Translations under genes and position numbers: made by a program | The notes under the pieces: model-generated | What the model was told of the DNA's origin: nothing | What the model saw: the letters and a program-made list of their open reading frames with translations, nothing else | The model's database searches: none | From: an uncultured Prevotellaceae bacterium | GTDB lineage: Bacteria; Bacteroidota; Bacteroidia; Bacteroidales; Bacteroidaceae | Reading direction: 5' to 3' | Length of the DNA stretch: 64,000 bases | Assembly (NCBI GenBank): GCA_900320565.1 | Contig: ONSR01000004.1 | Coordinates: 9,647 to 73,646 of the forward strand | Part shown: positions 1 through 64,000 of the stretch, one piece after another | Position numbering within the stretch: the stretch's first letter is position 1 | Layout: every line of letters starts with the position of its first letter

Positions 1-1
1 G

Positions 2-316
2 AAATCTAATGGGGAGAATGGCTTCCAATACTTTGTTGAATCAATAACTGATGACAGTCTGATTCTGCTGGACGAACCCGAAAACAGCCTTTCTGCAATG
101 TGGCAGAAGGAACTGGCTGTATTCATTCGTGGCGCAGTCAAGGAGTTTCGGTGTCAGTTTATCATCGCTACACATTCCCCCTTTTTGCTTTCTATCCCAG
201 AAGCCAAAATCTATGATTTGGATGCCACGCCTATTCAGGAATCTACGTGGAACAAGTTGGAAAGTATGCGATGCTACTATGACTTGTTCAATAATAATAA
301 AAACTTGTTTGAATAA
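2..316 (+). CDS. ABC/AAA_21-like ATPase, C-terminal fragment (5' end outside window)
   Basis: Frame 2 is open from the window edge. Motifs SLILLDEPENSLS (Walker B/D-loop) and FIIATHSPFLL (H-loop). TAA at 314-316. Confidence 0.7.
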   Translation, partial: KSNGENGFQYFVESITDDSLILLDEPENSLSAMWQKELAVFIRGAVKEFRCQFIIATHSPFLLSIPEAKIYDLDATPIQESTWNKLESMRCYYDLFNNNKNLFE

Positions 317-329
317 AGACCACAGCACT

Positions 330-1124
330 ATGAACAGAAATTTAATCAACCTTGACAACCTTATGGCAATGTCCTGGAAAGACCTGGTTATGTTCCTTGC
401 CACTCACAATGCAGAGGAACGAATCTTACGTGCAATCATACGCACAAAACCCGAATCAGAATGGGAACAACTGATAGACGAAAACACTCCGCAGACAGTC
501 TCCCATGCTATTGACACTATCTATTGGGAAAAGAACGCCTTCACTCATAGATATGAAATCAAAGACCAGCCCAAATACCGCTCTTCTGATGAAGTCCTCC
601 GTGATTTCCTAAGTACAGGCAAACGCCAAATTGCACGCAAGGAGTTGCAAGTTCGATTGCAATATCTAACCCCATACGAACAAAAGAGAATTCTGTATGC
701 GTTTATGGATTCGGACACAAAGCTCGACCGCGCATTTGCCTGCAAGTATCTGGACAAGCATTTTGAACCTATGTATCTGAAAGCTATTGAAACGATTTGG
801 GGATTGTATCATGAATATGAAGCAGCCAAGGTTCTAACGCACTATGTTTCAGATGAGTTCATTGCTGAGCATTTCGAACAGTTGGCGGAAGACTACCGCT
901 ATTTACCAGTACGCTTACGTATGCCGGCAAGCTACCCGGTTGACCATTCAAGACTGGAGGCACACGAACTTATCTGTCTCTGTGCTCGTCAGCACTTGCC
1001 GCTTACAGAGCAGGAGGCTTCTGCTGTTTTGTCCACACCTTATACCAGCTCTGTATTATGGGCATTGGGTGAACTCGGCTTCACGAATATTATCCTGCGC
1101 CACTATAGGCAAATGTCGTCCTAA
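330..1124 (+). CDS. hypothetical protein, no recognisable family
   Basis: Track ORF 129..1124 trimmed to the first ATG after the upstream stop (MNRNLINLD...). AT-rich codon usage like its neighbours. Confidence 0.5.
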   Translation: MNRNLINLDNLMAMSWKDLVMFLATHNAEERILRAIIRTKPESEWEQLIDENTPQTVSHAIDTIYWEKNAFTHRYEIKDQPKYRSSDEVLRDFLSTGKRQIARKELQVRLQYLTPYEQKRILYAFMDSDTKLDRAFACKYLDKHFEPMYLKAIETIWGLYHEYEAAKVLTHYVSDEFIAEHFEQLAEDYRYLPVRLRMPASYPVDHSRLEAHELICLCARQHLPLTEQEASAVLSTPYTSSVLWALGELGFTNIILRHYRQMSS

Positions 1125-1184
1125 TAATTTGCTCACGTCAAAAGAAATTCCTAACTTTGCGAACAAATTTAATCTTATTAAACA

Positions 1185-2096
1185 ATGAATCTAGACTATC
1201 CAACGAGTTTTAATGAACTCTTTTCAATTGAATACCCATGTAGCGAAGCAGACAAGTACGTTGGTCAAGGTAATCCTGCATCAAAGATACTTATTATTGC
1301 AAAAGAATGCGCTGGGGAAATGACAGATAGCAATAAAGAGTTAACCATTCCCTATATTCGTGGGATTAGAGGGAATTTCGAGGATTGGAAAGAAAAGAGA
1401 TACCTCGATATAGAAGACTGGTTTGATGCTGGATGGGATTGGAACAAATACCATCCACGCGAACCTTTCAAAGGACAACTATTGTTGAGGGATAACAGGA
1501 AGCCCGATATCAAAGGTAGCAATAGAGGAACAAGCCCAACATGGTGTGCTTACCAGAAGTTTATTAATGAACTATTACCCCATGAATTAAAGGTTAAAAG
1601 GGGAGAGCCTCTCAATTTCTACAAATACTGCTTTATTTCTGAGCTAAGCAGTTATCCAAAGCCTAATAGCAGACAAGTGACAAAAGAGACGCTCGATTCC
1701 ATTAATGCTCGAATTAACAATCCCAGCGGAATCCTGCGACAGCGCTTCTTCAAGGAGTTTCCTGTTATAATTCTATCCTGCTACAAATACATTGACTGGT
1801 ATAATATTCCTATTATGGAATACTTCAATAATCCTGAATTAAACCTGAAGTATGAATACAAAGGTATAATCGTATCAGAGGAAAGATACAGAGGCAACTT
1901 GAAACTATATCAAAATCAATATAATAATTCTTTAGCAAAAGGCGAGTTTATAAATGTGCATGAAGGCATGGACTCTAATGGACAAAAACATTTGCTGCTT
2001 CATACAAGTCATTTCCAAATGAAAACTGACACTTTCCTAAAAGCTGTTGTTGATTTAGTTCGACCCCTTGTTTGCTTTCACATGAATAGGCAATAA
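1185..2096 (+). CDS. hypothetical protein with weak uracil-DNA-glycosylase-superfamily-like motif
   Basis: 303-aa ORF. VGQGNPASKILIIAKECAG resembles the family-4 UDG motif GEGNPxAxhMhhGEGPG. LLLHTSHF could correspond to the late HPS-type motif. Judged by eye only. Confidence 0.45.
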   Translation: MNLDYPTSFNELFSIEYPCSEADKYVGQGNPASKILIIAKECAGEMTDSNKELTIPYIRGIRGNFEDWKEKRYLDIEDWFDAGWDWNKYHPREPFKGQLLLRDNRKPDIKGSNRGTSPTWCAYQKFINELLPHELKVKRGEPLNFYKYCFISELSSYPKPNSRQVTKETLDSINARINNPSGILRQRFFKEFPVIILSCYKYIDWYNIPIMEYFNNPELNLKYEYKGIIVSEERYRGNLKLYQNQYNNSLAKGEFINVHEGMDSNGQKHLLLHTSHFQMKTDTFLKAVVDLVRPLVCFHMNRQ

Positions 2097-2325
2097 ATTT
2101 GCCCTTTTTCGGAAGAAAATTTCTTTCTGTCATTTTTTTTGCAAAATTTTATTGGAGTGTTGTTTTTTGTTCCGAAAAAGGATAGTGTCTTTGTTTTACC
2201 CTTTCCCCTTTTCATTATTTCATTTCTTCATTATTTCATTATTTCTTTGTACTTGCCTTCGTCGAGCTACTTTTGCACTCGACAATAAAAATAAAATTTT
2301 ATTTTGTATTGTCCTCGCTTTGTCG

Positions 2326-2333
2326 TACCTTTG
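2326..2333 (+). promoter_or_regulatory. Bacteroidota -7 box TAccTTTG (DEAD helicase)
   Basis: tacctttg lies 8 nt before the ATG at 2342. A second box, tacttttg, is at 2258-2265. Confidence 0.6.
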
Positions 2334-2341
2334 CAGCCGAT

Positions 2342-4216
2342 ATGAAAAACTTTAACGAATTGGGGCTTGCCGAACCGCTCTTGCAAGCCATCGGAGAGTT
2401 GGGATATGAGCACCCGATGCCTGTGCAGGAGGAAGTCATTCCATACCTGCTGAACAATGATACAGACCTTGTTGCTCTGGCACAGACCGGCACAGGAAAG
2501 ACGGCGGCTTATGGGCTTCCGCTGCTCCAACAGTTAGTCCATTCCGACGGACCGACAGTAGTTATACTCAGCCCGACACGCGAACTCTGTCTGCAGATTG
2601 CCGACGACTTGGAGGGCTTCAGCAAATATCTGCCTGAGACGGAAATCGTGGCTGTCTATGGCGGCACAAACATCGAGCCGCAGATACGTGCCCTGCAACA
2701 TGGCGTGGACATCATCGTGGCAACACCTGGCCGATTGATGGACCTGATGAACCGTGGTGTAGCAAACCTCTCGAAGGTGCAATACGTTGTGCTCGACGAG
2801 GCAGACGAGATGCTCTCGATGGGCTTCCAGGAAGAGCTGGACAGCATCCTCGCAGGCATTCCCAGCCAGCATCGCACCCTGCTCTTCAGCGCCACAATGA
2901 GTCAGGAGATAGAACGCATCGCACAGAACTACCTGACCGATGCCAAACAGATTCAAGTGGGCAGTCGCAACGAAGGCGCCGAGAACGTCAACCACATATA
3001 TTATATGGTACACGCGCGCGACAAGTATCTCGCCTTGAAGCGCGTCGTCGATTACTATCCCCGCATCTATGCCATCATCTTCTGCCGTACACGACTCGAG
3101 ACACAAGAGGTAGCTGACAACCTGATTCGCGACGGCTACAACGCCGATGCCTTGCACGGCGAATTGTCTCAGCAGCAGCGTGAACTCACGATGCAGAAGT
3201 TTCGTCGGCATCGCATCCAACTGCTTGTGGCAACTGATGTGGCAGCTCGAGGCCTTGATGTAGATGACCTGACACACGTCATCAATTACGGCATGCCCGA
3301 CGATGTGGAATACTACACGCATCGCTCTGGCAGAACAGGTCGCGCAGGCAAGAAAGGCACGAGCATTTGCATCATCGGTATTCGCGAGAAGAGTAAGATA
3401 AAGCAAATAGAGAAAGAAATACAGAAGACGTTCGAGCAAGGCACTTTGCCCGAGCCGCGCGACATCTGCACCAAGCAACTCTATCACGTTATCGACGACA
3501 TCGAGCGCATCGAAGTCGATGAGGAAGAGATTGCACCCTTCATGGAAGAAGTGCAGAAGCGTTGGGAATGGCTCGACAAGACTGACCTCATCAAGCGTGT
3601 GCTCTCCCGAGAGTTCGGTCGTTTCCTGCAATACTATGCAGTAGAGGCTCCCCTTTCATCTCCCCAAGAAGGGGAGAAATCATCCCGCTCAAGAGACAAG
3701 AGAGGTGCTGGGAAGCGAACAGCCGAGGAAGGCTACGTCCGTCTGTTCCTCAATGTTGGCAAGATAGACGGCATGTATGCCAGGGAAATCATCGGCCTCA
3801 TCAACAAGAATGTGCAAGGCGACAAGGTGGCTGTGGGACGTATCGACCTGATGAAGAACTTTTCGTTCATCGAGGTGAAGCAAGACGACCTAAACCGAGT
3901 CATGAAGGGCTTGAAGCATGGCGTAACAGTAAAGGGCAGAAGTGTGGTCTGCGACATAGCAACGGATGAACCTCAGCAGAAGGATAATAAGCCCATTCGC
4001 AAGGAAAAGCCTGCCAGCAAGCCTCACCAAGAGAAACGGGGCAAGCCGTCTCGCGAAGAGCGTGGCTACACGGCTCCTCGAGGCAAGAAGTATTATAAGA
4101 AAGAGGATTGGATGAAGTTCCTCAACCCAGATAAACCCAAGAAAAACAAACTGAAAGGCGAAGTTCCCGACTTTAGCGAAGAAGGTTGGGCAAGACGCAA
4201 GCCAAAGAAGAAATAA
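2342..4216 (+). CDS. DEAD-box ATP-dependent RNA helicase with Lys/Arg-rich C-terminal tail
   Basis: MKNFNELGL start, AQTGTGKT (Walker A), VLDEADEM (DEAD box), HRSGRTGRAG motif VI. Track ORF trimmed to the ATG just after the promoter box. Confidence 0.9.
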   Translation: MKNFNELGLAEPLLQAIGELGYEHPMPVQEEVIPYLLNNDTDLVALAQTGTGKTAAYGLPLLQQLVHSDGPTVVILSPTRELCLQIADDLEGFSKYLPETEIVAVYGGTNIEPQIRALQHGVDIIVATPGRLMDLMNRGVANLSKVQYVVLDEADEMLSMGFQEELDSILAGIPSQHRTLLFSATMSQEIERIAQNYLTDAKQIQVGSRNEGAENVNHIYYMVHARDKYLALKRVVDYYPRIYAIIFCRTRLETQEVADNLIRDGYNADALHGELSQQQRELTMQKFRRHRIQLLVATDVAARGLDVDDLTHVINYGMPDDVEYYTHRSGRTGRAGKKGTSICIIGIREKSKIKQIEKEIQKTFEQGTLPEPRDICTKQLYHVIDDIERIEVDEEEIAPFMEEVQKRWEWLDKTDLIKRVLSREFGRFLQYYAVEAPLSSPQEGEKSSRSRDKRGAGKRTAEEGYVRLFLNVGKIDGMYAREIIGLINKNVQGDKVAVGRIDLMKNFSFIEVKQDDLNRVMKGLKHGVTVKGRSVVCDIATDEPQQKDNKPIRKEKPASKPHQEKRGKPSREERGYTAPRGKKYYKKEDWMKFLNPDKPKKNKLKGEVPDFSEEGWARRKPKKK

Positions 4217-4224
4217 TAAACACA

Positions 4225-6369
4225 ATGAAGAAAATATTCCTTTGCGCCATTCTATGCGCAATTACATCCCTTTCCCGTGCCGACGAAGGCATGTGGATGC
4301 TGAATCGTATTGACGAGAAAACGGCTGCAGCCATGAAAAGCCTTGGCCTGCAACTTACGCCCGACCAACTCTACAGTACTGAACATGCAAGCCTCAAGGA
4401 CTGTGTGGTCGATTTCGGAGACTTCTGCTCCGGCGTCGTGGTGAGTCAAGACGGACTTGTTTTCACGAATCATCACTGCGGATACGGCGCCATCCAGAGT
4501 CTTTCGACACCCGAAGACGACATCCTGACGAACGGCTTTGTGGCCCACAAACGCAAGATGGAACGCCCCGTCGATGGGCTGTTCGTGAAGTTCCTGCAGC
4601 GCACGGAAGAATGTACAGAACGTATCATGCAGGCACTGGATGAGGTTTACAAGGCTCATCCCGACGAGTCGAAGGCCGAACTCAGCAAGCAATACACAGA
4701 CAGCATCATGGGTGCCGTCGAGAAGGAACTGCAGGAAGCCAACCCGGGACTTGAGTGCCTGGTGAAACGCTACTATAGCAGCAATGCTTTCTATGCAAGC
4801 TTCTACAAGATCTATCGCGACATCCGACTCGTCTTCACCGCAACTGAGACGCTCGGCAAGTTCGGCGGCGACACCGACAACTGGATGTGGCCTCGCCAGA
4901 CCTGCGACTTTAGCGTGTTCCGCATCTATGCCGACAAGAAGGGAGAGCCTGCCGACTATAGTCCGAAGAACGTGCCTCTGCGCTGCAAGAACTACGCCCG
5001 CATCGCCACAGACGGCTTCCAGAATGGTGACTTCTGCATGACTGTTGGCTACCCGGGAAGCACCAGCCGATACCTCAGTTCATGGGGAATCGACGAACGC
5101 GTCAATGCCATCAATGTCAGCACAATACAGGTCAGAGGCAAGAAGCAAGAGGTGTGGAAGCGCTTCATGGACGCCGACCGAGCCGTCGGCATCAAGTACG
5201 CCAGCAAATGGGCCAGCAGCAGTAACTACTGGAAGAACAGCATCGGCATGAACAAAGCCATAGCCGACCTCGAAGTCATCAAGCAGAAACAGCAACTCGA
5301 GGACAAAGTCAGACAATGGTACGGCAGCCGAGCCGACCTCTCCGAACGCTTCGGCGAGATGTTCCAAATGCTTGAAGAAGCTTACGGAAAGCGTCGCGAC
5401 GATGTCTTCGCTGCAGGTTTCTTCCGTGAGACCTTCATGCGAGGCATCGAACTCTATCGCGTAGCCAACATGATTAACTCGATGCCCCAAGATGCAGACA
5501 GCACCGAGGCAGCTCAAGTGCGCAGTCGCATGGAGTCCTTCTTCAAGGATTATGACGCCAAACTCGACGAGGCCACGATGATTGCTCTGCTGCGAAACTA
5601 CCGCAAGCAAGTGCCCGACAAAGACTACCTGCCCGAGTGCTACAACACCATCGACAGCCTGTATGGGGGCGACGAGGCAGCCTACGCACACGATGTCTTT
5701 GCCCGAACCATCTGCTTAGACCCGTCGGCTGTGGATAAGGTGCTGGCCGACAGCACCCTGCGCGACACTGACCTCGGACTGCTTTATGCAGATGGCATCC
5801 CCACGAAGTTTCAGGAGATAAGTGGCAGCTGTCGCGATGCTTCCACCATCATCGACTATAACGAGCACCTACTGACGCAGGCACTCCTCGAGATGGACCA
5901 GGAGAATCCACACTACAGCGACGCCAACTTCACCATGCGACTCTCTTACGGCTACATCCAAGACTACACGGCTGGAGGCACGCACCACCAGTACTACACC
6001 AATGCGCAAAGCCTGCTCGACAAAGCCGCCAAGCAGGGAGAGATAGAAGACTACAAGCTGGAGGACGACATCATCAGCCTGCTCCAGAAAGGCGACTGGG
6101 GACGCTATGCCGACAAGACGACCGGCGACATGCATCTCTGCTTCCTCTCCAACAACGATATCACGGGTGGCAACTCTGGCTCGCCCATGTTCAACGGCAA
6201 AGGAGAACTATTGGGTCTGGCCTTCGACGGCAACTGGGAGGCCATGTCGGGCGACATCTCGTTCGACAGCAACCTGCAGCGCTGCATCGGAGTCGATGTC
6301 CGCTTTGTCCTCTTCGTTATAGACAAATGGGGAAAAGCCAAGAAGCTTATTAAAGAGCTAAAGCCTTAA
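4225..6369 (+). CDS. S46 family dipeptidyl-peptidase (DPP7/DPP11-like)
   Basis: Signal peptide followed by ADEGMWML, and GGNSGSPMFNGKGELLGLAFDGNWE near the C-terminus. Both are typical of peptidase S46. Confidence 0.85.
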   Translation: MKKIFLCAILCAITSLSRADEGMWMLNRIDEKTAAAMKSLGLQLTPDQLYSTEHASLKDCVVDFGDFCSGVVVSQDGLVFTNHHCGYGAIQSLSTPEDDILTNGFVAHKRKMERPVDGLFVKFLQRTEECTERIMQALDEVYKAHPDESKAELSKQYTDSIMGAVEKELQEANPGLECLVKRYYSSNAFYASFYKIYRDIRLVFTATETLGKFGGDTDNWMWPRQTCDFSVFRIYADKKGEPADYSPKNVPLRCKNYARIATDGFQNGDFCMTVGYPGSTSRYLSSWGIDERVNAINVSTIQVRGKKQEVWKRFMDADRAVGIKYASKWASSSNYWKNSIGMNKAIADLEVIKQKQQLEDKVRQWYGSRADLSERFGEMFQMLEEAYGKRRDDVFAAGFFRETFMRGIELYRVANMINSMPQDADSTEAAQVRSRMESFFKDYDAKLDEATMIALLRNYRKQVPDKDYLPECYNTIDSLYGGDEAAYAHDVFARTICLDPSAVDKVLADSTLRDTDLGLLYADGIPTKFQEISGSCRDASTIIDYNEHLLTQALLEMDQENPHYSDANFTMRLSYGYIQDYTAGGTHHQYYTNAQSLLDKAAKQGEIEDYKLEDDIISLLQKGDWGRYADKTTGDMHLCFLSNNDITGGNSGSPMFNGKGELLGLAFDGNWEAMSGDISFDSNLQRCIGVDVRFVLFVIDKWGKAKKLIKELKP

Positions 6370-6381
6370 GTCATTCTCGAC

Positions 6382-7044
6382 TCACAGCTTATCGCCGTAT
6401 GCTAAGTCGCCCGCGTCGCCAAGACCCGGCACGATGTAGCTGCGCTCATTGAGGACGGGATCGATGGCAGCGCACCAAAGCTCCACTTCTTCGTACTCGC
6501 CAAAGCTCTTCTGTATGTGTGCAACGCCTTCCTCACTGGCAATGACGCTTACCAGGATGGCACGACGCGGCCTTCCGTTCTTGAGAAAAGCAACCAGCCC
6601 CAGCTCCAGACTATAACCCTTTGCCAGCATAGGATCGACGATGATGAGCGTCTTGTCGGTCAAATCGGGCGAAGCCATATACTCCACATTCACGCCCACC
6701 TTGCTGCATTCCTTGTCCTTATAGTATCGGAAGGCACTAACGAAGCCATTCTCCGCATGGTCAAAGACATTGAGGAAGCCCTGATGGAAGGGCAGTCCGG
6801 CGCGAAAGATGGTGGCCAGCACAATGTTCTCCGAGAGGCGTTGGCACTTGCACTCGGCCAACGGCGTCTGCACCGTCGTCTCCTTATAACTGAGGTCTTT
6901 GCTTATTTCGAACGCCATCATTTCCCCGATGCGCTCCAAGTTCCGGCGGAAGCGCATGCGATCCTGCTGAATCTGTACATCCCTGAGTTCACTCACATAC
7001 TGGTTGATGACGCTCGGCGTCTCGCTCATATTGACTACTTTCAT
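6382..7044 (-). CDS. upp: uracil phosphoribosyltransferase
   Basis: 220-aa ORF with a Upp-like N-terminus (VINQYVSELRD...RMRFRRNLERIGE) and a PRPP-binding stretch LIIVDPMLAKGYS. Confidence 0.85.
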   Translation of the reverse strand: MKVVNMSETPSVINQYVSELRDVQIQQDRMRFRRNLERIGEMMAFEISKDLSYKETTVQTPLAECKCQRLSENIVLATIFRAGLPFHQGFLNVFDHAENGFVSAFRYYKDKECSKVGVNVEYMASPDLTDKTLIIVDPMLAKGYSLELGLVAFLKNGRPRRAILVSVIASEEGVAHIQKSFGEYEEVELWCAAIDPVLNERSYIVPGLGDAGDLAYGDKL

Positions 7045-7071
7045 GGTCGTTTAATTTAATATTGCTGCATG

Positions 7072-7079
7072 CAAAGATA
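7072..7079 (-). promoter_or_regulatory. -7 box TAtcTTTG (upp)
   Basis: The reverse complement of caaagata lies 28 nt upstream of the start at 7044. Confidence 0.55.
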
Positions 7080-7172
7080 TAAAAAAGATTGAAGATTATG
7101 GACTGCAAGCCCTAGATTTTTATGTCTAAATGCAAAGTTTGCTTTGCAAAAAAGCACGCAAAACAAAAACTT

Positions 7173-7200
7173 TAAACTCTAAACTCTAAACTTTCAACTT
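7173..7200. repeat. heptamer array (taaactc)x4 abutting the pckA promoter
   Basis: taaactc taaactc taaactt tcaactt. The same array occurs at 20700-20727. Confidence 0.9.
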
Positions 7201-7207
7201 TATTTCG

Positions 7208-7215
7208 TACCTTTG
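7208..7215 (+). promoter_or_regulatory. -7 box TAccTTTG (pckA)
   Basis: Part of the 17-mer tcgtacctttgcagccg, which also occurs at 2322-2338. Preceded by a (taaactc)n array. Confidence 0.65.
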
Positions 7216-7271
7216 CAGCCGTTTAAGAGACAATATAATCTAAGTATAACTATAAATTCAACATCAAAACA

Positions 7272-8885
7272 ATGGCAACAGTTAATTTGGAACAGTACGG
7301 CATCACCGGTAGCACCGTGATTGCCCACAACCCCTCTTACGAGGAGCTCTACAAGGCTGAGATCGACCCCGCGCTCACAGGTTATGAGGTAGGACAGGAG
7401 ACAGAACTCGGCGCAGTAAACGTGATGACAGGCGTCTTCACAGGTCGTTCGCCCAAGGACAAGTACATCGTTGACAACGACGAGAGCCACAACAACGTAT
7501 GGTGGACCTCTGAGGAGTACAAGAACGACAACCACCCCATGAGCGAAGAGGTATGGGCTAAGGTAAAAGACATTGCTATCAAAGAGCTCTGCGGTAAGAA
7601 GCTTTATGTTGTTGACGCATTCTGCGGCGCAAACGAAGCTACTCGTCTGGCTGTTCGCTTCATTGTAGAGGTTGCTTGGCAGGCTCACTTCATCAAGAAC
7701 ATGTTCATCCAGCCCACAGAGAAGGAGCTTGCTGAGTTCAAGCCCAACTTCGTCATCTTCAACGCCAGCAAGGCTAAGGTTGAGAACTACAAGGAACTCG
7801 GCCTGAACTCCGACACTTGCGTAGCTTTCAACACAAAGGCTCGTCAGCAAGTCATCATCAACACCTGGTACGGCGGTGAGATGAAGAAGGGTATGTTCTC
7901 CATGCAGAACTACTACCTGCCTCTGCAGGGCATCGCTTCTATGCACTGCTCAGCCAACACCGATATGGAAGGTAAGAACACAGCTATCTTCTTCGGTCTC
8001 TCTGGCACAGGCAAGACAACCCTCTCTACCGACCCGAAGCGTCTCCTCATCGGCGACGACGAGCACGGATGGGACGACGAGGGCGTCTTCAACCTCGAAG
8101 GCGGTTGCTACGCTAAGGTTATCAACCTCTCTAAGGAGAACGAACCCGACATCTATGGTGCCATCAAGCGTAACGCTCTCCTCGAGAACGTAACAGTTGA
8201 CAAGGACGGCAAGATCGACTTCGCCGACAAGAGCGTCACCGAGAACACTCGCGTAAGCTATCCCATCGAGCACATCGAGAAGATTGTGAAGAAGGTCAAT
8301 GGTAAGAGCGCAGGCCCAGACGCAAAGAACGTCATCTTCCTCAGCGCAGATGCATTCGGCGTACTGCCTCCCGTATCTATCCTGACTCCCGAGCAGACCA
8401 AGTACTACTTCCTCTCTGGCTTCACAGCAAAGCTTGCTGGTACAGAGCGCGGCATCACAGAGCCCACTCCCACTTTCTCAGCTTGCTTCGGTCAGGCTTT
8501 CCTCGAGCTGCATCCCACAAAGTATGCTGAGGAACTCGTTAAGAAGATGGAGAAGAGTGGTGCTAAGGCTTACCTCGTTAACACAGGTTGGAACGGCACA
8601 GGCAAGCGCATCTCAATTCCCGACACACGTGGCATCATCGACGCAATCCTTGATGGCAGCATCCTGAAGGCTGAAACAAAGAAGATTCCTTTCTTCGACT
8701 TCGAGGTGCCCACAGCACTGCCCAACGTAAATCCCGCTATCCTCGATCCACGCGACACCTACGCAGAGGCAAGCATCTGGGAAGAGAAGGCAAAGGATCT
8801 CGCTGCCCGCTTCATTAAGAACTTCAAGAAGTACGAAGGCAACGAAGCTGGTAAGGCTCTCGTTGCTGCAGGTCCAAAGCTGTAA
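7272..8885 (+). CDS. pckA: phosphoenolpyruvate carboxykinase (ATP)
   Basis: 537 aa. [13 protein letters not shown] kinase-1a motif and IGDDEHGW. Confidence 0.95.
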
Positions 8886-8958
8886 GGCTGCAAGACCGAA
8901 AGGCAACGAGCTCTAAAAAGAGAACTCGTCCCTGCAGGCCCTCAGTTCTAAAAACACA

Positions 8959-9035
8959 GCACGCCTAGTTGGCAAACTAGGCGTGCCTAAATGATAAACA
9001 CAGCGTGCTTAGTTAACAAACTAAGCACGCTGTGT
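8959..9035. repeat. 22-bp phased array, GCACG family (3.5 units)
   Basis: gcacgcctagttggcaaactag / gcgtgcctaaatgataaacaca / gcgtgcttagttaacaaactaa / gcacgctgtgt. Confidence 0.85.
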
Positions 9036-9040
9036 TTTAT
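8998..9040 (+). terminator. rho-independent terminator of pckA
   Basis: 17-bp stem acacagcgtgcttagtt / aactaagcacgctgtgt with loop aaca, followed by a tttta run. Confidence 0.7.
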
Positions 9041-9083
9041 ATTACATTATAAATATATACGCGCGTACGCGAGGCAAGTCTTC

Positions 9084-9617
9084 TTACTGGAAGAACGAGA
9101 AGTTGACGCTGCCGTAACTGCGATGCTCGACGAAGCGGGGATGCTGGGAGAAATTGTTTGTCTTCCCATGTTCCAGCACAAAGAGTCCGCCTTCTTTGAG
9201 TAGGTTGCGGCTTAAGACAATGTCGGGCAGTTCAGGAAGTTGCGGCAGGGCGTAAGGCGGGTCGGCAAAGATGAAGTCGAACTGCTCACGGCACTTTGCC
9301 AGATACTGAAAGACATCACCACGGACGGGCAGTGCTGCTGTATCCTGCAACTTGTCGAGGAACTGCTTGATTAGGCGGTGATGACGTCCGTCGAGCTCAA
9401 CACTGATGACACGTCCGCAGCCACGACTGACGAGTTCCAACGTGATGCTGCCCGTACCAGAGAAGAGGTCGAGAGCCGTCGGCGCTTCGTCGAAGTCGAT
9501 ATAAGCCTGCAGAACATTGAAGAGATTCTCCTTCGCGAAGTCCGTCGTCGGACGTGCCGAGAAACTGCGAGGCACTTCGAAATGTCTGCCTTTGTATTTA
9601 CCTGTGATGATTCTCAT
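9084..9617 (-). CDS. rsmD: 16S rRNA (guanine966-N2)-methyltransferase RsmD
   Basis: MRIITGKYKGRHF..., LDLFSGTGS and FADPPY motifs. Start moved to the internal ATG (track start 9665 would overlap the upstream gene). Confidence 0.8.
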   Translation of the reverse strand: MRIITGKYKGRHFEVPRSFSARPTTDFAKENLFNVLQAYIDFDEAPTALDLFSGTGSITLELVSRGCGRVISVELDGRHHRLIKQFLDKLQDTAALPVRGDVFQYLAKCREQFDFIFADPPYALPQLPELPDIVLSRNLLKEGGLFVLEHGKTNNFSQHPRFVEHRSYGSVNFSFFQ

Positions 9618-9657
9618 TGCCTCTCCTATCTCCTCCCCTAAAGGAAGGGCTTCATTC

Positions 9658-10395
9658 TTAGTCAATATTAAGGAGATACTCCGCTAAAGTCTTCTTCAGT
9701 TCCTTCGTTGCGCCTTCCAGATGAAGGGCGTCCTTCTGCGGATGCAACTCGAGGGCTTTCCAGATGCCGAGCAGCAGGAAGGTCCGATCGTTGTCGTTCG
9801 AGGCATCTTGCGACGCTGCATATTGCAACTTGCCTCGGCGAAAGACGGCGATGAAGAAGCGCTGCTCGTCGAAGTGAACATAGATGTCTCGCTGCTCAAC
9901 GTCTTCCGGAGCAGGACGTTTCTCTTGCTGAGCGGCAAAACGCTCCAGTTGCTCGGCATCAGCGCAACATACCTTGACGTCGGGATAACACTCCTGCACG
10001 ATGCGAAGGATATCGCCATCGAGGCAGAATATCATCACGGCCTCGAGCGACGAGAGTATCTGATACTGCATGTCTGCCACGCTTGCCTGCTGACTTGGGA
10101 AGCAGAGGCGATAGAACGCAAGCATGTCGCTCTTGTTGAAGTGCTCAAGGGGAACGATGGTGGCGGAGCCTTCGACGACAAGTTCCGTGCTCTGGAAACG
10201 ATAGTCCATCAGGTAAGGCTTCTGCAAAGCCTGCCTCAGGACGTCGGCCGCAGCATCCTGTTTGGAGACAGGGAAGCGGTCGGTCTGTACTACAGAGCCA
10301 TCGAGGCCGTTCAGTACAGAAAAAGAAAATCCATCCGCACCTAAGCGGATGGATAGTCTATAGCTTGTGAAAGAATTACTCCCAGTTGCCAGCAT
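9658..10395 (-). CDS. DUF3822 family protein
   Basis: N-terminal YRLSIRLGADGFSFSV is typical of DUF3822. Start is ambiguous (10395 or 10422); both overlap the upstream gene end. Confidence 0.6.
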   Translation of the reverse strand: MLATGSNSFTSYRLSIRLGADGFSFSVLNGLDGSVVQTDRFPVSKQDAAADVLRQALQKPYLMDYRFQSTELVVEGSATIVPLEHFNKSDMLAFYRLCFPSQQASVADMQYQILSSLEAVMIFCLDGDILRIVQECYPDVKVCCADAEQLERFAAQQEKRPAPEDVEQRDIYVHFDEQRFFIAVFRRGKLQYAASQDASNDNDRTFLLLGIWKALELHPQKDALHLEGATKELKKTLAEYLLNID

Positions 10396-11065
10396 TGTTG
10401 TTCCAGTTGTTGCCGGCGTCACCGATTCTCAGGCCAGGATAAGCACCCTTGGCGTCAGCCTCTTCTGCACGATTGTAGATGAGGCGCTTGCCAGCCTTGC
10501 CCATTCCCTTGAGGAAGCTGCTGTCGGGAGCATTACACTCCATAACCTGAATGATGGTACCCGAGCGAGTGGTGTTGGGACAAGCAATGATTTCGAACGT
10601 GTCGCCCTGAGAGAAGGGGATGTAACGCAAGGAGTCGGCTACGAAGCCTTCGTAGTTGTAGAGCGAGTCCTGCAGCGAAACCCAGATGGTATCGCGCTTG
10701 AAACCTTGCAGGCCATTAGCAGCAATAGCTGCGGCATCACCGCTGTTTACGATGGCGGCTGCCTTTGCTTCGGTCAGGCCCTTGTTCATCTGATCCTCAG
10801 TCAGCAAGCCCTGCTTCATGACAACGGGCAGTTTGCCTTCCTTGACGAACTTGATAAGTTCCGACCAATCTGCGCAATAGACTCCGTCGTGCTGAGCCTT
10901 GTAGGCTTCCTCTGCACTACGAATCTCCATAAGACGGGCCTTTACAACATTCTCTCTGGCTGCGACTGTTGCGTCGAAGTCCTCGGTATCCTTGATGCTG
11001 CGCCAGCAGATGAAGAGCAAACCGGCTACACAGATACCTAAAATAAGATTTATTACCTTTTTCAT
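10376..11065 (-). CDS. hypothetical membrane-anchored protein
   Basis: MKKVINLILGICVAGLLFICW signal/anchor. Start chosen at the ATG 36 nt after a TActTTTG box. Confidence 0.6.
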   Translation of the reverse strand: MKKVINLILGICVAGLLFICWRSIKDTEDFDATVAARENVVKARLMEIRSAEEAYKAQHDGVYCADWSELIKFVKEGKLPVVMKQGLLTEDQMNKGLTEAKAAAIVNSGDAAAIAANGLQGFKRDTIWVSLQDSLYNYEGFVADSLRYIPFSQGDTFEIIACPNTTRSGTIIQVMECNAPDSSFLKGMGKAGKRLIYNRAEEADAKGAYPGLRIGDAGNNWNNNAGNWE

Positions 11066-11100
11066 ACGATATATGTAATTTATTTTGTATATTCGCATCG

Positions 11101-11108
11101 CAAAAGTA
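11101..11108 (-). promoter_or_regulatory. -7 box TActTTTG (operon 11065 to rsmD)
   Basis: The reverse complement of caaaagta lies 36 nt upstream of the start at 11065. Confidence 0.55.
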
Positions 11109-11157
11109 AAAATAATTATTCATATATCCACCAAAAAGGGCTTTTTTTTATAAAAGA

Positions 11158-12651
11158 ATGGCAATAAGTGAAGATTTAGGTGCCCTAATCAGGGAGAACT
11201 TCGACCATAAACCGACGAAAGAGCAGGAAAAAGCAATCATTTTGCTTGCCGACTTTTTGCTTTCAAGAGAGCGTGATACGGTTTTCCTCCTGAAAGGATA
11301 TGCCGGCACGGGCAAGACTTCTCTGCTGGCAGCCTTGGTGCGGACGCTCGGTATGTTGCAGCAAAGGGTCATGTTGCTTGCCCCAACCGGCAGGGCAGCC
11401 AAGGTGTTGTCGTCCTACGCGGGCGTTCCAGCATACACTATACACAGGAAGATCTACCGCCAGAAGTCTATCACGGACATGGATGTCTTTCAGAACGATG
11501 TCAACCTTAGGCAGGATACTCTGTTCATCGTAGATGAGGCGTCGATGATTGCGAATGATGCCCACGACACAACCGTCTTTGGTACTGGCCGTTTGCTCGA
11601 CGATTTGATGCACTACGTCTATTCCTGCGAGGGCTGCCGACTCGTGCTGGTGGGCGACACGGCACAGCTTCCGCCGGTCGGCGAGGAAGAGAGTCCGGCC
11701 CTGAGCCGCACGATGCTTGAGGGTTATGGGATGGAAGTGACGGAACTCCAGCTGACCCAAGTTGTCCGTCAACTCGAGGAGTCCGGCATTCTTTGGAACG
11801 CCACGATGCTGCGAAGCCTCATCCAGAACGACGAGATGTTCGAGTTTCCCAAGCTCAGAGGCAAGACCTTCCCCGACGTCAAAGCACTCCCCGGCGATGA
11901 ACTCATCGAGGCGCTCGAGCAGAGTTACCGTAAGTACGGAACCGACGGAACGATAGTCGTGACCCGAAGCAACAAGCGTGCCAATATATATAATAATGGT
12001 ATAAGAGCCCGCATCCTCGACCACGAAGAGGAACTCTCCAGCGGCGACCTGATTATGGTGGCGAAGAATAATTATTATTGGAATGACCGAGAACAGCAGC
12101 AAGGGGCAAGGGGCAAGGAGCAAGAGAACAGCAATCCTCTTGCCCCCTGCCCCTTGCCCCTTGCCCCTTTCTCCTTCATCGCCAACGGCGACATCGCGGT
12201 GGTTCGCCGACTTCGAAACGAGAGGTCGTTCTACGGATTCCGTTTCGCCGACGCCATCCTTGAGTTTCCCGACTACGACAACCGCGAGATGGAGGTCACC
12301 GTCCTGCTCGACACCCTGCAGAGCGAAGCGCCTGCCCTTACCCGACAACAGCAGGAAGCGCTCTTCCAGGGCGTTTGGGAGGACTATCCCGAACTGACGA
12401 ACCGACGCGACAGGATGAAGAAATTGCGCCAAGACCCCTACTACAACGCCCTGCAAATCAAGTATGCCTATGCCGTGACCTGTCATAAGGCTCAGGGCGG
12501 ACAATGGGAGCACGTCTATATCGACCAAGGTTACATCACCGAGGAGATGCTCACGCCCGACTATTTCCGCTGGCTCTACACAGCCATCACCCGCGCTACC
12601 GAACAGGTCTATCTCGTCAACTGGCCCGACTCGGCACTTTCCGACGCCTAA
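11158..12651 (+). CDS. RecD/Pif1-like ATP-dependent DNA helicase
   Basis: GYAGTGKT (Walker A), LFIVDEASMI (Walker B), VLVGDTAQLPPV, AVTCHKAQGGQWEHVYI. Confidence 0.85.
   Translation: MAISEDLGALIRENFDHKPTKEQEKAIILLADFLLSRERDTVFLLKGYAGTGKTSLLAALVRTLGMLQQRVMLLAPTGRAAKVLSSYAGVPAYTIHRKIYRQKSITDMDVFQNDVNLRQDTLFIVDEASMIANDAHDTTVFGTGRLLDDLMHYVYSCEGCRLVLVGDTAQLPPVGEEESPALSRTMLEGYGMEVTELQLTQVVRQLEESGILWNATMLRSLIQNDEMFEFPKLRGKTFPDVKALPGDELIEALEQSYRKYGTDGTIVVTRSNKRANIYNNGIRARILDHEEELSSGDLIMVAKNNYYWNDREQQQGARGKEQENSNPLAPCPLPLAPFSFIANGDIAVVRRLRNERSFYGFRFADAILEFPDYDNREMEVTVLLDTLQSEAPALTRQQQEALFQGVWEDYPELTNRRDRMKKLRQDPYYNALQIKYAYAVTCHKAQGGQWEHVYIDQGYITEEMLTPDYFRWLYTAITRATEQVYLVNWPDSALSDA
12096..12170. repeat. 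inverted heptamer arms (gcaaggg)n / (ccccttg)n inside the helicase gene
   Basis: Left arm 12099-12126 and right arm 12137-12167 are near-perfect reverse complements. Confidence 0.9.
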
Positions 12652-12693
12652 CCAGACGGGTCTCGTCACAAAAATTGACACGTCATCTTCGTT

Positions 12694-12759
12694 GCATATA
12701 CATGTATGTGCAATTGCATGTACATGTATATGCAATTGCAAGTACATGTACGTGCAATA
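12694..12759. repeat. 22-bp phased palindromic array, TACATGTA/TGCAATTGCA family (3 units)
   Basis: gcatatacatgtatgtgcaatt / gcatgtacatgtatatgcaatt / gcaagtacatgtacgtgcaata. A sister array lies at 32336-32401. Confidence 0.9.
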
Positions 12760-12876
12760 AACTTCCCCTGTCAAGTCGGATGCGACATCCTGCCGGAAGC
12801 GGTCATGAAATGTCGTTCCTTTACAAACAAAGGCAAAAAAATCGGCCCACATGATAGAAGTTACGGATATTTTTGC

Positions 12877-12884
12877 TAACTTTG
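12877..12884 (+). promoter_or_regulatory. -7 box TAacTTTG (rfbD operon)
   Basis: taactttg lies 27 nt upstream of the ATG at 12912. Confidence 0.55.
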
Positions 12885-12911
12885 TACACAGAATATAGTA
12901 TAAGAAAGGAA

Positions 12912-13883
12912 ATGAATATACTCGTTACAGGAGCGAACGGACAGTTGGGCAACGAGATGCGCATCGTGGCTAAGGACTCGGCGGACCATTACATCTTCAC
13001 CGACGTCACTCAGCAAGAAGGCGCAGAGACCACGTTCCTCGACATCACCGACCTCGACGCCATCCGCGCGATGGTCAAGGAGAACGACGTCCGCGCCATC
13101 GTAAACTGTGCCGCGTGGACTAACGTCGATGCAGCCGAGGCTCCCGAGAATCGTGCGCTCGTCGAGAAGCTCAATGCGACAGCCCCCGAGAACCTGGCTC
13201 GCGCCATGAAGGAAGTGGGCGGTTGGCTCGTGCAGATATCGACCGACTACGTGTTCGGCAAGGAGCCTTACAACACGCCTTGTCGCCCCGACCAGCAGGG
13301 CACACCGACCGGCGTCTATGGCGAAACGAAGAAGATGGGAGAGGAGCGAATCCAAAAAGTATTTAATGAAAAATTAAAAATTAAAAGTGAAAAATTAATA
13401 GCAAGCGAGGCAGAAGGTTCAATGGTCAATGGTCAATGGTCAATGGTCAATGGCGGCTACATCATCATCCGCACGGCCTGGCTCTACAGTGAATACGGCA
13501 AGAACTTCTGCAAGACGATGCTCAACCTCACGGCCACCAAGCCGCAGCTCAAGGTTGTCTTCGATCAATGCGGCACTCCGACGTATGCCCTCGACCTGGC
13601 ACGCGCGATACAAGTCATCCTCCAGAAGCCCGTGCAAGGCATCTACCACTTCTCGAACGAAGGCGTCTGCTCGTGGTACGACTTCACGCAGATGATTGCC
13701 CGCATCGCCGGACACAAGGACTGCGACATCCAGCCCTGCCTGTCTTCGGAATATCCAAGTCCCGTGAAGCGTCCCGCCTACTCCGTCCTCGACAAACGCA
13801 GCATCCGGGAAACCTTCGGCATCGAGGTTCCGTACTGGGTCGATTCACTCGAAAAATGCATTAAGAACATCATTGAAAATTGA
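12912..13883 (+). CDS. rfbD: dTDP-4-dehydrorhamnose reductase
   Basis: MNILVTGANGQLG start, YGETK, IIRTAWLYS. Carries a roughly 33-codon repeat insertion. Confidence 0.9.
   Translation: MNILVTGANGQLGNEMRIVAKDSADHYIFTDVTQQEGAETTFLDITDLDAIRAMVKENDVRAIVNCAAWTNVDAAEAPENRALVEKLNATAPENLARAMKEVGGWLVQISTDYVFGKEPYNTPCRPDQQGTPTGVYGETKKMGEERIQKVFNEKLKIKSEKLIASEAEGSMVNGQWSMVNGGYIIIRTAWLYSEYGKNFCKTMLNLTATKPQLKVVFDQCGTPTYALDLARAIQVILQKPVQGIYHFSNEGVCSWYDFTQMIARIAGHKDCDIQPCLSSEYPSPVKRPAYSVLDKRSIRETFGIEVPYWVDSLEKCIKNIIEN
13368..13453. repeat. mosaic element in rfbD: (aaaaatt)-type arm + spacer + (aatggtc)x4.7 arm
   Basis: gaaaaattaaaaattaaaagtgaaaaattaata ... aatggtcaatggtcaatggtcaatggtcaatgg. Confidence 0.9.
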
Positions 13884-13963
13884 AGATTGAACATTGAACA
13901 TTATTCCGACCCGAAGACTTAGGGCGCAGCCCAATGGTCAATGGTCAATGGTCAATGTTCAAT
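13872..13963. repeat. hairpin-type heptamer element across the rfbD stop and the rfbD-rfbC spacer
   Basis: Left arm attgaaa attgaag attgaac attgaac att, a 30-nt GC-rich spacer, right arm aatggtc x3 aatgttc aat. Confidence 0.9.
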
Positions 13964-13975
13964 AAAGAAAAACAT

Positions 13976-14536
13976 ATGGAAGTAATTAAGACCGCCATCG
14001 AAGGCGTACTTATCATAGAACCACGCATCTTCAGGGATGCACGCGGGTACTTCTTCGAATCATTCTCGCAAAGGGAGTTCGAAGAGAAAGTCGGCCCCAT
14101 CAACTTTGTACAAGATAACGAAAGCATGTCCTCTTATGGGGTGATGCGCGGACTGCACTTCCAGCGCCCACCCTACACGCAGAGCAAACTCGTTCGCTGC
14201 GTCAGGGGAGCCGTTCTGGACGTAGCCGTCGATATCCGCAAAGGGTCTCCGACCTACGGACAGCACGTCGCCGTCGAACTCACAGAAGAGAATCATCGTC
14301 AGTTCTTCATTTCGAAAGGCTTCGCCCATGGTTTTGCCGTACTGAGCGAGACTGCCGTCTTCCAGTACAAATGCGATGAGTTCTACCATCCCGAGGCAGA
14401 CGACGGTATCGCCATAACAGACCTAAGCCTCGGCATCGACTGGCGAATCCCCATGGAGAAGGCAATCCTGAGCGAAAAAGACACTAAGCATATTAACCTG
14501 AAGGACTTCGAAAGTCCGTTCACAGACCCTCTCTAA
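13976..14536 (+). CDS. rfbC: dTDP-4-dehydrorhamnose 3,5-epimerase
   Basis: FRDARGYFFESF, MRGLHFQ, KLVRCVRGAVLDVAVDIR. The track start at 13934 lies inside a heptamer array, so I trimmed it to MEVIKT. Confidence 0.9.
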   Translation: MEVIKTAIEGVLIIEPRIFRDARGYFFESFSQREFEEKVGPINFVQDNESMSSYGVMRGLHFQRPPYTQSKLVRCVRGAVLDVAVDIRKGSPTYGQHVAVELTEENHRQFFISKGFAHGFAVLSETAVFQYKCDEFYHPEADDGIAITDLSLGIDWRIPMEKAILSEKDTKHINLKDFESPFTDPL

Positions 14537-14555
14537 CTCCCCCTTAAAGGGGGAG
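14524..14555. repeat. left arm of the CCCCCTTAAAGGGGG palindromic element flanking the DUF559 gene
   Basis: agaccctctctaactcccccttaaagggggag is identical to 27911-27942. Confidence 0.9.
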
Positions 14556-14572
14556 AACACAGGCTGAAAACA

Positions 14573-14938
14573 ATGAAATGGCAAACGGCAGACACAATAG
14601 AATATGAACTTCTAAAAAGCCATTCAAAGGCAAAACGCGGCAATCAGACAGAAGCAGAGTCTGTTTTCTGGCAAATGGCGAAAGGCAGCGGACTAGGACA
14701 AAAGTGCAGAAGACAATACATTATCGGAGAGTATATCGTTGACTTCTTCTTTCGGCAATCAATGCTAATAGTGGAAATAGACGGAGGATACCACTTCACA
14801 GAAGAACAACAAAAGGAGGACATAACGAGACAAAACTGGTTGGAGCAAAAAGGATATAAAGTTCTGCGGTTCACCAACGAACAAGTCTTATATGACACAG
14901 ACAATATGATTAACGAATTAAAAAAGCATCTAATCTAA
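14573..14938 (+). CDS. DUF559 (Vsr-like endonuclease fold) protein
   Basis: YIVDFFF...LIVEIDGGYH...GYKVLRFTN pattern of DUF559. A/T-rich third codon positions, unlike the flanking rfb genes. Confidence 0.8.
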   Translation: MKWQTADTIEYELLKSHSKAKRGNQTEAESVFWQMAKGSGLGQKCRRQYIIGEYIVDFFFRQSMLIVEIDGGYHFTEEQQKEDITRQNWLEQKGYKVLRFTNEQVLYDTDNMINELKKHLI

Positions 14939-14939
14939 T

Positions 14940-16115
14940 ATGAGTAACAACAGTTCATCCCCCTTTAAGGGGGACAGAGGGGGTCTCAACATCGTCATAA
15001 CTGGTGGAGCCGGTTTCATCGGCAGTCACGTAGTACGCCTCTTTGTCAACAAGTACCCCGAATACAAGATCATCAACCTCGACAAGTTGACCTACGCAGG
15101 CAACCTCGCCAACCTCAAGGACATCGAGGACAAGCCCAACTACAAGTTCGTGAAGATGGACATCTGCGACTTCGACGCCTTCTACAAACTGATGCAGGAC
15201 GAGAAGATAGACGGCATCATCCACCTCGCAGCAGAGAGTCACGTGGACCGCAGCATCAAAGACCCCTTCACCTTTGCTCGCACGAATGTGATGGGAACAC
15301 TCTCCCTCCTGCAAGCTGCCAAGCTCTATTGGGAAAGCCTGCCAGAGCGGTACGAAGGCAAACGCTTCTATCACATCTCGACCGACGAGGTGTACGGCGC
15401 TCTGGAGATGACCAACCCGGAAGGCATAAAACCGCCTTTCACCACGACAGCCAGCAGTTCGGAGCATCATCTGGCATATGGCAAGGACTTCTTCTACGAG
15501 ACAACGAAGTACCAGCCACACAGTCCGTACTCCGCTTCGAAAGCCTCCAGCGACCACTTTGTCCGCGCTTTCCACGACACTTACGGCATGCCGACCATCG
15601 TCACGAACTGCTCCAACAACTACGGCCCCTATCAGTTCCCCGAGAAACTGATTCCTCTCTTCATCAACAACATACGCCATCGCAAGCCTCTTCCCGTTTA
15701 TGGTAAGGGCGAGAACGTGCGCGACTGGCTCTACGTCGAAGACCACGCTCGTGCCATCGACACGATCTTCCACAAGGGACAGATTGCCGAGACGTACAAC
15801 ATCGGCGGCTTCAACGAGTGGAAGAACATTGATATCATCAAGACTGTCATCAATACAGTTGACCGTTTGCTTGGCCGTCCAGAAGGAGCCGACATGGACC
15901 TCATCACATACGTCACAGACAGGCTTGGTCACGACGCACGCTACGCCATCGACTCCACCAAGCTGCAAAAGGAACTTGGATGGGAGCCGTCGCTCCAGTT
16001 CGAAGAGGGCATCGAAAAGACCGTCAAGTGGTACCTCGAGAACGAGGCTTGGATGGACAACATCACAAGCGGCGACTACGAGAAGTACTACGAGGAGATG
16101 TACAAGAATCGCTAA
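14940..16115 (+). CDS. rfbB: dTDP-glucose 4,6-dehydratase
   Basis: ITGGAGFIGSH, YSASKASSD and the long Bacteroidota-type form. The first roughly 16 codons are encoded by a repeat arm. Confidence 0.9.
   Translation: MSNNSSSPFKGDRGGLNIVITGGAGFIGSHVVRLFVNKYPEYKIINLDKLTYAGNLANLKDIEDKPNYKFVKMDICDFDAFYKLMQDEKIDGIIHLAAESHVDRSIKDPFTFARTNVMGTLSLLQAAKLYWESLPERYEGKRFYHISTDEVYGALEMTNPEGIKPPFTTTASSSEHHLAYGKDFFYETTKYQPHSPYSASKASSDHFVRAFHDTYGMPTIVTNCSNNYGPYQFPEKLIPLFINNIRHRKPLPVYGKGENVRDWLYVEDHARAIDTIFHKGQIAETYNIGGFNEWKNIDIIKTVINTVDRLLGRPEGADMDLITYVTDRLGHDARYAIDSTKLQKELGWEPSLQFEEGIEKTVKWYLENEAWMDNITSGDYEKYYEEMYKNR
14958..14986. repeat. right (inverted) arm of the element flanking the DUF559 gene
   Basis: tccccctttaagggggacagagggggtct is an imperfect reverse complement of the left arm. 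Confidence 0.85.
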
Positions 16116-16124
16116 GCAAAACAA

Positions 16125-17048
16125 GTGTTCATCACTTCCAGATTCAACCCCAAAGGCCTGCAGCTGCAACTGGTGTTGTTCCTGTTAGCGCCGCTCACGA
16201 TGATGACTTTCTCGCTTGGCTCCACGCGGGAAGTCTTCATCTCCCTTGTGGTGGCAGGTGTCTTGCTTGCCATCGCGCTGTGTGTCTGGGCTTTCCGTCT
16301 GAAGACAATCAGCGTCATGGACCAGGAACTGGAAGTGAAACATACCTGTCTACCCTTCCTGAAGCGTTACTATCGGCTGGCAGAATTCGACTCCTTTATT
16401 ATAGAAGAAGACGGAATATACGAGACGTTCTTCCTGCTCATCCAAGGGAAGCGGGCCGTCAAGCTGTCGTCAAAAATCTACAAGAACTATGCGGAGCTGA
16501 AGGAAGCGCTTTCGGTGGTCGGCCTTAAGGAATGGGGAACGGATGCCAATCGCGCAGTCGATTCGGTGTTTGCCAAAAGCCATCTCGCCGCCACCTTCGT
16601 GCTGTTCCTCTTAGTCCTCCTCTTTGTTGCAATTCCCATTATTGAGTATGTCGAAGACGGACAAGTGACGAAGAAGTCCTATTTCCTCATGTTAGTGGGC
16701 GGACTGATGTTTGTTCCCTTCTTCCTCTACGCGCTCTCCTGCTGCAAACGGCTCACCATCTGGCGCGGACATCTGGAGGTAAGGAGCCTGCTGACCCCGT
16801 GGAAGGTAGACTACTACTCACTCGACGACTTCGACTTCGCCTTGGAGGTCGTCACCCCATCGCACTTTGAGGAGGAGAAGTCGTTGTGGCTTGTCCGCGA
16901 CAACAAACTGGCTCTCAGCATTCCAAAGAACGTCTATGCAAACTACGATGTGTTGGAACATGCCATCGGCATCGTGCCGTCCGATACAATTAAGATGAGC
17001 TACTTCAAGAAGCTCAAATATCATTTAGGTAACACAATTGATTTCTGA
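16125..17048 (+). CDS. hypothetical integral membrane protein
   Basis: Several hydrophobic segments. The GTG start at 16125 is uncertain; ATG alternatives lie near 16200. Confidence 0.5.
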   Translation: MFITSRFNPKGLQLQLVLFLLAPLTMMTFSLGSTREVFISLVVAGVLLAIALCVWAFRLKTISVMDQELEVKHTCLPFLKRYYRLAEFDSFIIEEDGIYETFFLLIQGKRAVKLSSKIYKNYAELKEALSVVGLKEWGTDANRAVDSVFAKSHLAATFVLFLLVLLFVAIPIIEYVEDGQVTKKSYFLMLVGGLMFVPFFLYALSCCKRLTIWRGHLEVRSLLTPWKVDYYSLDDFDFALEVVTPSHFEEEKSLWLVRDNKLALSIPKNVYANYDVLEHAIGIVPSDTIKMSYFKKLKYHLGNTIDF

Positions 17049-17074
17049 GGAAGACATCAAAAGTAATACCCCCC

Positions 17075-17119
17075 AAAAAAGAAGCACCCAAACGACCAGA
17101 TTTGAGTGCTTCCTTTTTT
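17075..17119. terminator. bidirectional terminator between the membrane-protein gene and alaS
   Basis: Stem gaagcacccaaa / tttgagtgcttc (one mismatch), flanked by an A6 run and a T6 run. Confidence 0.7.
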
Positions 17120-17130
17120 ATGTTATGCCT

Positions 17131-19812
17131 TTATGCTGTGAGAAGCTCGATGAGTTTCTCGACGGCAGCATGTATGCCATCGGTGTTCTTGCCACCAGCT
17201 GTGGCGAAGTGAGGCTGGCCGCCGCCACCGCCTTGCATCAGTTGAGCAGCCTCGCGAATGTTCTTGCCGACGTTCACACCTGCTGCGACGGCACTATCCG
17301 AAGCTGCCGCCGTGAGCAAAGGCTTGCCGCCAGCAACGGAACCAATCACTACGATACTGTTCTCCACCTCTGCCCGGAGTTGGAAGGCAATGTCCTTAAC
17401 GAACTCCGGACCAAGTGGTGTGATAGCCTTCAAGACCTTGAAGCCGTTCACTTCCGTCTGCTTGGAGAGTATCTCTTTCTTGAGTTCAGCAGCCCTTTCG
17501 TGCATGATGTCTTCCACTTGCTTCTTGAGGTCAGCATTATCGTTGATGGCCTTCTGGATAGTTCCAACCAAGTCGGGAGCGTTATTGAAGAGCCCTCGCA
17601 GACCCGTTATCATGTCCTGCAACTTGTCCATCTGCTCTTCGACTGCCTTACCTGTTATGGCTTCGATACGACGCACACCTGCAGCCACACTGCTTTCCGA
17701 CATGATGCGAACCATACCGATGCAGCCTGTACTGCTTGCATGACAACCGCCGCAGAACTCGACACTCGTGCCGAACTGGATGACGCGCACCTTGTCGCCG
17801 TACTTCTCTCCGAAGAGGGCGATAGCGCCCAGCTTCTTGGCTTCCTCAATCGGCGTATCGCGATATTCCTGAAGAGGCAGGTTCTGACGGATGCGCTCAT
17901 TCACGAGGTGCTCCACCTCACGCAGCTGTTCGGGCGTCACCTTCTCGAAGTGAGAGAAGTCGAAGCGCAGGTAGTCGGGCGTCACAAGCGAGCCTTTCTG
18001 CTCCACATGGTCGCCGAGAACCTCCTTGAGGGCTTGGTCGAGGAGGTGCGTACAAGTGTGGTTGGCCTCGATAGCACGGCGACGCTCCACATCCACGCAA
18101 GCCATGAACTCGGCTTCAGGATTGCTTGGGATGCGCTCCAGCAAGTGAACACTTACGCCATTCTCTTTCTTGGTGTCAATCACCTTGATGGTCTCCTGCT
18201 CATTACAGATGACGCCTGAGTCGCCAACCTCGCCACCCATCTCTCCGTAGAAAGGAGTCTGGTCGAAGATTGCCTCGTAAACGACGCCTTTCTTCTGCTT
18301 CACCTCACGATACTTGACGATGTGGCAAGTGTATTCCGTGTAGTCGTAACCGACGAACTTCTGTTCTGATTGACCATTGACCATTGACGATTGACCATTA
18401 TTTTCTTCGGTGCCGGAATGGTCAATGGTCAATGATGAATGGTCAATGATGTGCCAATCGCCTGCCTCAACCTGGGCGGCATTGCGAGCACGCTCTTTCT
18501 GCTTCTGCATCTCAACGTTGAAGCCAGCCTCATCGACCGTTAGACCATTCTCGCGACAGATAAGTTCGGTGAGGTCCAAGGGGAAGCCATAGGTATCGAA
18601 AAGCGTGAAGGCTTTCTCGCCGGCAATCTCTGTCTTGCCTGCTGCCTTTGCCTCCTTCATCACACCATCCAGCAGTTTGATGCCTGTTTCGAGTGTGCGG
18701 AGGAAACTCTCTTCCTCTTCCTTCATCACTTTCGTAATGAGTTCCTTCTGACCTTCAAGTTCCGGATAGGTTGCTCCCATCTCCTGAATCAGGACGGGCA
18801 GCAGGCGGTAGATGAAGGCCTGCTTCTGTCCGAGGAAGGTATAGGCGTAGCGTACGGCGCGACGCAGAATGCGACGGATGACATAGCCGGCTTTTGCGTT
18901 GCCAGGAAGTTGACCGTCTGCGATGCTGAAAGCAATGGTGCGAAGATGGTCGGCCACTACTCTCATAGCCACATCGATGTCCTCCTTCTCGCCATAACGG
19001 AAGCCGCTGAGGTCGCCGATGGCTTTGATGATGGGCTGGAAGACGTCGGTATCGTAGTTGGACTGCTTGCCCTGAATGGCGCGAACCAAGCGTTCGAAGC
19101 CCATGCCGGTGTCGATAACGTTCATTCCAAGCGGTTCGAGATGTCCATCAGCCTTGCGCTCGTACTGCATGAAGACGATGTTCCAGATCTCGATAACCTG
19201 CGGGTCGTCCTTGTTGACGAGTTCGCGGCCAGGCACTTTAGCCTTTTCCTCAGCCGAACGACTATCGAGATGAATCTCCGAGCAAGGTCCGCAAGGACCT
19301 GTGTCGCCCATTTCCCAGAAGTTATCATGCTTGTTGCCGTTGATGATGTGGTCGGCCGGAACGTGCTTCAGCCAGTAGCCTGCAGCCTCATCATCGCGGA
19401 CAAGATTCTCTTCAGGACTGCCCTCGAAGACCGTCACATAGAGGTCCTTCGGGTCGAGCTTCAGCACATCAACGAGGTATTCCCACGCCATATCGATGGC
19501 TCCCTCCTTGAAATAGTCGCCGAACGACCAGTTGCCGAGCATCTCGAACATCGTGTGGTGATAGGTATCATGCCCGACTTCTTCCAGATCATTATGCTTT
19601 CCGCTGACACGCAGACACTTTTGGCTGTCCGCACGTCGGCGGGGTTCCGGGTCGCGAGTGCCAAGGATGATGTCCTTCCACTGGTTCATGCCGGCATTGG
19701 TAAACATCAGGGTCGGGTCATCCTTCACTACCATCGGGGCAGACGGAACAATCTTATGACCCTTCGACTCGAAGTACTTAAGGAACGAGTCGCGTATCTC
19801 ATTTGCTGTCAT
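17131..19812 (-). CDS. alaS: alanine--tRNA ligase
   Basis: [27 protein letters not shown] and the HTCTHLL editing motif. The first track ATG (19827) lies in a heptamer arm, so the second ATG is preferred. Confidence 0.95.
18369..18450. repeat. inverted heptamer arms (attgacc)n / (aatggtc)n inside alaS
   Basis: Arms at 18369-18399 and 18417-18450, separated by a 17-nt spacer. Confidence 0.9.
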
Positions 19813-19820
19813 AGTTCTAT

Positions 19821-19855
19821 AATTCATAATTCACAATTCATAATTCATAATCATT
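19821..19855. repeat. heptamer arm (aattcat)x5, left flank of the alaS/merR promoter region
   Basis: aattcat aattcac aattcat aattcat aatcatt. Confidence 0.9.
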
Positions 19856-19876
19856 CAATACGCATGAAAATGCGTG

Positions 19877-19884
19877 CAAATGTA
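19877..19884 (-). promoter_or_regulatory. -7 box TAcaTTTG (alaS)
   Basis: Reverse complement of caaatgta, upstream of the alaS start. Confidence 0.55.
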
Positions 19885-19937
19885 CGAAATATTTATGAAT
19901 TATGTGCTATGATTTGTAATTTAAGAATTATTTTTTG

Positions 19938-19945
19938 TATTTTTG
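19938..19945 (+). promoter_or_regulatory. -7 box TAttTTTG (merR-like gene)
   Basis: tatttttg lies 46 nt upstream of the ATG at 19992. Confidence 0.5.
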
Positions 19946-19951
19946 CAACAG

Positions 19952-19984
19952 AATTATGCATTATGAATTATAAATTATGAATTG
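19952..19984. repeat. heptamer arm (atgaatt)-type, right flank, inverted relative to 19821-19855
   Basis: aattatg cattatg aattata aattatg aatt. Confidence 0.9.
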
Positions 19985-19991
19985 ATTTAGT

Positions 19992-20336
19992 ATGGCATAC
20001 AATCCGAACAAAGACCTCAAGAAATTCTACGGCATAGCAGAAGTGGCCGAACAATTCAACGTGGCTGAGTCGTTGTTGCGCTTTTGGGAGAAAGAGTTCC
20101 CCAACATCAAGCCCCGCAAGAGCGGCAGAGGCGTGCGTATGTACACAAAGGAGGACATCGAGGAGGTGCGCCTCGTCTATAACCTGCTCAAGGTGCGCGG
20201 CATGAAGATTGCGGCTGCGAAGCAAGTCCTTAGCAAGAACAAGAAGGCAGCAAACGACACTTCCGAAATCATCAACCGTCTGCAATCCATCAAGACAGAG
20301 TTGCTGGAAATCAGCCGCGAACTGAAGGAACTCTAG
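19992..20336 (+). CDS. MerR family transcriptional regulator
   Basis: YGIAEVAEQFNVAESLLRFWEKEF...VRMYTKEDIEEV helix-turn-helix pattern. Confidence 0.8.
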   Translation: MAYNPNKDLKKFYGIAEVAEQFNVAESLLRFWEKEFPNIKPRKSGRGVRMYTKEDIEEVRLVYNLLKVRGMKIAAAKQVLSKNKKAANDTSEIINRLQSIKTELLEISRELKEL

Positions 20337-20341
20337 ACGCC

Positions 20342-20433
20342 CCCAGTTAAGTTGCCAAAGATAGCGTGTTAAGTTTGCAAAGATGGCACGTTAAGTTTGC
20401 AAAGATGGCACGTTAAGTTTGCAAGGATGGCGT
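20342..20433. repeat. 22-bp phased array, GCACG family (about 4 units)
   Basis: ...gcgtgttaagtttgcaaagatg / gcacgttaagtttgcaaagatg / gcacgttaagtttgcaaggatg. Confidence 0.9.
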
Positions 20434-20472
20434 GGGGCGTTTGACAACCATGCTGCACACGTCTTAAACAAT

Positions 20473-20501
20473 AAAAAGCGAAGCCTTTCGACTTCGCTTT
20501 T
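20473..20501 (-). terminator. terminator of tRNA-Val
   Basis: On the minus strand, hairpin aagcgaag...cttcgctt followed by TTTTT. Confidence 0.65.
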
Positions 20502-20505
20502 CTTG

Positions 20506-20580
20506 TGGGCGCTGAGGGATTCGAACCCCCGACCCTCTGCTTGTAAGGCAGACGCTCTGAACCAGCTGAGCTAAGCGCCC
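20506..20580 (-). tRNA. tRNA-Val (anticodon TAC)
   Basis: The reverse complement GGGCGCTTAGCTCAGCTGGTTCAGAGCGTCTGCCTTACAAGCAGAGGGTCGGGGGTTCGAATCCCTCAGCGCCCA folds as a cloverleaf. Anticodon loop is CTTACAA. Confidence 0.95.
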
Positions 20581-20610
20581 AAATGAGGTCTCCTCATCAA
20601 AATTGCGGTG

Positions 20611-20618
20611 CAAAGGTA
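20611..20618 (-). promoter_or_regulatory. -7 box TAccTTTG (tRNA-Val)
   Basis: The reverse complement of caaaggta lies about 30 nt upstream of the tRNA 5' end. Confidence 0.55.
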
Positions 20619-20699
20619 CGACAATCCCGCGACACATGCAAGTTTTTCGCCAAAAAAGTTTAACAGAAAAGCACGAAGAGTTAATAAAAGCAGAATTTC

Positions 20700-20727
20700 T
20701 AAACTCTAAACTCTAAACTCTAAACTT
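20700..20727. repeat. heptamer array (taaactc)x4 abutting the DUF2723 promoter
   Basis: taaactc x3 then taaactt. The array ends 7 nt before the -7 box, as at pckA. Confidence 0.9.
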
Positions 20728-20734
20728 TTTTTCG

Positions 20735-20742
20735 TACCTTTG
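20735..20742 (+). promoter_or_regulatory. -7 box TAccTTTG (DUF2723 gene)
   Basis: Same geometry as the pckA promoter: a (taaactc)n array ends 7 nt before the box. Confidence 0.6.
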
Positions 20743-20780
20743 CACGGAATTTACATACCTTATATATATAAGTACACGAA

Positions 20781-23700
20781 ATGAAGCATTTCAGACTAGT
20801 TGACAACCTGATGGGGTGGCTCACTTTCGCCATCGCTGCCTACGTCTATTGCAGCACGGTGGAACCTACCGCAAGCTTCTGGGACTGCCCCGAGTTCATA
20901 ACAACTGCTTACAAGCTTGAAGTCGGTCACCCACCTGGGGCACCTTTCTTCATGCTCACAGCCAACCTGTTCACCCAATTTGTGAGCGACCCCACGAAAG
21001 TCGCGCTGATGGTCAATATGATGAGTGCCCTCTTCAGCGCCGCTTGCATCATGTTCCTCTTCTGGAGCATCAGTCATCTGGTTCGCAAGCTGGTTGGGGA
21101 GAACGGAAGGGTGCAGAATCTGGCTCAACTCATCACGGTCGAGGCAAGCGCCCTGACTGGAGCCCTCGTCTATACCTTCAGCGACACCTTCTGGTTCAGC
21201 GCAGTAGAAGGTGAGGTTTATGCCTACAGTAGCCTCTTCACGGCTGTCGTTTTCTGGTTGATGCTCAAGTGGGAAGACCACGCCGACGAGCCTGGAAGTG
21301 ACCGTTGGCTCATCTTCATCGCTTATCTGACCGGCCTGAGCATCGGCGTTCACCTGCTGAACTTGCTCTGTCTGCCAGCCCTCGTGCTCATCTTCTACTA
21401 TCGGAAAGTGAAGAATGCCACAATGAAGGGAGCCATGTTGTCGTTGGTAGGCAGTGGAGTCCTCATTGCAGCTGTGCTCTACGGCATCGTTCCTGGTATC
21501 GTTAAGGTTGGCGGATGGTTCGAACTCCTCTTTGTGAACAAACTGAGCATGCCTTTCAATACAGGCGTCATCGTGTATATCGCCCTGCTTGTCGGCATTG
21601 TGCTTTGGAGCATTTGGGAGACTATCAAGCAGAAGAGCCGCATCCGCATGAACGTCTCATACCTGTTGAGCGTCGGCATGCTGGGCATCCCGTTCTACGG
21701 CTACGGCTGGCCAAGCATCGTATGCGGCATTATCGTGCTCGCACTCCTCTATGCCGCTCTTGGTTGGAAGAAAGAGGGCAAGCCCCTCGTCTCAGCACGT
21801 CTGATGAACACATCGCTGCTCTGCATGCTCATGATCATGATTGGCTACAGCTCGTACGCCGTGATTGTCATCCGTAGCTCTGCTAACACACCGATGGATC
21901 AGAACTCGCCCGAGGACATCTTCACCTTGGGAACTTACCTCAGTCGAGAGCAATACGGCGACCGTCCCCTACTCTACGGCCCCGCCTACACCAGCCAAGT
22001 GCTGCTCAAGCCCGACGGCAACTACTGTGTTCCTGTCAGCAAGCAAGGTGCTCCCGTCTATCAAAGGAAGGAGAAGCAGACACCCGACGAGCCCGACCGC
22101 TACGAGGTGCAACGCTACAAGACCGACTATGTCTATCAGCAGAACATGCTCTTCCCTCGTATGTATAGCGACCAGCATGCTGGAGCTTACGAGAGCTGGA
22201 TGGGTGGTGTGAAAGGCACCGTCAAGTCATACGAAAGGTGTGGCGAGATGGTTCAAATCAAGACACCGACCCAACTCGAGAACCTCCGCTTCTTCCTCAG
22301 CTATCAGGTCAACTTCATGTATTGGCGCTACTTCATGTGGAACTTTGCAGGAAGGCAGAACGACCTGCAGGGAAATGGCGAATGGGAACACGGCAACTGG
22401 ATTAGCGGCATTCCCTTCATCGACAATATGCGACTGGGAGATCAGAGCAAGCTGCCAAGCGAACTCCGCGAGAACAAAGGTCACAACGTCTTCTATTGCC
22501 TGCCACTCTTGCTCGGCCTCATCGGTCTGTTGTGGCAGCTCTTCAAGAACGACGAGAAGAATCAAGGCGAAGGCGAGAAGCAATTCGGTATCGTCTTCTT
22601 CCTCTTCTTCATGACCGGCCTCGCAATCGTGCTGTACCTCAACCAAACGCCCATGCAGCCTCGTGAACGCGACTATGCCTACGCCGGCTCGTTCTACGCA
22701 TATTCCATTTGGGTAGGACTCGGTGTGGCAGGTATCGCATACTACCTGCAGAAGCTTCTCAGGAACGAGATGGCCTGCGCAATACTCAGTCTGCTTTGCA
22801 TCCTCGTGCCCATCCAGATGGCAGGACAAACGTGGGACGACCACGATCGCAGTGGACGTTACACCTGCAGAGACTTCGGCCGCAACTATCTCGAATCGCT
22901 GTCTAAGGGCGACTTCCCCATCATCTATACGAACGGCGACAACGATACCTTCCCTCTTTGGTACGCACAGGAGACAGAAGGCTTCCGCACAGATGCCCGT
23001 GTCTGCAACCTCTCGTACCTGCAGACCGACTGGTACATCGACCAGATGAAGCGTCCTGCTTACGACTCACCTGCTGTTCCCATCAATTGGAGCCGCTTGC
23101 AATATGTGGCAGGCACAAGAGAAGGTGTCAGCGTTCGACCCGGAACCTTGGAACGACTCATCGAATCCTACAAGGACGACCCAGAGACGCTTCATAACAT
23201 CCTTGGCGACGACCCACACGAGCTCTCGAGCATCATGGAGAACTGGATACTTAGCGACAATCCCGAACTGCGCTTCATCCCCACAGACAGCATCGTCTTC
23301 ACCATTGACAAGGAGGCTGTGCGTCGCAGCGGAATGATGATGGCTGGCGACAGCATCCCAGATAAGATGCACATCAACCTCAAGGGAAAACGTGCCGTCT
23401 ATAAGAGCGAACTCATGATGTACGAGATGATTCTGCGATGCAACTGGGAGAGACCTATCTACATGGCTATGACTGTCGGCTCCGAGAACAAGGCAACCGT
23501 TCAGGACTACTTCGTTCAGGAAGGTCTCGCTTATCGCATCACGCCCTTCAACACAAGGAAGAGCGGCAAGGACATCGACACAGATAAGATGTACGAGAAC
23601 CTGATGACGCGCTTCTCCTTTGGCGGTGTTGACCAGCCGGGACTCTATCTCGACGAGACCGTAATGCGTATGTGCAACACACATCGCCGCATCTTCTCGC

Positions 23701-24158
23701 AACTGGCTTCAAGGCTGGTTCAGGAAGGCAAGCTCGACAAGGCCGAGAAGGTTGTGGAGAAGGCCGAGAAGGTCATTCCTCCGACATCTGTGCCTCACAG
23801 CTACAGCGGCGGCTCTCTTGAGTTGGCTCGTGTATGGAACGCTGTAGGCAAGAAGAAAGAAGCTTGCGACATCGCCTATCCCGTTGCCATTCAAGCCTCA
23901 GAGTATCTGGAGTGGTACATGAGTCTGCCTGGCAAGATGCTTCTGCTCAGCGAGAAGGATTGCATGTACTACCTCTATCAGATGCATGCCGCCCTGAGCA
24001 TCATGGAGAGTGCCGGCAGCGACAAGACGATGGAACTCGCCAAGAAGCTCGATCTCTACAACCAGATGCTTCAAGGCCGCCTCTATGGCAGTGTGGGCAT
24101 GGATGCAACTGAGGAGGAAGCTGAAGAGGAAGAAGTTTACGAGGACGACACACTATAA
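20781..24158 (+). CDS. DUF2723 (GT117-like) large membrane protein
   Basis: N-terminal TASFWDCPEFITTAYKLEVGHPPGAPFF is typical of DUF2723. Many transmembrane segments. 1125 aa. Confidence 0.8.
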   Translation: MKHFRLVDNLMGWLTFAIAAYVYCSTVEPTASFWDCPEFITTAYKLEVGHPPGAPFFMLTANLFTQFVSDPTKVALMVNMMSALFSAACIMFLFWSISHLVRKLVGENGRVQNLAQLITVEASALTGALVYTFSDTFWFSAVEGEVYAYSSLFTAVVFWLMLKWEDHADEPGSDRWLIFIAYLTGLSIGVHLLNLLCLPALVLIFYYRKVKNATMKGAMLSLVGSGVLIAAVLYGIVPGIVKVGGWFELLFVNKLSMPFNTGVIVYIALLVGIVLWSIWETIKQKSRIRMNVSYLLSVGMLGIPFYGYGWPSIVCGIIVLALLYAALGWKKEGKPLVSARLMNTSLLCMLMIMIGYSSYAVIVIRSSANTPMDQNSPEDIFTLGTYLSREQYGDRPLLYGPAYTSQVLLKPDGNYCVPVSKQGAPVYQRKEKQTPDEPDRYEVQRYKTDYVYQQNMLFPRMYSDQHAGAYESWMGGVKGTVKSYERCGEMVQIKTPTQLENLRFFLSYQVNFMYWRYFMWNFAGRQNDLQGNGEWEHGNWISGIPFIDNMRLGDQSKLPSELRENKGHNVFYCLPLLLGLIGLLWQLFKNDEKNQGEGEKQFGIVFFLFFMTGLAIVLYLNQTPMQPRERDYAYAGSFYAYSIWVGLGVAGIAYYLQKLLRNEMACAILSLLCILVPIQMAGQTWDDHDRSGRYTCRDFGRNYLESLSKGDFPIIYTNGDNDTFPLWYAQETEGFRTDARVCNLSYLQTDWYIDQMKRPAYDSPAVPINWSRLQYVAGTREGVSVRPGTLERLIESYKDDPETLHNILGDDPHELSSIMENWILSDNPELRFIPTDSIVFTIDKEAVRRSGMMMAGDSIPDKMHINLKGKRAVYKSELMMYEMILRCNWERPIYMAMTVGSENKATVQDYFVQEGLAYRITPFNTRKSGKDIDTDKMYENLMTRFSFGGVDQPGLYLDETVMRMCNTHRRIFSQLASRLVQEGKLDKAEKVVEKAEKVIPPTSVPHSYSGGSLELARVWNAVGKKKEACDIAYPVAIQASEYLEWYMSLPGKMLLLSEKDCMYYLYQMHAALSIMESAGSDKTMELAKKLDLYNQMLQGRLYGSVGMDATEEEAEEEEVYEDDTL

Positions 24159-24189
24159 ACAGTATATCGTCACATAGTAACTAGGTATC

Positions 24190-24807
24190 GTGTTCATCGA
24201 GCAGCCTCCACGCATCTTCCGTTGGTTCTATCCCCACGCTTTGTGGCGGATAGACCCGCACAGGAAGGCTGTCTATCTTACCTTCGACGATGGTCCTATC
24301 CCCGAGGCTACACCATTCATCCTCGACACCCTGGACCGCTTCGAAGCAAAGGCAACCTTCTTCATGGTGGGTGACAATGCTGCCAAGTACCCGCATCTGT
24401 TCGAGGAGGTTCGCCTTCGTGGACACGCAATAGGCAACCATACCTACAACCACATCTCAGGCTTCCGCCACCGTCCCTGGACTTACCTTGCCAACATCAA
24501 GAAGGCCAACGACATCTTCCACACCAACCTCTTCCGACCTCCACACGGCTGGATCGGGATGGTGCAATATCGTGTCCTGCGATACATCGGCATAAAAGTC
24601 GTGATGTGGGACGTAGTGACACGCGACTACAGCCGCCTTCTAACTGCCGACGATGTTGTGAACAACGTGAAACGCTACACCCGAAACGGCAGCATCATCA
24701 CGCTTCACGACTCGCTCAAGAGCATCGACAAACTCAAACATGCCTTGCCAGAGATACTCGCTTGGCTGAAACAAGAAGGATATGAGTTCGGCATCATTGA
24801 ACAGTAA
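24190..24807 (+). CDS. polysaccharide deacetylase (NodB homology) family protein
   Basis: LTFDDGP motif and HTYNH. GTG start. Confidence 0.75.
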   Translation: MFIEQPPRIFRWFYPHALWRIDPHRKAVYLTFDDGPIPEATPFILDTLDRFEAKATFFMVGDNAAKYPHLFEEVRLRGHAIGNHTYNHISGFRHRPWTYLANIKKANDIFHTNLFRPPHGWIGMVQYRVLRYIGIKVVMWDVVTRDYSRLLTADDVVNNVKRYTRNGSIITLHDSLKSIDKLKHALPEILAWLKQEGYEFGIIEQ

Positions 24808-25681
24808 CGACATCAAAGCCCAGGCCTTGCGCTTGGGTTTTGTCGCTTGTGGACTGGCTAAGGCAGAGCCCGTTGCCGAGAGCTTTGCCCGTCGCTACCA
24901 GCATTGGCTCGACCTCGATTACTGTGGCGAGATGGATTACATGCGGCGTAATGTCGAGATGCGACTCCAGCCCGACCTCCTTGTGCCTGGCGTAAAGACC
25001 ATCGTAAGCATCGCCATGAACTTCATGCCCGAGAAGGCCCAGCCCGCCATCAGCCTTTATGCGCAAGGCAAAGACTATCACGATGTGATGAAACAAAGGA
25101 TGCAGGAACTCATGCAGGCTTGCAATCTCGAGGGCCGATGCTTTGTCGATACGGCACCCGTGCTGGAGCGTTATTGGGCCTGGAAGAGCGGCATCGGAAT
25201 CGTCACACAAAGCGGCTTGATTGCTGTGCCGGGTTATGGCCCGACAGTCTTCCTCGGAGAGCTTTTCCTGACTGCCGAAGCCGACCATTATGACCAGCCT
25301 CTCCCCAACTCCATGCCAGAAGAAATCGGCTGGACGAAAGTCTGTCCAGCCCTTACTCCCGAGGGGCTCGATGCACGTCTTTGTATCAGCTATCAGACCA
25401 TCGAGCATCGCGGGCCTTTGCCCGAAGAGTTAGAACTGAAGCGCACCTTCTATGGCTGCGACCGTTGCCTGCGTGCCACACCTCAATTCGCTGAGTCTCA
25501 GCCAACTACAGAGCAAGCCTTCCAACCCTCCGAAGCCTTGCAGAAGATGACAGCCGACGATTGGGAAAGCCTCACGGAAGAGCAGTACCGAACCCTCTTC
25601 AAAGGCTCAGCCGTCAAGCGAGCCAAGTTCGACGGCCTGAAGCGCAACATCGAACGATGGCTCAAACAACTTAAACCTTGA
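24782..25681 (+). CDS. queG: epoxyqueuosine reductase homolog with degenerate Fe-S motifs
   Basis: N-terminal LGFVACG, DARLCISYQTIE, YGCDRC and LFKGSAVKRAKFDGLKRNI are QueG-like. Several canonical cysteines are absent. Confidence 0.7.
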   Translation: MSSASLNSNDIKAQALRLGFVACGLAKAEPVAESFARRYQHWLDLDYCGEMDYMRRNVEMRLQPDLLVPGVKTIVSIAMNFMPEKAQPAISLYAQGKDYHDVMKQRMQELMQACNLEGRCFVDTAPVLERYWAWKSGIGIVTQSGLIAVPGYGPTVFLGELFLTAEADHYDQPLPNSMPEEIGWTKVCPALTPEGLDARLCISYQTIEHRGPLPEELELKRTFYGCDRCLRATPQFAESQPTTEQAFQPSEALQKMTADDWESLTEEQYRTLFKGSAVKRAKFDGLKRNIERWLKQLKP

Positions 25682-25691
25682 AAACATAACA

Positions 25692-25780
25692 CAGTACCTC
25701 GTCAGTACCACCACGGGGAAACTCCAGTACCACCGTAGGGAAACTCCAGTACCACCGTGGGAGTACTGGAGTTCCCCTAT
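25692..25780. repeat. 22-bp phased array, CAGTACCACC family
   Basis: cagtaccaccacggggaaactc / cagtaccaccgtagggaaactc / cagtaccaccgtgggagtactg, plus half units at both ends. Confidence 0.9.
25738..25776. terminator. hairpin between convergent queG and PHP genes
   Basis: gggaaactccagtac ... gtactggagttccc, a 14-bp stem formed by the last units of a 22-bp array. Confidence 0.55.
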
Positions 25781-25806
25781 AGTAAAATTTTAAAAGGACT
25801 GAGCCA

Positions 25807-26523
25807 TCATGCTCCAATATACGATAGGAAGCGGGCTGGGAAGTAGTTCATGATGAGCTCGTCGGGGAACTCTGTCTCCTGCAGCAACGGCCAGATGAAG
25901 CTGTAGTCGGCTATGGCGTAACTGATGTGGGCGTCGCTGCTCAGCACGACTGGCACTTCGTAACGCTTGCAAAGGCGCAGTATCTCGAGGTTGTTCCTGA
26001 GGGCCGTCTCCTTGTTTCGATTGGGATTCAGGCTGCTGTTGTTTATCTCGAGCAAGGTTTTCGACTCTTTTGCTGCCAGGACAATCGGCTCGAACAGGAG
26101 TTCTGCGGTGCCGTCGCCAGGATGCGAGATGATTTGCGTCCACGGATTACGGATAGCGTTTATCATGCCTTGGGTGTTCTCCTCAACGGTGCCGCCTTCC
26201 CAGCAGAGCAGATGAATGCCTGCGATACGGATATCGAGCATCTTGTAGTAATATTCATCGAGGTCGAGCGTGCCCTTTGTATCAAGAATGTTCAGCTCGG
26301 CTCCAAGCAGGAGACGCAGGTTTCCAAACCGTCGGGGCACCACATGCAGGTTGCGGAAATAGATGGGATTGCACGTTCCGGGAATGCCTGGAGCATGTTC
26401 CGTGATGCCAAGAATATCGAGGTTCTTTTGCTGAGCTGCTGCCACCATTTCCTGCAAGGAGCTGTAGGCGTGACCGCTCATTACGGTGTGGGTGTGGACG
26501 TCAAGTTTCAATTCATGTTTCAT
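25807..26523 (-). CDS. PHP-domain phosphatase (YcdX-like)
   Basis: LDVHTHTVMSGHAYS metal-binding start. ATGA overlap with the upstream gene. Confidence 0.75.
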   Translation of the reverse strand: MKHELKLDVHTHTVMSGHAYSSLQEMVAAAQQKNLDILGITEHAPGIPGTCNPIYFRNLHVVPRRFGNLRLLLGAELNILDTKGTLDLDEYYYKMLDIRIAGIHLLCWEGGTVEENTQGMINAIRNPWTQIISHPGDGTAELLFEPIVLAAKESKTLLEINNSSLNPNRNKETALRNNLEILRLCKRYEVPVVLSSDAHISYAIADYSFIWPLLQETEFPDELIMNYFPARFLSYIGA

Positions 26524-28184
26524 AATACACAATTCATAGTATCAGTGAAGGTTTTGCCTTCAAATGTAATAGCATAAGCGTGGAGCATCAGCCTTTCGCC
26601 AGGCTTGCCATAAAGTCTGTCGCCGAGTATCGGGTTGTTAAGTCCTTGTGGATGAGCGCAGTGAACGCGAAGCTGATGGGTGCGTCCGGTGATAGGACTG
26701 AGCTCGAGGAAAGCATGACCCTCCCTGTTTGCAAGGACTTTGTAATGTGTTTCGGCAGGCTTCCCATGCTCTCTATCCACCATCTGTCGAGGGCGGTCGT
26801 CGATATCGGGACGCAGAGGAAGGTTTATAGTTCCCTCTTGTCCGACAGGCATTTCCCTTTCGAGCAAGGCATGATAGACCTTGTGGATCTGTCGATGCAG
26901 GAAGAGGTCTTGCAACTTGTGGTACTTCTCTTCGGTCAACGCGACAAGCATCAAGCCACTTGTATCCATGTCGAGTCGATGCACAATGAGGGGGCCTTTT
27001 ACCGATGAAATGGCGCTTTTTATTGCATCTTGCACGTTTGGAAGGCCGTCCTTGCCTGGCACGGAAAGCATCCCTGCAGGCTTACTCACCACAGCCAACT
27101 CGCCATTATTATATATAATGTGTAGCTGAGCAAGCAGCTTCTCTTGGTCTGCAAGCAAAGGATTGGGTTCTACATCGAGCCCTTCGAGCATGTGCGTGAG
27201 GATGGGAAGGCATTTGCTTCGGCAAGCAGGATAGTAATGTCCGTCGAGTCTGACCTCATTTGTTGGCGAAGCTCCCACCCAGAACTCAGCCATACAAAGT
27301 GGTTGCAGACCTTCTTTATAAGCCGCTTGGAGCAATCGTGGTGCGCAACACTCCCCAGCCCCAGATGGTGGAATGGCTGGAGAGAAGAGGTTCAGCAACG
27401 ACTTCTCCTCGCCTCGTGCATTGAGGAAGGTGAACTGGCGGAACAACCATTGCTGCAAGGCGATGCTGCGCTCATGCCTTTCTTGCTGCAGCTGGTCTAT
27501 CTCTGCTTGTTGTTCTCGCAGATGGGCTTCATCATCAAACACACGTTGTTCCCAAGCTTGCCTCAGTCTGCGATACTCTGCCCTCTGGTGCTGGCTCTCT
27601 TTAATAAGGTTTTGTTTATTTTTTCCCAATTCATCGACAGAAATCGACTCTCGCTGAGCATCACGCATGGCCTTGCTTTGTCGCATAAACTCCCTGTAGG
27701 CTGCAAGTTCTTCGTCCATCTTCGCTCGCAAAGGGCTCGGGCTTAATGAACTCTCGAGATGTGCAATCCGACGATTGATGTCGCTGATGGCAGCCTCTTC
27801 CTCCTGGAAATAACAGCCCGGAGACATGAGGTCGAAGACTGGCGGAACGAAGTATTCGTGCTGGGTTTTGCCGTCAAGTGTGCCGGAGAAGGCAGCGAGA
27901 AACGAAAGCGAGACCCTCTCTAACTCCCCCTTAAAGGGGGAGGACACAGAATAAGAAGTCTCCCCTTTAAGGGGAGATTTAGAGGGGTCTACTATGAGTA
28001 CGCCGAGCATCTTTCCCTTTTGCAACTCGTCGTGCCACTCCTTTCGCTGACTGATATAGTGCTGCACCTCGTTTGCAGCGGCAACGCAGAGTGGGTGTGG
28101 TTCGTAGCAGAAGGGAAAGGTAAACTGCTTCGGAGCGTTTGTCGTCAGGACGCGAGGCGGTAAGGGATGTATAGTTACAGCCAT
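26520..28184 (-). CDS. RluA-family pseudouridine synthase, long form
   Basis: HRLDMDTSGLMLVA catalytic motif and HQLRVHCAH. Carries an 80-bp palindromic insertion. Confidence 0.8.
   Translation of the reverse strand: MAVTIHPLPPRVLTTNAPKQFTFPFCYEPHPLCVAAANEVQHYISQRKEWHDELQKGKMLGVLIVDPSKSPLKGETSYSVSSPFKGELERVSLSFLAAFSGTLDGKTQHEYFVPPVFDLMSPGCYFQEEEAAISDINRRIAHLESSLSPSPLRAKMDEELAAYREFMRQSKAMRDAQRESISVDELGKNKQNLIKESQHQRAEYRRLRQAWEQRVFDDEAHLREQQAEIDQLQQERHERSIALQQWLFRQFTFLNARGEEKSLLNLFSPAIPPSGAGECCAPRLLQAAYKEGLQPLCMAEFWVGASPTNEVRLDGHYYPACRSKCLPILTHMLEGLDVEPNPLLADQEKLLAQLHIIYNNGELAVVSKPAGMLSVPGKDGLPNVQDAIKSAISSVKGPLIVHRLDMDTSGLMLVALTEEKYHKLQDLFLHRQIHKVYHALLEREMPVGQEGTINLPLRPDIDDRPRQMVDREHGKPAETHYKVLANREGHAFLELSPITGRTHQLRVHCAHPQGLNNPILGDRLYGKPGERLMLHAYAITFEGKTFTDTMNCVL
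27911..27990. repeat. 80-bp palindromic element (CCCCCTTAAAGGGGG type) inside the rluA-family gene
   Basis: agaccctctctaactcccccttaaaggggga, a 17-nt loop, then tctcccctttaaggggagatttagaggggtct. Confidence 0.9.
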
Positions 28185-28732
28185 AGCACACCCTCCGGTC
28201 CCATATTAAAGAGCAAATCTACGATGCTGAGGTCGGGCAAGAACCCGTGTCGCGAAGCAAACATCTGGTAGTAGGGAGAATACTCTCTCCTGCCCTCCGT
28301 TAAAGGGGGAGCGTCCTCGAAAGCAATGGTTCGCGTAACGGGCTTCTCAATATCGAGCAGCGAGGCAACCAACATCATCAGTTCCTCGTTGAAATCGGCC
28401 ATGAAATCCCACTTCTTTTCGTAAAAAGGGGCGAATTCATCGGCATAATATTCAAAGAAAGGTGACTGCCTGTAGCTGCTCTCGAGGGCAACCCAATGCT
28501 GATGCCTCCAGTTGCCGTGATCGCTGATTCGCACGTCGCGCATCAAAGTCTTGCCTTCCATCTTCACAACAGGAACAGTGAGGGCAAGCGCTCCATTCGG
28601 GCTGTCTATCCAACAACGATTGCGAAGGGTTTGCTTCACGAAGTGGTCACAAACCTCGAGCCGCACTTCATCACTGCGATAGTAAGCGCTATAGTGAGAA
28701 ACAGGAGCGAGATAACAGCAAGGCAGAACCAT
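28175..28732 (-). CDS. WbqC family protein
   Basis: MVLPCCYLAPVSHYSAYY...HWVALESSYRQSPFFEYY pattern. Track ORF trimmed because it ran over lepB. Confidence 0.7.
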   Translation of the reverse strand: MVLPCCYLAPVSHYSAYYRSDEVRLEVCDHFVKQTLRNRCWIDSPNGALALTVPVVKMEGKTLMRDVRISDHGNWRHQHWVALESSYRQSPFFEYYADEFAPFYEKKWDFMADFNEELMMLVASLLDIEKPVTRTIAFEDAPPLTEGRREYSPYYQMFASRHGFLPDLSIVDLLFNMGPEGVLWL

Positions 28733-28790
28733 TGAACATTGACAATTGAAACATTGACCGTTTCTCCCCCTAAAGGGGGTTAGGGGGTCT
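28729..28790. repeat. composite element: heptamer arm + palindromic module, lepB-wbqC spacer
   Basis: ccattgaac attgaca attgaaa cattgacc, then tctccccctaaagggggttagggggtct. Confidence 0.8.
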
Positions 28791-30239
28791 TTACTTGATA
28801 TTGTCAACCAGCGAAAACAGGCGATTCCATCGAATATGATGGCCGCTGAACCATGTTCTGTCTGCGTCTGTGCTGAGCCAGATAAAGATAGGTTTGCCCA
28901 CGATATGGTCCTCGGGAACGAAGCCCCAGTAGCGCGAGTCGGCAGAACAATGGCGATTGTCGCCCTGCATCCAGTAGTAATCCATCTGGAAGGTGTATTC
29001 CGTAGCCTTCTGTCCATTGATGAGGATGTCGCCGCCGTCAGTTATCTTCAGGTCGTTGCCCTCATAAACACGAATGGGACGCTCGTAAACAGCGATGTTG
29101 TCCAACGTCAACTTGATGCTCTCGCCCTTCTTCGGAATCCAAATCGGGCCGTAGTTGTCGCAAGTCCAGCCTGTATAAGCGTTCTGCGGATACAGTCCCA
29201 TGTCGCGACTCTCAATGGGAGTGATGCTTTCCACATACTCGGTGTGAGCCTCCAGACCCTTCTTTGCCTCGGCAGTCAGAGGTATCTCGCCGCTTGCATA
29301 CAAGTCCTTTACGTCCTTGACACTCAGGCCAAGTTCATAGATAAGGGCATCTGGAAGATAATTCGTCTTGAGCTGAACGTGGTAATTGAACTGCACATTC
29401 TTGGGCGCAGGGTTCTCCTTGCCATCCAGATAGACTACCTTATCTCGTATCTCGAGCGTTTGTCCGGGAAGTCCGATGCAACGCTTCACGTAGTTCTCAC
29501 GACGGTCAACAGGACGCCAAGACACTTCTCCGTACTCTTGCGGAGCGAGTCGAATGTACTGACGACCCAGTTCATAGATGGTATTGTAGAACTGCCTCTG
29601 CTGCAACGGAGACATATCTTTCGGCTCAGGCAGCGTACCTGTCTGCTGCTGGTAGAGGCCTGCACCATAGCCATAACACATGGCATAGTACTCGGTCTGG
29701 TACCTTACGTTGCTGACCACAGTGTCGCCTGCGGGATAGTTGAACACGACGATATCGTTGAGCTGGACAGGCTTGGGCGTCACTCTCTTGTACTTCCATT
29801 GCGGCCACTCGATGTAGCTCTTGCCACCAAAGGGCAGCGTGTGCTGGCAAAGCGGCATGTGGAGTGGCGTCTGAGGCACGCGAGGTCCGTAACTCATCTT
29901 GCTTACGAGCAGATAGTCGCCTACGAGCAGACTCTTCTCGAGCGAGCTCGATGGAATGGTGTAATTCTGGAAGAAATAGAGGTTGACGAAGTAAACAGCC
30001 ACGAGCGCAAAGACGATTGCATCGACCCAGCTCATCACGGTCCTTACTACGGGGTTCTCCGCATCCTTCCACCACGTCCAGGGAATGCGACGAGTGACGT
30101 ATGCGTCGAAGATGAAAGGCACGATGATGAGTCCCCACCAGGCATCAACCCAGTAGAGGAAGGCAATGTAGAGGGCGATTGCAACGATGGCTTTTGCCCA
30201 ATCTTTCTTGGTAGCTTGGTATTTTTTCTTCTTTGTCAT
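28791..30239 (-). CDS. lepB: signal peptidase I
   Basis: SSSLEKSLLVGDYLLVSK (catalytic Ser box) and GDNRHCSADSRYWGFVP. Confidence 0.9.
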   Translation of the reverse strand: MTKKKKYQATKKDWAKAIVAIALYIAFLYWVDAWWGLIIVPFIFDAYVTRRIPWTWWKDAENPVVRTVMSWVDAIVFALVAVYFVNLYFFQNYTIPSSSLEKSLLVGDYLLVSKMSYGPRVPQTPLHMPLCQHTLPFGGKSYIEWPQWKYKRVTPKPVQLNDIVVFNYPAGDTVVSNVRYQTEYYAMCYGYGAGLYQQQTGTLPEPKDMSPLQQRQFYNTIYELGRQYIRLAPQEYGEVSWRPVDRRENYVKRCIGLPGQTLEIRDKVVYLDGKENPAPKNVQFNYHVQLKTNYLPDALIYELGLSVKDVKDLYASGEIPLTAEAKKGLEAHTEYVESITPIESRDMGLYPQNAYTGWTCDNYGPIWIPKKGESIKLTLDNIAVYERPIRVYEGNDLKITDGGDILINGQKATEYTFQMDYYWMQGDNRHCSADSRYWGFVPEDHIVGKPIFIWLSTDADRTWFSGHHIRWNRLFSLVDNIK

Positions 30240-30260
30240 TGTTGTTATAATAGTGATGAA

Positions 30261-30977
30261 TTAAAAGCTGAACAGGTCGGACATGGTAAGCAGGCCCGTG
30301 TGGTCTTTCGTATATTCTGCAGCCAGGACAGCTCCCATCGCGAAGCCTCGACGGTTGTGGGCATCGTGGGTGATGGTTATCATGTCCTCGGGAGAGTCGT
30401 AAGTAATGGTGTGAATGCCTGGCACCTCTTTCTGGCGGATGTCATCGATGCGGAGCACCTCAGGTTTCGTCTCGTGAAGTCCCCAACGCTGCTTGCGGTC
30501 GATGTTCTCCACAATCTGTTCTGCCAGCGTGATGGCTGTGCCTGATGGGGCATCGAGCTTGTGGATGTGATGCGTCTCGACGAGGTTGACGTCGTACTGC
30601 TCAAAGCCGTTCATGATTTTGGCCAAGTATTTGTTGACTGCCGAGAAGATAGCCACGCCCACACTAAAGTTGCTGGCCCAGAAGAGAGTCTTGCCCTCGT
30701 CGCTGCAAGCCTTGCGCACTTCTGCCTCATGCTCCTTCATCCAACCGGTACTTCCACTCACCACCTTGACGCCTGCAGCCCATGCCTTGAGGTAATTCTC
30801 GTAGGCTGTCCAAGGCGTAGTGAACTCGATGGCAACATCTGCACTTGCAAATGCGGGGCTATTGAACTCGTCTTGATTGTCGATATCGATAATGCTGACG
30901 ATTTCATGACCACGCGAAATGGCTATTTCCTCTATCATACGGCCCATCTTGCCGTACCCTATAAGTGCTATTTTCAT
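30261..30977 (-). CDS. dapB: 4-hydroxy-tetrahydrodipicolinate reductase
   Basis: MKIALIGYGKMG and ETHHIHKLDAPSGTA signatures. Confidence 0.9.
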   Translation of the reverse strand: MKIALIGYGKMGRMIEEIAISRGHEIVSIIDIDNQDEFNSPAFASADVAIEFTTPWTAYENYLKAWAAGVKVVSGSTGWMKEHEAEVRKACSDEGKTLFWASNFSVGVAIFSAVNKYLAKIMNGFEQYDVNLVETHHIHKLDAPSGTAITLAEQIVENIDRKQRWGLHETKPEVLRIDDIRQKEVPGIHTITYDSPEDMITITHDAHNRRGFAMGAVLAAEYTKDHTGLLTMSDLFSF

Positions 30978-30999
30978 ACGTTATTAAATAAATTTCATG

Positions 31000-31007
31000 C
31001 AAAAGTA
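31000..31007 (-). promoter_or_regulatory. -7 box TActTTTG (dapB operon)
   Basis: The reverse complement of caaaagta lies 22 nt upstream of the start at 30977. Confidence 0.55.
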
Positions 31008-31029
31008 CTGCTTTTCGCCCAATTTTACG

Positions 31030-31037
31030 TACTTTTG
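31030..31037 (+). promoter_or_regulatory. -7 box TActTTTG (DUF2851 gene)
   Basis: Divergent partner of the dapB promoter, 34 nt before the ATG at 31072. Confidence 0.55.
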
Positions 31038-31071
31038 TTTCACAAAATAAGTTAACAGAGCCAAAATAAGT

Positions 31072-32298
31072 ATGGAACGCCTGCTCCACTACGTCTGGAA
31101 GCACAAGATATTGCCCCTGAAACCACTCATCACGTCGGATGGGCAGACGGTCGAGGTCATCGACCCGGGTTTGCACAATCACAATCAGGGTCCCGACTTC
31201 TTCAATGCGAAGATTCGGCTGGCTGGAACGGTCTGGGCAGGCAATGTCGAGGTGCATCTTCGCTCGTCGGATTGGTACAGACACTGCCACGAGAGCGACC
31301 CGGCCTACAATAGCGTCATCCTGCACATCGTGGGAGAGATTGACGGAGAGGTCAGGACGCAGGAAGGGAAGGTACTTCCGCAGGTCCGGCTCGACATTCC
31401 TGAGAGCATCGTGCAGAGTTACGAGGAGCTCTGCCGAACTGAGGATTATCCCCGATGCCACCGCATAATTTCCTCGATTTCATCGATAAAAGTGCATCAG
31501 TGGATGGATGCTTTGCTGGTCGAGAGGCTGAAGGAAAGGTCGGAGCTGGTAGCCGCGAGGGCTGAAAGGACTGGTGGCGATTGGGAACGTGCCACGTTTG
31601 TGACCCTGAGCAGGAGTTTTGGCTTCGGTCTTAACGGCGATGCTTTCGAGCGTTGGGCCATGCGGATTCCACTTTCGGCAGCAGGCAAACATCGCGACGA
31701 CCTGTTCCAAATCGAGGCGCTCTTCCTCGGTATGGCGGGCCTCATCGAGGAGGTGAAAGCCGTCAAGAGCGAACAGGAAGTGGCACTCCTGCAGCAAGAG
31801 TTCGCCTTCCTCAAACACAAATTCAGCCTGGGAGATGCGATGGAAAGAGCTGATTGGCGTTTCCTCCGAACTCGCCCAAGCAACTTCCCCTCGATGCGCA
31901 TCCTGCAGATTGCGGAACTCTACCATAGCGGCCGGGCCCAGATGAGCAGCCTGCTGGAGGCAAAAAGCGTGGAGGAACTGCAGACTTGTCTGACGATAAA
32001 GGGAATGACGGCAGCCAGTCGTCGCCTACTTATTATAAATACTGTGGTGCCGCTGCTGTTCGCCTACGGTCGCCACACCAGCAACGAGGACATCTGCCAG
32101 CGCGCTATCCGGCTCCTGGAAACGCTTCCAGCAGAGAACAACTACATCCTGCGTCAATGGCAGGACTGCGGCCTGAAGGTCACAACGGCAGCCGACAGTC
32201 AGGCTCTCATACAGTTAAAACGCCAATACTGCGACAGGACGGACTGCCTCCGATGCCGCTTCGGATACGAATACCTCAAGCGAAGTGATCAAAGATAA
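31072..32298 (+). CDS. DUF2851 family protein
   Basis: MERLLHYVWKHK...NHNQGPDFFNAKIRL is a typical DUF2851 N-terminus. Confidence 0.75.
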   Translation: MERLLHYVWKHKILPLKPLITSDGQTVEVIDPGLHNHNQGPDFFNAKIRLAGTVWAGNVEVHLRSSDWYRHCHESDPAYNSVILHIVGEIDGEVRTQEGKVLPQVRLDIPESIVQSYEELCRTEDYPRCHRIISSISSIKVHQWMDALLVERLKERSELVAARAERTGGDWERATFVTLSRSFGFGLNGDAFERWAMRIPLSAAGKHRDDLFQIEALFLGMAGLIEEVKAVKSEQEVALLQQEFAFLKHKFSLGDAMERADWRFLRTRPSNFPSMRILQIAELYHSGRAQMSSLLEAKSVEELQTCLTIKGMTAASRRLLIINTVVPLLFAYGRHTSNEDICQRAIRLLETLPAENNYILRQWQDCGLKVTTAADSQALIQLKRQYCDRTDCLRCRFGYEYLKRSDQR

Positions 32299-32335
32299 CA
32301 TGGGGGATGAACAAACACGCCACGCAAAATTCTTT

Positions 32336-32401
32336 GCAGATACATGTATATGCAATTGCAAGTACATGTATGTGCAATTGCATATACATGTATGTGCAAT
32401 C
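32336..32401. repeat. 22-bp phased palindromic array, TACATGTA/TGCAATTGCA family (3 units)
   Basis: gcagatacatgtatatgcaatt / gcaagtacatgtatgtgcaatt / gcatatacatgtatgtgcaatc. Confidence 0.9.
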
Positions 32402-32477
32402 AACGCAACTCGCTTAGTTTGGCAATATAGCCGATGAAATGGGGCAAAATGGAATGTGAAATCTATTATTACGAAAT

Positions 32478-32888
32478 ATGAAGGAATACGCTTACCAACT
32501 GAAGATGAAAGTTCGCGACTATGAGTGCGACCTCGAGGGCATCGTCAACAATGCCAACTACCAACATTACATGGAGCACACCAGGCACGAATTCTTGCTC
32601 GAGGCGGGCATCAGCTTTGCCGAGATGTTGGAGCAGGACATCGTCTCCGTCGTGGCTCGCATCACGATTGACTACAAGACGCCGCTCCGCAGCCGCGATG
32701 AATTCGTCTCATGCCTCAATATAACTCAGGAAGGCGTCCGTTATGTCTTTCACCAAGACATCTATCGCGCCAGCGACATGAAGCTGGCTGCCAAGGGAAA
32801 AGTGGACGTCGTCTGCCTCGTCAAGGGCAAGCTAAGCCGCTGCCCAGAACTGGAGGAAAAACTGAAAGCCTACTATCCAGAAGTATGA
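32478..32888 (+). CDS. acyl-CoA thioesterase (4HBT/YbgC-like)
   Basis: 136 aa. VRDYECDLEGIVNNANYQHYMEHTRHEFL hot-dog fold pattern. Confidence 0.75.
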   Translation: MKEYAYQLKMKVRDYECDLEGIVNNANYQHYMEHTRHEFLLEAGISFAEMLEQDIVSVVARITIDYKTPLRSRDEFVSCLNITQEGVRYVFHQDIYRASDMKLAAKGKVDVVCLVKGKLSRCPELEEKLKAYYPEV

Positions 32889-34015
32889 CCGACCAGGAGA
32901 CTCTATACATGATGGCTTTGACGCAGGTTCCTTCGCTGAGCCTGACGAACCTGCATCTGCTGATTCAGGAGCTGGGTTCGGCTTCTGCCATCTACGAAAA
33001 CCGCAAGGACCTGAAACAAGTCTTGCCGTCTGCATCGAAGAAATTTCTCGATGGAATGGGCGATTTTTGCAATTATCTGAATCGAGCAGAGCAGGAACTC
33101 GAGTTCTGCCGAAAGGGTAAAATCAGATGTCTAGGCTTGAACGACGAGGACTATCCCGAGCGACTCCGTGACTGCAACGACGCTCCTGTCCTACTCTACT
33201 ATCGCGGCTCTGCCAATCTCAACACGCAACACATCGTCAGTATGGTGGGCACCAGGCAGATCACAAGCTACGGGAAGGACCTCTGCCGCACATTTGTCCG
33301 CGACCTGAAGCAGCTTTGTCCGGACGCTTTGGTGGTGAGCGGATTGGCTTACGGCGTGGATGTGAACTGTCATCGGGCTGCTCTGGAAGAGGGTTTGGAG
33401 ACTGTCGGCGTGCTGGCTCACGGGCTTGATCAGATATATCCGCGTCTTCATCGGGAGACCGCAAAACAGATGGTCGGTCAGGGCGGCTTGCTGACCGAGT
33501 TCATGTCGGCAACCGCGATTGACAAACGAAACTTCGTGCAGCGCAATCGCATCGTGGCAGGATTGTCGGATGCGGTCATCGTGGTGGAGAGCGCAACCAA
33601 GGGCGGCTCCCTCATCACCGCAGATATCGCCCTCAGCTACGACAGGCAAGTGTGGGCTTTTCCTGGTCGCATTCACGACAAATACTCGTCGGGATGCAAC
33701 AAACTCATCTTCTCGAACACCGCTACGCTGTTGACCGGAGCCGAAGATTTCTGCCTGGCAATGGGTTGGACGAGTGATGAAGCGCATCGGAAACAACTCA
33801 GCGAAGGCATACAACAAGAGCTCTTCGCAGACAACTACACAGCCGAGGAACAAATTGTATTACAGGCTCTTATGAAGGACGACAGCAAGCAAATCAACGT
33901 CCTTGCAGTCGAGACAAACATCCCAATTGGCGAACTCTCCAGCCTCCTCTTTTCGCTCGAGATGAAGGGGGCAGTTCAAATGCTCGTCGGAGGCAAGTAC
34001 AAATTGCGCCGATGA
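32885..34015 (+). CDS. dprA: DNA-processing protein DprA
   Basis: VVSGLAYGVDVNCHRAAL and GGSLITADIALSYDRQVWAFPG. Start is in an ATGA overlap with the thioesterase stop; the track extension is rejected. Confidence 0.85.
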   Translation: MTDQETLYMMALTQVPSLSLTNLHLLIQELGSASAIYENRKDLKQVLPSASKKFLDGMGDFCNYLNRAEQELEFCRKGKIRCLGLNDEDYPERLRDCNDAPVLLYYRGSANLNTQHIVSMVGTRQITSYGKDLCRTFVRDLKQLCPDALVVSGLAYGVDVNCHRAALEEGLETVGVLAHGLDQIYPRLHRETAKQMVGQGGLLTEFMSATAIDKRNFVQRNRIVAGLSDAVIVVESATKGGSLITADIALSYDRQVWAFPGRIHDKYSSGCNKLIFSNTATLLTGAEDFCLAMGWTSDEAHRKQLSEGIQQELFADNYTAEEQIVLQALMKDDSKQINVLAVETNIPIGELSSLLFSLEMKGAVQMLVGGKYKLRR

Positions 34016-34135
34016 AGCCCTCGCGATGTGACATATAGAACAAAAATAGGTCATTCGGTACATTAAGGGGGTCATAAAAATGTGCAAAGTGATGAAATTT
34101 TCTGCAAAAAGTTTGCATTGAAAGGAAATATTCCC

Positions 34136-34143
34136 TACCTTTG
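34136..34143 (+). promoter_or_regulatory. -7 box TAccTTTG with -33 TTTG at 34112-34115 (greA)
   Basis: 20-nt spacing between the TTTG and the TAccTTTG. Leaves a leader of about 135 nt. Confidence 0.6.
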
Positions 34144-34281
34144 CAAACGGCTAACATAAAAAAGGGAAAATGATAAGGGTTCCGACTTAGGCAGTTGGGA
34201 TTCTTCTTTTTTTTCGTCTTTTGACAAAAGCCGGCACACTATATATATAGATAATGTATAACTAAAACATAAACGAATTAA

Positions 34282-34749
34282 ATGGCTTACATGACACAAA
34301 AAGGCTACGACGAGCTCGTGGCAAAGTTGCAGCACATGGAAAGCATCGACAGACCCGCAGCAAGCGCTGCCATCGCAGAGGCTCGCGACAAGGGAGACCT
34401 GTCGGAGAATGCTGAATATGATGCTGCCAAGGAACACCAGAGCAAGCTCGAGACAGAGATTGCCATGCTCAAGAAGACTATTATCGAGGCAAAGATTATT
34501 GACACCACGCACCTCGACACAAGCACAGTACAGATCCTCTCTACTGTCGAACTGCGCAACGTGAAGAACAAAATGACAATGAAGTACACGATTGTCAGCG
34601 CCACGGAGGCAGACCTCCGCAGCGGCAAGATAAGCGTGGAGACCCCTATTGCCAAGGGTTTGCTGGGCAAGAAGGTTGGCGACATCGCCGAAATCAAAGT
34701 GCCTCAAGGCACCATTCAACTCGAAGTGGTAAGTATCTCGTTTGACTGA
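34282..34749 (+). CDS. greA: transcription elongation factor GreA
   Basis: YMTQKGYDELVAKL...GDLSENAEYDAAKE. Confidence 0.95.
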   Translation: MAYMTQKGYDELVAKLQHMESIDRPAASAAIAEARDKGDLSENAEYDAAKEHQSKLETEIAMLKKTIIEAKIIDTTHLDTSTVQILSTVELRNVKNKMTMKYTIVSATEADLRSGKISVETPIAKGLLGKKVGDIAEIKVPQGTIQLEVVSISFD

Positions 34750-34792
34750 ATGAAGTGATTCGCCAAATCGTAAATAGTAAATCGTCAAATCG
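34748..34792. repeat. intergenic mosaic element: gaatgaag arm + spacer + (aaatcgt)n arm
   Basis: gaatgaagtga ttcgcc aaatcgt aaatagt aaatcgt caaatcg. Same module pair as queA insertion 3. Confidence 0.85.
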
Positions 34793-34801
34793 AAAATAAA
34801 T

Positions 34802-35194
34802 ATGGCAAGTATCTTTTCACGTATTGTGGCTGGCGAGATTCCCAGCTACAAGATTGCTGAGGACGACCGTTACTACGCTTTCCTCGACATCAGCCCCTTG
34901 CAAAAGGGTCATACCCTCGTGATTCCCAAGCGAGAAGTGGACTATATCTTCGACCTCGAAGACGATGAACTCGCAGGACTTCAAGTGTTTGCAAAGAAGG
35001 TGGCACGTGCCATCAAGAAGGCCATCCCCTGTGTGAAGGTGGGACAATGCGTGCTCGGACTGGAAGTGCCTCACGCCCACATCCACCTCGTTCCCATGCA
35101 GAGCGAGGCCGACATGCGTTTCACAAATCCGCATCTGACGCTCTCCCCCGAGGAATTCGAGCAGATTGCCGAAAGCATTCGAAAGGAAATCTAA
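34802..35194 (+). CDS. HIT family protein
   Basis: Histidine triad HAHIHLVP. IFSRIVAGEIPSYKI. Confidence 0.9.
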   Translation: MASIFSRIVAGEIPSYKIAEDDRYYAFLDISPLQKGHTLVIPKREVDYIFDLEDDELAGLQVFAKKVARAIKKAIPCVKVGQCVLGLEVPHAHIHLVPMQSEADMRFTNPHLTLSPEEFEQIAESIRKEI

Positions 35195-35220
35195 ATACTC
35201 ACAACTAAACAAGATACATC

Positions 35221-35913
35221 ATGAAAGCAAGAATCATCACCGCCGTAGCATTGCTCAGCATCGCTCTCGGCATACAAGCACAGAAACATGAATTCGCTAA
35301 CTGGAAACGTTACGCTGATGCCAACAAGGAACTTGGCGCTCCTGCCAAAGGCGAGAAACGCGTCGTACTGATGGGCAACTCCATTACCGACGGCTGGCCT
35401 CGCACGCGTCCTGAGTTCTTCAAGGACAACAATCTCATCGGCCGCGGCATCGGCGGACAGACCAGCTACCAGTTCCTCCTCCGCTTCCGCGAGGACGTCA
35501 TCAACCTGCAGCCCAAGGTCGTTGTCATCAACTACGGCACAAACGACATCGCTGAGAACACCGGAGCATACGACGAGGACTTGACCTACGGCAACGTTCT
35601 CTCGATGGTTGAACTCGCCAAGTATCACAAGTGCAAGGTCATCCTGACCAGCTGTCTCCCTGCCGGCGGCTTTAGTTGGCGTCCTTCCGTAACCGACAGC
35701 ATGGACAAGATACGCAAGCTTAATGCTCGTGTGCAGGCTTATGCAAAGGCAAACAAGATTCCATACGTCGATTACTTCAGCGCAATGGTGAATGACGAAG
35801 GCACAGCCATGAAGGCAGAACTGGCCAACGACAATCCTGGAGTACATCCCAATGCCAAGGGCTACGAGGTTATGGAGAACCTGCTGCTGCCCGTCATTAA
35901 GAAACTTCGCTAA
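35221..35913 (+). CDS. SGNH/GDSL-type hydrolase with signal peptide
   Basis: Block I MGNSITDGW, block III YGTNDI, block V D..GVHPN. Confidence 0.8.
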   Translation: MKARIITAVALLSIALGIQAQKHEFANWKRYADANKELGAPAKGEKRVVLMGNSITDGWPRTRPEFFKDNNLIGRGIGGQTSYQFLLRFREDVINLQPKVVVINYGTNDIAENTGAYDEDLTYGNVLSMVELAKYHKCKVILTSCLPAGGFSWRPSVTDSMDKIRKLNARVQAYAKANKIPYVDYFSAMVNDEGTAMKAELANDNPGVHPNAKGYEVMENLLLPVIKKLR

Positions 35914-35921
35914 CACATCTC

Positions 35922-36998
35922 ATGGCAGACAACAAGTATTGTCTCATCCTGGCTGGAGGCAACGGAAGTCGCCTCTGGCCTATCAGCCGAACAGTAAAGC
36001 CCAAGCAGTTCCTCGACCTCTTTGGCACGGGGCGCACCTTGCTGCAGCAGACCTACGATCGCGTCGCTAAGTTCATCGACCCGTCGCATATCTACGTCAG
36101 CACGAACGTGGCTTATCTGCCGCTGGTCTATGAACAGTTGCCCGAGGTGGACGACATGCACATCCTGGAAGAGCCGCTGCGCCGAGGCACATTGGCAGCT
36201 GTGGCATGGGGCTCGGTGTTCATCGCAACACAAGATCCGCAGGCAACACTGTTCGTCACACCTTCCGACCAGCTCATCCTGAAAGAGGAAGAGTACCGGC
36301 AGGACGTGCTCGACGGACTGGAGTTCGCCAGTGAAAACGACGGACTTCTCGTGATGGGCATCACGCCTTCGCGACCTGAAACGGGCTACGGCTACATCCA
36401 GATGAACGACGATGAGCCGCTCAGTCACGACATTTTCCCCGTGAAATCATTCACCGAGAAGCCCAACGACGAGTTCGCCAACATCTTCATGCAGGAAGGC
36501 AACTTCCTTTGGAACACCGGTTTGCTGTGCTTCAGCAGTCGCGTCATGCTGGACAATCTGTTTATGCTCGTGCCTGAGTATCGCATCGAGATACCCCGCA
36601 TGATGGCAGAAGCCGAGAGTGCCGACCCGAAACTGGTGCCCGAGAGCTTCAACGTGCTACCCAACTACAACATGGACGTCAGCATCCTGGAGCGCAGCGA
36701 GCACGTCTATGTGCAGCGCGGACACTTCGGCTGGGCCGACATCGGCACGTGGGCAAGCATCGGCAAGGACGCTCCGAGCGACGACGAAGGCAACGTCCTG
36801 ATGGGCACCAACGCATATCTATACGAGTGTTCGGGCAACATCATACGCTTGCCAGAAGGTCACACAGCCGTCATAAAAGGGCTGAAGGACTACGTCATTG
36901 CAGAAGAGGGAGAGTTCCTCATGATTTGTCCGCGCCAGGACGACGCAGCAATGCGCCGCATGCACACCGACACAAAGTTCGGCGACACTAAGAGCTAA
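35922..36998 (+). CDS. mannose-1-phosphate guanylyltransferase-like nucleotidyltransferase
   Basis: LAGGNGSRLWPISR signature of the ManC/NTP_transferase family. Confidence 0.8.
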   Translation: MADNKYCLILAGGNGSRLWPISRTVKPKQFLDLFGTGRTLLQQTYDRVAKFIDPSHIYVSTNVAYLPLVYEQLPEVDDMHILEEPLRRGTLAAVAWGSVFIATQDPQATLFVTPSDQLILKEEEYRQDVLDGLEFASENDGLLVMGITPSRPETGYGYIQMNDDEPLSHDIFPVKSFTEKPNDEFANIFMQEGNFLWNTGLLCFSSRVMLDNLFMLVPEYRIEIPRMMAEAESADPKLVPESFNVLPNYNMDVSILERSEHVYVQRGHFGWADIGTWASIGKDAPSDDEGNVLMGTNAYLYECSGNIIRLPEGHTAVIKGLKDYVIAEEGEFLMICPRQDDAAMRRMHTDTKFGDTKS

Positions 36999-37003
36999 TG
37001 CTC

Positions 37004-37090
37004 AATTCATAATTCATAATTCATAGTTAGGGACGCCTGCAAACAGGGCGAAAGAAATAATTATGAATTGATAACTATGAATTATGAATT
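37004..37090. repeat. hairpin-type (aattcat)n / (atgaatt)n element between convergent genes
   Basis: Left arm 37004-37029, GC-rich spacer, right arm 37058-37090. Confidence 0.9.
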
Positions 37091-37104
37091 AAGTACTGCT
37101 TCTT

Positions 37105-37869
37105 TCACTTGTTCAGCGTCCACAAAGACATTCCGAACAGGTTTATCATCACGGATAACGTCTTCCGTCCAATTTTCCGAACAGGTTTATCATCACGGAT
37201 AACGTCTTCCGTCCAATTGGGTTCATTGAAGAACTCATTGGGTTGGAAGACGTGCAGTTTATAGAACTTCGTCAGGTTTAGGCGAAGTTCTGTTGTTATT
37301 GCGGGCTTGAGGGAGAAGGGTTTATCCTGCTTCCAAGCGATAGCTTGCACGCAAAGGCGCTCCAAATCGTTGACCTGCGAGCGGTCGAAAGCCTCAACGA
37401 AGAGCTTGCTGTTGGGTTCTATGATGCCCGAGAAACGCAGTCGCCAGCTCGCACCCTCCGCGCTCATCAGCGAGACTTGCATGTAGTAGTTGCTGTCGTT
37501 CACAAGGTACGACTCGAAGCCCGTGCTGGAGATCTCCTTCACCTCATCAGGTAAGAAAGACAGATAGAGGTTGAGCCGCTCCCCTTCCCTGCGTTCGAGG
37601 GGCTTGGGCTTGAACGTTATCGGCTTCTCTTCAGACTCTTCCGGTTCCTTTGCTTTGGCGGCTTGACTGGGGAGAGGCTTCTCCCTTTCAATCGTGTTCA
37701 CCTTTCCGATATCGTATTCTTCGTTGCCAACAACTACTACATCTTGCTTGAGCATCGGTATCTCGAACCCGTCCTCATCCTCCACGAGGACAATGTTCTT
37801 CCCTTGGAAGCCACTTACCGTGCCTCCTCCCACCTCGGAGAGGAAGCGCACTTTATCGCCTATCTTCAT
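37105..37869 (-). CDS. DUF2027 domain protein; 3' end altered by a 44-bp tandem duplication
   Basis: MKIGDKVRFLSEVGGGTVSGFQGKNIVLVEDEDGFEIPM is a typical DUF2027 start. The last roughly 24 codons are read out of the ancestral frame. Confidence 0.7.
   Translation of the reverse strand: MKIGDKVRFLSEVGGGTVSGFQGKNIVLVEDEDGFEIPMLKQDVVVVGNEEYDIGKVNTIEREKPLPSQAAKAKEPEESEEKPITFKPKPLERREGERLNLYLSFLPDEVKEISSTGFESYLVNDSNYYMQVSLMSAEGASWRLRFSGIIEPNSKLFVEAFDRSQVNDLERLCVQAIAWKQDKPFSLKPAITTELRLNLTKFYKLHVFQPNEFFNEPNWTEDVIRDDKPVRKIGRKTLSVMINLFGMSLWTLNK
37131..37218. repeat. perfect 44-bp direct tandem duplication
   Basis: ttccgaacaggtttatcatcacggataacgtcttccgtccaatt occurs twice back to back (37131-37174 and 37175-37218). 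Confidence 0.95.
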
Positions 37870-37883
37870 AAGGAACTACCGAA

Positions 37884-38756
37884 TCAAAGCTCGGCGTCGC
37901 TACACTGGAAGGTTGTGCCTCGACGGATATCACCTGTCTGCAGGCCAAGCTTCAGCCACTTCATGCGCTGCTTTGAGGTGCCATGAGTAAAGGTCTCTGG
38001 TTGAGAATAGCCGCGGGCCTTCTCCTGCAAATAGTTGTCGCCAATGACTTGAGCACAACGGATTGCTTCCTCAAGATCGCCGTCCTCCAGGCTGCCGAAC
38101 ATCTTGTTGTCGTGATAAGCCCAGACGCCTGCATAGAAATCGGCAAGGAGTTCGAGGCGGACACTCAGTTTGTTGGCCTCTGTCTGGTTGAGTTTCGACA
38201 TCTGCTGATGCACTTTGCCAAGCGTTCCGAGCAGGTATTCAACGTGGTGTCCCACTTCGTGAGCGATGACATATGCATAGGCGAAATCGCCGTCAGCACC
38301 CAGCTGCTGCTTCATCGACGTGAAGAACGAGAGGTCGATGTAGAGGCATTGGTCGGCTGAACAATAGAACGGACCCATGCTTGCCGAACCGTTGCCGCAG
38401 CCAGTCTGTACTGCACCTGTATAGAGCACCATCTTTGGCGGCTCGTATGTGCGGCCAAGTTTCTTGAACTCCTCAGTCCAAACGTCCTCCGTACCGGCAA
38501 GAATCTGCTTCGAGAAGGTGGCGAGTTGCTGTTCTTCCTCTGTGAACTCGCGTCCACCTTCTGCCTGTTCCGTCACGTTTCCCATCATGCTTGGTGCCAA
38601 ACTAATGATGTCGGCAAGGTTCAGACTACCCTTCGACATGAATGTCATAACGAGGGCAATGATGATGCCTACTATGCCGACGCCACCTGCTTTAGCAGCC
38701 GTCATGCCACGACGGTCGTCGACGTTTGTACTTTCTCTTCTTCCTGTCAGTTTCAT
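37884..38756 (-). CDS. neutral zinc metallopeptidase (YpfJ-like)
   Basis: HEVGHH zinc motif, an N-terminal TM segment and the RRGTTFQCSD tail typical of the family. Confidence 0.8.
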   Translation of the reverse strand: MKLTGRRESTNVDDRRGMTAAKAGGVGIVGIIIALVMTFMSKGSLNLADIISLAPSMMGNVTEQAEGGREFTEEEQQLATFSKQILAGTEDVWTEEFKKLGRTYEPPKMVLYTGAVQTGCGNGSASMGPFYCSADQCLYIDLSFFTSMKQQLGADGDFAYAYVIAHEVGHHVEYLLGTLGKVHQQMSKLNQTEANKLSVRLELLADFYAGVWAYHDNKMFGSLEDGDLEEAIRCAQVIGDNYLQEKARGYSQPETFTHGTSKQRMKWLKLGLQTGDIRRGTTFQCSDAEL

Positions 38757-38800
38757 AGGTTTGTGAGTTTTTAGTTTTGTTTGTTAGTTAATTCTGCCTG

Positions 38801-38808
38801 CAAATATA
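38801..38808 (-). promoter_or_regulatory. -7 box TAtaTTTG (zinc metallopeptidase operon)
   Basis: The reverse complement of caaatata lies 45 nt upstream of the start at 38756. Confidence 0.55.
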
Positions 38809-38882
38809 GCAAAAAAAGACAAACAGTAGGTCATTTTGCATCTTAATTCTTCGAACTTCTTTCTTAATTCTTATTTTCTTTG

Positions 38883-38890
38883 TAATTTTG
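38883..38890 (+). promoter_or_regulatory. -7 box TAatTTTG (queA)
   Basis: Only 10 nt before the ATG at 38901. Confidence 0.55.
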
Positions 38891-38900
38891 CAGCCGTTTT

Positions 38901-40241
38901 ATGGACACGAAACACATTCAAATACGCGACTACGACTACGCTTTGCCTGAAGACCGCATAGCGAAGTTCCCCTTGCCCGAGCGAGACAGCAGCAAATTGC
39001 TTGTCTATGAAGGTGGGAAGATTAGCGAGACTCAGTTCCGTTCCCTGCCTTCGTTGTTGCCCGAGGGCAGTTTGATGGTCTTCAACAATACGCGCGTCAT
39101 TCAGGCGAGACTGCATTTCAGGAAGAAGCCTCCCCAGCCCCCTTTAGGGGGAGACCTTCGTGCAGAGGAAATCGCAAATAGCAAATCGTCAAATAGTCAA
39201 TGCCTTGGGGCCCTCATCGAAATATTCCTTCTGGAGCCGGCCAACCCTGTGGAGTATCAGGAGAACTTCGCCAGAAAGGGAAGTTGCTCGTGGTATTGCC
39301 TCGTGGGCAACTCGAAGAAGTGGAAGGAAGGAGCCTTGACAAGGGAATTCAAAATTCAAAATTCAAAATTCAAACTCACGGCGGAGCGCATTGGAACACA
39401 TGGCACGAGCCAGGAAATCAGGTTCAATTGGGACGCTAACCTGACTTTCGCCGAAGTTATCGATACCGTCGGAGAACTTCCCATCCCGCCATATCTCAAC
39501 AGGAAGACTGAGGAGAGCGACAAGACAACCTACCAAACGGTCTATTCCAAGATAAAGGGTTCGGTAGCGGCTCCTACTGCAGGACTGCATTTCACGAAGC
39601 GCGTTCTGGCTGACATCGATGCGAAAGGCATCGAGCGAGAAGAAGTGACGCTTCATGTGGGCGCCGGAACATTCCGACCCGTCAAGAGTGAAGACATCGG
39701 CGGGCACGATATGCACACCGAACACATTGCCGTCCATCGCCACACCATCGAGCGAATCTTGGCTCATAATGGCGAGGCAATTGCCGTAGGAACCACCAGC
39801 GTCCGCACCCTCGAAAGCCTGTATTATATGGGAGTGCTGGCATGGCAAATGAAGAATGAAGAATTAAGAATGAAGAATGACGGGCGGGACGAAATCGTAA
39901 ATTGTAAATTGTCAAATTGTCAATCACTTCACGTTCCCCAGTGGATGCCATATGAGTACGACAACTCGCTCTCGACAATAGAGGCTCTCACTGCCCTACT
40001 CCGGTACATGGACGAGCGAGGCGAGGAGGTGATCCACTCCAGCACACAAATCATTATTGCCCCTGGCTACAAGTATCACATCGTACGTCGCATGATAACC
40101 AACTTCCACCAGCCGCAGAGCACACTGCTGCTGCTCGTCAGCGCCTTTATTGGTGATGCTTGGCACGACGTCTATGACTACGCCCTCAGCCACGACTTCC
40201 GCTTCCTCAGCTATGGTGACAGCTCGATGCTCGTGCCCTAG
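38901..40241 (+). CDS. queA: S-adenosylmethionine:tRNA ribosyltransferase-isomerase
   Basis: DYDYALPEDRIA, ELPIPPYL, VAAPTAGLHFT, VGTTSVRTLES, NFHQPQSTLLLLVSAF. At 446 aa it is lengthened by repeat insertions. Confidence 0.9.
   Translation: MDTKHIQIRDYDYALPEDRIAKFPLPERDSSKLLVYEGGKISETQFRSLPSLLPEGSLMVFNNTRVIQARLHFRKKPPQPPLGGDLRAEEIANSKSSNSQCLGALIEIFLLEPANPVEYQENFARKGSCSWYCLVGNSKKWKEGALTREFKIQNSKFKLTAERIGTHGTSQEIRFNWDANLTFAEVIDTVGELPIPPYLNRKTEESDKTTYQTVYSKIKGSVAAPTAGLHFTKRVLADIDAKGIEREEVTLHVGAGTFRPVKSEDIGGHDMHTEHIAVHRHTIERILAHNGEAIAVGTTSVRTLESLYYMGVLAWQMKNEELRMKNDGRDEIVNCKLSNCQSLHVPQWMPYEYDNSLSTIEALTALLRYMDERGEEVIHSSTQIIIAPGYKYHIVRRMITNFHQPQSTLLLLVSAFIGDAWHDVYDYALSHDFRFLSYGDSSMLVP
39135..39204. 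repeat. queA insertion 1: palindromic module + (aaatcgc/aaatagc)n arm
   Basis: cagccccctttagggggagacc ... aaatcgc aaatagc aaatcgt caaatag tcaatg. Confidence 0.85.
39346..39374. repeat. queA insertion 2: (aattcaa)x4
   Basis: aattcaa aattcaa aattcaa aattcaa a, encoding FKIQNSKFK. Confidence 0.85.
39849..39925. repeat. queA insertion 3: (gaatgaa)n arm + cgggcgggacg spacer + (aaattgt)n arm
   Basis: atgaagaatgaagaattaagaatgaagaatga cgggcgggacg aaatcgtaaattgtaaattgtcaaattgtcaatc. Confidence 0.9.
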
Positions 40242-40253
40242 TAGAAAAACATA

Positions 40254-40335
40254 GCATGCCTAGTTGCTCAACTAGGCACGTCTAGTTTGCCATTTAGACA
40301 CGTCTAGTTTGCTAATTAGACGTGCCTAATTTTTT
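40254..40335. repeat. 22-bp phased array, GCACG family (about 3.5 units)
   Basis: gcatgcctagttgctcaactag / gcacgtctagtttgccatttag / acacgtctagtttgctaattag / acgtgcctaatttttt. Confidence 0.9.
40274..40335 (+). terminator. probable queA terminator built from a 22-bp array
   Basis: Outer stem aggcacgtcta / tagacgtgcct followed by aatttttt. Confidence 0.55.
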
Positions 40336-40451
40336 AACGAAACACGCTCCGTCTATCCACTTATCATACCAAAATACACAACCAGCCTGCAAAATAGTGC
40401 AATTTCTGTGTTTTTCTTGGCAAAAATTGTACTATTATAATGAATAATGTG

Positions 40452-40459
40452 TATCTTTG
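40452..40459 (+). promoter_or_regulatory. -7 box TAtcTTTG (GH115 pair)
   Basis: 30 nt before the ATG at 40490. The track ATG at 40457 lies inside the box. Confidence 0.55.
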
Positions 40460-40489
40460 CAGCAAAGAACACATCAAACCATTCTGAGC

Positions 40490-43400
40490 ATGAAGACAAG
40501 ATTCATCCTCCTGATTGCCCTTTTCCTGCAACTCACTTCGCTGACGATGAAAGCCGACGAGCTGGAGGTTGTGACCACCCCAGTCGATGGCTGTTTTTCC
40601 ATTGCAGGAGCCACAACTGCCGACAAGGCCATCGTCCTCTACGATGCCAACGATGCTGAAGTGGTGACCACAGTAGCCGACTGCCTCCTCTCAGACCTGA
40701 AAGCGGTAACAGGAAAGACGTTCCAGAAGTACAAGACGGAGCCCACAACGCTCAAGAACCCCATCATCGTGGGCACTATCGGGCAGTCGAGTCACATCGA
40801 TCAGCTCATTGCACAAGGCAAGATAGACGTGAGCGACGTCGAAGGCAAATGGGAAGCCTTTGGCATGCAAGTTATTGACAATCCCATGGAAGGCGTGGCA
40901 AAAGCACTCGTCATCTTCGGCTCGCAACCTCGCGCAACAGCTTATGGAATGTTCGAACTCAGCCGTATGGCGGGTGTCTCGCCGTGGATATGGTGGGCAG
41001 ACGTCACACCTGCCAAGAAGACGAAGCTCTACGTGACGCCTGGCAGACGTGTCTTCGGTTCACCTTCAGTCAAGTTTCGTGGCATTTTTGTGAACGACGA
41101 GGACTGGGGCTTACGACCCTGGGGAGCAAGAAACCTCGACACGGAACTGGGCAACTTCGGTCCTAAGACCTACGCCGTCATCATGGAACTTCTGCTCCGC
41201 CTCAGGGCGAATACCCTTTGGCCGGCAATGCACCCGGGCTCAAGAGCGTTCTGGTATGAGAAGACGAACATCCCCCTCATCATGAAGTACGACATCTACA
41301 TGGGCTCCAGCCACTGCGAACAGATGCTCTGCAACAATGAATACGAGTGGGAACGCTTTGGAGGTCATCGCGACGAGGACTGGGTTTGGCATTCGAACAA
41401 AGAGATGATTATGCGCTACTGGGCTGCTCGCATCAGCGAAAGTAAAGACAGAAACGGCATCTATACGCTGGGCATGCGAGCCGTACACGACGCTGGAATG
41501 AACGGTTACAACACCCTCGAGGAGAAGGTCGCCGCGCTGACCGACATCATTGCACACCAGCGACAACTCATCGCAGACAGCATCGGCGACCCAACAACCG
41601 TGCCACAAATCTTCATCCCCTACAAGGAAGTACTCACTGCATACAATGCCGGTCTGCAAATACCCGAGGACGTCACGCTGATGTGGGTCGACGACAATCA
41701 CGGCTACATACGTCAGATGCCAACACCAGAAGAGCAGGCCCGTTCGGGCGGCAACGCCATATACTACCACCTCTCATATTGGGGCACGCCTGCCGGTTAT
41801 CTCTGGCTCAGCACCATCTCGCCCTCGCTTTGCAGCTACGAATTGAGCAAAGCCTATAGCCAAGGCATGCGAAACCAATGGATCATCAATGTGGGCGACA
41901 TCAAACCTGCCGAAGAAGAACTGGAGTTCTGCATGGACCTGGCCTGGGATATCAACAGCTGGCCCCCAGAGAAAGCACACAAATACACTCGGGCATGGGC
42001 AGCGAGAACCTTTGGAGAAGAGTATGCCGACGAAATCAGTGAGATAAAGATGGCTTACTACCGTCTTGGCATCGCCGCCAAGCCGGAGCACGTTCACCTC
42101 TGCTACTTCGACCACTCCAACGCACAAATAGATGCTCGCATCGCCGAGTATCAAGACATATATAATAAGGTAGTGGCGCTGCGCTCTCGTATCCCTTCCT
42201 CTCTCAGTAATGCCTACTACGAACTCATCGAATATCCCGTCCGTGGTTGTGCCGACCAGAACATCAAAATTCTCAGAGGACGACAGAGTTTCGTCTATGC
42301 CTGGGCAGGACAAGGCGAGAAGGCACTCTCATATTCGGCTGCCGCACAAGCGGCCTTCGACGAGATTGTCACGATGACCGACAAGTTCAACACTGGCATA
42401 GCCGGAGGCAAATGGAACTACATGATGAGCTACAAGCCGAACAACATGAGCCAGCACCTGATGCCGTCTGTCGCCTCGGCAGCCGACGTGTCCGAAACCG
42501 AAAGCACCATCGTCCAACCGGACATCACAATTCTCCCTGGAGGCAGCTACAGTAGTGCAAGCAGCAGCGTGGTCAGCCTGACGGGATTAGGTCTTGCCGG
42601 AAGCACAGCAACCGTCTGGCCCTTAGATCTGACTGCCTATACTTCTTGTTCACAGGCACCTTACGCAGAATACTCAATACCCGTGCAAAAAGGACTCAAC
42701 GTCATACAGGTGCGCTGCCTCCCGACCTTCCCACTCAACACGACATACGACCTGAGAGTCGGCATCTCGGTTGATGGCAAAACGCCCTCTGTCCTCTCTG
42801 TAAAGACAACAGCAATGACCACCCCTTGGGACGAAACCGTCGTGCAAGGATACATGCGTGCTGCCGTACATTACACCAGCATGAAGGACCAGACGGTGCC
42901 CGTTCGCGTCTATTTCATGGACCCAGGCTCCACCGTGTGTGCCATGGCAAGCATTCCATTCGGAAGCGATGCAGAAGACTTAACAACAACTCTTCTAACG
43001 AATGCAGACTTCGAATACAACTCCTCGGGAGCACTCAACCCACAAGGCAATATAGGGCGAGGCGTGCCTAAAGGCTGGACAGCGACTGGCAAGATGAAAG
43101 GCAACTCGTGGGGCGTCAACCAGGATGCCAAACAGATATACGGCATCAACACCTATTGGGCAACAAGCACACCTATGCCCGAAGTCTATGAGTTCTCACA
43201 AACCATTCCAGCCAGCAAGATAGAACCCGGCACATACCTGGTCAGTTGTCTGCTGGGTGTACTCAAGGACAAACTAGGCACCTGCCGTCTCTTCGCCAAT
43301 GACAAGGTTCAATACTACGGCAAGGAGAGCGATTATGTGTCAAGCGTCTTCACCTCTGGCGAAACGCAAACTTTTGCCAGCTATGTCGGTTCGGGCGATG

Positions 43401-43714
43401 GCAGGATGATTCTCAAGCCCATGGAAGTCATTGTGACCGTTACCGAAGGAGAAGACCTGAGTCTCGGCATCCGCACCAGCAACCATAGAGCCGACGGCTC
43501 ACGCGTCACCAGCAACAACCATGGATGCTTCAAGGTGGACCACTTCCGCATCCAACGCATCGATGCAGAAGACCCAACAAGCATAAAGAACCCTCTGTCG
43601 AAAGCAAGAGAGGGAGCCGTTTACGACTTGCGAGGTCGTATTATAACAAATGGCAGATTACCCAGCGGCATCTATATCAAAGATGGACGAAAAAAGCTTA
43701 TCATAAGAAAATAA
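40490..43714 (+). CDS. GH115 family glycoside hydrolase (alpha-glucuronidase-like) with T9SS C-terminal sorting domain
   Basis: Signal peptide, FRGIFVNDEDWGL, LRLRANTLWPAM. The tail VYDLRGRIITNGRLPSGIYIKDGRKKLIIRK is CTD-like. Confidence 0.8.
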   Translation: MKTRFILLIALFLQLTSLTMKADELEVVTTPVDGCFSIAGATTADKAIVLYDANDAEVVTTVADCLLSDLKAVTGKTFQKYKTEPTTLKNPIIVGTIGQSSHIDQLIAQGKIDVSDVEGKWEAFGMQVIDNPMEGVAKALVIFGSQPRATAYGMFELSRMAGVSPWIWWADVTPAKKTKLYVTPGRRVFGSPSVKFRGIFVNDEDWGLRPWGARNLDTELGNFGPKTYAVIMELLLRLRANTLWPAMHPGSRAFWYEKTNIPLIMKYDIYMGSSHCEQMLCNNEYEWERFGGHRDEDWVWHSNKEMIMRYWAARISESKDRNGIYTLGMRAVHDAGMNGYNTLEEKVAALTDIIAHQRQLIADSIGDPTTVPQIFIPYKEVLTAYNAGLQIPEDVTLMWVDDNHGYIRQMPTPEEQARSGGNAIYYHLSYWGTPAGYLWLSTISPSLCSYELSKAYSQGMRNQWIINVGDIKPAEEELEFCMDLAWDINSWPPEKAHKYTRAWAARTFGEEYADEISEIKMAYYRLGIAAKPEHVHLCYFDHSNAQIDARIAEYQDIYNKVVALRSRIPSSLSNAYYELIEYPVRGCADQNIKILRGRQSFVYAWAGQGEKALSYSAAAQAAFDEIVTMTDKFNTGIAGGKWNYMMSYKPNNMSQHLMPSVASAADVSETESTIVQPDITILPGGSYSSASSSVVSLTGLGLAGSTATVWPLDLTAYTSCSQAPYAEYSIPVQKGLNVIQVRCLPTFPLNTTYDLRVGISVDGKTPSVLSVKTTAMTTPWDETVVQGYMRAAVHYTSMKDQTVPVRVYFMDPGSTVCAMASIPFGSDAEDLTTTLLTNADFEYNSSGALNPQGNIGRGVPKGWTATGKMKGNSWGVNQDAKQIYGINTYWATSTPMPEVYEFSQTIPASKIEPGTYLVSCLLGVLKDKLGTCRLFANDKVQYYGKESDYVSSVFTSGETQTFASYVGSGDGRMILKPMEVIVTVTEGEDLSLGIRTSNHRADGSRVTSNNHGCFKVDHFRIQRIDAEDPTSIKNPLSKAREGAVYDLRGRIITNGRLPSGIYIKDGRKKLIIRK

Positions 43715-43735
43715 CACACATAAACAATAAGAATC

Positions 43736-46700
43736 ATGAAATCGAAATCACTCCTTTCCATGCTGCTTATGCTCTTCGCACTTGCAGCTAAGTCCGACGA
43801 GCTGCAGGTCGTGACCTCGCCCGTCGATGGTTGTTTCACCATAGCCGGTTCCGTATTTTCCGACAAATGCATCGTGCTCTATGACGCCAACGATGCAGAG
43901 GTGGTGACGACGGTAACCGATTGTCTCCTCTCGGACCTGAAGGCAGTCACGAAAAAGACGTTCCAAAAGTACAAGACCGAGCCCACGTCGCTCAAGAATC
44001 CCATCATCGTGGGCACCATCGGGCAGTCGAGCCACATCGACCAACTCATAGCCAATGGCAAACTGGACGTGAGCGGCGTCCGAGGCAAATGGGAAGTTTT
44101 TGGCATGCAGGTCATTGACAATCCCATGGAAGGCGTGGAGCGAGCACTCGTCATCTTTGGTTCTCAGCCAAGGAGCACAGCTTACGGCATGTTCCACCTC
44201 AGCCGCATGATGGGCGTTTCGCCTTGGATTTGGTGGGCCGACGTCACTCCAACCACCAAGACACAACTCTATGTGACGCCAGGCAGATATGTTTCCAGCA
44301 CACCTTCCGTCAAGTTCCGAGGCATCTTCCTCAACGACGAGGACTTCGGCTTGCAGCCTTGGGCAAAGAACAAGATGGAAGATGCTTCCGTGAAGAACAT
44401 CGGCCCAAAGACCTACGCCGCTATTATGGAACTGTTGTTGCGCCTTAGAGCCAACACGCTATGGCCCGCCATGCACGCTTGCAGCCGTGCTTTCTGGGAC
44501 TTGAAGACTAACATCCCGCTCATCATGAAGTACGACATCTACATGGGCTCCAGCCATTGCGAGCAGATGTTGCGCGATAACGAATGGGAATGGAACCGTT
44601 ACGGCGGCCACTACAACGACGACTGGAACTGGAAGACTAACAGGGAGATGGTCAAACGCTACTGGGCTGAGCGCGTGGGCGAAAGCCGTGGAAAGAACGC
44701 CATATACACCCTCGGCATGCGAGGCGTACACGATACAGGCATCAACGGCTACAGTTCAACGGCCGAAAGAGTAGCCGCCCTGACCGACATCATTGCCTAT
44801 CAGCGCCAACTCCTTGCCGATAGCATTGGCGACCCTACTACCATCCCGCAGATATTCATTCCCTACAAGGAGGTGCTCGACGCTTATAATGCAGGTCTGC
44901 AAGTGCCCGAGGACGTCACACTGATGTGGGTGGACGACAATCACGGCTACATTCGCCAGATGCCCAAACCTGCCGAGCAAGCCCGTTCTGGCGGCAATGC
45001 AGTCTATTATCATCTCTCTTATTGGGGAAGCCCAGCATCTTACCTTTGGCTCAGCACCATATCGCCCTCCTTATGCAGCTATGAACTCAGCAAAGCCTAT
45101 GACCAAGGCGTGCGCGACCAATGGATAATTAATGTGGGCGACATCAAGCCTGCTGAGGAAGAACTGGAGTTCTGCATGGACCTGGCCTGGGACATAAACA
45201 GCTGGACACCCCAGCGTGCCCACCTCTACACACACGACTGGGCGGCACGAACCTTTGGCGAGGAATATGCCGACGACATCAATGAGATAAAGATGGCATA
45301 CTATCGCCTCGGCATTGCAGCCAAGCCGGAGCATGTCCAGCTGTGTCACTTCGACCATTCCAACGAACAGGTCGATGCTCGAATCGCCGAGTATCAGGAT
45401 CTCTATCAGAAGGCTGTGGCACTTCGTTCACGCATCCCATCGGCACTTCGCAACGCGTATTATGAGCTCATCGAGTACCCCGTTTGTGCATGCGCAGACC
45501 AGAACATCAAGCTGCTTCGCGCTCGTCAGAGCTTCGTTTATGCTTGGGCTGGACAAGGCGAGAAAGCGCTCGACTATGCACAGAAAGCACAGAATGCCTT
45601 CGACGAAATCGTTACGCTCACCAATAAATACAACAACGGCATCGCCAGCGGCAAGTGGAGCGGCATGATGAGCTACAAGCCTAACAACTGGAGCCAACAC
45701 TTGATGCCGGCAGTTGCCACGTCGAGTGATGTGGCGGAACAGCAGAGCACGCTCTTGGAACCCAACATAACAATCGTGGCCGGAGGTAGTTATACGAGTG
45801 CCTCCGCTACTGTGACGACCCTTGAAGGCTTGGGCATTCGTGGCACGACAGCAACCGTCTGGCCCCTCGACATGCGGGCCTACACCACTGCTGGCAGCGC
45901 TCCTTACGCCGAATATACTGTGCCAGTGAGGAAAGGCCTCAACGTCATACAGGTTCGTTGCCTGCCGACCTTCCCCATCAACACAACCTACGACCTACGC
46001 GCAGGCATCTCCGTCGATGGACAAACGGCACAGGTCATCTCCATCAAGTGCTCGGCCATGACCGACACATGGGACGAAACCGTTGCCCTCGGCTATTTCC
46101 CCGCCTCCGTTCACTACACGAGCACGGAGGACAAGACGGTGAGCGTTCGAGTCAGCTTCATGGATCCCGGCCTCTGTATCAGTGCTGTGGCGAGCATTCC
46201 ATTCAGTGCCGGAGGCGAAGACCTTACGGACCTACTGACGAATCCCGACTTCGAGTATGGCAACAGCGGCAACCTCAACGCTCAAGGCAGCCTGACGCGT
46301 GGTGTACCCAAGGGTTGGACGGCGACCGGAACGATGAACGGAAATTCCTGGGGCATCAACCAGGATGCCAAGCACCTCTACGGCATAAATATTTATTGGG
46401 CAAGTGCAAAGCCCATGCCAAACGTGTATGAACTCTCGCAAACCATTCCTGCCAGCAAGCTTGGGGCAGGCACATACCTCGTCACATGCTTGCTCGGCAC
46501 TCAGAAAGACAAGCTGGCAAACTGCCGACTCTTCGCCAACAAGAACGTGCAATACTACGGCAAGGAGAGCGACTACACAGCCTCAATGCTCACGTCGGGC
46601 GAGACGAACACCTTCGCAGGCTACGGGCCTTCCGGCTCTGGCAAGATGACCTTGCATCCGATGGCTGTCATGGTGACCCTCAAGGCTGGCGAGAGCTTGA

Positions 46701-46975
46701 AAATCGGCATCCGCTCAAGCAACTTCAAGGCCGACGGAACACGCTCCACAAACGACAGTCACGGTTGGTTCAAGGTGGACCATTTCCGCCTGCAACGCAT
46801 CGATGCGAAAGACGAAGCGACCTCGATGAGGGAAGATGTAAGAAGTAAGAGGGAAGAGGGGACTGTCACCCTCTACGACTTGCAAGGACGCATGCTCCCT
46901 TTTGGTTTATCCCGTCAGAACGGCCTGCTCATTATGCGTCGTCCTGACGGGAGCGTCATCAAGCTGGCCAAATAG
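43736..46975 (+). CDS. GH115 family glycoside hydrolase, tandem paralog, with T9SS C-terminal sorting domain
   Basis: Collinear with the upstream paralog along its full length (FRGIFLNDEDFGL, LRLRANTLWPAM). CTD-like tail LYDLQGRML... Confidence 0.8.
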   Translation: MKSKSLLSMLLMLFALAAKSDELQVVTSPVDGCFTIAGSVFSDKCIVLYDANDAEVVTTVTDCLLSDLKAVTKKTFQKYKTEPTSLKNPIIVGTIGQSSHIDQLIANGKLDVSGVRGKWEVFGMQVIDNPMEGVERALVIFGSQPRSTAYGMFHLSRMMGVSPWIWWADVTPTTKTQLYVTPGRYVSSTPSVKFRGIFLNDEDFGLQPWAKNKMEDASVKNIGPKTYAAIMELLLRLRANTLWPAMHACSRAFWDLKTNIPLIMKYDIYMGSSHCEQMLRDNEWEWNRYGGHYNDDWNWKTNREMVKRYWAERVGESRGKNAIYTLGMRGVHDTGINGYSSTAERVAALTDIIAYQRQLLADSIGDPTTIPQIFIPYKEVLDAYNAGLQVPEDVTLMWVDDNHGYIRQMPKPAEQARSGGNAVYYHLSYWGSPASYLWLSTISPSLCSYELSKAYDQGVRDQWIINVGDIKPAEEELEFCMDLAWDINSWTPQRAHLYTHDWAARTFGEEYADDINEIKMAYYRLGIAAKPEHVQLCHFDHSNEQVDARIAEYQDLYQKAVALRSRIPSALRNAYYELIEYPVCACADQNIKLLRARQSFVYAWAGQGEKALDYAQKAQNAFDEIVTLTNKYNNGIASGKWSGMMSYKPNNWSQHLMPAVATSSDVAEQQSTLLEPNITIVAGGSYTSASATVTTLEGLGIRGTTATVWPLDMRAYTTAGSAPYAEYTVPVRKGLNVIQVRCLPTFPINTTYDLRAGISVDGQTAQVISIKCSAMTDTWDETVALGYFPASVHYTSTEDKTVSVRVSFMDPGLCISAVASIPFSAGGEDLTDLLTNPDFEYGNSGNLNAQGSLTRGVPKGWTATGTMNGNSWGINQDAKHLYGINIYWASAKPMPNVYELSQTIPASKLGAGTYLVTCLLGTQKDKLANCRLFANKNVQYYGKESDYTASMLTSGETNTFAGYGPSGSGKMTLHPMAVMVTLKAGESLKIGIRSSNFKADGTRSTNDSHGWFKVDHFRLQRIDAKDEATSMREDVRSKREEGTVTLYDLQGRMLPFGLSRQNGLLIMRRPDGSVIKLAK

Positions 46976-47098
46976 CTAAGTTCGTAAACACGGCACGTCG
47001 AATTGCTCAACAAGGTACGTCGATTTGCTCAACAAGGTACGTCGATTTGCCCAACAAGGTACGTCGATTTGCCCAAAGCGGCACGTCGATTTGTTCCA
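46971..47098. repeat. 22-bp phased array, GCACG family (about 5 units)
   Basis: gcacgtcgaattgctcaacaag / gtacgtcgatttgctcaacaag / gtacgtcgatttgcccaacaag / gtacgtcgatttgcccaaagcg / gcacgtcgatttgttcca. Confidence 0.9.
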
Positions 47099-48013
47099 CT
47101 ACTCGAAGGTGATGTAGTGACGAAGCCTGTCGAGGTCGGTGCTTCGGAAGCCTTCGAGGCGCGAGAGCTCGTCGAGCGAGTGCAAATCACCCTTGTTACG
47201 ACGGTGCTCGAAGATGGCTTTGGCTTGATAGAAATTGAGGTACGGATGCTTCATCAACTGCTGAACTGAGAGTTTGTTGACGTTTATCTTTCTGATTTCG
47301 ACTGGCGAAACGCTCATGTACTTCAGCACGGAATCGGGCAACTCGATGGCTTCCATGGCCTGCTCGACGTTGACAAATCCGCCAAGCTGCCTTCTGTAAG
47401 CCACGATTCGGGCGGCTCGTTTGGATGCGATGCCTGGAATCATCTTCAGCTGCGAAGTGTCGGCCGTGTTGATGTCGATGGTCTGGCCGAACGCTATCTT
47501 CTCTTGTCTGGGTAGAGAATCCCTTCTGATTTCCCTGATTTCTGCAGTCAATTGCTCTGGAGAGGCATCTTCTTGGTAAGACTTTCGCGGTTCAGGCTGC
47601 ACATATTGGAACTCTTTCGCAATTCTTATACAAGGCTTCAGGCGCTCCCATTGCTCGTTGGTCATATTGGGAACCCGCATGAAATCTTCCGGCGTATGGT
47701 ATCGCCCAAGCTTGGCTCGGTAGCGATAAATGCTGCGGACCTGCCAAGGAGAGAGTCCCAAGCGCAATAAAGTAGTAGAGTCTGCCGTGTTGGGGTCGAA
47801 GGGGAAGGACTCTACCTGACGCTCTTTTTCTGCGTATGTGATTGATTTTACTGGCTTTCCATACCACTCTCTATTCGTTTCGACCTGCTTTGTGGGCTCT
47901 GAAGGCTTCTTCCATTGCATGACGGAATAGACGATTATCCCTATCAGCAGTACCCATTCGATGACGAGCAGGGCCCGACGCTGTGCGTTGGTGAGTGTGG
48001 GCAAGCGTTTCAT
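47099..48013 (-). CDS. ComEA-like helix-hairpin-helix DNA-binding protein
   Basis: TM anchor followed by repeated HhH units (INTADTSQLKMIPGIASKRAARIVAYR...). Start is in an ATGA overlap with the upstream transporter stop. Confidence 0.7.
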   Translation of the reverse strand: MKRLPTLTNAQRRALLVIEWVLLIGIIVYSVMQWKKPSEPTKQVETNREWYGKPVKSITYAEKERQVESFPFDPNTADSTTLLRLGLSPWQVRSIYRYRAKLGRYHTPEDFMRVPNMTNEQWERLKPCIRIAKEFQYVQPEPRKSYQEDASPEQLTAEIREIRRDSLPRQEKIAFGQTIDINTADTSQLKMIPGIASKRAARIVAYRRQLGGFVNVEQAMEAIELPDSVLKYMSVSPVEIRKINVNKLSVQQLMKHPYLNFYQAKAIFEHRRNKGDLHSLDELSRLEGFRSTDLDRLRHYITFE

Positions 48014-49362
48014 GAGAGGATTTCCTGCAGGAAGACTGCTGCGATGGCGAGCGGTGCGACGTATCGGATGATGAAGTAATAGAGTCGGAACAGGCGGAAG
48101 CGAATGGTGCCGCCGTTCGTCAACTCGTTCTCCACAAGCTTCCTGTCCAGATACCAACCCGTGAAGAGGCAGATGATGATGCCGCCTATGGGAAGGATGA
48201 TCTTAGAGGCTGTGAAGTCGAACAGCTCGAAGATGTTCAAGCCGAAGAGCGTCACGTCGCTCCAGATGCCGAAGGAGAGCGAGCAGGCAACGCCAAGTGT
48301 CATGCAAGCGACGGACACCGCGATGGCTGCTTTCTTGCGCGAGATGTGGAAAGCCTCCAAGACGTAAGCCGTCACACTCTCGTGCAAAGACATTGCACTG
48401 GTGAGTGCCGCCAGCAAGAGCAACAGGTAGAAGAAGCTCGAGAAGATGTATCCGAGCCAAGGCAAATGACTGAATGCGATGTTGAACACGCTGGGAAGTG
48501 TGATGAAGACCAAGCCCGGACCGGCATCCACGCTGACCTCCTCGACGCTGAACACTGCGGGGAAGATGATGAAGCCGGCAAGGATGGCGACTATCGTATC
48601 GATGACGCTGACGCCAACAGCCGTCTTGGGCAACCTGGTGTCGGCTCGGAAATAAGATGCATAGGTACAGAGGCAGCCCATCGCAAGGCTGAGGGAGAAG
48701 AAGGCTTGACCAACCGCGCTGAGTATCACACTAGCCGTCAGCTTCGAGAAGTCTGGCTTAAGCAGGAACTTCAAGCCTTGCGAAGAGCCCGGCATACTGA
48801 AGGAACAGACCACGAGAATACCGATGATGAGGAGCAGCAAGGGCATCATAATCTTCGAGAAACGCTCGATGCCGGACTGAACTCCCCTGGCTATGATGAA
48901 ATGCGTCAACGCCATGAAAGCCACTCCTGCCAGTATCGGCATCCAAGGGTCGCTGACGAAACCATTGAAGACATCGCTGTAATCGCGGTCCGCCTGCAGC
49001 CTGCCGGCCACACTCTCAATGAGGTAGAAGAGCGTCCAACCGCTGATGACGATGTAATAGCTCAGTATCATGAACGCGACAAACACGCCGGCAATGCCCT
49101 CGATGCGCCACCACTTGCCCGGCGCGAGCTTGGCAAAGGCCGAGATCGTGTTGGCATGTGTGTGCCGGCCAATGAGGAACTCGCTCATCATGACAGGGAT
49201 GCCAATCACGGCAATGCAGATGAGATAGATGAAGATGAACGCCGCGCCGCCATTGTTGCCGACCTCCGTCGGGAAACGCCACACGTTGCCCAAACCGACG
49301 GCCGAGCCTGCGGATGCCAACACGGCTCCCAACTTGCTGCCAAAATTATGCCTTGTTTCCAC
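48010..49362 (-). CDS. sodium-dependent transporter, SNF/NSS family
   Basis: GSAVGLGNVWRFP signature. Multi-TM. Confidence 0.85.
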   Translation of the reverse strand: METRHNFGSKLGAVLASAGSAVGLGNVWRFPTEVGNNGGAAFIFIYLICIAVIGIPVMMSEFLIGRHTHANTISAFAKLAPGKWWRIEGIAGVFVAFMILSYYIVISGWTLFYLIESVAGRLQADRDYSDVFNGFVSDPWMPILAGVAFMALTHFIIARGVQSGIERFSKIMMPLLLLIIGILVVCSFSMPGSSQGLKFLLKPDFSKLTASVILSAVGQAFFSLSLAMGCLCTYASYFRADTRLPKTAVGVSVIDTIVAILAGFIIFPAVFSVEEVSVDAGPGLVFITLPSVFNIAFSHLPWLGYIFSSFFYLLLLLAALTSAMSLHESVTAYVLEAFHISRKKAAIAVSVACMTLGVACSLSFGIWSDVTLFGLNIFELFDFTASKIILPIGGIIICLFTGWYLDRKLVENELTNGGTIRFRLFRLYYFIIRYVAPLAIAAVFLQEILS

Positions 49363-49370
49363 GTCGTTTC

Positions 49371-49403
49371 AATTCATAATTCTTAATTCATAATTCATAA
49401 TTA
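49371..49403. repeat. single heptamer arm (aattcat)x5 between the two SNF genes
   Basis: aattcat aattctt aattcat aattcat aattatc. Confidence 0.85.
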
Positions 49404-49421
49404 TCTCGTTTCGTCTGCTGC

Positions 49422-50822
49422 TCACTTCATGAAGAGCGGGAAAAGTTCGTTCACGAATATGACGAGTATGCCGATGGGGGCAACCCAACGGATGAGGAAA
49501 AGCAGCGGTTTCATCGCACGAATCGAGATGCTGCCGTCGTTGGTCAACTGCGCATCGACGAGTTTCCTGTCGAGCCACCAGCCGACAAACATAGTTATCA
49601 GCAGTCCGCCCAAAGGCATCAGGAACTTCGTGACTGTATAGTCGAACAAATCAAAGAAGCCGCGACCGAAGATGGTCACTTCCTGCCAAGGTCCGAAGGA
49701 CAGCGAACAGAAGCTGCCCAGCACGAGGCAGACGATGGTGACGATGGCTGCAGCGCGCTTCCTGCTGTGGCTGAAGTGCTCGGAAATGAAGGCGGTGCAG
49801 ATCTCGTGCATGCTTATGCTGCTCGTCAAAGCTGCCAGCAGGAGCAAGACATAAAAGAGGAGCGAGAAGATGTAACCCGCGACGGGCATATCTCCGAAAG
49901 TGAGCAGGAAGACGTTCGGCAGGGTGATGAAGACGAGGCCGGGGCCTGCGTCGGGCGCTATGCCTACGCTAAACACCGTGGGGAATATGATGAATCCGCT
50001 CAGCACGGCAACCATCGTATCGATGATGCAGACGTTCATGGCCGAACTCACCAGTCTTGTTTCGTTGTTGAAATAGGATGCGTAGGTCACCAGGCAACCC
50101 AAGCCGACGCTCAGCGAAAAGAAGGCTTGGCCCATGGCCCCAAGTATGACTTCGGGCGTAACCTTGCTCAGGTCGGGTTTCAGCAGGAAGCGGATGCCTT
50201 CGCTTGCGCCTGGCATCATCAACGAGAAGCAGACCAGGAGCACGATTATCGCGAGAAGCATGGGCATCATGAGTTTCGAGTATCGCTCGATGCCGTGCCG
50301 AATGCCTCGGGCCACGACGAGGTGCGTCAAGAGGAGGAACACTGCAACGTATAGGATGGGCTGCAACGGGTCGGAAACAAACGCGTTGAAAGCGGCCGCA
50401 AAGTCAGCAGGCTGTTGTCCGTTGTCTGCAGTCTGTAGTCCCTGCAACTGACCGAGAGCCGATTGTATGGTGTAGTGAAGGGTCCATCCGGCTACCACAG
50501 AATAGAAAGACAGCACAAGGAATCCGCCCAGCACACCCATGATGCCGGCTGCCACCCATAGCTTGCCGGGCGCAAGCTTCTGGAAGGCTCCGATGGCGTT
50601 GCTGCGTGCGGAGCGTCCGATAACGAACTCGCTTATCATGACCGGCATGGCAATCAGGAAGATGAATCCCAGATAGATGAGGATGAAAGCAGCCCCGCCG
50701 CCCTTTCCCACCTCGGTGGGGAAGCGCCAGATGTTGCCCAAACCGACAGCTGAACCTGCCGCCGCCAATATGACTCCCAGCTGGCTTCCGAAACTTCCTC
50801 TTGATGCGTTACCTGATTGCAT
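49422..50822 (-). CDS. sodium-dependent transporter, SNF/NSS family (paralog)
   Basis: GSAVGLGNIWRFP. Start trimmed to MQSGN, downstream of a TAtaTTTG box. Confidence 0.85.
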   Translation of the reverse strand: MQSGNASRGSFGSQLGVILAAAGSAVGLGNIWRFPTEVGKGGGAAFILIYLGFIFLIAMPVMISEFVIGRSARSNAIGAFQKLAPGKLWVAAGIMGVLGGFLVLSFYSVVAGWTLHYTIQSALGQLQGLQTADNGQQPADFAAAFNAFVSDPLQPILYVAVFLLLTHLVVARGIRHGIERYSKLMMPMLLAIIVLLVCFSLMMPGASEGIRFLLKPDLSKVTPEVILGAMGQAFFSLSVGLGCLVTYASYFNNETRLVSSAMNVCIIDTMVAVLSGFIIFPTVFSVGIAPDAGPGLVFITLPNVFLLTFGDMPVAGYIFSLLFYVLLLLAALTSSISMHEICTAFISEHFSHSRKRAAAIVTIVCLVLGSFCSLSFGPWQEVTIFGRGFFDLFDYTVTKFLMPLGGLLITMFVGWWLDRKLVDAQLTNDGSISIRAMKPLLFLIRWVAPIGILVIFVNELFPLFMK

Positions 50823-50850
50823 ATGGCTGTATTTTTCTCTAAATTCGTTG

Positions 50851-50858
50851 CAAATATA
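50851..50858 (-). promoter_or_regulatory. -7 box TAtaTTTG (SNF transporter operon)
   Basis: The reverse complement of caaatata lies 28 nt upstream of the start at 50822. Confidence 0.55.
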
Positions 50859-50871
50859 CATAAAAAAGCCG

Positions 50872-50879
50872 TACATTTG
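50872..50879 (+). promoter_or_regulatory. -7 box TAcaTTTG (vanZ-like gene)
   Basis: 28 nt before the ATG at 50908. Divergent from the SNF promoter. Confidence 0.55.
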
Positions 50880-50907
50880 CAGCAAAATACGGAAAAAGAG
50901 TCGTTAT

Positions 50908-51279
50908 ATGCTACACAAATACCTACGCCGCTACCCTATCGCACTTCTCGTGGCAGCCTGCATCGTGTTGCTCTCGCTGTTGCCCATACCGGATATGAAG
51001 GTCGATGTGAATGTTCCGCTTGCCGACAAATGGACACACATGGTGATGTACGGCGTGCTGACGCTCATCATCTGGTTCGAATACCGACGCTCGCACAGCC
51101 AATGGAACGCGCAGAAGTTGGTGCTTTATGCTTTCCTGGCACCCATCGCATTTGGCGGGCTGATGGAATTGGCACAGCTGTATCTGACCACTTGCCGCAG
51201 CGGCGAATGGCTCGACTTTGCCGCCAACACCATCGGCGTCTGCATCGGTACCGTCGGCGGGCTGCTTATGAAAAGGTGA
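50908..51279 (+). CDS. VanZ family protein
   Basis: 123 aa, four hydrophobic segments, DKWTHMVMYGVL pattern. Trimmed from the track ORF to the ATG after the promoter box. Confidence 0.65.
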   Translation: MLHKYLRRYPIALLVAACIVLLSLLPIPDMKVDVNVPLADKWTHMVMYGVLTLIIWFEYRRSHSQWNAQKLVLYAFLAPIAFGGLMELAQLYLTTCRSGEWLDFAANTIGVCIGTVGGLLMKR

Positions 51280-51353
51280 ATAGGTAAAAAAGTAAAAAGG
51301 TGAAAAACTGTTGATTCAGTCTTTCACCTTTTCAATTTTATATCTTTTCAATT
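51269..51353. repeat. hairpin-type A-rich heptamer element between convergent vanZ-like and vanX-like genes
   Basis: Core stem aaaggtgaaa / tttcaccttt. The arms contain the stop codons of both genes. Confidence 0.8.
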
Positions 51354-52139
51354 CTCCAACTGCCGTACCGGGAAGTTGAAGTAGGTATCGGGGAAGGGTT
51401 CGTCGGCTAGCGTGAAGTGCCACCATTCCGTGGGGAACGGCTTGAAGCCGTGACGCATCATGGCCTCGCGAAGAATCATACGGTTGCAGAACTGCTCGGG
51501 CGTAATGCTGCGACCGACGGGGCTCTCGCTGTTGTCGCCCGTGAATTCCTGAGTCTCGGGGTTGCCACAGAAGTCGGGATGGCTCTCGGGACCGAACCAA
51601 TCGAACGTTCCGCCCATATCCACCTCCTTTTCCGTCCGCATGTCGAAGAGCGTGAGGTCAACTGTAGAACCTCGCGTATGCCCACTCTTGGCACAAATAT
51701 ACTCCCTCTCGAAGAGCACGCTCTTGTCCAGGTCGGGATAGAAGAACTGCCGCATCAGGGTGTCCGGAATGTTTTCTGCCCAGCGCCAGAAGTGGTCGAC
51801 GGCCTGCTGAGGACGATAAGCGTCGTAAATCTTCAAGCGATAGCCTAAGGCCTTTAACTCTTCGCTGACTGCCCTGAGACTGTCTGCAGCCTTGCGCGTC
51901 AGCAGAGCCGTGGGCTCGAGGTAGCCGTCGATGCGTGCTCCGACGAAGTTGTATGTGCTGAAGTACCTGATTTCCAGGATGGCGTCGGGCACAGCGTCGG
52001 TCAGCGTAACGAACTGGCTGGAGTCTTCCTCTGGACAGGAAGGACGGTTCTGGAAGTAATTAACGACACGCATACCGATATATGCGAGTACGATTGGCAG
52101 GGCGATGGCCGCCAGCAAATACAATAAGGTTTTCTTCAT
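51348..52139 (-). CDS. D-alanyl-D-alanine dipeptidase (VanX/M15D-like)
   Basis: YDAYRPQQAV, SGHTRGSTVDLTL and EWWHFTL motifs. Confidence 0.8.
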   Translation of the reverse strand: MKKTLLYLLAAIALPIVLAYIGMRVVNYFQNRPSCPEEDSSQFVTLTDAVPDAILEIRYFSTYNFVGARIDGYLEPTALLTRKAADSLRAVSEELKALGYRLKIYDAYRPQQAVDHFWRWAENIPDTLMRQFFYPDLDKSVLFEREYICAKSGHTRGSTVDLTLFDMRTEKEVDMGGTFDWFGPESHPDFCGNPETQEFTGDNSESPVGRSITPEQFCNRMILREAMMRHGFKPFPTEWWHFTLADEPFPDTYFNFPVRQLEN

Positions 52140-52154
52140 AACATAATGTGTCTT

Positions 52155-52245
52155 TCATCCCCCTATAGGGGAAGAGCCAACGCCCTATAGGGGAATGCTC
52201 ACTCCCCTATAGGGGATTTAGCACTCCTCCCTAAGGGGATTTTTA
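52155..52245. repeat. 22-bp phased array of CCCCTATAGGGG palindromes (4 units)
   Basis: Palindrome centres at 52165/66, 52187/88 and 52209/10, plus a degenerate fourth near 52232. Confidence 0.9.
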
Positions 52246-53709
52246 TTTAACCAGAATCTTCTTGCGCTGAAAGATGTAGAGGCCGCTGTCGAGCTCATGC
52301 ACCTGCTCCTCCGTAGCATCCCTCATGACCAGTCTCCCGTCAGGGGTATAGACGTCGGAGGGGATGTTGCACTCGTCTTCATTGACACTCTCGACGGGAG
52401 TCGCATCCATATCACGAGCGGGGAACATCAGCATGAGGGCTGGCATACCGCTGGCTCCGTAGCTCTCCACAACATCGGTCGATGCAGTGGCCTGAGCAAA
52501 GTTACCCTTCTGGATGCCTCGCGTCGTATCCATATTGGTATAAGCCTTCTGGATGTTTCTGCGGATGTGCCCCATATATCTATTCACCCATGTATCACTC
52601 AAACCGCAATCGTAGATGAGCAACTTCATATACTGAGCATAGATAGCCGTATAGATGCCCTGTTCGTATCCGTTCTCGTACTTGAGGATACTGCTGGTGC
52701 ACATCTTGTTCATCACATAGTTGGCACCTCTCTGGGCATTTGTCAGATACGCCTGTTCGTGCGTCAGCAGGTAAAGCAAGCAGCTGGCACCGATGTAGGT
52801 GGCCTGATTATAGAGGTGGTCGGAGTACTCAGGGCCGCCGCCATGAATGCCGTCAGCCACCTGTCCAAGTGCCATACCACCGCTCGTTGTCTTGCGGACA
52901 AGAGTCCCATCTGCCCAAGCATATATCTCCTTCGCCTTCTCGAGGTACCACTCCTTGGTCTGTCGAGTGGGACGGGCTTCAGTGGGTGGAGTCCTCCCCT
53001 CTGGCACTAAGCGGTGAAGCAAGCAGGCCGCAATGACTGTCGGGAAGTTGATGCATGCCGAGCGGAAGTCGCCAGCCTTATGAGGATTGGCATGAGCGAT
53101 GGGCTGCCATTCCCAGAACATGCCTCCTCCTGATGCTCCAGGGAAACGCGCAGGGTCGGCATACGAGCCATCGTCGCCCACCGCTTCCGAGCCATACCAC
53201 ACGCGGCAGAAACTCTTCTCGGAATAGTTGAGGTAAGCATTCGAGCCGAAGGCCTCGTAGGCACGTGCCAATGCACACGTCCACCACATGATATCGTCAT
53301 AGACAAACCAGCCGTTGTTCGTGTTAGGATTGTCGAAGTCGAAGTTCACATAGTGCGCCTTCTCGCCATTATAAATGCTGTTATGTAGCCTCTTGTATTT
53401 ATTCGCGCGTGTCCGGTCACCCTCAAGTATGGCACGATTGTAGGCATTGATGACCATGTCATACATGATAGCCTGGCACCAGATAGCGGCAGCACAACCG
53501 CTGACATCGTTATCACGATAGCCATTGCCGCGGTGGTCGGCATTGGGCTGCTTGGTGTCGGCCTTATAAATGTTGCGTGTCTTGTCAAGGAACGCGTTGT
53601 TAAAGTCATCATAAGCCTTCCACTGTGCCTCATCGTCGTAGGTGACAGCAACCTGAGCACTGGCATAGCCCACGCATGCCAGCATGGAGAGGAGGAGAAG
53701 CTTTCTCAT
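52243..53709 (-). CDS. GH76-like alpha-1,6-mannanase with T9SS C-terminal sorting domain
   Basis: AAIWCQAIMYD and YDDIMWWTCALARAYEAFG are GH76-like. Tail VYTPDGRLVMRD...GLYIFQRKKILVK. Confidence 0.7.
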   Translation of the reverse strand: MRKLLLLSMLACVGYASAQVAVTYDDEAQWKAYDDFNNAFLDKTRNIYKADTKQPNADHRGNGYRDNDVSGCAAAIWCQAIMYDMVINAYNRAILEGDRTRANKYKRLHNSIYNGEKAHYVNFDFDNPNTNNGWFVYDDIMWWTCALARAYEAFGSNAYLNYSEKSFCRVWYGSEAVGDDGSYADPARFPGASGGGMFWEWQPIAHANPHKAGDFRSACINFPTVIAACLLHRLVPEGRTPPTEARPTRQTKEWYLEKAKEIYAWADGTLVRKTTSGGMALGQVADGIHGGGPEYSDHLYNQATYIGASCLLYLLTHEQAYLTNAQRGANYVMNKMCTSSILKYENGYEQGIYTAIYAQYMKLLIYDCGLSDTWVNRYMGHIRRNIQKAYTNMDTTRGIQKGNFAQATASTDVVESYGASGMPALMLMFPARDMDATPVESVNEDECNIPSDVYTPDGRLVMRDATEEQVHELDSGLYIFQRKKILVK

Positions 53710-53784
53710 AGTTATTGCTTTTTAGTGACCCTAAAACCTTAAGGTCATTGGCCTTATTTCTTTTTCTTACCCTTTGCCGCAGGC

Positions 53785-56016
53785 TTATATTCCTTGCTGA
53801 AGGAATAAGGTGCTGCATCGGCCGACGTGCCGCGCTGCTGGTTGGGCTGCGACTGCATGGTGTAGTCCATCTTCATGGCCATACTCTGCACCGTTGACCT
53901 TGAGAGTGCCTACATAGCGGTTCACGTCGCTCTGCTGAGGAGCAGTGATGACCACCTGCTTGCCATTCTCGAGATGGAGTGTCATCTTCTTGAAGTAAGG
54001 CGCACCAAGCACATACTCGCCGCTGCCGGGGCAGACGGGATAGAAGCCCATCGCCGTGAAGATATACCAGGCGGATGTCTGTCCATTGTCTTCGTCACCA
54101 CAATAGCCATCGGCATGAGCATTATACATACGATTCATGGTCTCACGAAGCCAGTACTGTGTCTTCCAAGGCTGACCACTGTACGCGTACATATATATCA
54201 TGTGCTGGATGGGCTGATTGCCGTGGGCATAGTTACCCATATTCATAATCTGCATCTCGCGTATCTCGTGGATGACGCCGCCATAGTAGCTGTCGTCGAA
54301 GATGGGAGGCAGAATGAACACACTGTCCAGCATCTGGTTGAAGACATCGTTGCCTCCCATGAGGTCGATAAGGCCCTGTGGATCATGGAACACGCTCCAA
54401 GAGTAGTGCCAACTATTGCCTTCTGTGAAAGCATCGCCCCACTTGAAGGGATTGAAGTTGGGCGCCCACTCGCCATTGGCCAGCTTGCCGCGCATCAGGT
54501 TATGGCTCTTGTCGAAGAGATTCTTGTAGTTAAAGGCATGCTCGGCATAGACCTTGATTTCCTTCTCTGGCTTGCCGAGTGCCTGACCGAGCTTGTAGAT
54601 GCTCCAGTCATCGAAAGCATACTCGAGGGTACGAGCTGCGCTCTCATTGATGCTGTCATAGGGAACATAGCCCAACTTGTTGTAGGTCTGCCACTGCTTA
54701 CGGCCGCTTGTCGTGCGAGGCAGGTCGGCATTAGCGCCATGCTTCACTGCATCCCAAAGTGCGTCAATATCATAGCCGCGGATGCCCTTGAGGTAAGCGT
54801 CGGCCACTACACTTGCGGAGTTGTTGCCCACCATGCATGCACGATGACCCGGCGCACTCCATTCGGGCAGGAAGCCACTCTCTTTGTAAGCATTCGCCCA
54901 GCCTTCCTGCATCTTCTGGCTCATACTGGGGTACATCAGATTGACCAGTGGGAAGAGGGCGCGGAAGGTGTCCCAGAAGCCTGTGTCGGCAAAGAGATAG
55001 CCCGGCAGCACCTCGCCGTTGTAGGGACTGTAGTGCACGACCTCGCCCTTCGCATTAATCTCGAAGAAGCTGCGAGGGAAAAGGGTGCTGCGATAGAGGC
55101 AGCTGTAGAAGGTACGAAGCCTATCGACATCGCTGTTGTCGTCCACATCGATGACACTCAGCACCTTGTTCCATTCCTGACGGCCAGCCTCGGAAACTTC
55201 CTCCAGACTCTTATTGCCAAGTTCCTTGAGGTTCTGTTCTGCCTGCTCGATGCTGATGAAGGAACTGGCCACACGCACGTTGATCTGTTCGCCGCGCTTT
55301 GTCTGGAAGCCCACAGCTGCAGCTGCGTGCTTGCTCTTCATCTCGAGGTCCTTACTCTCCTTGCCTTCATCTGCTGTTGAGGTGTAAGTGAAAGGACGGT
55401 CGAACTGCAGGACGAAGTAGTTCTTGAAGTTGCGGGGAACGCCTCCGCTGTTGCGTGTGGTATAGCCCACTACCTTGTTCTCGCCAGGGATTACCTTGAC
55501 GTAAGAGCCGCGGTCGAAGGCATCGACAATGACGAAACTCTTGCCCTCGGGCATGGTAAAGCGGAAGATGGCAGCACGATTGGTGGGAGCTATCTCGGTC
55601 GTGATGTCGTAGTCGGCAAGATACACCTTGTAGTAGTGTGGCTTGCTGACCTCTGCCTTGTGGCTGAACCAACTGGCGCGACGGTCCTCGTCATAGATGG
55701 GAGCCTCGCCGCATTCGGGCATGATGTTGAACATTGCATAGTCGTTCATCCAAGGACTTGGCTGGTGAGTCTGCTTGAAGCCGCGTATCTTCTCGGCATC
55801 ATAGGTATAGCACCATCCGTTGCCCATCTTGCCTGTCTGAGGCGTCCAGAAGTTCATGCCCCAAGGCACGGCGATGGCGGGATAGGTATTACCTGTGGAG
55901 AGTCCGCCTGTGGAGTGTGAGCCGACGAGCGGATTAACGTACTGCACAGGGTCGTCTATGGCGTAAGTGCTTACGCAAAGGAGTGCGGCAATGGTTGCCA
56001 GAATGAGTTTCTTCAT
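53785..56016 (-). CDS. GH92 alpha-mannosidase; the last roughly 25 codons are probably out of frame
   Basis: VNPLVGSHSTGG...TYPAIAVPWGMNFWTPQT and GDEDNGQTSAWYIFTAMGFYPVCPG. See the finding on the 3' end. Confidence 0.8.
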   Translation of the reverse strand: MKKLILATIAALLCVSTYAIDDPVQYVNPLVGSHSTGGLSTGNTYPAIAVPWGMNFWTPQTGKMGNGWCYTYDAEKIRGFKQTHQPSPWMNDYAMFNIMPECGEAPIYDEDRRASWFSHKAEVSKPHYYKVYLADYDITTEIAPTNRAAIFRFTMPEGKSFVIVDAFDRGSYVKVIPGENKVVGYTTRNSGGVPRNFKNYFVLQFDRPFTYTSTADEGKESKDLEMKSKHAAAAVGFQTKRGEQINVRVASSFISIEQAEQNLKELGNKSLEEVSEAGRQEWNKVLSVIDVDDNSDVDRLRTFYSCLYRSTLFPRSFFEINAKGEVVHYSPYNGEVLPGYLFADTGFWDTFRALFPLVNLMYPSMSQKMQEGWANAYKESGFLPEWSAPGHRACMVGNNSASVVADAYLKGIRGYDIDALWDAVKHGANADLPRTTSGRKQWQTYNKLGYVPYDSINESAARTLEYAFDDWSIYKLGQALGKPEKEIKVYAEHAFNYKNLFDKSHNLMRGKLANGEWAPNFNPFKWGDAFTEGNSWHYSWSVFHDPQGLIDLMGGNDVFNQMLDSVFILPPIFDDSYYGGVIHEIREMQIMNMGNYAHGNQPIQHMIYMYAYSGQPWKTQYWLRETMNRMYNAHADGYCGDEDNGQTSAWYIFTAMGFYPVCPGSGEYVLGAPYFKKMTLHLENGKQVVITAPQQSDVNRYVGTLKVNGAEYGHEDGLHHAVAAQPAARHVGRCSTLFLQQGI

Positions 56017-56030
56017 TGTGTTTTGCTTTT

Positions 56031-56062
56031 TAGGATGTCCTAGGCTTTCTTAGGAAACCTAG
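56031..56062. repeat. 10-bp phased CCTAGG array (3 units), DUF1080-GH92 spacer
   Basis: taggatgtcc taggctttct taggaaacct ag. Confidence 0.85.
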
Positions 56063-56064
56063 TA

Positions 56065-56823
56065 TTACAGTTCCTTAATCTTTACGTTCTTGTACCAAAC
56101 CTCGTCGCCGTGGTCCTGCAGGAGGATGCGGCCGTCGCGATTGCCGAAGTCGGGCCAGTTCTTATACTTGCTGTAGGCCACGAGTGCATTCCACTCTTGG
56201 GTGTTGCGCTCGTACTCAAGCAGCTTCACGCCATTGAGCCAGTGCTCTACATGGTTACCCTTCACGATGACCATGGCGGTGTTCCATGCAGTGATGTCGA
56301 AAGGCTTCTGCTCGGGAGCGGGGATGAGGTCATAGAGCGAGCCGAGCTTGCGATTGCCCTTCACGCCAAGCTTGGCATCGGGATGACGCAGGTCGTCGAG
56401 CACCTGGAACTCGCAGCCGATGGCACTGCCTTCGCCCTGGTTCATGTCGGGATCGACGAAGTACTTGATGCCGCTGTTGGCGCCCTCGGTAATCTTGAAA
56501 TCAACCTTGAGGATGAAGTTGTGGTAGATCTTGTCGGTCACGATGTCGCCGCCATTGCCGCTCTCGGCGCCATTGGCTTTCTCGACCTTGAGCACACCGT
56601 CCTCGATGCGCCATCCCTTTTGGGGGAAGGTCTGCAGCTTTGCACCGCGCCAGCCATTGGTTGTCTTGCCGTCCCAAAGGAGTTTCCAGCCTTCGCGCTG
56701 CTCCTGTTCTGTGAGCACGTTATCAGTCGTTGGCACGGGAGCAGGCTGTTCTACTACTTTCTTTACTTTTGCAGATGCAGGCAGAATGGCCAGCATCATC
56801 ATAGCTAATACTATCTTTTTCAT
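56065..56823 (-). CDS. DUF1080 (3-keto-disaccharide hydrolase family) protein with signal peptide
   Basis: [16 protein letters not shown]...[10 protein letters not shown]...NSGIKY...[13 protein letters not shown] pattern. Confidence 0.75.
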
Positions 56824-56840
56824 TGTGTTTGTTTATTTAT

Positions 56841-56890
56841 AGGAGGCCCTAGGAAGTCCTAGGCTTTCCTAGGATGTCCTAGAATGTCCT
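56841..56890. repeat. 10-bp phased CCTAGG array (5 units), oxidoreductase-DUF1080 spacer
   Basis: aggaggccct aggaagtcct aggctttcct aggatgtcct agaatgtcct. Confidence 0.9.
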
Positions 56891-56893
56891 TGT

Positions 56894-58324
56894 TTAGTCA
56901 ATCTTATAGAACTCTTCCCATCCTCTGCGAGGAGGCATGCCGCTGAGCATAGCGTTGGCGAACTCGTTGTTGGTGAACTTCTTTGTCCTTGGATCGAAGA
57001 AGAGCTGGGTGTTCAGGCGCTGGGCGATGACACCGAGGCAGAAGACCTGGCACAGCACACCTGCAATCTGGAACGGAGAACGCGTCTTCTCTTCTCCCTT
57101 GCAGGCACGCAGGAAGTTGACATAATGGTTGCTCGGGCTCTTGGGAACCTCGGGCAGTTTGTCCTTCATGGCTTCTGCCTTCTCCTTCGGGATAATCTCG
57201 AGCGTGCTGCCGTGGCTGGCTCCCTTGAAGGTAAGGTCGCGTCCGTAGATAATCTTACCTGGGTTGAGCTTCTGCTTCGTGTATTCGCCCTGACCGCTTG
57301 CGGGGATGCCGTCGGCCAACTTACTCTCGCCATATCCTTCGGGCAATGGGGGCAGGTTGTCCGTGCCGTCGTACCAGATGACGTCGCAAGGAGGCATGTT
57401 GCCACGAGCGCCGAAGCGGAACTCGATGGTGCTGCTGAAGGGATAGAAGAACTCATTGTGGTTCTTCGCGTACTTCATGTTGATTTCGTAGGGCAGGCCG
57501 AGGTTGAGGAACTCGTGAACCGTGTCGAGCAGATGGGCTCCCCAGTCGCCAAGAGCTCCCATTCCAAAGTCGTACCAGCTACGCCAATCGCCCTGATGAT
57601 AGAGCTTGCTGAAGTTGTGGTAGCGGATGCCTCCGTGCCAGGTGTCATAGTCCATACCTTCGGGGATAGGATCGCCCTCGGGCATCTTGGTCATGTTCCA
57701 GTCGTACTTGTGCCAACGACGGTCGTTGTTCATATGAGCCACCACCTTGGTCACGTCCTTGATGATGCCAGCTTCCTGCCAAGCTTTGAACTGGAAGTAG
57801 TTAGCCTCGGAGTGTCCCTGGTTGCCCACCTGAGTGGCGAGTTCGGGGTGACGGTTAGCCATCTCGATGAGGATTTCGCCCTCCTGGAAAGTACGGATAA
57901 GGGGTTTCTCGCAATAGACATGCTTGCCGTGCTTCATGGCAGCCATGCAGACGAAGAAGTGCGTATGGTCGGGCACACTGACAGCCACAGCGTCGAAGTG
58001 GTCGCTATACTCGTCGAAGAGTTTGCGGAAGTCCGTGTAACGCTTGGCATTGGGATACATCTTCAATGCCTTCTCGCACTGCTTGCCCTTCAGATCGACG
58101 TCGCAGAGAGCCACGACATCCACCATGTTTGTCTTGGCGAACTCGTCGATGTTCTGCTGACCGCGATTACCGATACCGATGTAGGCAATCCTTACTTTCT
58201 CATTCTTAGGCTCTGGAGCAGGCTGCACCTTTTTCTTCTTGGCAGCCAACATCGAACCGGGAGCCACAGCCAAACCAGCCGTAGCCAGTCCCATTCCCTT
58301 AAGGAAATCTCTTCTTGTTGACAT
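56894..58324 (-). CDS. Gfo/Idh/MocA family oxidoreductase with twin-arginine signal
   Basis: MSTRRDFLKGMGLATAGLAVA TAT signal. IAYIGIGNRGQ Rossmann start. VYCEKPL. Confidence 0.85.
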   Translation of the reverse strand: MSTRRDFLKGMGLATAGLAVAPGSMLAAKKKKVQPAPEPKNEKVRIAYIGIGNRGQQNIDEFAKTNMVDVVALCDVDLKGKQCEKALKMYPNAKRYTDFRKLFDEYSDHFDAVAVSVPDHTHFFVCMAAMKHGKHVYCEKPLIRTFQEGEILIEMANRHPELATQVGNQGHSEANYFQFKAWQEAGIIKDVTKVVAHMNNDRRWHKYDWNMTKMPEGDPIPEGMDYDTWHGGIRYHNFSKLYHQGDWRSWYDFGMGALGDWGAHLLDTVHEFLNLGLPYEINMKYAKNHNEFFYPFSSTIEFRFGARGNMPPCDVIWYDGTDNLPPLPEGYGESKLADGIPASGQGEYTKQKLNPGKIIYGRDLTFKGASHGSTLEIIPKEKAEAMKDKLPEVPKSPSNHYVNFLRACKGEEKTRSPFQIAGVLCQVFCLGVIAQRLNTQLFFDPRTKKFTNNEFANAMLSGMPPRRGWEEFYKID

Positions 58325-58365
58325 AAAATTACGCTATTTATTGTGAATTTTATACTTTTTGCGCA

Positions 58366-58373
58366 CAAATATA
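58366..58373 (-). promoter_or_regulatory. -7 box TAtaTTTG (Gfo/Idh/MocA-DUF1080-GH92 operon)
   Basis: The reverse complement of caaatata lies 42 nt upstream of the start at 58324. Confidence 0.55.
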
Positions 58374-58461
58374 GTAAAAATAATCGCACAAACAAATGTT
58401 TCCTTGTTAAAAAATGTGCAAGATGGCTTATTTTTCATATTCAGCCTGCATAAAGGAGCAA

Positions 58462-58552
58462 AACATCCCCTATAGGGGAAATGCAAACGCCCTATAGGGG
58501 AATGACAATCCCTCCATAGGGGAATCGCAATTCCCCTATAGGGCGTTGAACG
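58462..58552. repeat. 22-bp phased array of CCCCTATAGGGG palindromes (4 units)
   Basis: Centres at 58472/73, 58494/95, 58516/17 and 58538/39. Unit aaacgccctataggggaatg nearly matches unit caacgccctataggggaatg at 52178. Confidence 0.9.
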
Positions 58553-58605
58553 GCCCGAAACGCCGCCTTGAGATATGTCCCCTAAGTCTTTGAGTAAGGA
58601 GCCAT

Positions 58606-58642
58606 AAAGAAGGGAGGTGCCTACTCTGTGGCACCTCCCTTC
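58606..58642 (-). terminator. hairpin after the 52-aa small ORF
   Basis: 13-bp stem gaagggaggtgcc / ggcacctcccttc. Weak T tract (ttta) on the minus strand. Confidence 0.5.
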
Positions 58643-58667
58643 CTATATAGAACAGATGAGTTGTGAA

Positions 58668-58826
58668 TCACCAGCCAAAGTCCCAGCCGTCTTCGCCGAC
58701 GGCTTCTTCTTTGACGAATTCCTCGTTGCCGGGTTCGTCCGACATCTGTATGCTTGTTACCAGAAGTGCATCAGCCACCTCGGCCATGTCCACCTTTACG
58801 ATGGGTGAAATATATGTCTTTTTCAT
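58668..58826 (-). CDS. small ORF (52 aa), paralog of 63039..63218; not in ORF track
   Basis: My translation: MKKTYISPIVKVDMAEVADALLVTSIQMSDEPGNEEFVKEEAVGEDGWDFGW*. The ATG lies 1 nt after the upstream stop, and a hairpin follows the ORF. Confidence 0.45.
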   Translation of the reverse strand: MKKTYISPIVKVDMAEVADALLVTSIQMSDEPGNEEFVKEEAVGEDGWDFGW

Positions 58827-58910
58827 CTTACTTGAGTATCTTTTTGCCGTTAATGATGTTGACGCCTTTCTGCATCTTGTTCATGCGCTGACCTGCAAGG
58901 TTGTAGATGG
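58807..58910. repeat. about 104-bp dispersed duplicate (partner 63199..63302): CTD end, stop codon, start of small ORF
   Basis: Collinear by eye with roughly one mismatch per ten bases over the first 85 bp or so. Confidence 0.8.
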
Positions 58911-61900
58911 ATTGACCATTGACCATTGACCATTTACTATTGAGGTCGCTGATGCCAGTCTCATCGTCACCGAAGATGATATTGAAGGCTTTGACGCTGG
59001 AAGACTCTTCGATATGGCTGCGGAAGCCAGTCACATTCTCGCCTGTGTAAGGTTTGAAGGCAGGACCACTCTGCAGGGTATATACATTTGCTGCGATGCT
59101 TGTCCTGGCCTTTGTAGCCACACTGCCCACGAGGTCGCTCGTGTAATCAGCCTCATTGCTCTCGACGGTGAAGTCGTAAGTGCCTTCCGCTGCCTCAACA
59201 AGGACGCCTGTGCCTGCCTTCACGGCTTCTACTTCGTCAAAGTGGATGTATGTGTCGTTCAGGGTGGCGGCATAGAGTTTAACTCCTGCAGGAGCCGTCA
59301 GTCCGACGGGGCTGTAGAAGGTGGCCAGGCCAAGGCTCTTGACGGTAACGGGCACGGAGGTGACATCCTCTACAATCCAAGCATAGCCCTGATCGTTGTT
59401 GTAGCCGCTGCCACGGTCGATGGTGCCGTTGCTGTCCCTATGATAGGTGTAGCGGCTATTCGTCTGGATGGTGTATTTGCCCTCGTAGTAGCTGTTAGGC
59501 TCGATGGCTGCCTTGTAGTTGGTGCCAACAGGAGCCAGACCCTTGGCGTTGCCGTCGAGGTACTGTCCTGTCGTGTAAGACACCAGTCCGTCGTTGCTAT
59601 AGAACCAGAGCGTGGATGCCTCGTCGGCAGCTGCCACCTTAACCTCGCCGCTAACGACTGCCAGATAGGCTTCGGACTGCGTGCTCTTGAAGCGGTAGAA
59701 ATGTCCGGGGCGAGGAGTCTTCACTGCCTCGGCCTCTGCCTGCGCCTTGTCGAAGAAGTATTGGTTCAAGGTGATGTCCTTGATGTTGTGCGCCTTCTGA
59801 TAAACAAGGCAATAGCCTGTCGGAAGGTGGGTTTCGTCCTTTGCACTCTCCTCGAAGAGGATGTCCATTGTGCCGTCGCCATTGCCAAGGAGAATGGAGT
59901 ATGCTCCCCAGTTGTGTGTCACGTTCATGCCTTGCGTCCAGCTTGCACCGCCAGCAGTAGAGAAGTCGGCTGTGGTGAAGCCCGTTGCCTTGGGCAGGGC
60001 GATGAAGTAATACTGAATCTCGCGACGCTGCGGGCTGCTGGTCATAGGAGCCGTCTCGACGATGACGGTGTTCTTCTCGCCGTAAGCATCGTAGGCTTCT
60101 ACCATCTCCACGTCACCATTGCAGGACGTGGCGGCAGCATTGTTCCACTGGTTGGTGGGTCCCCACTGGCCTGTAGCCGTGTCGAAGTCGCTATAGTTGA
60201 ATACATTCACATAGCGAGAGGTGCTGCCCTTGCCGACAAGCAGAAGGTCGCCGTCGGGAAGTTCCACTACATGTGCCTCGTCGCCATTGTTGGCAATCTG
60301 GCCGCCAAGCACTTTCCATGTGGCGCCGAAGTCGTCGGAATAGACCACCACGTCGCCGCCGTTCACGTCAACAGCATTGTAGATACGGTTGTACTGGGCG
60401 CCTTCTGCCTTGCGAACAGACTGGATAATTCTGCCACTGGTGAAGAAGGAACGCACGATGCCGCTGCTGCCGTCGGCTGCACGGATGCCTGCATCCACGA
60501 ATGCCTGCATGAGGGCTGGCTGGATGTATTCGTAGTTGCCCCATGTCTCGCCGCCGTCGGTAGAGCGCCAGGCAACACATCCTTGCTGCTGCTGGCTGAC
60601 GTCAGGGTTATAGACAGAGCTCGTCCAGCGGGCATTACCGCCGCAGCAAACCATCAGGACGTCGTTGCCGGAGTTGCCGGGCGTATTGTCTGCCACAGCT
60701 GCAGGGTCGCCGAAGCTCCACTCGATGACGTTTGCTGTGTTCACGCCCCAGTTGCCCTGTGCCACACGGATGGCAGGACTCCATGTCTCGCCGCCGTCGT
60801 CACTGTAGCGACGCTCGATGCTCGTCGGGCCAATGCCCACATCGGTGTTGCCGGGACGGTAGTCGGCAAAGGCAATGATGCGACCGCTCTTTGTGCGGAT
60901 GATGGCAGGCAAACGATAGGCTTCGGTCATGTCTTCGTTGTAGTCGTACCAAAGGTTCAGGCCGTTGCCTGTGGAAGCCGTGTAGTTAGCCACAAGGGTA
61001 GCGCCGTCGGCCACTGAGGTAAGTTCACCGGCCTCAATGCTTGTGCCATAGTCTGTGCCGTCGATTGTGAAGCCCGTGAAGTCGTAGCCGCGATAGCTCG
61101 TAGCAATGGCGGTGAAGGTCATGTCGAGGTATTGCAGTCCCGTCACCTCGGTGTCGGCATAGAGATACTTGTTGAAGGTAGAGCCGTCGCTCAGTGCCAT
61201 AGTAATCTTGCCTGCACGTGTGTTCTCAGCCTCTGTGGCACCAGTCACGTTGACGGAAAGGTTGATGGTCTTCGTGTTGAGCAGGACTTCGATGGTTGCA
61301 ATGACATTGGTGGGGTCGAAGTCAGCTGCAGCGATGATGGCACAGGAGTTGCCTTCGTCTGTTGTCGTCCATGTATCGAATATCGCGCCTGTTGTCTTGC
61401 CTGATGTCGCATTCAGTGTCTTGCCGTTGCCTTGAATCTTGAACAAGCCGTGCGACACGCTGGTCAATGTGATTGCGACGGGAATGTTGCCTAAAGCCGT
61501 ACCGTCGCAGGAGACGAACTTCTCCTCTGCTATGCTCCAGAGGTAATACTTGCCTTCGTAGGAAATGATGGCGAAGTTGTTGACGCTATAAGCGCTGTTC
61601 TTAACCGTATTGGCCAGGCTGCCGTCAACAGTGGTATAAGTGCCGCGCGGGCACTTGATGGTGTAAGCCTTGCTGTTGCTCAACTCGCTGAGAGCCTCCA
61701 CAAGACCTTCCTTCTTATTTATATTAACCTTGATGGTGGTGTTTGCATCAGCAATGGTGCCTTCGGTCGTGATGTCGTAGGCAAAAGTGCTGTAGCCGTT
61801 GGTGAAGTCAGCAGGGATGTTGATGCTGCTGTTAGGCATGACGGTCTCTGTATGGGTCAGACCAGTAGCCACGCCGTTGACGTACTGTTCGTATGTCACA

Positions 61901-62934
61901 TCAATGGTGACAGTAGGAACCTCGACGGTCGTCTCATAGACATACCAGACGTTGTTGCCGCTGGTGCCGCTTACTGTGCCGCTGCCCCAGAAGGCGAGAC
62001 CATAGCCTGCACCGTTGTTATCGACGATGCTGCCGCTGGTGCTGTTCAGGTTCCAACCGAAGTAGCTACCGCTGCCGCCGTTGCTGTTATAGAAGGCGTA
62101 TGTGCCGGCGCTACCCTTGGAGGCAGTAGTCTTCAAGCTACCGTCAATCCAGACTCCGTTGGCAAACTGCATGTTGTACAGTCCTTCGCCTGCGCTGAAG
62201 AAGCGGACGAGGTAGGCAGCATTGTTCTTCGCATTTGTCTCGTTGAGAGAAGCTGGGGTGACAGTTGCTGCTGCACGCATCACGGTGTTGCCTGCACCTG
62301 CGTCGTACATGGGAGACTCGCCATTACGCACCTGCGTCACGATGTACCACTTGGTGTTGTCTGCCACATCGGTAACGGCGCTGATGCTCGACACCTTTTC
62401 ACCGACAGTGAGGAAGGCGTCGTCGGCAATGACTGGCTTCCACTGGGCGAACGCAGGGTCTTCGGTCAGTGTGATGGTGAATGAAGAGATGGCAATGCCG
62501 CTGTTGGGCGTGCTCTGCTGGAACGAAGTACTTGCTGTAGAGAGTCCCGAGACGGTGAGTGTCGTTGTTCCGCTTGTGGCGAACGATGTGGCCGTGCCGC
62601 CTGCAGCGGGCGTCAACGTCTGAGCTCCGCTCTGAGCAGTACCGGTGATGGTGTAGCCGGTGATGAGATAACCAGCCTGTGCCGTGAGGGTGTAGGTACA
62701 GCCCGAAGCACCGGAATAGATGTAGCCGGTAGAGACGGCGATGTTGTTTGCACCCACGGAGAGCGTCACTTGCGGGTCTGTTGCAGTGGACACCCACTTG
62801 CTTGCCCATGTGCCTGCTCCGTTGGTTGCCGTGTACGAACCTGTGCTCTTGCTGTAGGTCACAGTGTACTCCGTTGCCCACACACTAATGGTGCCAAGCA
62901 AGGCGGTGAGTAATAGGATAAGATTTTGTTTCAT
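58828..62934 (-). CDS. Asp-box (BNR) sialidase-like exo-glycosidase, 1368 aa, with T9SS C-terminal sorting domain
   Basis: Signal peptide. YRLPAIIRT (RIP-like). Asp boxes SDDGGETW, STDGGETW, SDDFGATW. Tail IYNLAGQRMNKMQKGVNIINGKKILK. Confidence 0.65.
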   Translation of the reverse strand: MKQNLILLLTALLGTISVWATEYTVTYSKSTGSYTATNGAGTWASKWVSTATDPQVTLSVGANNIAVSTGYIYSGASGCTYTLTAQAGYLITGYTITGTAQSGAQTLTPAAGGTATSFATSGTTTLTVSGLSTASTSFQQSTPNSGIAISSFTITLTEDPAFAQWKPVIADDAFLTVGEKVSSISAVTDVADNTKWYIVTQVRNGESPMYDAGAGNTVMRAAATVTPASLNETNAKNNAAYLVRFFSAGEGLYNMQFANGVWIDGSLKTTASKGSAGTYAFYNSNGGSGSYFGWNLNSTSGSIVDNNGAGYGLAFWGSGTVSGTSGNNVWYVYETTVEVPTVTIDVTYEQYVNGVATGLTHTETVMPNSSINIPADFTNGYSTFAYDITTEGTIADANTTIKVNINKKEGLVEALSELSNSKAYTIKCPRGTYTTVDGSLANTVKNSAYSVNNFAIISYEGKYYLWSIAEEKFVSCDGTALGNIPVAITLTSVSHGLFKIQGNGKTLNATSGKTTGAIFDTWTTTDEGNSCAIIAAADFDPTNVIATIEVLLNTKTINLSVNVTGATEAENTRAGKITMALSDGSTFNKYLYADTEVTGLQYLDMTFTAIATSYRGYDFTGFTIDGTDYGTSIEAGELTSVADGATLVANYTASTGNGLNLWYDYNEDMTEAYRLPAIIRTKSGRIIAFADYRPGNTDVGIGPTSIERRYSDDGGETWSPAIRVAQGNWGVNTANVIEWSFGDPAAVADNTPGNSGNDVLMVCCGGNARWTSSVYNPDVSQQQQGCVAWRSTDGGETWGNYEYIQPALMQAFVDAGIRAADGSSGIVRSFFTSGRIIQSVRKAEGAQYNRIYNAVDVNGGDVVVYSDDFGATWKVLGGQIANNGDEAHVVELPDGDLLLVGKGSTSRYVNVFNYSDFDTATGQWGPTNQWNNAAATSCNGDVEMVEAYDAYGEKNTVIVETAPMTSSPQRREIQYYFIALPKATGFTTADFSTAGGASWTQGMNVTHNWGAYSILLGNGDGTMDILFEESAKDETHLPTGYCLVYQKAHNIKDITLNQYFFDKAQAEAEAVKTPRPGHFYRFKSTQSEAYLAVVSGEVKVAAADEASTLWFYSNDGLVSYTTGQYLDGNAKGLAPVGTNYKAAIEPNSYYEGKYTIQTNSRYTYHRDSNGTIDRGSGYNNDQGYAWIVEDVTSVPVTVKSLGLATFYSPVGLTAPAGVKLYAATLNDTYIHFDEVEAVKAGTGVLVEAAEGTYDFTVESNEADYTSDLVGSVATKARTSIAANVYTLQSGPAFKPYTGENVTGFRSHIEESSSVKAFNIIFGDDETGISDLNSKWSMVNGQSIYNLAGQRMNKMQKGVNIINGKKILK
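58911..58934. repeat. (attgacc)x3.4 heptamer tract inside the T9SS tail-coding region of the sialidase-like gene
   Basis: attgacc attgacc attgacc attt, read on the minus strand as KWSMVNGQS. Confidence 0.9.
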
Positions 62935-63038
62935 GTTGGTTTATATTTGTTCTTTATAATATATATAATAATGTATTGAGAGCAAAGGGAGGTGCCTGCA
63001 TAGGCATCTCCCTAATACTATCGCTCTAGCGGCAATGT

Positions 63039-63218
63039 TTACCACTCATTGTCCCAAACATTCTTGTCGGTGATAGATGTGTTTTCTTCCTTGACCCAGC
63101 CGCCACTGGTGCCAGAGGCTGTTTCTCCTGTCAAATCTACAGGAATGGATTCAGCGAGCATCTGAATGCCGCGCAACTCAACGAGTATGAACTCGGGGGA
63201 AATATATGTCTTTTTCAT
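63039..63218 (-). CDS. small ORF (59 aa), paralog of 58668..58826; not in ORF track
   Basis: My translation: MKKTYISPEFILVELRGIQMLAESIPVDLTGETASGTSGGWVKEENTSITDKNVWDNEW*. The ATG lies 1 nt after the upstream stop. Confidence 0.45.
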   Translation of the reverse strand: MKKTYISPEFILVELRGIQMLAESIPVDLTGETASGTSGGWVKEENTSITDKNVWDNEW

Positions 63219-63302
63219 GTTACTTGAGAATCTTTTTGCCGTTAATAATGTTGATACCTTTCTGCATCTTGTTCATGCGCTGACCAGCGACATTATAGAT
63301 AG
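63199..63302. repeat. partner copy of 58807..58910
   Basis: gaaatatatgtctttttcat(g/c)ttacttgag(a/t)atctttttgccgttaat... is shared. Confidence 0.8.
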
Positions 63303-64000
63303 CACCCTCTGTTGTCTGTTGTCCATTGTCAATAGTCTGAATAGAGGTTGCATCATCCTCGAAGTCGAGAGCAAAGCCCTTGACACCACTGTTGTTGAGC
63401 TTCGATGCTTCAAGGTAAGCACGATTAGCCTTCAACGTTGTACCATCCCAGAGATAAAAACCAACTTTGTCGTTAGCTTTACCTAAGAAGTAATCTGTTT
63501 CTGCAGTAACTGTTTTTTCTAAATATGTGCCAGTGAGAGCAGTTGTTGTTAGCGGTGAAGTTACATATGCAGCATTGCTGGCAATAGTAGCAACAACTGT
63601 TCCTTCCGTATGACGCAAGAAAATAGGCGTGCCTGCGGGAACAACGCTCATGGCATCGCTCATTGTCAATCCGTTCTTGGCTCCGTTCAGTGTTAGTGTA
63701 TAAGCGCAAGCTGTCGAAAGAGTTACGTCATAGGGTAAGCATGCGGTAGCATAATAGTAACCGTCACCACCATCATTAAGGGTAATTGTTACAGACTCGG
63801 CAACTTCAAATTTCCAGTTTGCGTCTGGTGTATCAGATGTCCAAGCACTGACTTCACCATTATATACAGTATAGTACGAACCGTTGTCAGCAGAACTCGT
63901 ACGAATCATAGCGTATCCTGGATATTGAACTTCTAACGTAAAATAAGATGCCGGAGATGCATCTGCGAGTGATACAGCACGTCCTCCAGCAGCCACTTGA
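63220..64000 (-). CDS. T9SS-sorted surface protein, C-terminal fragment (5' end outside window)
   Basis: Frame is open to the window edge. The C-terminal 170 aa are collinear with the end of the 1368-aa protein. Tail IYNVAGQRMNKMQKGINIINGKKILK. Confidence 0.7.
   Translation of the reverse strand, partial: QVAAGGRAVSLADASPASYFTLEVQYPGYAMIRTSSADNGSYYTVYNGEVSAWTSDTPDANWKFEVAESVTITLNDGGDGYYYATACLPYDVTLSTACAYTLTLNGAKNGLTMSDAMSVVPAGTPIFLRHTEGTVVATIASNAAYVTSPLTTTALTGTYLEKTVTAETDYFLGKANDKVGFYLWDGTTLKANRAYLEASKLNNSGVKGFALDFEDDATSIQTIDNGQQTTEGAIYNVAGQRMNKMQKGINIINGKKILK

Follow-up and report, generated by a model that had tools for sequence, protein, structure and literature searches.

The 64,000-nt stretch of DNA analysed here (the window) comes from an uncultured rumen Prevotella-like bacterium of a Prevotellaceae clade of metagenome-assembled genomes. 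The window contains queA, which carries in-frame repeat inserts at two sites (insert 1 at site 1 and insert 3 at site 4), and a heptamer array at site 2; related repeats lie in alaS, rmlD and intergenic DNA (Table 1). Gene models are ORF heuristics, the relatives used for comparison are metagenome-assembled genomes, and the gene tree is a simple neighbour-joining tree.

Table 1. Coordinates of queA, its inserts and related repeat elements in the window
Feature	Position	Strand	Description	Basis
rmlD element	13365..13453	+	(AAAATTA)n + spacer + (TCAATGG)5, in frame	
alaS element	18369..18448	-	inverted pair of (ATTGACC)/(AATGGTC) arrays lying in frame; TCA in place of the TGA that would be in frame	
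Intergenic arm B copy	34765..34797	+	5' leader position of ORF starting at 34802	
queA CDS	38901..40241	+	S-adenosylmethionine:tRNA ribosyltransferase-isomerase, 446 aa, intact	ORF list, Pfam, PDB matches
Insert 1 (site 1)	39126..39206	+	K76-L102 replace ancestral GEAQD, net +66 nt	
Site 2	39346..39374	+	perfect (AATTCAA) x 4.1 encoding native beta-hairpin FKIQNSKFK	
Insert 3 (site 4)	39843..39926	+	codons W315-S342, 84 nt	delimited against empty alleles
Arm A	39848..39880	+	(AATGAAG) x 4.7, one unit GAATTAA	TRF, stop analysis
Spacer	39881..39891	+	cgggcgggacg, encodes part of DGRD	read directly
Arm B	39892..39925	+	irregular 7-7-8-8: AAATCGT AAATTGT AAATTGTC AAATTGTC AAT	

The product of queA belongs to the QueA family. 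Specifically, it matches Pfam PF02547 over the full length of the profile (E = 3.4e-94, 316 bits) with the conserved motifs intact, and it matches the solved structures 1YY3, 1VKY and 1WDI. The alignment to 1YY3 (E = 9e-60) falls into three blocks, broken at the insert sites, whereas an insert-free relative aligns contiguously to a solved QueA over query residues 10-285, spanning sites 1-3 until site 4. Outside the insert, queA is under strong purifying selection, with amino-acid divergence of ~6-11% among the carrier lineages compared with 35-55% at four-fold sites. All 27 close-clade coding sequences examined and all 120 homologues among the matches listed are in frame, and independent assemblies supply variants with 97-99% identity. 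The first-pass annotation had allowed that queA might be a pseudogene; the intact ORF, a cluster of 26 member sequences with proteins identical to the window QueA and the constraint on its amino acids show that it is not one, and the gene is predicted to be functional. On the 3' side of the queA stop codon, a 22-nt array is a set of terminator-like hairpins.

The inserts were placed on the protein by sequence alignment to 1YY3 and 1VKY and not on a predicted structure; an AlphaFold model built from a 23-sequence alignment had a mean pLDDT of 39, too poor for structural claims. Sites 1-3 map to short turns in the region aligned to Bsu residues 75-150. Site 4 is located within a stretch of ~38 aa that is specific to Bacteroidales and falls between Bsu residues 267 and 281. 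The length of 446 aa had been set against a typical QueA of about 350 aa and ascribed to insertions. Two inserts of 22 aa each, added to a clade baseline of 402 aa, do account for part of the difference, but what remains above the ~346 aa of the solved QueAs comes from a segment common to the clade.

Insert 3 is composed of two different heptamer arrays, arm A and arm B, separated by an 11-nt spacer, and its letters at 39849-39925 are identical to those quoted in the first-pass annotation. Alignments with L201 and L001 and the site-4 DNA of 25 relatives indicate that it replaces 18 nt encoding the ancestral SQGKED/SQGNEE, for a net gain of 66 nt (22 aa). At this position the ORF encodes ...GVLAWQMKNEELRMKNDGRDEIVNCKLSNCQSLHVPQW..., and the insert peptide is WQMKNEELRMKNDGRDEIVNCKLSNCQS, to which the stretches MKNEELR and MKNDGRDEIVNCK belong. 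Neither the sister strain L201 (~2.5% nucleotide divergence) nor L001 nor any of the outgroups has the insert; the outgroups retain a SQGKED-like sequence. It is therefore no family-wide domain, and the earlier description of a lineage-specific, in-frame and probably translated repeat insertion in a genuine queA holds.

Tandem Repeats Finder (TRF) assigns arm A a period of 7, 4.7 copies and 92% matches, and arm B (39892-39924) a period of 7 and 4.6 copies. The spacer is conserved together with the arms in L003 and L202-L204. The 'DGR' of the spacer might derive from a gene with a T9SS C-terminal domain (L089, L199), although three residues are too weak a basis for that reading. The two arms are not mutually complementary, and the RNA fold of insert 3 has an energy of -12.2 kcal/mol with z = +0.87, which rules out a hairpin or other RNA structure; the z of insert 1 is +0.29. 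An Rfam scan of the window at the gathering threshold returned a tRNA only and no intron match, and a search for a sigma-70 promoter or terminator within insert 3 gave nothing above chance. Insert 3 has no in-frame stops, contains stop-avoiding variants and is far shorter than any intein. Comparison of filled and empty sites showed no target-site duplication, no clean boundary and no terminal inverted repeats. The 22 nt immediately 5' of the 66-nt gap differ between the window and L201 by 12 substitutions, so that the 'insertion' may be a replacement or overwriting.

Insert 1 is built differently: a C5-N4-G5 palindrome (39138-39151) precedes another array of arm B type (39169-39201). The same arrangement of palindrome and array is common in intergenic DNA (L110, L121, L144, L146, L149, L158) and is present in reverse order at window positions 28730-28790. 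Site 2 is not an insert. Its segment measures 48 nt in 77 of 77 queA sequences in which it can be delimited, out of 81 (the others being L013, L033, L043 and L066), and its unit type varies between species. Of the 22 close-clade sequences, 20 have an elevated period-7 signal of 0.41-0.63 at this site, and L013 and L021 have 0.32; the outgroup values are 0.07-0.41, mostly 0.2-0.3. Thus FKIQNSKFK, previously listed as the second of three queA insertions, is a native beta-hairpin whose codons have turned into a heptamer array at constant length; two of the three insertions stand, and the third is an in-place 'heptamerised' segment.

Both arms of insert 3 avoid stop codons in the queA frame. The TGA positions of an idealised arm A start at 39850, 39857, 39864, 39871 and 39878, and only 39864 is in frame. 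The unit at 39864 alone reads TTA; namely, the one in-frame stop of the idealised array is the site of the single deviating base, exactly as had been argued before. Arm B has one open frame among its three sense frames. Its 'extra c' had been read as a purge specific to coding DNA, which does not hold, since the same ...GTCAAAT... unit is present in the intergenic copy of Table 1 and in the array of insert 1. At least 120 metagenomic contigs, the majority non-coding here, also have this unit, a presence that follows from the construction of the search pattern. Likewise, 19 viral contigs of IMG/VR contain the exact 24-mer AAGAATGAAGAATTAAGAATGAAG, GAATTAA unit included, for the most part in non-coding DNA that abuts an ATG. 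Because non-coding family members have the TTA unit as well as the extra C, survival of an already compatible variant and frame explains both equally well. Selection against in-frame stops, for its part, is retained and recurs in alaS and in rmlD, where both would-be in-frame TAA triplets are altered; what lacks support is the view that both features arose by post-insertion purging.

Heptamer arrays are a general feature of this DNA. The window holds 14 arrays of period 7, compared with none for periods 5, 6 and 8-11 and none in 30 second-order Markov shuffles, with units including AATGAAG, AAATTGT, AATTCAA and ATTGACC. In ~1.5 Mb of related DNA there are 184 unique arrays with a length mode of 31-34 nt; their distribution is broad, and no sharp length quantisation was found among them. 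Intergenic arrays differ between samples by whole 14- or 15-nt units.

Arms A and B are members of 5'-leader array families, a point the first-pass annotation missed, along with the loop reuse and the mosaic alleles described below. Arm B has three copies in the window within 3 mismatches, compared with 0 expected, and belongs to the (AAATNGT[C])n leader arrays, for which metagenomes yielded at least 120 contigs. Among these, 94 copies were unique and evaluable: 45 are situated ahead of the ATG of an ORF with 80 or more codons, and the leader copies show a sharp mode of 13-14 nt to that ATG; 13 of the 94 are embedded in long sense ORFs, in one and the same frame throughout. The irregular 7-7-8-8 order of arm B is common to two other window loci and many unrelated contigs. 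Arm A belongs to the GAATGAA/GAATTAA leader arrays, whose copy number in viral contigs varies by 14 nt. A different gene (L199) and an intergenic region (L103) also contain arm A, and likewise the pair of arms A and B. The 'same module pair' formerly reported from intergenic DNA at 34748-34792 is, in contrast, a clear arm B with a single gaatgaa unit that overlaps the stop of the upstream ORF.

Other coding sequences carry comparable elements. The alaS element is palindromic and able to form a long hairpin, and further palindromic elements lie in rluD-like and rmlB genes. Palindromic partners of ~80 nt elsewhere in the window, for example AGACCC...GGGTCT at 27905-27985, have a MITE- or REP-like look.

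Three loops of queA (sites 1, 3 and 4) are insertion hotspots, permissive and reused. Each has a modal gain of 22 aa, with unrelated contents that are either heptamer arrays or C5N3-4G5 palindromes. Simple independent insertions do not explain this sharp mode of +66 nt across unrelated contents, which may in part reflect a frame filter acting on modules of ~32 nt. Across 30 taxa, site 4 has undergone at least 7 changes of presence or absence and at least 14 changes of content, and sister taxa differ. Heptamer-type length variants of insert 3 differ by multiples of 21 nt only, and all alleles across sites differ by multiples of 3. For example, P0022 lacks KNEELRM, exactly 21 nt. L203 shows a concerted A>G change in three units.

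The same insert is present in five divergent lineages from different studies, with the core peptides KNEELRMKN and EIVNxKxSN recurring in all five, and its alleles are scattered mosaically on the queA gene tree. In 10 of 10 carrier pairs, the insert has diverged by 5-24%, compared with 35-55% at four-fold sites. Most of these substitutions alter the amino acid, and there is a deficit of synonymous change. The low divergence is not generally matched at flanking synonymous sites of the carrier pairs, so ordinary homologous recombination accounts for the mosaic only with very short tracts. A clean recombination tract carrying the insert was rejected, as identical flanks (~18 nt and 14 nt) are confined to the pair of the window sequence and L204. 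A constraint acting on the DNA itself, or conversion from copies elsewhere in the genome, possibly lies behind the low divergence.

Judged by its sequence, insert 3 is an in-frame repeat insertion like the Rickettsia palindromic elements (RPEs), made of heptamer arrays like the STRR sequences. The RPEs were reportedly described by Ogata and colleagues in 2000 as 'Selfish DNA in protein-coding genes of Rickettsia'. Like them, insert 3 is a dispersed repeat inserted in frame into a conserved gene and missing from orthologues. The likeness extends to short repeats that are both intergenic and in frame within conserved housekeeping genes, translation-compatible, placed in tolerated surface segments and present or absent by lineage. 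However, RPEs are palindromes of 100-150 nt with their own consensus, in an alpha-proteobacterium, whereas insert 3 has ~80 nt in two different tandem heptamer arrays, is neither palindromic nor structured and forms no long hairpin; most members of its repeat families are 5' leaders, and its loop also accepts unrelated inserts of the same length.

The STRR sequences, heptamer repeats reportedly described by Mazel and colleagues in 1990, share with the present arrays the head-to-tail 7-nt unit, many short period-7-specific arrays per genome and a mostly intergenic position, a few nucleotides upstream of start codons. Heptamer direct repeats, TAACTGA repeats among them, are known from Cyanobacteria, Beggiatoaceae and some Bacteroidetes, and MacGregor 2015 (PMC4679880) states explicitly that stop codons limit repeat orientation inside ORFs. 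No TAACTGA doublets were found in the window. Rotation of one Nostoc unit, TTCAAAA (10.1101/2022.06.06.494920), gives AATTCAA, the unit of site 2. The arrays described here differ from those systems in having many different units per genome, often in two-arm cassettes with palindromes. Neither paper (PMC4679880, 10.1101/2022.06.06.494920) reports heptamer arrays from rumen or gut Prevotellaceae or describes in-frame arrays in essential genes, hotspot reuse or in-place 'heptamerisation', and we found no description in the literature on heptamer or tandem repeats in Prevotella and Bacteroides or on RPE-like elements in Bacteroidetes.

The repeats also resemble REP/BIME, Correia and MITE-like elements in being small, non-autonomous, dispersed and often hairpin-forming. 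Unlike a MITE, insert 3 lacks terminal inverted repeats and a target-site duplication, and its 5' flank is remodelled. To our knowledge, no transposase is associated with repeats of this type; REP and MITE elements are rarely translated. Contingency loci (the heptanucleotide tract of neuO, tetranucleotide tracts of Haemophilus) likewise have non-triplet units inside coding sequence, but the tracts of insert 3 are interrupted, short and internal, with stop-avoiding units, steps of 21 nt only and no frameshifted alleles seen. Single-unit length polymorphism that switches the frame, as in a phase-variable gene (NeuO is called phase-variable in an abstract), is absent among the alleles seen.

Insert 3 is probably a lineage-specific, DNA-level repeat cassette, drawn from two leader-array families and tolerated in a permissive loop of a functional queA. 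The two arrays belong to dispersed families of Prevotellaceae and same-habitat viral contigs, whose usual place is the 5' untranslated leader, close to the start codon. They would have been inserted by a DNA-level process such as repeat-cassette copying or recombination, aided by the self-similarity of the arrays, and not by selection for a peptide. It would survive because it occupies the one stop-free frame and unit pattern and has a length divisible by three. Once established, it would act as a minisatellite, with concerted unit change and loss of three-unit blocks (21 nt). The whole allele may then have spread among related lineages via short-patch recombination, which would leave a mosaic on the gene tree and an insert that looks much younger than queA. 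The encoded peptide is most likely a tolerated surface loop without its own function.

Alternatively, the arrays may have grown in situ from the native loop by heptamer amplification or template slippage and then been homogenised, a process that may overwrite codons at constant length. We regard this origin as possible but doubtful. The sequence of the empty site is ...caa/cag ggc aag/aac gaa/gag gac ctt cac; the gain at site 4 of L004 is only 21 nt (gaagaat taaggaa gaagaac gaagac); the first 1.7 units of arm A overlie native QGNEE codons in the window sequence; and the 3' arm (TCTTCAC)n of L013, L014 and L018 continues directly into native cttcac. Growth in place also agrees with the heptamer arrays of unchanged length at site 2 and in a further loop after QWMPYE in outgroups, and with the whole-unit variation of intergenic arrays. 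However, the irregular unit order that arm B shares with other loci argues for copying rather than independent growth, as does the match of arm A to the viral-contig 24-mer, and since a change of one unit in a coding region is a frameshift, growth would need 21-nt jumps. A broader version of DNA-level copying, which we consider unlikely, is that Prevotellaceae and same-habitat viral contigs maintain modular units of ~33 nt (heptamer arrays and C5N3-4G5 palindromes), of which the arrays are cis-acting leaders that serve Shine-Dalgarno-independent translation, and that these are written into coding loops where they are not inert. A copying or conversion machinery would then insert modules in loops of essential genes, sometimes overwriting codons at constant length, and would hold them more conserved than synonymous sites; coding copies could bind the leader factor or land ribosomes.

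It is rather improbable that insert 3 functions within queA at the DNA or RNA level, as a site for a leader-array factor (ribosomal protein S1 or a Csp-like protein) or as an internal ribosome landing pad serving the ATGs of M316, M323 or M349. Conservation of the insert above synonymous sites while its changes are mostly non-synonymous would fit such a role, and the precise spacing of the arm families from start codons suggests functional cis elements in their usual context, consistent with the proposal of S1/Csp binding sites for heptamer repeats near start codons in other phyla (PMC4679880) and with the effect of Nostoc heptamer repeats on expression (10.1101/2022.06.06.494920). Yet sister strains lack the insert, close relatives carry unrelated palindromic inserts of equal length at site 4, the next ATG lies 21 nt past the array end (27 nt after the 26-nt pattern) instead of the 13-14 nt of leaders, the ATG downstream of arm B is also present in insert-free genes, and a C-terminal QueA fragment has no obvious use. 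We think it very unlikely that the peptide is adaptive, for example as a new interaction surface of QueA. The recurrence of its two cores in five lineages would be expected of such a peptide, but it is simply that of the single open frame of mostly non-coding DNA repeats; the synonymous deficit, the unrelated sequences in the same loop and the difference in presence between near-identical strains also run counter to adaptation. Gain or loss of one heptamer as a phase-variation switch turning queA on and off has hardly any likelihood. Heptanucleotide tracts are known phase-variation devices, as in neuO of E. coli K1; a 7-nt unit is not a multiple of three, and site 2 is a perfect four-unit tract. 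Nevertheless, the arms are interrupted, short and away from the 5' end of queA, all alleles seen are in frame, and the length of insert 3 changes only in 21-nt steps. That the insert is a mis-assembly or part of a decaying queA copy is a concern given that the source is probably a metagenome assembly, but it is effectively refuted by the identical cluster, the independently assembled variants, the five divergent lineages and the purifying selection.

Questions about the origin and role of heptamer arrays date back to the STRR reports. The elements in the window link in-frame palindromic elements with the unexplained start-codon heptamers of cyanobacteria and Beggiatoaceae, as the same arrays serve as leaders and as inserts. 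Within a single site, queA offers a natural series of alleles, with empty, one-arm, two-arm and palindromic states. In practical terms, such inserts make proteins longer, interrupt alignments to profiles and blur the clustering of orthologs in Prevotella metagenome-assembled genomes, while the mosaic distribution of the inserts is a sensitive marker for recombination between lineages. If the reading of insert 3 as a tolerated repeat cassette holds, repeat-derived loops would be translated in QueA, AlaRS and RmlD and, with palindromic elements, in RluD- and RmlB-like proteins. Insert 3 would then exemplify a colonisation by short repeats of the surface loops of housekeeping proteins throughout a bacterial family, and this abundant gut and rumen family would provide a second example, independent and far easier to access, of 'selfish repeats in protein-coding genes'.

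The gene carrying the insert encodes QueA, as indicated by its Pfam match (PF02547, 316 bits), and its product matches the solved QueA structures 1YY3, 1VKY and 1WDI (345–347 aa). A search of 5.8 billion proteins gave QueA relatives of 402–503 aa at 71–100% identity, and their alignment shows that length variation is confined mostly to a few loops. The first-pass annotation had set 446 aa against a typical ~350 aa; the lengths hold, but the inserts account for only 22 + 22 residues above the clade baseline of 402 aa, and the remaining excess above ~346 aa is a clade-wide segment. Specifically, B. subtilis QueA and the insert-free relative P0070 can be aligned without a break as far as site 4 (query residues 10–285, sites 1–3 included), and P0070 carries ~38 additional residues between B. 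subtilis positions 267 and 281. We also fetched 80 genomic loci from uncultured Prevotellaceae-type MAGs of rumen, horse, pig and human gut, labelled Prevotellaceae, 'Bacteroidaceae' or Bacteroidales, with one Opitutae. All relatives are MAGs, and gene models are ORF heuristics.

Positions in the window of queA, its insertion sites and other repeats
Feature	Position (strand)	Description
queA ORF	38901–40241 (+)	446 codons, uninterrupted
queA site 1	39126–39206	after RLHFRK; ancestral GEAQD; 27 residues, net +66 nt
Out-of-frame ATG in site 1	39199–39201	arm-B-type array of insert 1, then 5 nt, then ATG (caATGcc)
queA site 2		FKIQNSKFK; ancestral native hairpin; length unchanged, no insertion
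queA site 3		WDANLT; ancestral short loop; empty
queA site 4	39843–39926	after GVLA; ancestral SQGKED; 28 residues, net +66 nt
Arm A of site 4	39848–39880	Tandem Repeats Finder: AATGAAG, period 7, 4.7 copies, 92% matches
Arm B of site 4	39892–39924	Tandem Repeats Finder: AAATTGT, period 7, 4.6 copies
rmlD cassette (ORF 12912–13883)	13365–13453	in frame, two arms: (AAAATTA)n + spacer + (TCAATGG)5
rmlD/rmlC intergenic junction	13871–13963	further pair of arrays across the junction
alaS inverted pair (ORF 17131–19827, −)	18369–18448	in frame; (ATTGACC)n ... (AATGGTC)n, 17-nt loop
5' leaders of divergent alaS and MerR-like ORF (at 19992)	19819–19851; 19951–19983	(AATTCAT)-family arrays, mutual reverse complements, ~100 nt apart
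Palindromic element, RluD-like pseudouridine synthase gene (ORF 26520–28184, −)	27905–27985	~80 nt, in frame; AGACCCTCTCTAACTCCCCCTTAAAGGGGGAG ... TCTCCCCTTTAAGGGGAGATTTAGAGGGGTCT
Half-copies of this palindrome	14524–14562; 14959–14990; 28760–28790	rmlC end; rmlB start; beside heptamer array
(AAACTCT)n arrays	7167–7201; 20694–20726	directly upstream of TAccTTTG
Period-22 arrays	12692–12758; 32334–32400; 20346–20431; 25703–25762; 46987–47093; 52159–52242; 58467–58543; 40260–40321	2.6–4.9 copies, often ~66 nt, unit different in each
Duplication near 3' end of DUF2027 gene (ORF 37105–37869, −)	37131–37218	perfect 44-nt tandem duplication (not a multiple of three), 2.0 copies, 100% identity; 254 aa vs 247 aa in sister strain L201
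GH115 genes	40554–43573; 43794–46813	adjacent; match over ~3 kb, hence tandem paralogues
Array in second GH115 gene	46828–46860	(GAGGGAA/GTAAGAA); just before T9SS-type C-terminal domain

Two of the three insertions proposed for queA stand, those at sites 1 and 4. The third, FKIQNSKFK at site 2, is a segment of 48 nt in all 77 delimitable sequences (of 81). Its period-7 match is 0.41–0.63 in 20 of the 22 close-clade sequences (the window and L001–L021), with L013 and L021 as exceptions at 0.32; outgroups score 0.07–0.41, mostly 0.2–0.3. The heptamer unit varies by species (AATTCAA, CATTGAC, AATTCAT, CAATTGA, AATTAAG), and the cat tCa of L009 is another case of stop avoidance. The loop after QWMPYE in outgroups shows the same in-place 'heptamerisation'. 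Among ~200 distinct QueA proteins, baseline and main insert lengths are 5 (69 sequences) and 27 (36) at site 1, 8 (83) and 30 (29) at site 3, and 7 (75) and 29 (60) at site 4, with further classes of 34 (13), 23 (9) and 36 (4), respectively. Three independent sites thus share a +22-aa mode, flanked by side peaks at a distance of 7 aa (21 nt, three heptamers). The sequences that fill them are unrelated to one another and can be heptamer/heptamer, palindrome/palindrome or palindrome/heptamer. The site 4 of one relative, L007, is filled by the type of palindromic element found in the RluD-like gene. Several period-22 units are also palindromic (TTGCACATACATGTATGTGCAA; CCCCTATAGGGG + 10 nt), and the period-22 array that follows the end of queA consists of successive terminator-like hairpins.

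The DNA at 39849–39925 lies inside the open ORF and agrees exactly with the sequence first quoted for it. A simple detector finds 14 period-7 arrays in the window, none of period 5, 6, 8, 9, 10 or 11, and no period-7 array in 30 second-order Markov shuffles; such arrays are far above chance and a trait of the whole window. In arm A, the TGA triplets starting at 39850, 39857, 39871 and 39878 are all out of frame, and the in-frame position, 39864, reads TTA. As had been proposed, an ideal array has exactly one in-frame stop, abolished by the sole deviating base. Both would-be in-frame TAA codons of the rmlD (AATTAAA)n array (13365–13398) are changed, as is the one would-be TGA of the alaS (CATTGAC)n array (18417–18448), where one unit on the sense strand goes from cat tga to cat tca. 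Overall, a deviating unit removes 5/5 would-be stops, found in 4 of the 12 in-ORF arrays, so the ORFs are kept open; the 8 in-ORF arrays without stop potential have 0–11 deviating bases, ranging from near-perfect to quite degenerate.

Other parts of the stop-codon reading fell away. The 'extra c' of arm B (...CGTCAAAT...), held to be coding-specific, is also in intergenic 34765–34797 and in queA 39169–39201. The GAATTAA unit, taken for a coding-only purge, is a normal arm-A family component: 19 IMG/VR contigs contain the exact 24-mer AAGAATGAAGAATTAAGAATGAAG, mostly within short non-coding segments that run up to an ATG. Units of GAATGAA and of GAATTAA alternate there, with copy number changing in 14-nt steps. 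In arm A, the queA frame allows no T-type unit in second or fifth place and no G-type unit in third. The observed G,G,T,G,G complies with all three constraints, as would, reasoning from the sequence, 1 in 8 random G/T mixtures; because of this, survival of an already compatible variant explains stop avoidance as well as purging after insertion does.

Arms A and B belong to dispersed families that normally occupy the 5' leader. With its irregular 7-7-8-8 unit structure, arm B occurs three times in the window at ≤3 mismatches (0 expected), and a degenerate 26-nt arm-B pattern matches at least 120 metagenome contigs. Among the matches listed, 94 unique copies were evaluable: 45 lie ≤60 nt before the ATG of an ORF of ≥80 codons, 12 within long sense ORFs, 1 in a sense-ORF C-terminal tail, 7 within a long opposite-strand ORF and 29 in other intergenic DNA. 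The pattern-to-ATG distance among these matches has a sharp mode at 13–14 nt, and all 13 sense-ORF copies among them use one frame, the only open sense frame. In at least two of the 7 opposite-strand copies (L102 and L159) an ATG also lies 13 nt downstream, and the opposite-strand ORF over copies of this kind is therefore probably spurious. Translation initiation in Bacteroidota is not known to use Shine-Dalgarno pairing. Some arm-B copies form inverted pairs, and some are preceded by a C-rich/G-rich palindrome, just as in queA insert 1 and at window 28730–28790. The caATGcc spacing after the insert-1 array is a class found in some leaders; L002 and L005 share this ATG, L001 lacks it, and in the window a +1-frame ORF lies downstream.

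The pair of arm A and arm B is also found between genes (L103) and in another gene (L199), within a T9SS-type C-terminal domain. In this secreted protein and a second one, L089, arrays of the two types flank a conserved 'Y-x-L-x-G-[RQ]' strand of the domain, so the two arms can be independent insertions that enclose native sequence. In one contig (L137), an array precedes a TAnnTTTG box and another lies between this box and the ATG. The TAccTTTG beside the (AAACTCT)n arrays of the window looks like the Bacteroidota −7 promoter box, which would place some heptamer arrays in the upstream promoter region, not the leader. Insert 3, the one at site 4, showed no RNA structure (fold z = +0.87) and no Rfam match.

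On a simple NJ tree of 318 gap-free codons, the states of site 4 across 30 taxa require a minimum of 7 presence/absence changes and 14 changes of content. Sister taxa disagree: site 4 is filled in the window and empty in L201, it has 29 residues in L202 and 14 in L004, and the heptamer insert of L204 equals in length the palindrome of L005 and L205. The window and L201 differ at ~2.5% of nucleotides; at site 4 they are separated by a 66-nt gap and 12 substitutions within 22 nt 5' of it, with identity over >55 nt on both sides and no target-site duplication. Five lineages carry the window-type insert (the window, L003, L202, L203 and L204). Their queA genes diverge by 6–11% in amino acids versus 35–55% at four-fold sites outside the insert, and are under strong purifying selection; window queA is a working gene whose extra loop is most likely tolerated. 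Divergence of the 84-nt insert is 5–24%, below the four-fold sites in 10/10 carrier pairs, and low divergence does not extend to neighbouring synonymous sites except between the window and L204 (identical flanks of ~18 nt and 14 nt).

The peptide is not what is conserved: it comes from the only frame that is open in a DNA repeat, substitutions are mostly non-synonymous (10 nucleotide differences from L003 change 9 residues, and 12 from L202 change 6) and unrelated sequences occupy the same loop. Insert 3 behaves as a minisatellite: L203 has one A>G change repeated in three units, P0022 lacks exactly KNEELRM (21 nt), and intergenic arrays vary in length from sample to sample, in units of 15 nt or 14 nt. 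Low divergence combined with a mosaic distribution suggests either that this allele is more recent than the lineages and passes between them on very short recombination tracts, or that gene conversion from other copies, or constraint at the DNA or RNA level, keeps it near the family consensus.

As to origin, the arrays may have been copied in from elsewhere, which is partly supported by the irregular unit order that arm B has in common with distant copies and by the match of arm A to viral-contig copies. Growth or overwriting of the native loop in situ also has partial support: the L004 insert is merely +21 nt and derived from a native-like aag-gaa-gac, the (TCTTCAC)n arm of L013, L014 and L018 runs into native cttcac, arm A lies over native QGNEE codons, and site 2 was heptamerised at constant length. 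Template switching, guided by microhomology, into an array at another genomic position would fit both the import and the in-situ evidence.

Rickettsia palindromic elements (RPE) are dispersed repeats translated within housekeeping genes. Insert 3 is likewise a dispersed repeat inside a housekeeping gene, but it is not palindromic and differs in sequence and host, and membership in that family was rejected on these grounds. The building blocks of insert 3 belong with the heptamer direct repeats of cyanobacteria (STRR), marine Beggiatoaceae and a few Bacteroidetes. Like the queA arm families, these lie just upstream of start codons, and binding of S1 or Csp-like proteins has been proposed for them (PMC4679880; Nostoc preprint 10.1101/2022.06.06.494920), and MacGregor noted that stop codons limit their orientation inside ORFs (PMC4679880). 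We found no description in the literature of the in-frame heptamer phenomenon in Prevotellaceae, of two-arm leader-array cassettes translated within essential genes, of one loop reused by unrelated inserts of equal length, or of heptamer arrays that take the place of native codons with no change in length. The finding is real, namely RPE-like in-frame repeats made of STRR-like leader arrays, and the genomic context of the queA insert is more interesting than the stop-codon detail.

Follow-up and report, generated by a model that had tools for sequence, protein, structure and literature searches.

The window, by which we mean the whole 64,000-nucleotide stretch of DNA analysed (G000:C49:9647-73646), belongs to a genome of 2.63 Mb in 122 contigs that is 89% complete. 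Its reverse strand carries, at 58828-62934 (-), the gene of a BNR/sialidase-like secreted protein of 1368 aa, referred to below as the cargo. The protein has the N-terminal signal-like sequence MKQNLILLLTALLGTISVWA, matches BNR_3 and BNR_2 in a Pfam and NCBIfam scan, and partially matches the NF052328 neuraminidase model. Near its C-terminus is a beta-sandwich module that we call domain X (58999-59331 (-), or G000:C49:68645-68977; E 3e-29), and it finishes with a basic tail, IYNLAGQRMNKMQKGVNIINGKKILK (58831-58908 (-)), which is a short T9SS-CTD-like end. Farther downstream, a GFO_IDH_MocA-type oxidoreductase gene, a 3-keto-disaccharide hydrolase-like gene and a GH92 gene occupy 53785-58324 (-); they are assigned by synteny with the orthologous locus L163, where the gene order around the cargo is the same, and they suggest a glycan-utilisation neighbourhood for the sialidase-like protein. 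Tandem heptamer arrays, among them (AATGGTC)n, (TTGACCA)n and (GGTTAAC/GGTTAAAG)n, stand just after several members of the small-ORF family described below, with sites at 58905-58935 (-) in the window and in the flanks of paralogs on contigs C58, C104, C113 and C17. One array is translated in frame within the linker of the sialidase-like gene (SKWSMVNGQS), and a related leader-type sequence, ACCTTAAGGACTTTAAACAAGAA, is found 5' of three family starts.

The subject of this report is the small open reading frame (ORF) directly behind the cargo gene, at 58668-58826 (-) with its stop codon included (family HMM E 2.8e-11 and 2.9e-13). Its product is the 52-aa peptide MKKTYISPIVKVDMAEVADALLVTSIQMSDEPGNEEFVKEEAVGEDGWDFGW. 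Reading the sequence bears out the boundaries given in the preliminary description: the start codon is the ATG at 58826-58824, one G after the TAA (58830-58828) of the 1368-aa gene, and the stop is the TGA at 58670-58668. For an ortholog, one gene caller's version of the ORF is only 39 aa, begun at an internal Met. The peptide consists of a leader-like segment (residues 1 to about 22) with the motif YISP at residues 5-8 (58803-58814), a conserved Ser25 (58752-58754) and an acidic, Trp-rich C-terminus, DGWDFGW. Judged by inspection of the sequence, D, E and K occur across the first 25 residues, and there is no signal peptide or transmembrane segment. A GC-rich hairpin followed by UUUA is located 23 nt 3' of the TGA (58607-58644 (-); -29.5 kcal/mol, z -5.2, with 0 of 200 shuffles folding as well). 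The strong stem reported earlier is thus present, though RNAfold pairs 15 bp rather than 13. The hairpin is probably the intrinsic terminator of the cargo/small-ORF transcript; with so short a T-run, it was passed over by a simple terminator scan.

A paralog of the small ORF is found in the same window at 63039-63218 (-). It encodes 59 aa (MKKTYISPEFILVELRGIQMLAES...NVWDNEW; HMM E 4.3e-19), and, as described before, it is placed in the same way, its ATG 1 nt after the TAA of a neighbouring cargo gene. It too is followed by a hairpin (62979-63027 (-); -24.7 kcal/mol, z -3.6). The neighbouring gene encodes 936 aa; its 3' part (63220-64000 (-)) exits the window and includes domain X (63400-63753) and a tail like those of the sialidase-like gene, and the two cargo genes upstream of the small ORFs are tandem paralogs. 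When the junction regions of this pair are compared (58820-58910 with 63212-63300), about 93% DNA identity extends from the final ~65 nt of both cargo genes through codon 8 (the first 24 nt) of the small ORFs. Beyond the junction the two peptides share only about 30% of their residues; the cargo tails are nearly identical. This pattern suggests either gene conversion or a strong constraint limited to the junction of tail and start. The start MKKTYISP is indeed common to both copies, but because the junction DNA is near-identical, the shared residues partly reflect shared DNA rather than independent conservation, and they are weaker evidence than the preliminary description supposed. Far stronger than the window pair is the evidence from the family as a whole: 19 members in this genome and hundreds in others, with substitutions that are codon-phased.

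Conservation and distribution of the small reading frame

The family can be followed first at the same locus in related genomes. In the orthologous loci L161-L163, the 52-codon frame is kept behind the same BNR gene, and the sequence diverges sharply straight after the stop codon. Pairwise dN/dS among these orthologs, a check proposed in the preliminary description, is 0.15-0.30; for 83 main-subfamily members a median of 0.17 is obtained, and substitutions at codon positions 1/2/3 number 21442/16654/42066, a clear third-position excess. For a frame this short, missed by some gene finders and followed by structured RNA, one might think of a chance ORF or of non-coding sequence, such as a 3'-UTR or an RNA element. 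This reading is effectively refuted by the third-position excess and a dN/dS near 0.2, by amino-acid motifs that are kept where the DNA is not, and by the abrupt divergence of the orthologs right past the stop. Loss of the frame, or substitutions out of phase with the codons, had been named as results that would speak against a real gene; both were looked for, and neither is seen. The view that this is a real small protein accordingly holds, with a frame that is kept, dN/dS of 0.15-0.30 and a place behind CTD genes in many genera. The small ORF is under purifying selection and is paired with one class of cargo.

In its own genome, a motif scan combined with an HMM built from the paralogs finds 19 family members on 17 contigs. 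Eighteen of them follow, at a distance of 1-210 nt, a same-strand gene whose product ends in ...IYNxAGQRxxKxQKGINIxNGKKxLK. The sole copy lacking an upstream CTD gene (G000:C46:23054-23317 (-)) is missing the MKK start (…LLYYLSPEIIIVQLQ…VWDEEW) and may be a relic, decaying or relocated. Outside this genome, the question of whether homologs lie behind CTD genes can be asked of two sets, and the answer in both agrees with the placement first noticed in the window: the pairing is present in 43/52 loci from other genera and in 104/109 matches from rumen and cecum MAGs, Prevotella sp. CAG:755 and Alloprevotella. In the latter set, the distance from cargo stop to peptide start ranges from -7 to 386 nt and covers all three frames, which excludes fusion of the peptide to the cargo by read-through or frameshift.

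The family is found in 23 of 24 genomes of the genus (up to 20 copies each) and, across its bacterial family, in 67/150 genomes and 19 of 27 genera. When 149 genomes of the order but outside this bacterial family are searched with a more diverse profile, just one matches. At least 1504 protein clusters in the database match; all are called 'hypothetical' and none has a Pfam domain. Scanning eight family members against Pfam and NCBIfam gives nothing, the family profile matches no chain among the PDB sequences, and literature searches on T9SS and small ORFs turn up no account of the family. The ORF at 58668-58826 (-) is a genuine gene of an undescribed and unnamed family of acidic mini-proteins in Prevotella-like gut bacteria.

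Given this distribution, the similarity of the two window copies has to be weighed against the rest of the family. The near-identical DNA at their stop/start junctions, the likeness of their hairpins and the heptamer-repeat elements flanking several copies would fit a 3' cassette, made up of the tail end, the small ORF and the terminator, that recombines and is spread among cargo genes by gene conversion, with the peptide as a passenger of little function. The peptide is under purifying selection, however, its invariant residues are kept across many genera in DNA that has otherwise diverged, and intergenic distances and terminators vary between copies and orthologs, so we consider such a cassette very improbable.

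The peptide and the cargo module ahead of it

Features of the peptide were counted over 175 distinct family members. YxxP is present in 174, always with Tyr, and the Tyr is residue 5 in 144. In alignments A1 and A6, M1, K3, Y5 and P8 are invariant and the residue at P+2 is hydrophobic, giving KxYxxPxh; the Lys at Y-2 is taken from these alignments rather than counted over the 175. A Ser is found at Y+19 in 140 members, at Y+18 in 10 and at Y+20 or Y+21 in 20, hence between Y+18 and Y+21 in 170, and its context is h-[A/C]-x-S (LAES in 86) rather than FETxxS. Trp occurs within the last nine residues in 164. The median net charge is -6, and the middle of the peptide is variable.

On the cargo side, the genome encodes T9SS machinery, including SprA (2660 bits) and PorU (986 bits). 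The tails match the TIGR04183 (Por_Secre_tail) model weakly at best, one with E 0.004 and P0003 not at all at E<=1; their assignment to T9SS is made because the GxY/NIxNGKKxxK end is common to some 78 ORFs of the genome. Among these ~78 tail-bearing ORFs, all 18 with a trailing peptide match a full 88-position model that spans domain X and the tail, and none of the ~50 tail-only ORFs has a trailing peptide. Domain X marks the gene class with the small ORF. It is predicted by AF2, on a homologue, to be a confident beta-sandwich (model m7ae5d00d445f, residues 1-114, pLDDT >90). It belongs to no Pfam family, and Foldseek of the fusion model described below against the PDB gives a best match of only E 0.35. 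Up to 25 copies of domain X occur per genome.

This association raises the possibility that the peptide is an unmodified acidic partner of the cargo's C-terminal module, a reading we hold to be a serious, if lesser, contender. The peptide would bind domain X or the basic tail, for example by an added beta-strand and by charge pairing, and would hold, mark or escort the cargo end; its YxxP likeness to RiPP leaders would be incidental. The restriction of all 18 trailing peptides to ORFs with domain X plus tail, as opposed to tail-only ORFs, is what one would expect of such a partner. Over 150 genomes, 58 have both peptide and domain X, nine the peptide only, 20 the domain only and 63 neither; domain X is thus in 78/150, and at genus level its co-occurrence with the peptide is tighter than that of the enzyme trio introduced below. 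In many pairs the start and stop codons overlap or are separated by 1 nt, a sign of possible coupled translation, and the charges are opposite, with a peptide of net charge about -6 to -8 following a tail with six Lys/Arg.

Structure prediction adds a hint in the same direction. An AF2 alignment was assembled with, as its first row, a natural in-frame read-through at locus L094 (TAA read as Q), together with 23 further such rows and unpaired tails and peptides, and a check showed these to be correctly aligned. In the resulting fusion model, residues 24-32 of the peptide are predicted as a beta-strand (pLDDT ~81), the tail is at ~80 and the peptide leader is below 50; a model of the peptide by itself shows a helix of low confidence (mean pLDDT 64, pTM 0.27). 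The fusion model gives a hint that the core rather than the leader is able to pair with the C-terminal region of the cargo, but its output comprised neither coordinates nor PAE, and contacts can be forced by a covalent fusion. Other observations weigh against an unmodified partner. The cargo is exported by a Sec-type signal and the peptide has none, so that any contact between the two would be brief and confined to the cytoplasm. The two window copies follow nearly identical tails, yet the peptides are only ~30% identical, and neither the invariance of Y5 and P8 nor the orphan operon for an RRE, a kinase and a peptidase is explained.

A parallel for cargo with its own accessory gene exists within type IX secretion itself. 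T9SS cargo with a type B CTD has a cognate PorP/SprF-family gene alongside, as with SprB/SprF of Flavobacterium johnsoniae. There, as here, one C-terminal class of T9SS cargo has its own adjoining accessory gene, many times per genome. In the present case, however, the accessory is an acidic peptide of about 50 aa with no signal peptide and no sequence similarity to PorP/SprF, rather than an outer-membrane beta-barrel; the cargo tail is short, with an atypical type-A-like end; and the 52-aa product has no Pfam or NCBIfam match that would place it in that family.

An orphan enzyme operon and candidate processing in trans

The combination of KxYxxPxh and a Ser at a near-fixed distance recalls the precursors of the recently described linear polyphosphorylated peptides (LPPs). 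In LPP clusters, the LppA precursors share the motif YxxPxVLxHQxIxFET|xxS, of which K-18, Y-16, P-13 and V-11 contact the RRE (PMC13381572). The leader can be written K(-18)xY(-16)xxP(-13)xV(-11)L...FET|xxS(3), and S3 is polyphosphorylated (PMC13381572). The enzymes are LppB (the RRE), LppS (a SpI-like leader peptidase) and LppK (an HprK-like kinase) (Popov et al., Nat Commun 2026, PMC13381572). LPPs are stated to be restricted to Bacillota, and their function to be unknown (PMC13381572).

A corresponding set of genes is present in the genome under study, on another contig. One operon (C39:26592-28453 (-)) encodes a PqqD-type RRE, a SpI-like peptidase and an HprK-like kinase. The RRE (G000:C39:26592-26858 (-); PF05402, 56.8 bits) is the one clear discrete copy in the genome, and its match alone of the three exceeds the curated cut-off. 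The peptidase weakly matches TIGR02228 (archaeal-type signal peptidase I) and PF00717 (Peptidase_S24), with the Ser, His and Asp boxes GFSMRP, LHRII and QGDGN; the P-loop protein weakly matches TIGR04249 and TIGR04352 (ScmC, HprK-related kinase A). Within ~7 kb of the trio, no small YxxP ORF is seen in this genome, and the same is true of four other Prevotella-like genomes. By comparison, Bacteroides-like genera without trailing peptides have a small YxxP ORF on the trio's strand at 4/6 loci.

Complete LPP-like clusters are found in these sister genera of the same family. At L166 (G051:C1:592000-606000), positions 2437-7112 (-) encode, in this order, the kinase, the peptidase, the RRE, an NTP_transf_5 protein (PF14907), an ABC exporter and a precursor, MKVVEAYEKPSMQVYEMEPETALMAHS..., and similar clusters occur at L167, L169 and L174. 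NTP_transf_5 and the exporter adjoin the trio at L166 and L167; at L174 and L169 the cis precursor belongs to capsule-type loci, where the gene immediately after it encodes a large lipoprotein. LPP-like clusters thus exist outside Bacillota. In the genome under study, at its 89% completeness, PF14907 is not found, and no dedicated exporter is near the trio.

In the genus of the window, the trio adjoins a T9SS plug gene (PF17116, 138 bits) in 5/5 genomes checked, on the same strand in four; this adjacency was not found in other genera. Directly downstream of the trio in our genome is a 635-codon frame (G000:C39:24577-26484 (-)) that combines UPF0126/Gly_transporter (PF03458) with the T9SS plug protein (PF17116). 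The plug part has its own signal-like segment, and the frame represents either a true fusion or two genes with no stop codon between them.

With these observations in hand, we think that the small ORF may well encode a RiPP-type precursor that is processed in trans and tied to T9SS cargo. The product would be a very acidic cytoplasmic peptide of about 50 residues, of which the N-terminal ~22 (MKKxYxxPxh...h-A-x-S) would serve as a RiPP-type leader. It would be translated from the cargo mRNA, with a start overlapping or just past the cargo stop, and its KxYxxPxh would be bound by the single discrete PqqD-type RRE at G000:C39:26592-26858. The HprK-like kinase encoded beside the RRE would then phosphorylate the conserved Ser, and the leader would be removed by the SipW/archaeal-type signal-peptidase-like enzyme, as in LPP. 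Once freed, the acidic, Trp-ended core would act on or with the cargo's domain X and basic tail, or on the T9SS. For the small peptide itself, RRE binding, phosphorylation, cleavage and an effect on secretion are all steps that we infer.

Several likenesses to LPP argue for processing in trans. In both cases there is a small precursor with an N-terminal KxYxxPx[V/L], a conserved Ser after the Tyr, though at a slightly different spacing, and a variable downstream part, and the putative core starts here with AES or VTS (A-x-S), compared with AQS in LppA. A discrete PqqD-type RRE, a SipW/archaeal-type signal-peptidase-like enzyme and an HprK-like P-loop protein share one operon in the genome, and the full K-S-B-N-D-A gene set is borne by sister genera. 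The differences are as follows. The precursors here are dispersed, 19 per genome, behind T9SS cargo genes, whereas LppA is inside the enzyme cluster. The Ser is at Y+19 rather than Y+18, and four residues precede the Tyr rather than 11. The acidic Trp C-terminus is conserved, and neither the NTP transferase (LppN) nor the MsbA-like exporter (LppD) was found in the genome. Finally, the present family is from Bacteroidota, whereas LPPs are stated to be Bacillota-only (PMC13381572).

Co-occurrence can be examined as well. The kinase is present in 119/151 genomes, and in 66/67 peptide-positive genomes compared with 52/83 that are peptide-negative; the trio is in 79% of the bacterial family's genomes, so that finding it in nearly all of the peptide-positive ones carries little statistical weight, the genomes being related. 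The genome, sister-genus and co-occurrence tests support a trans-acting, reduced LPP-like system, with the reservation that related genomes are not independent samples. Against a precursor, the genes are scattered instead of clustered with the enzymes, the C-terminus is conserved too, unlike in typical RiPP precursors, and the occurrence of the family follows that of domain X more closely than that of the trio.

Two other maturation routes were considered. Lasso precursors have a YxxPxL leader recognised by B1 RREs (TfuB1, PDB 6JX3), and the YxxP motif is shared with the present family. The best NCBIfam and PDB sequence matches of our PqqD protein are likewise lasso B1 chaperones, the TfuB1 match being weak. 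The core features of lasso peptides are not seen in the family, however, and a lasso pathway was rejected, as no B2 leader peptidase of the transglutaminase type (PF13471) was found in the genome and no Asn-synthase-like cyclase is near the trio. A radical-SAM/SPASM maturase, which might introduce Trp crosslinks as in streptide or darobactin, was set aside: the genome has three SPASM proteins, none of them near any copy of the family.

A leader-plus-core design with a conserved Trp-containing C-terminus, and an ABC exporter in the related sister-genus clusters, would also suit an exported signalling or antagonistic peptide, pheromone- or bacteriocin-like, placed behind the cargo for co-regulation only. 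We find this improbable. The genome lacks NTP_transf_5 and a dedicated exporter near the trio, no immunity or sensor genes adjoin the copies, and a pheromone or bacteriocin locus does not look like a set of as many as 20 diverged copies in one genome, all linked to a single class of cargo.

Of the options raised in the preliminary description, that of a precursor peptide has gained the most specific support, from the KxYxxPxh leader, the Ser, the orphan operon and the cis analogues in sister genera. That of a partner of the cargo stays alive through the tight tie to one C-terminal module and the AlphaFold hint. The two are compatible: a processed precursor could also be a partner. In a more speculative version, which we would call rather doubtful as it stands, each cargo gene of one C-terminal T9SS class in Prevotella-like bacteria would carry its own precursor, and the single trio beside the T9SS plug gene would turn this into a phosphorylated acidic peptide that docks on the atypical C-terminal module or reports cargo load to the secretion machinery.

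We know of no small cytoplasmic factor for type IX secretion. If the speculative version were true, the peptides would add to type IX secretion a layer of peptide-based licensing or feedback, and would provide the first biological role for LPP-type peptides. More generally, size cut-offs hide a widespread gene family of at least 1504 clusters. With up to ~20 copies per genome, all tied to a single class of secreted surface enzymes of abundant rumen and gut Prevotella-like bacteria, this family links the T9SS and LPP fields.
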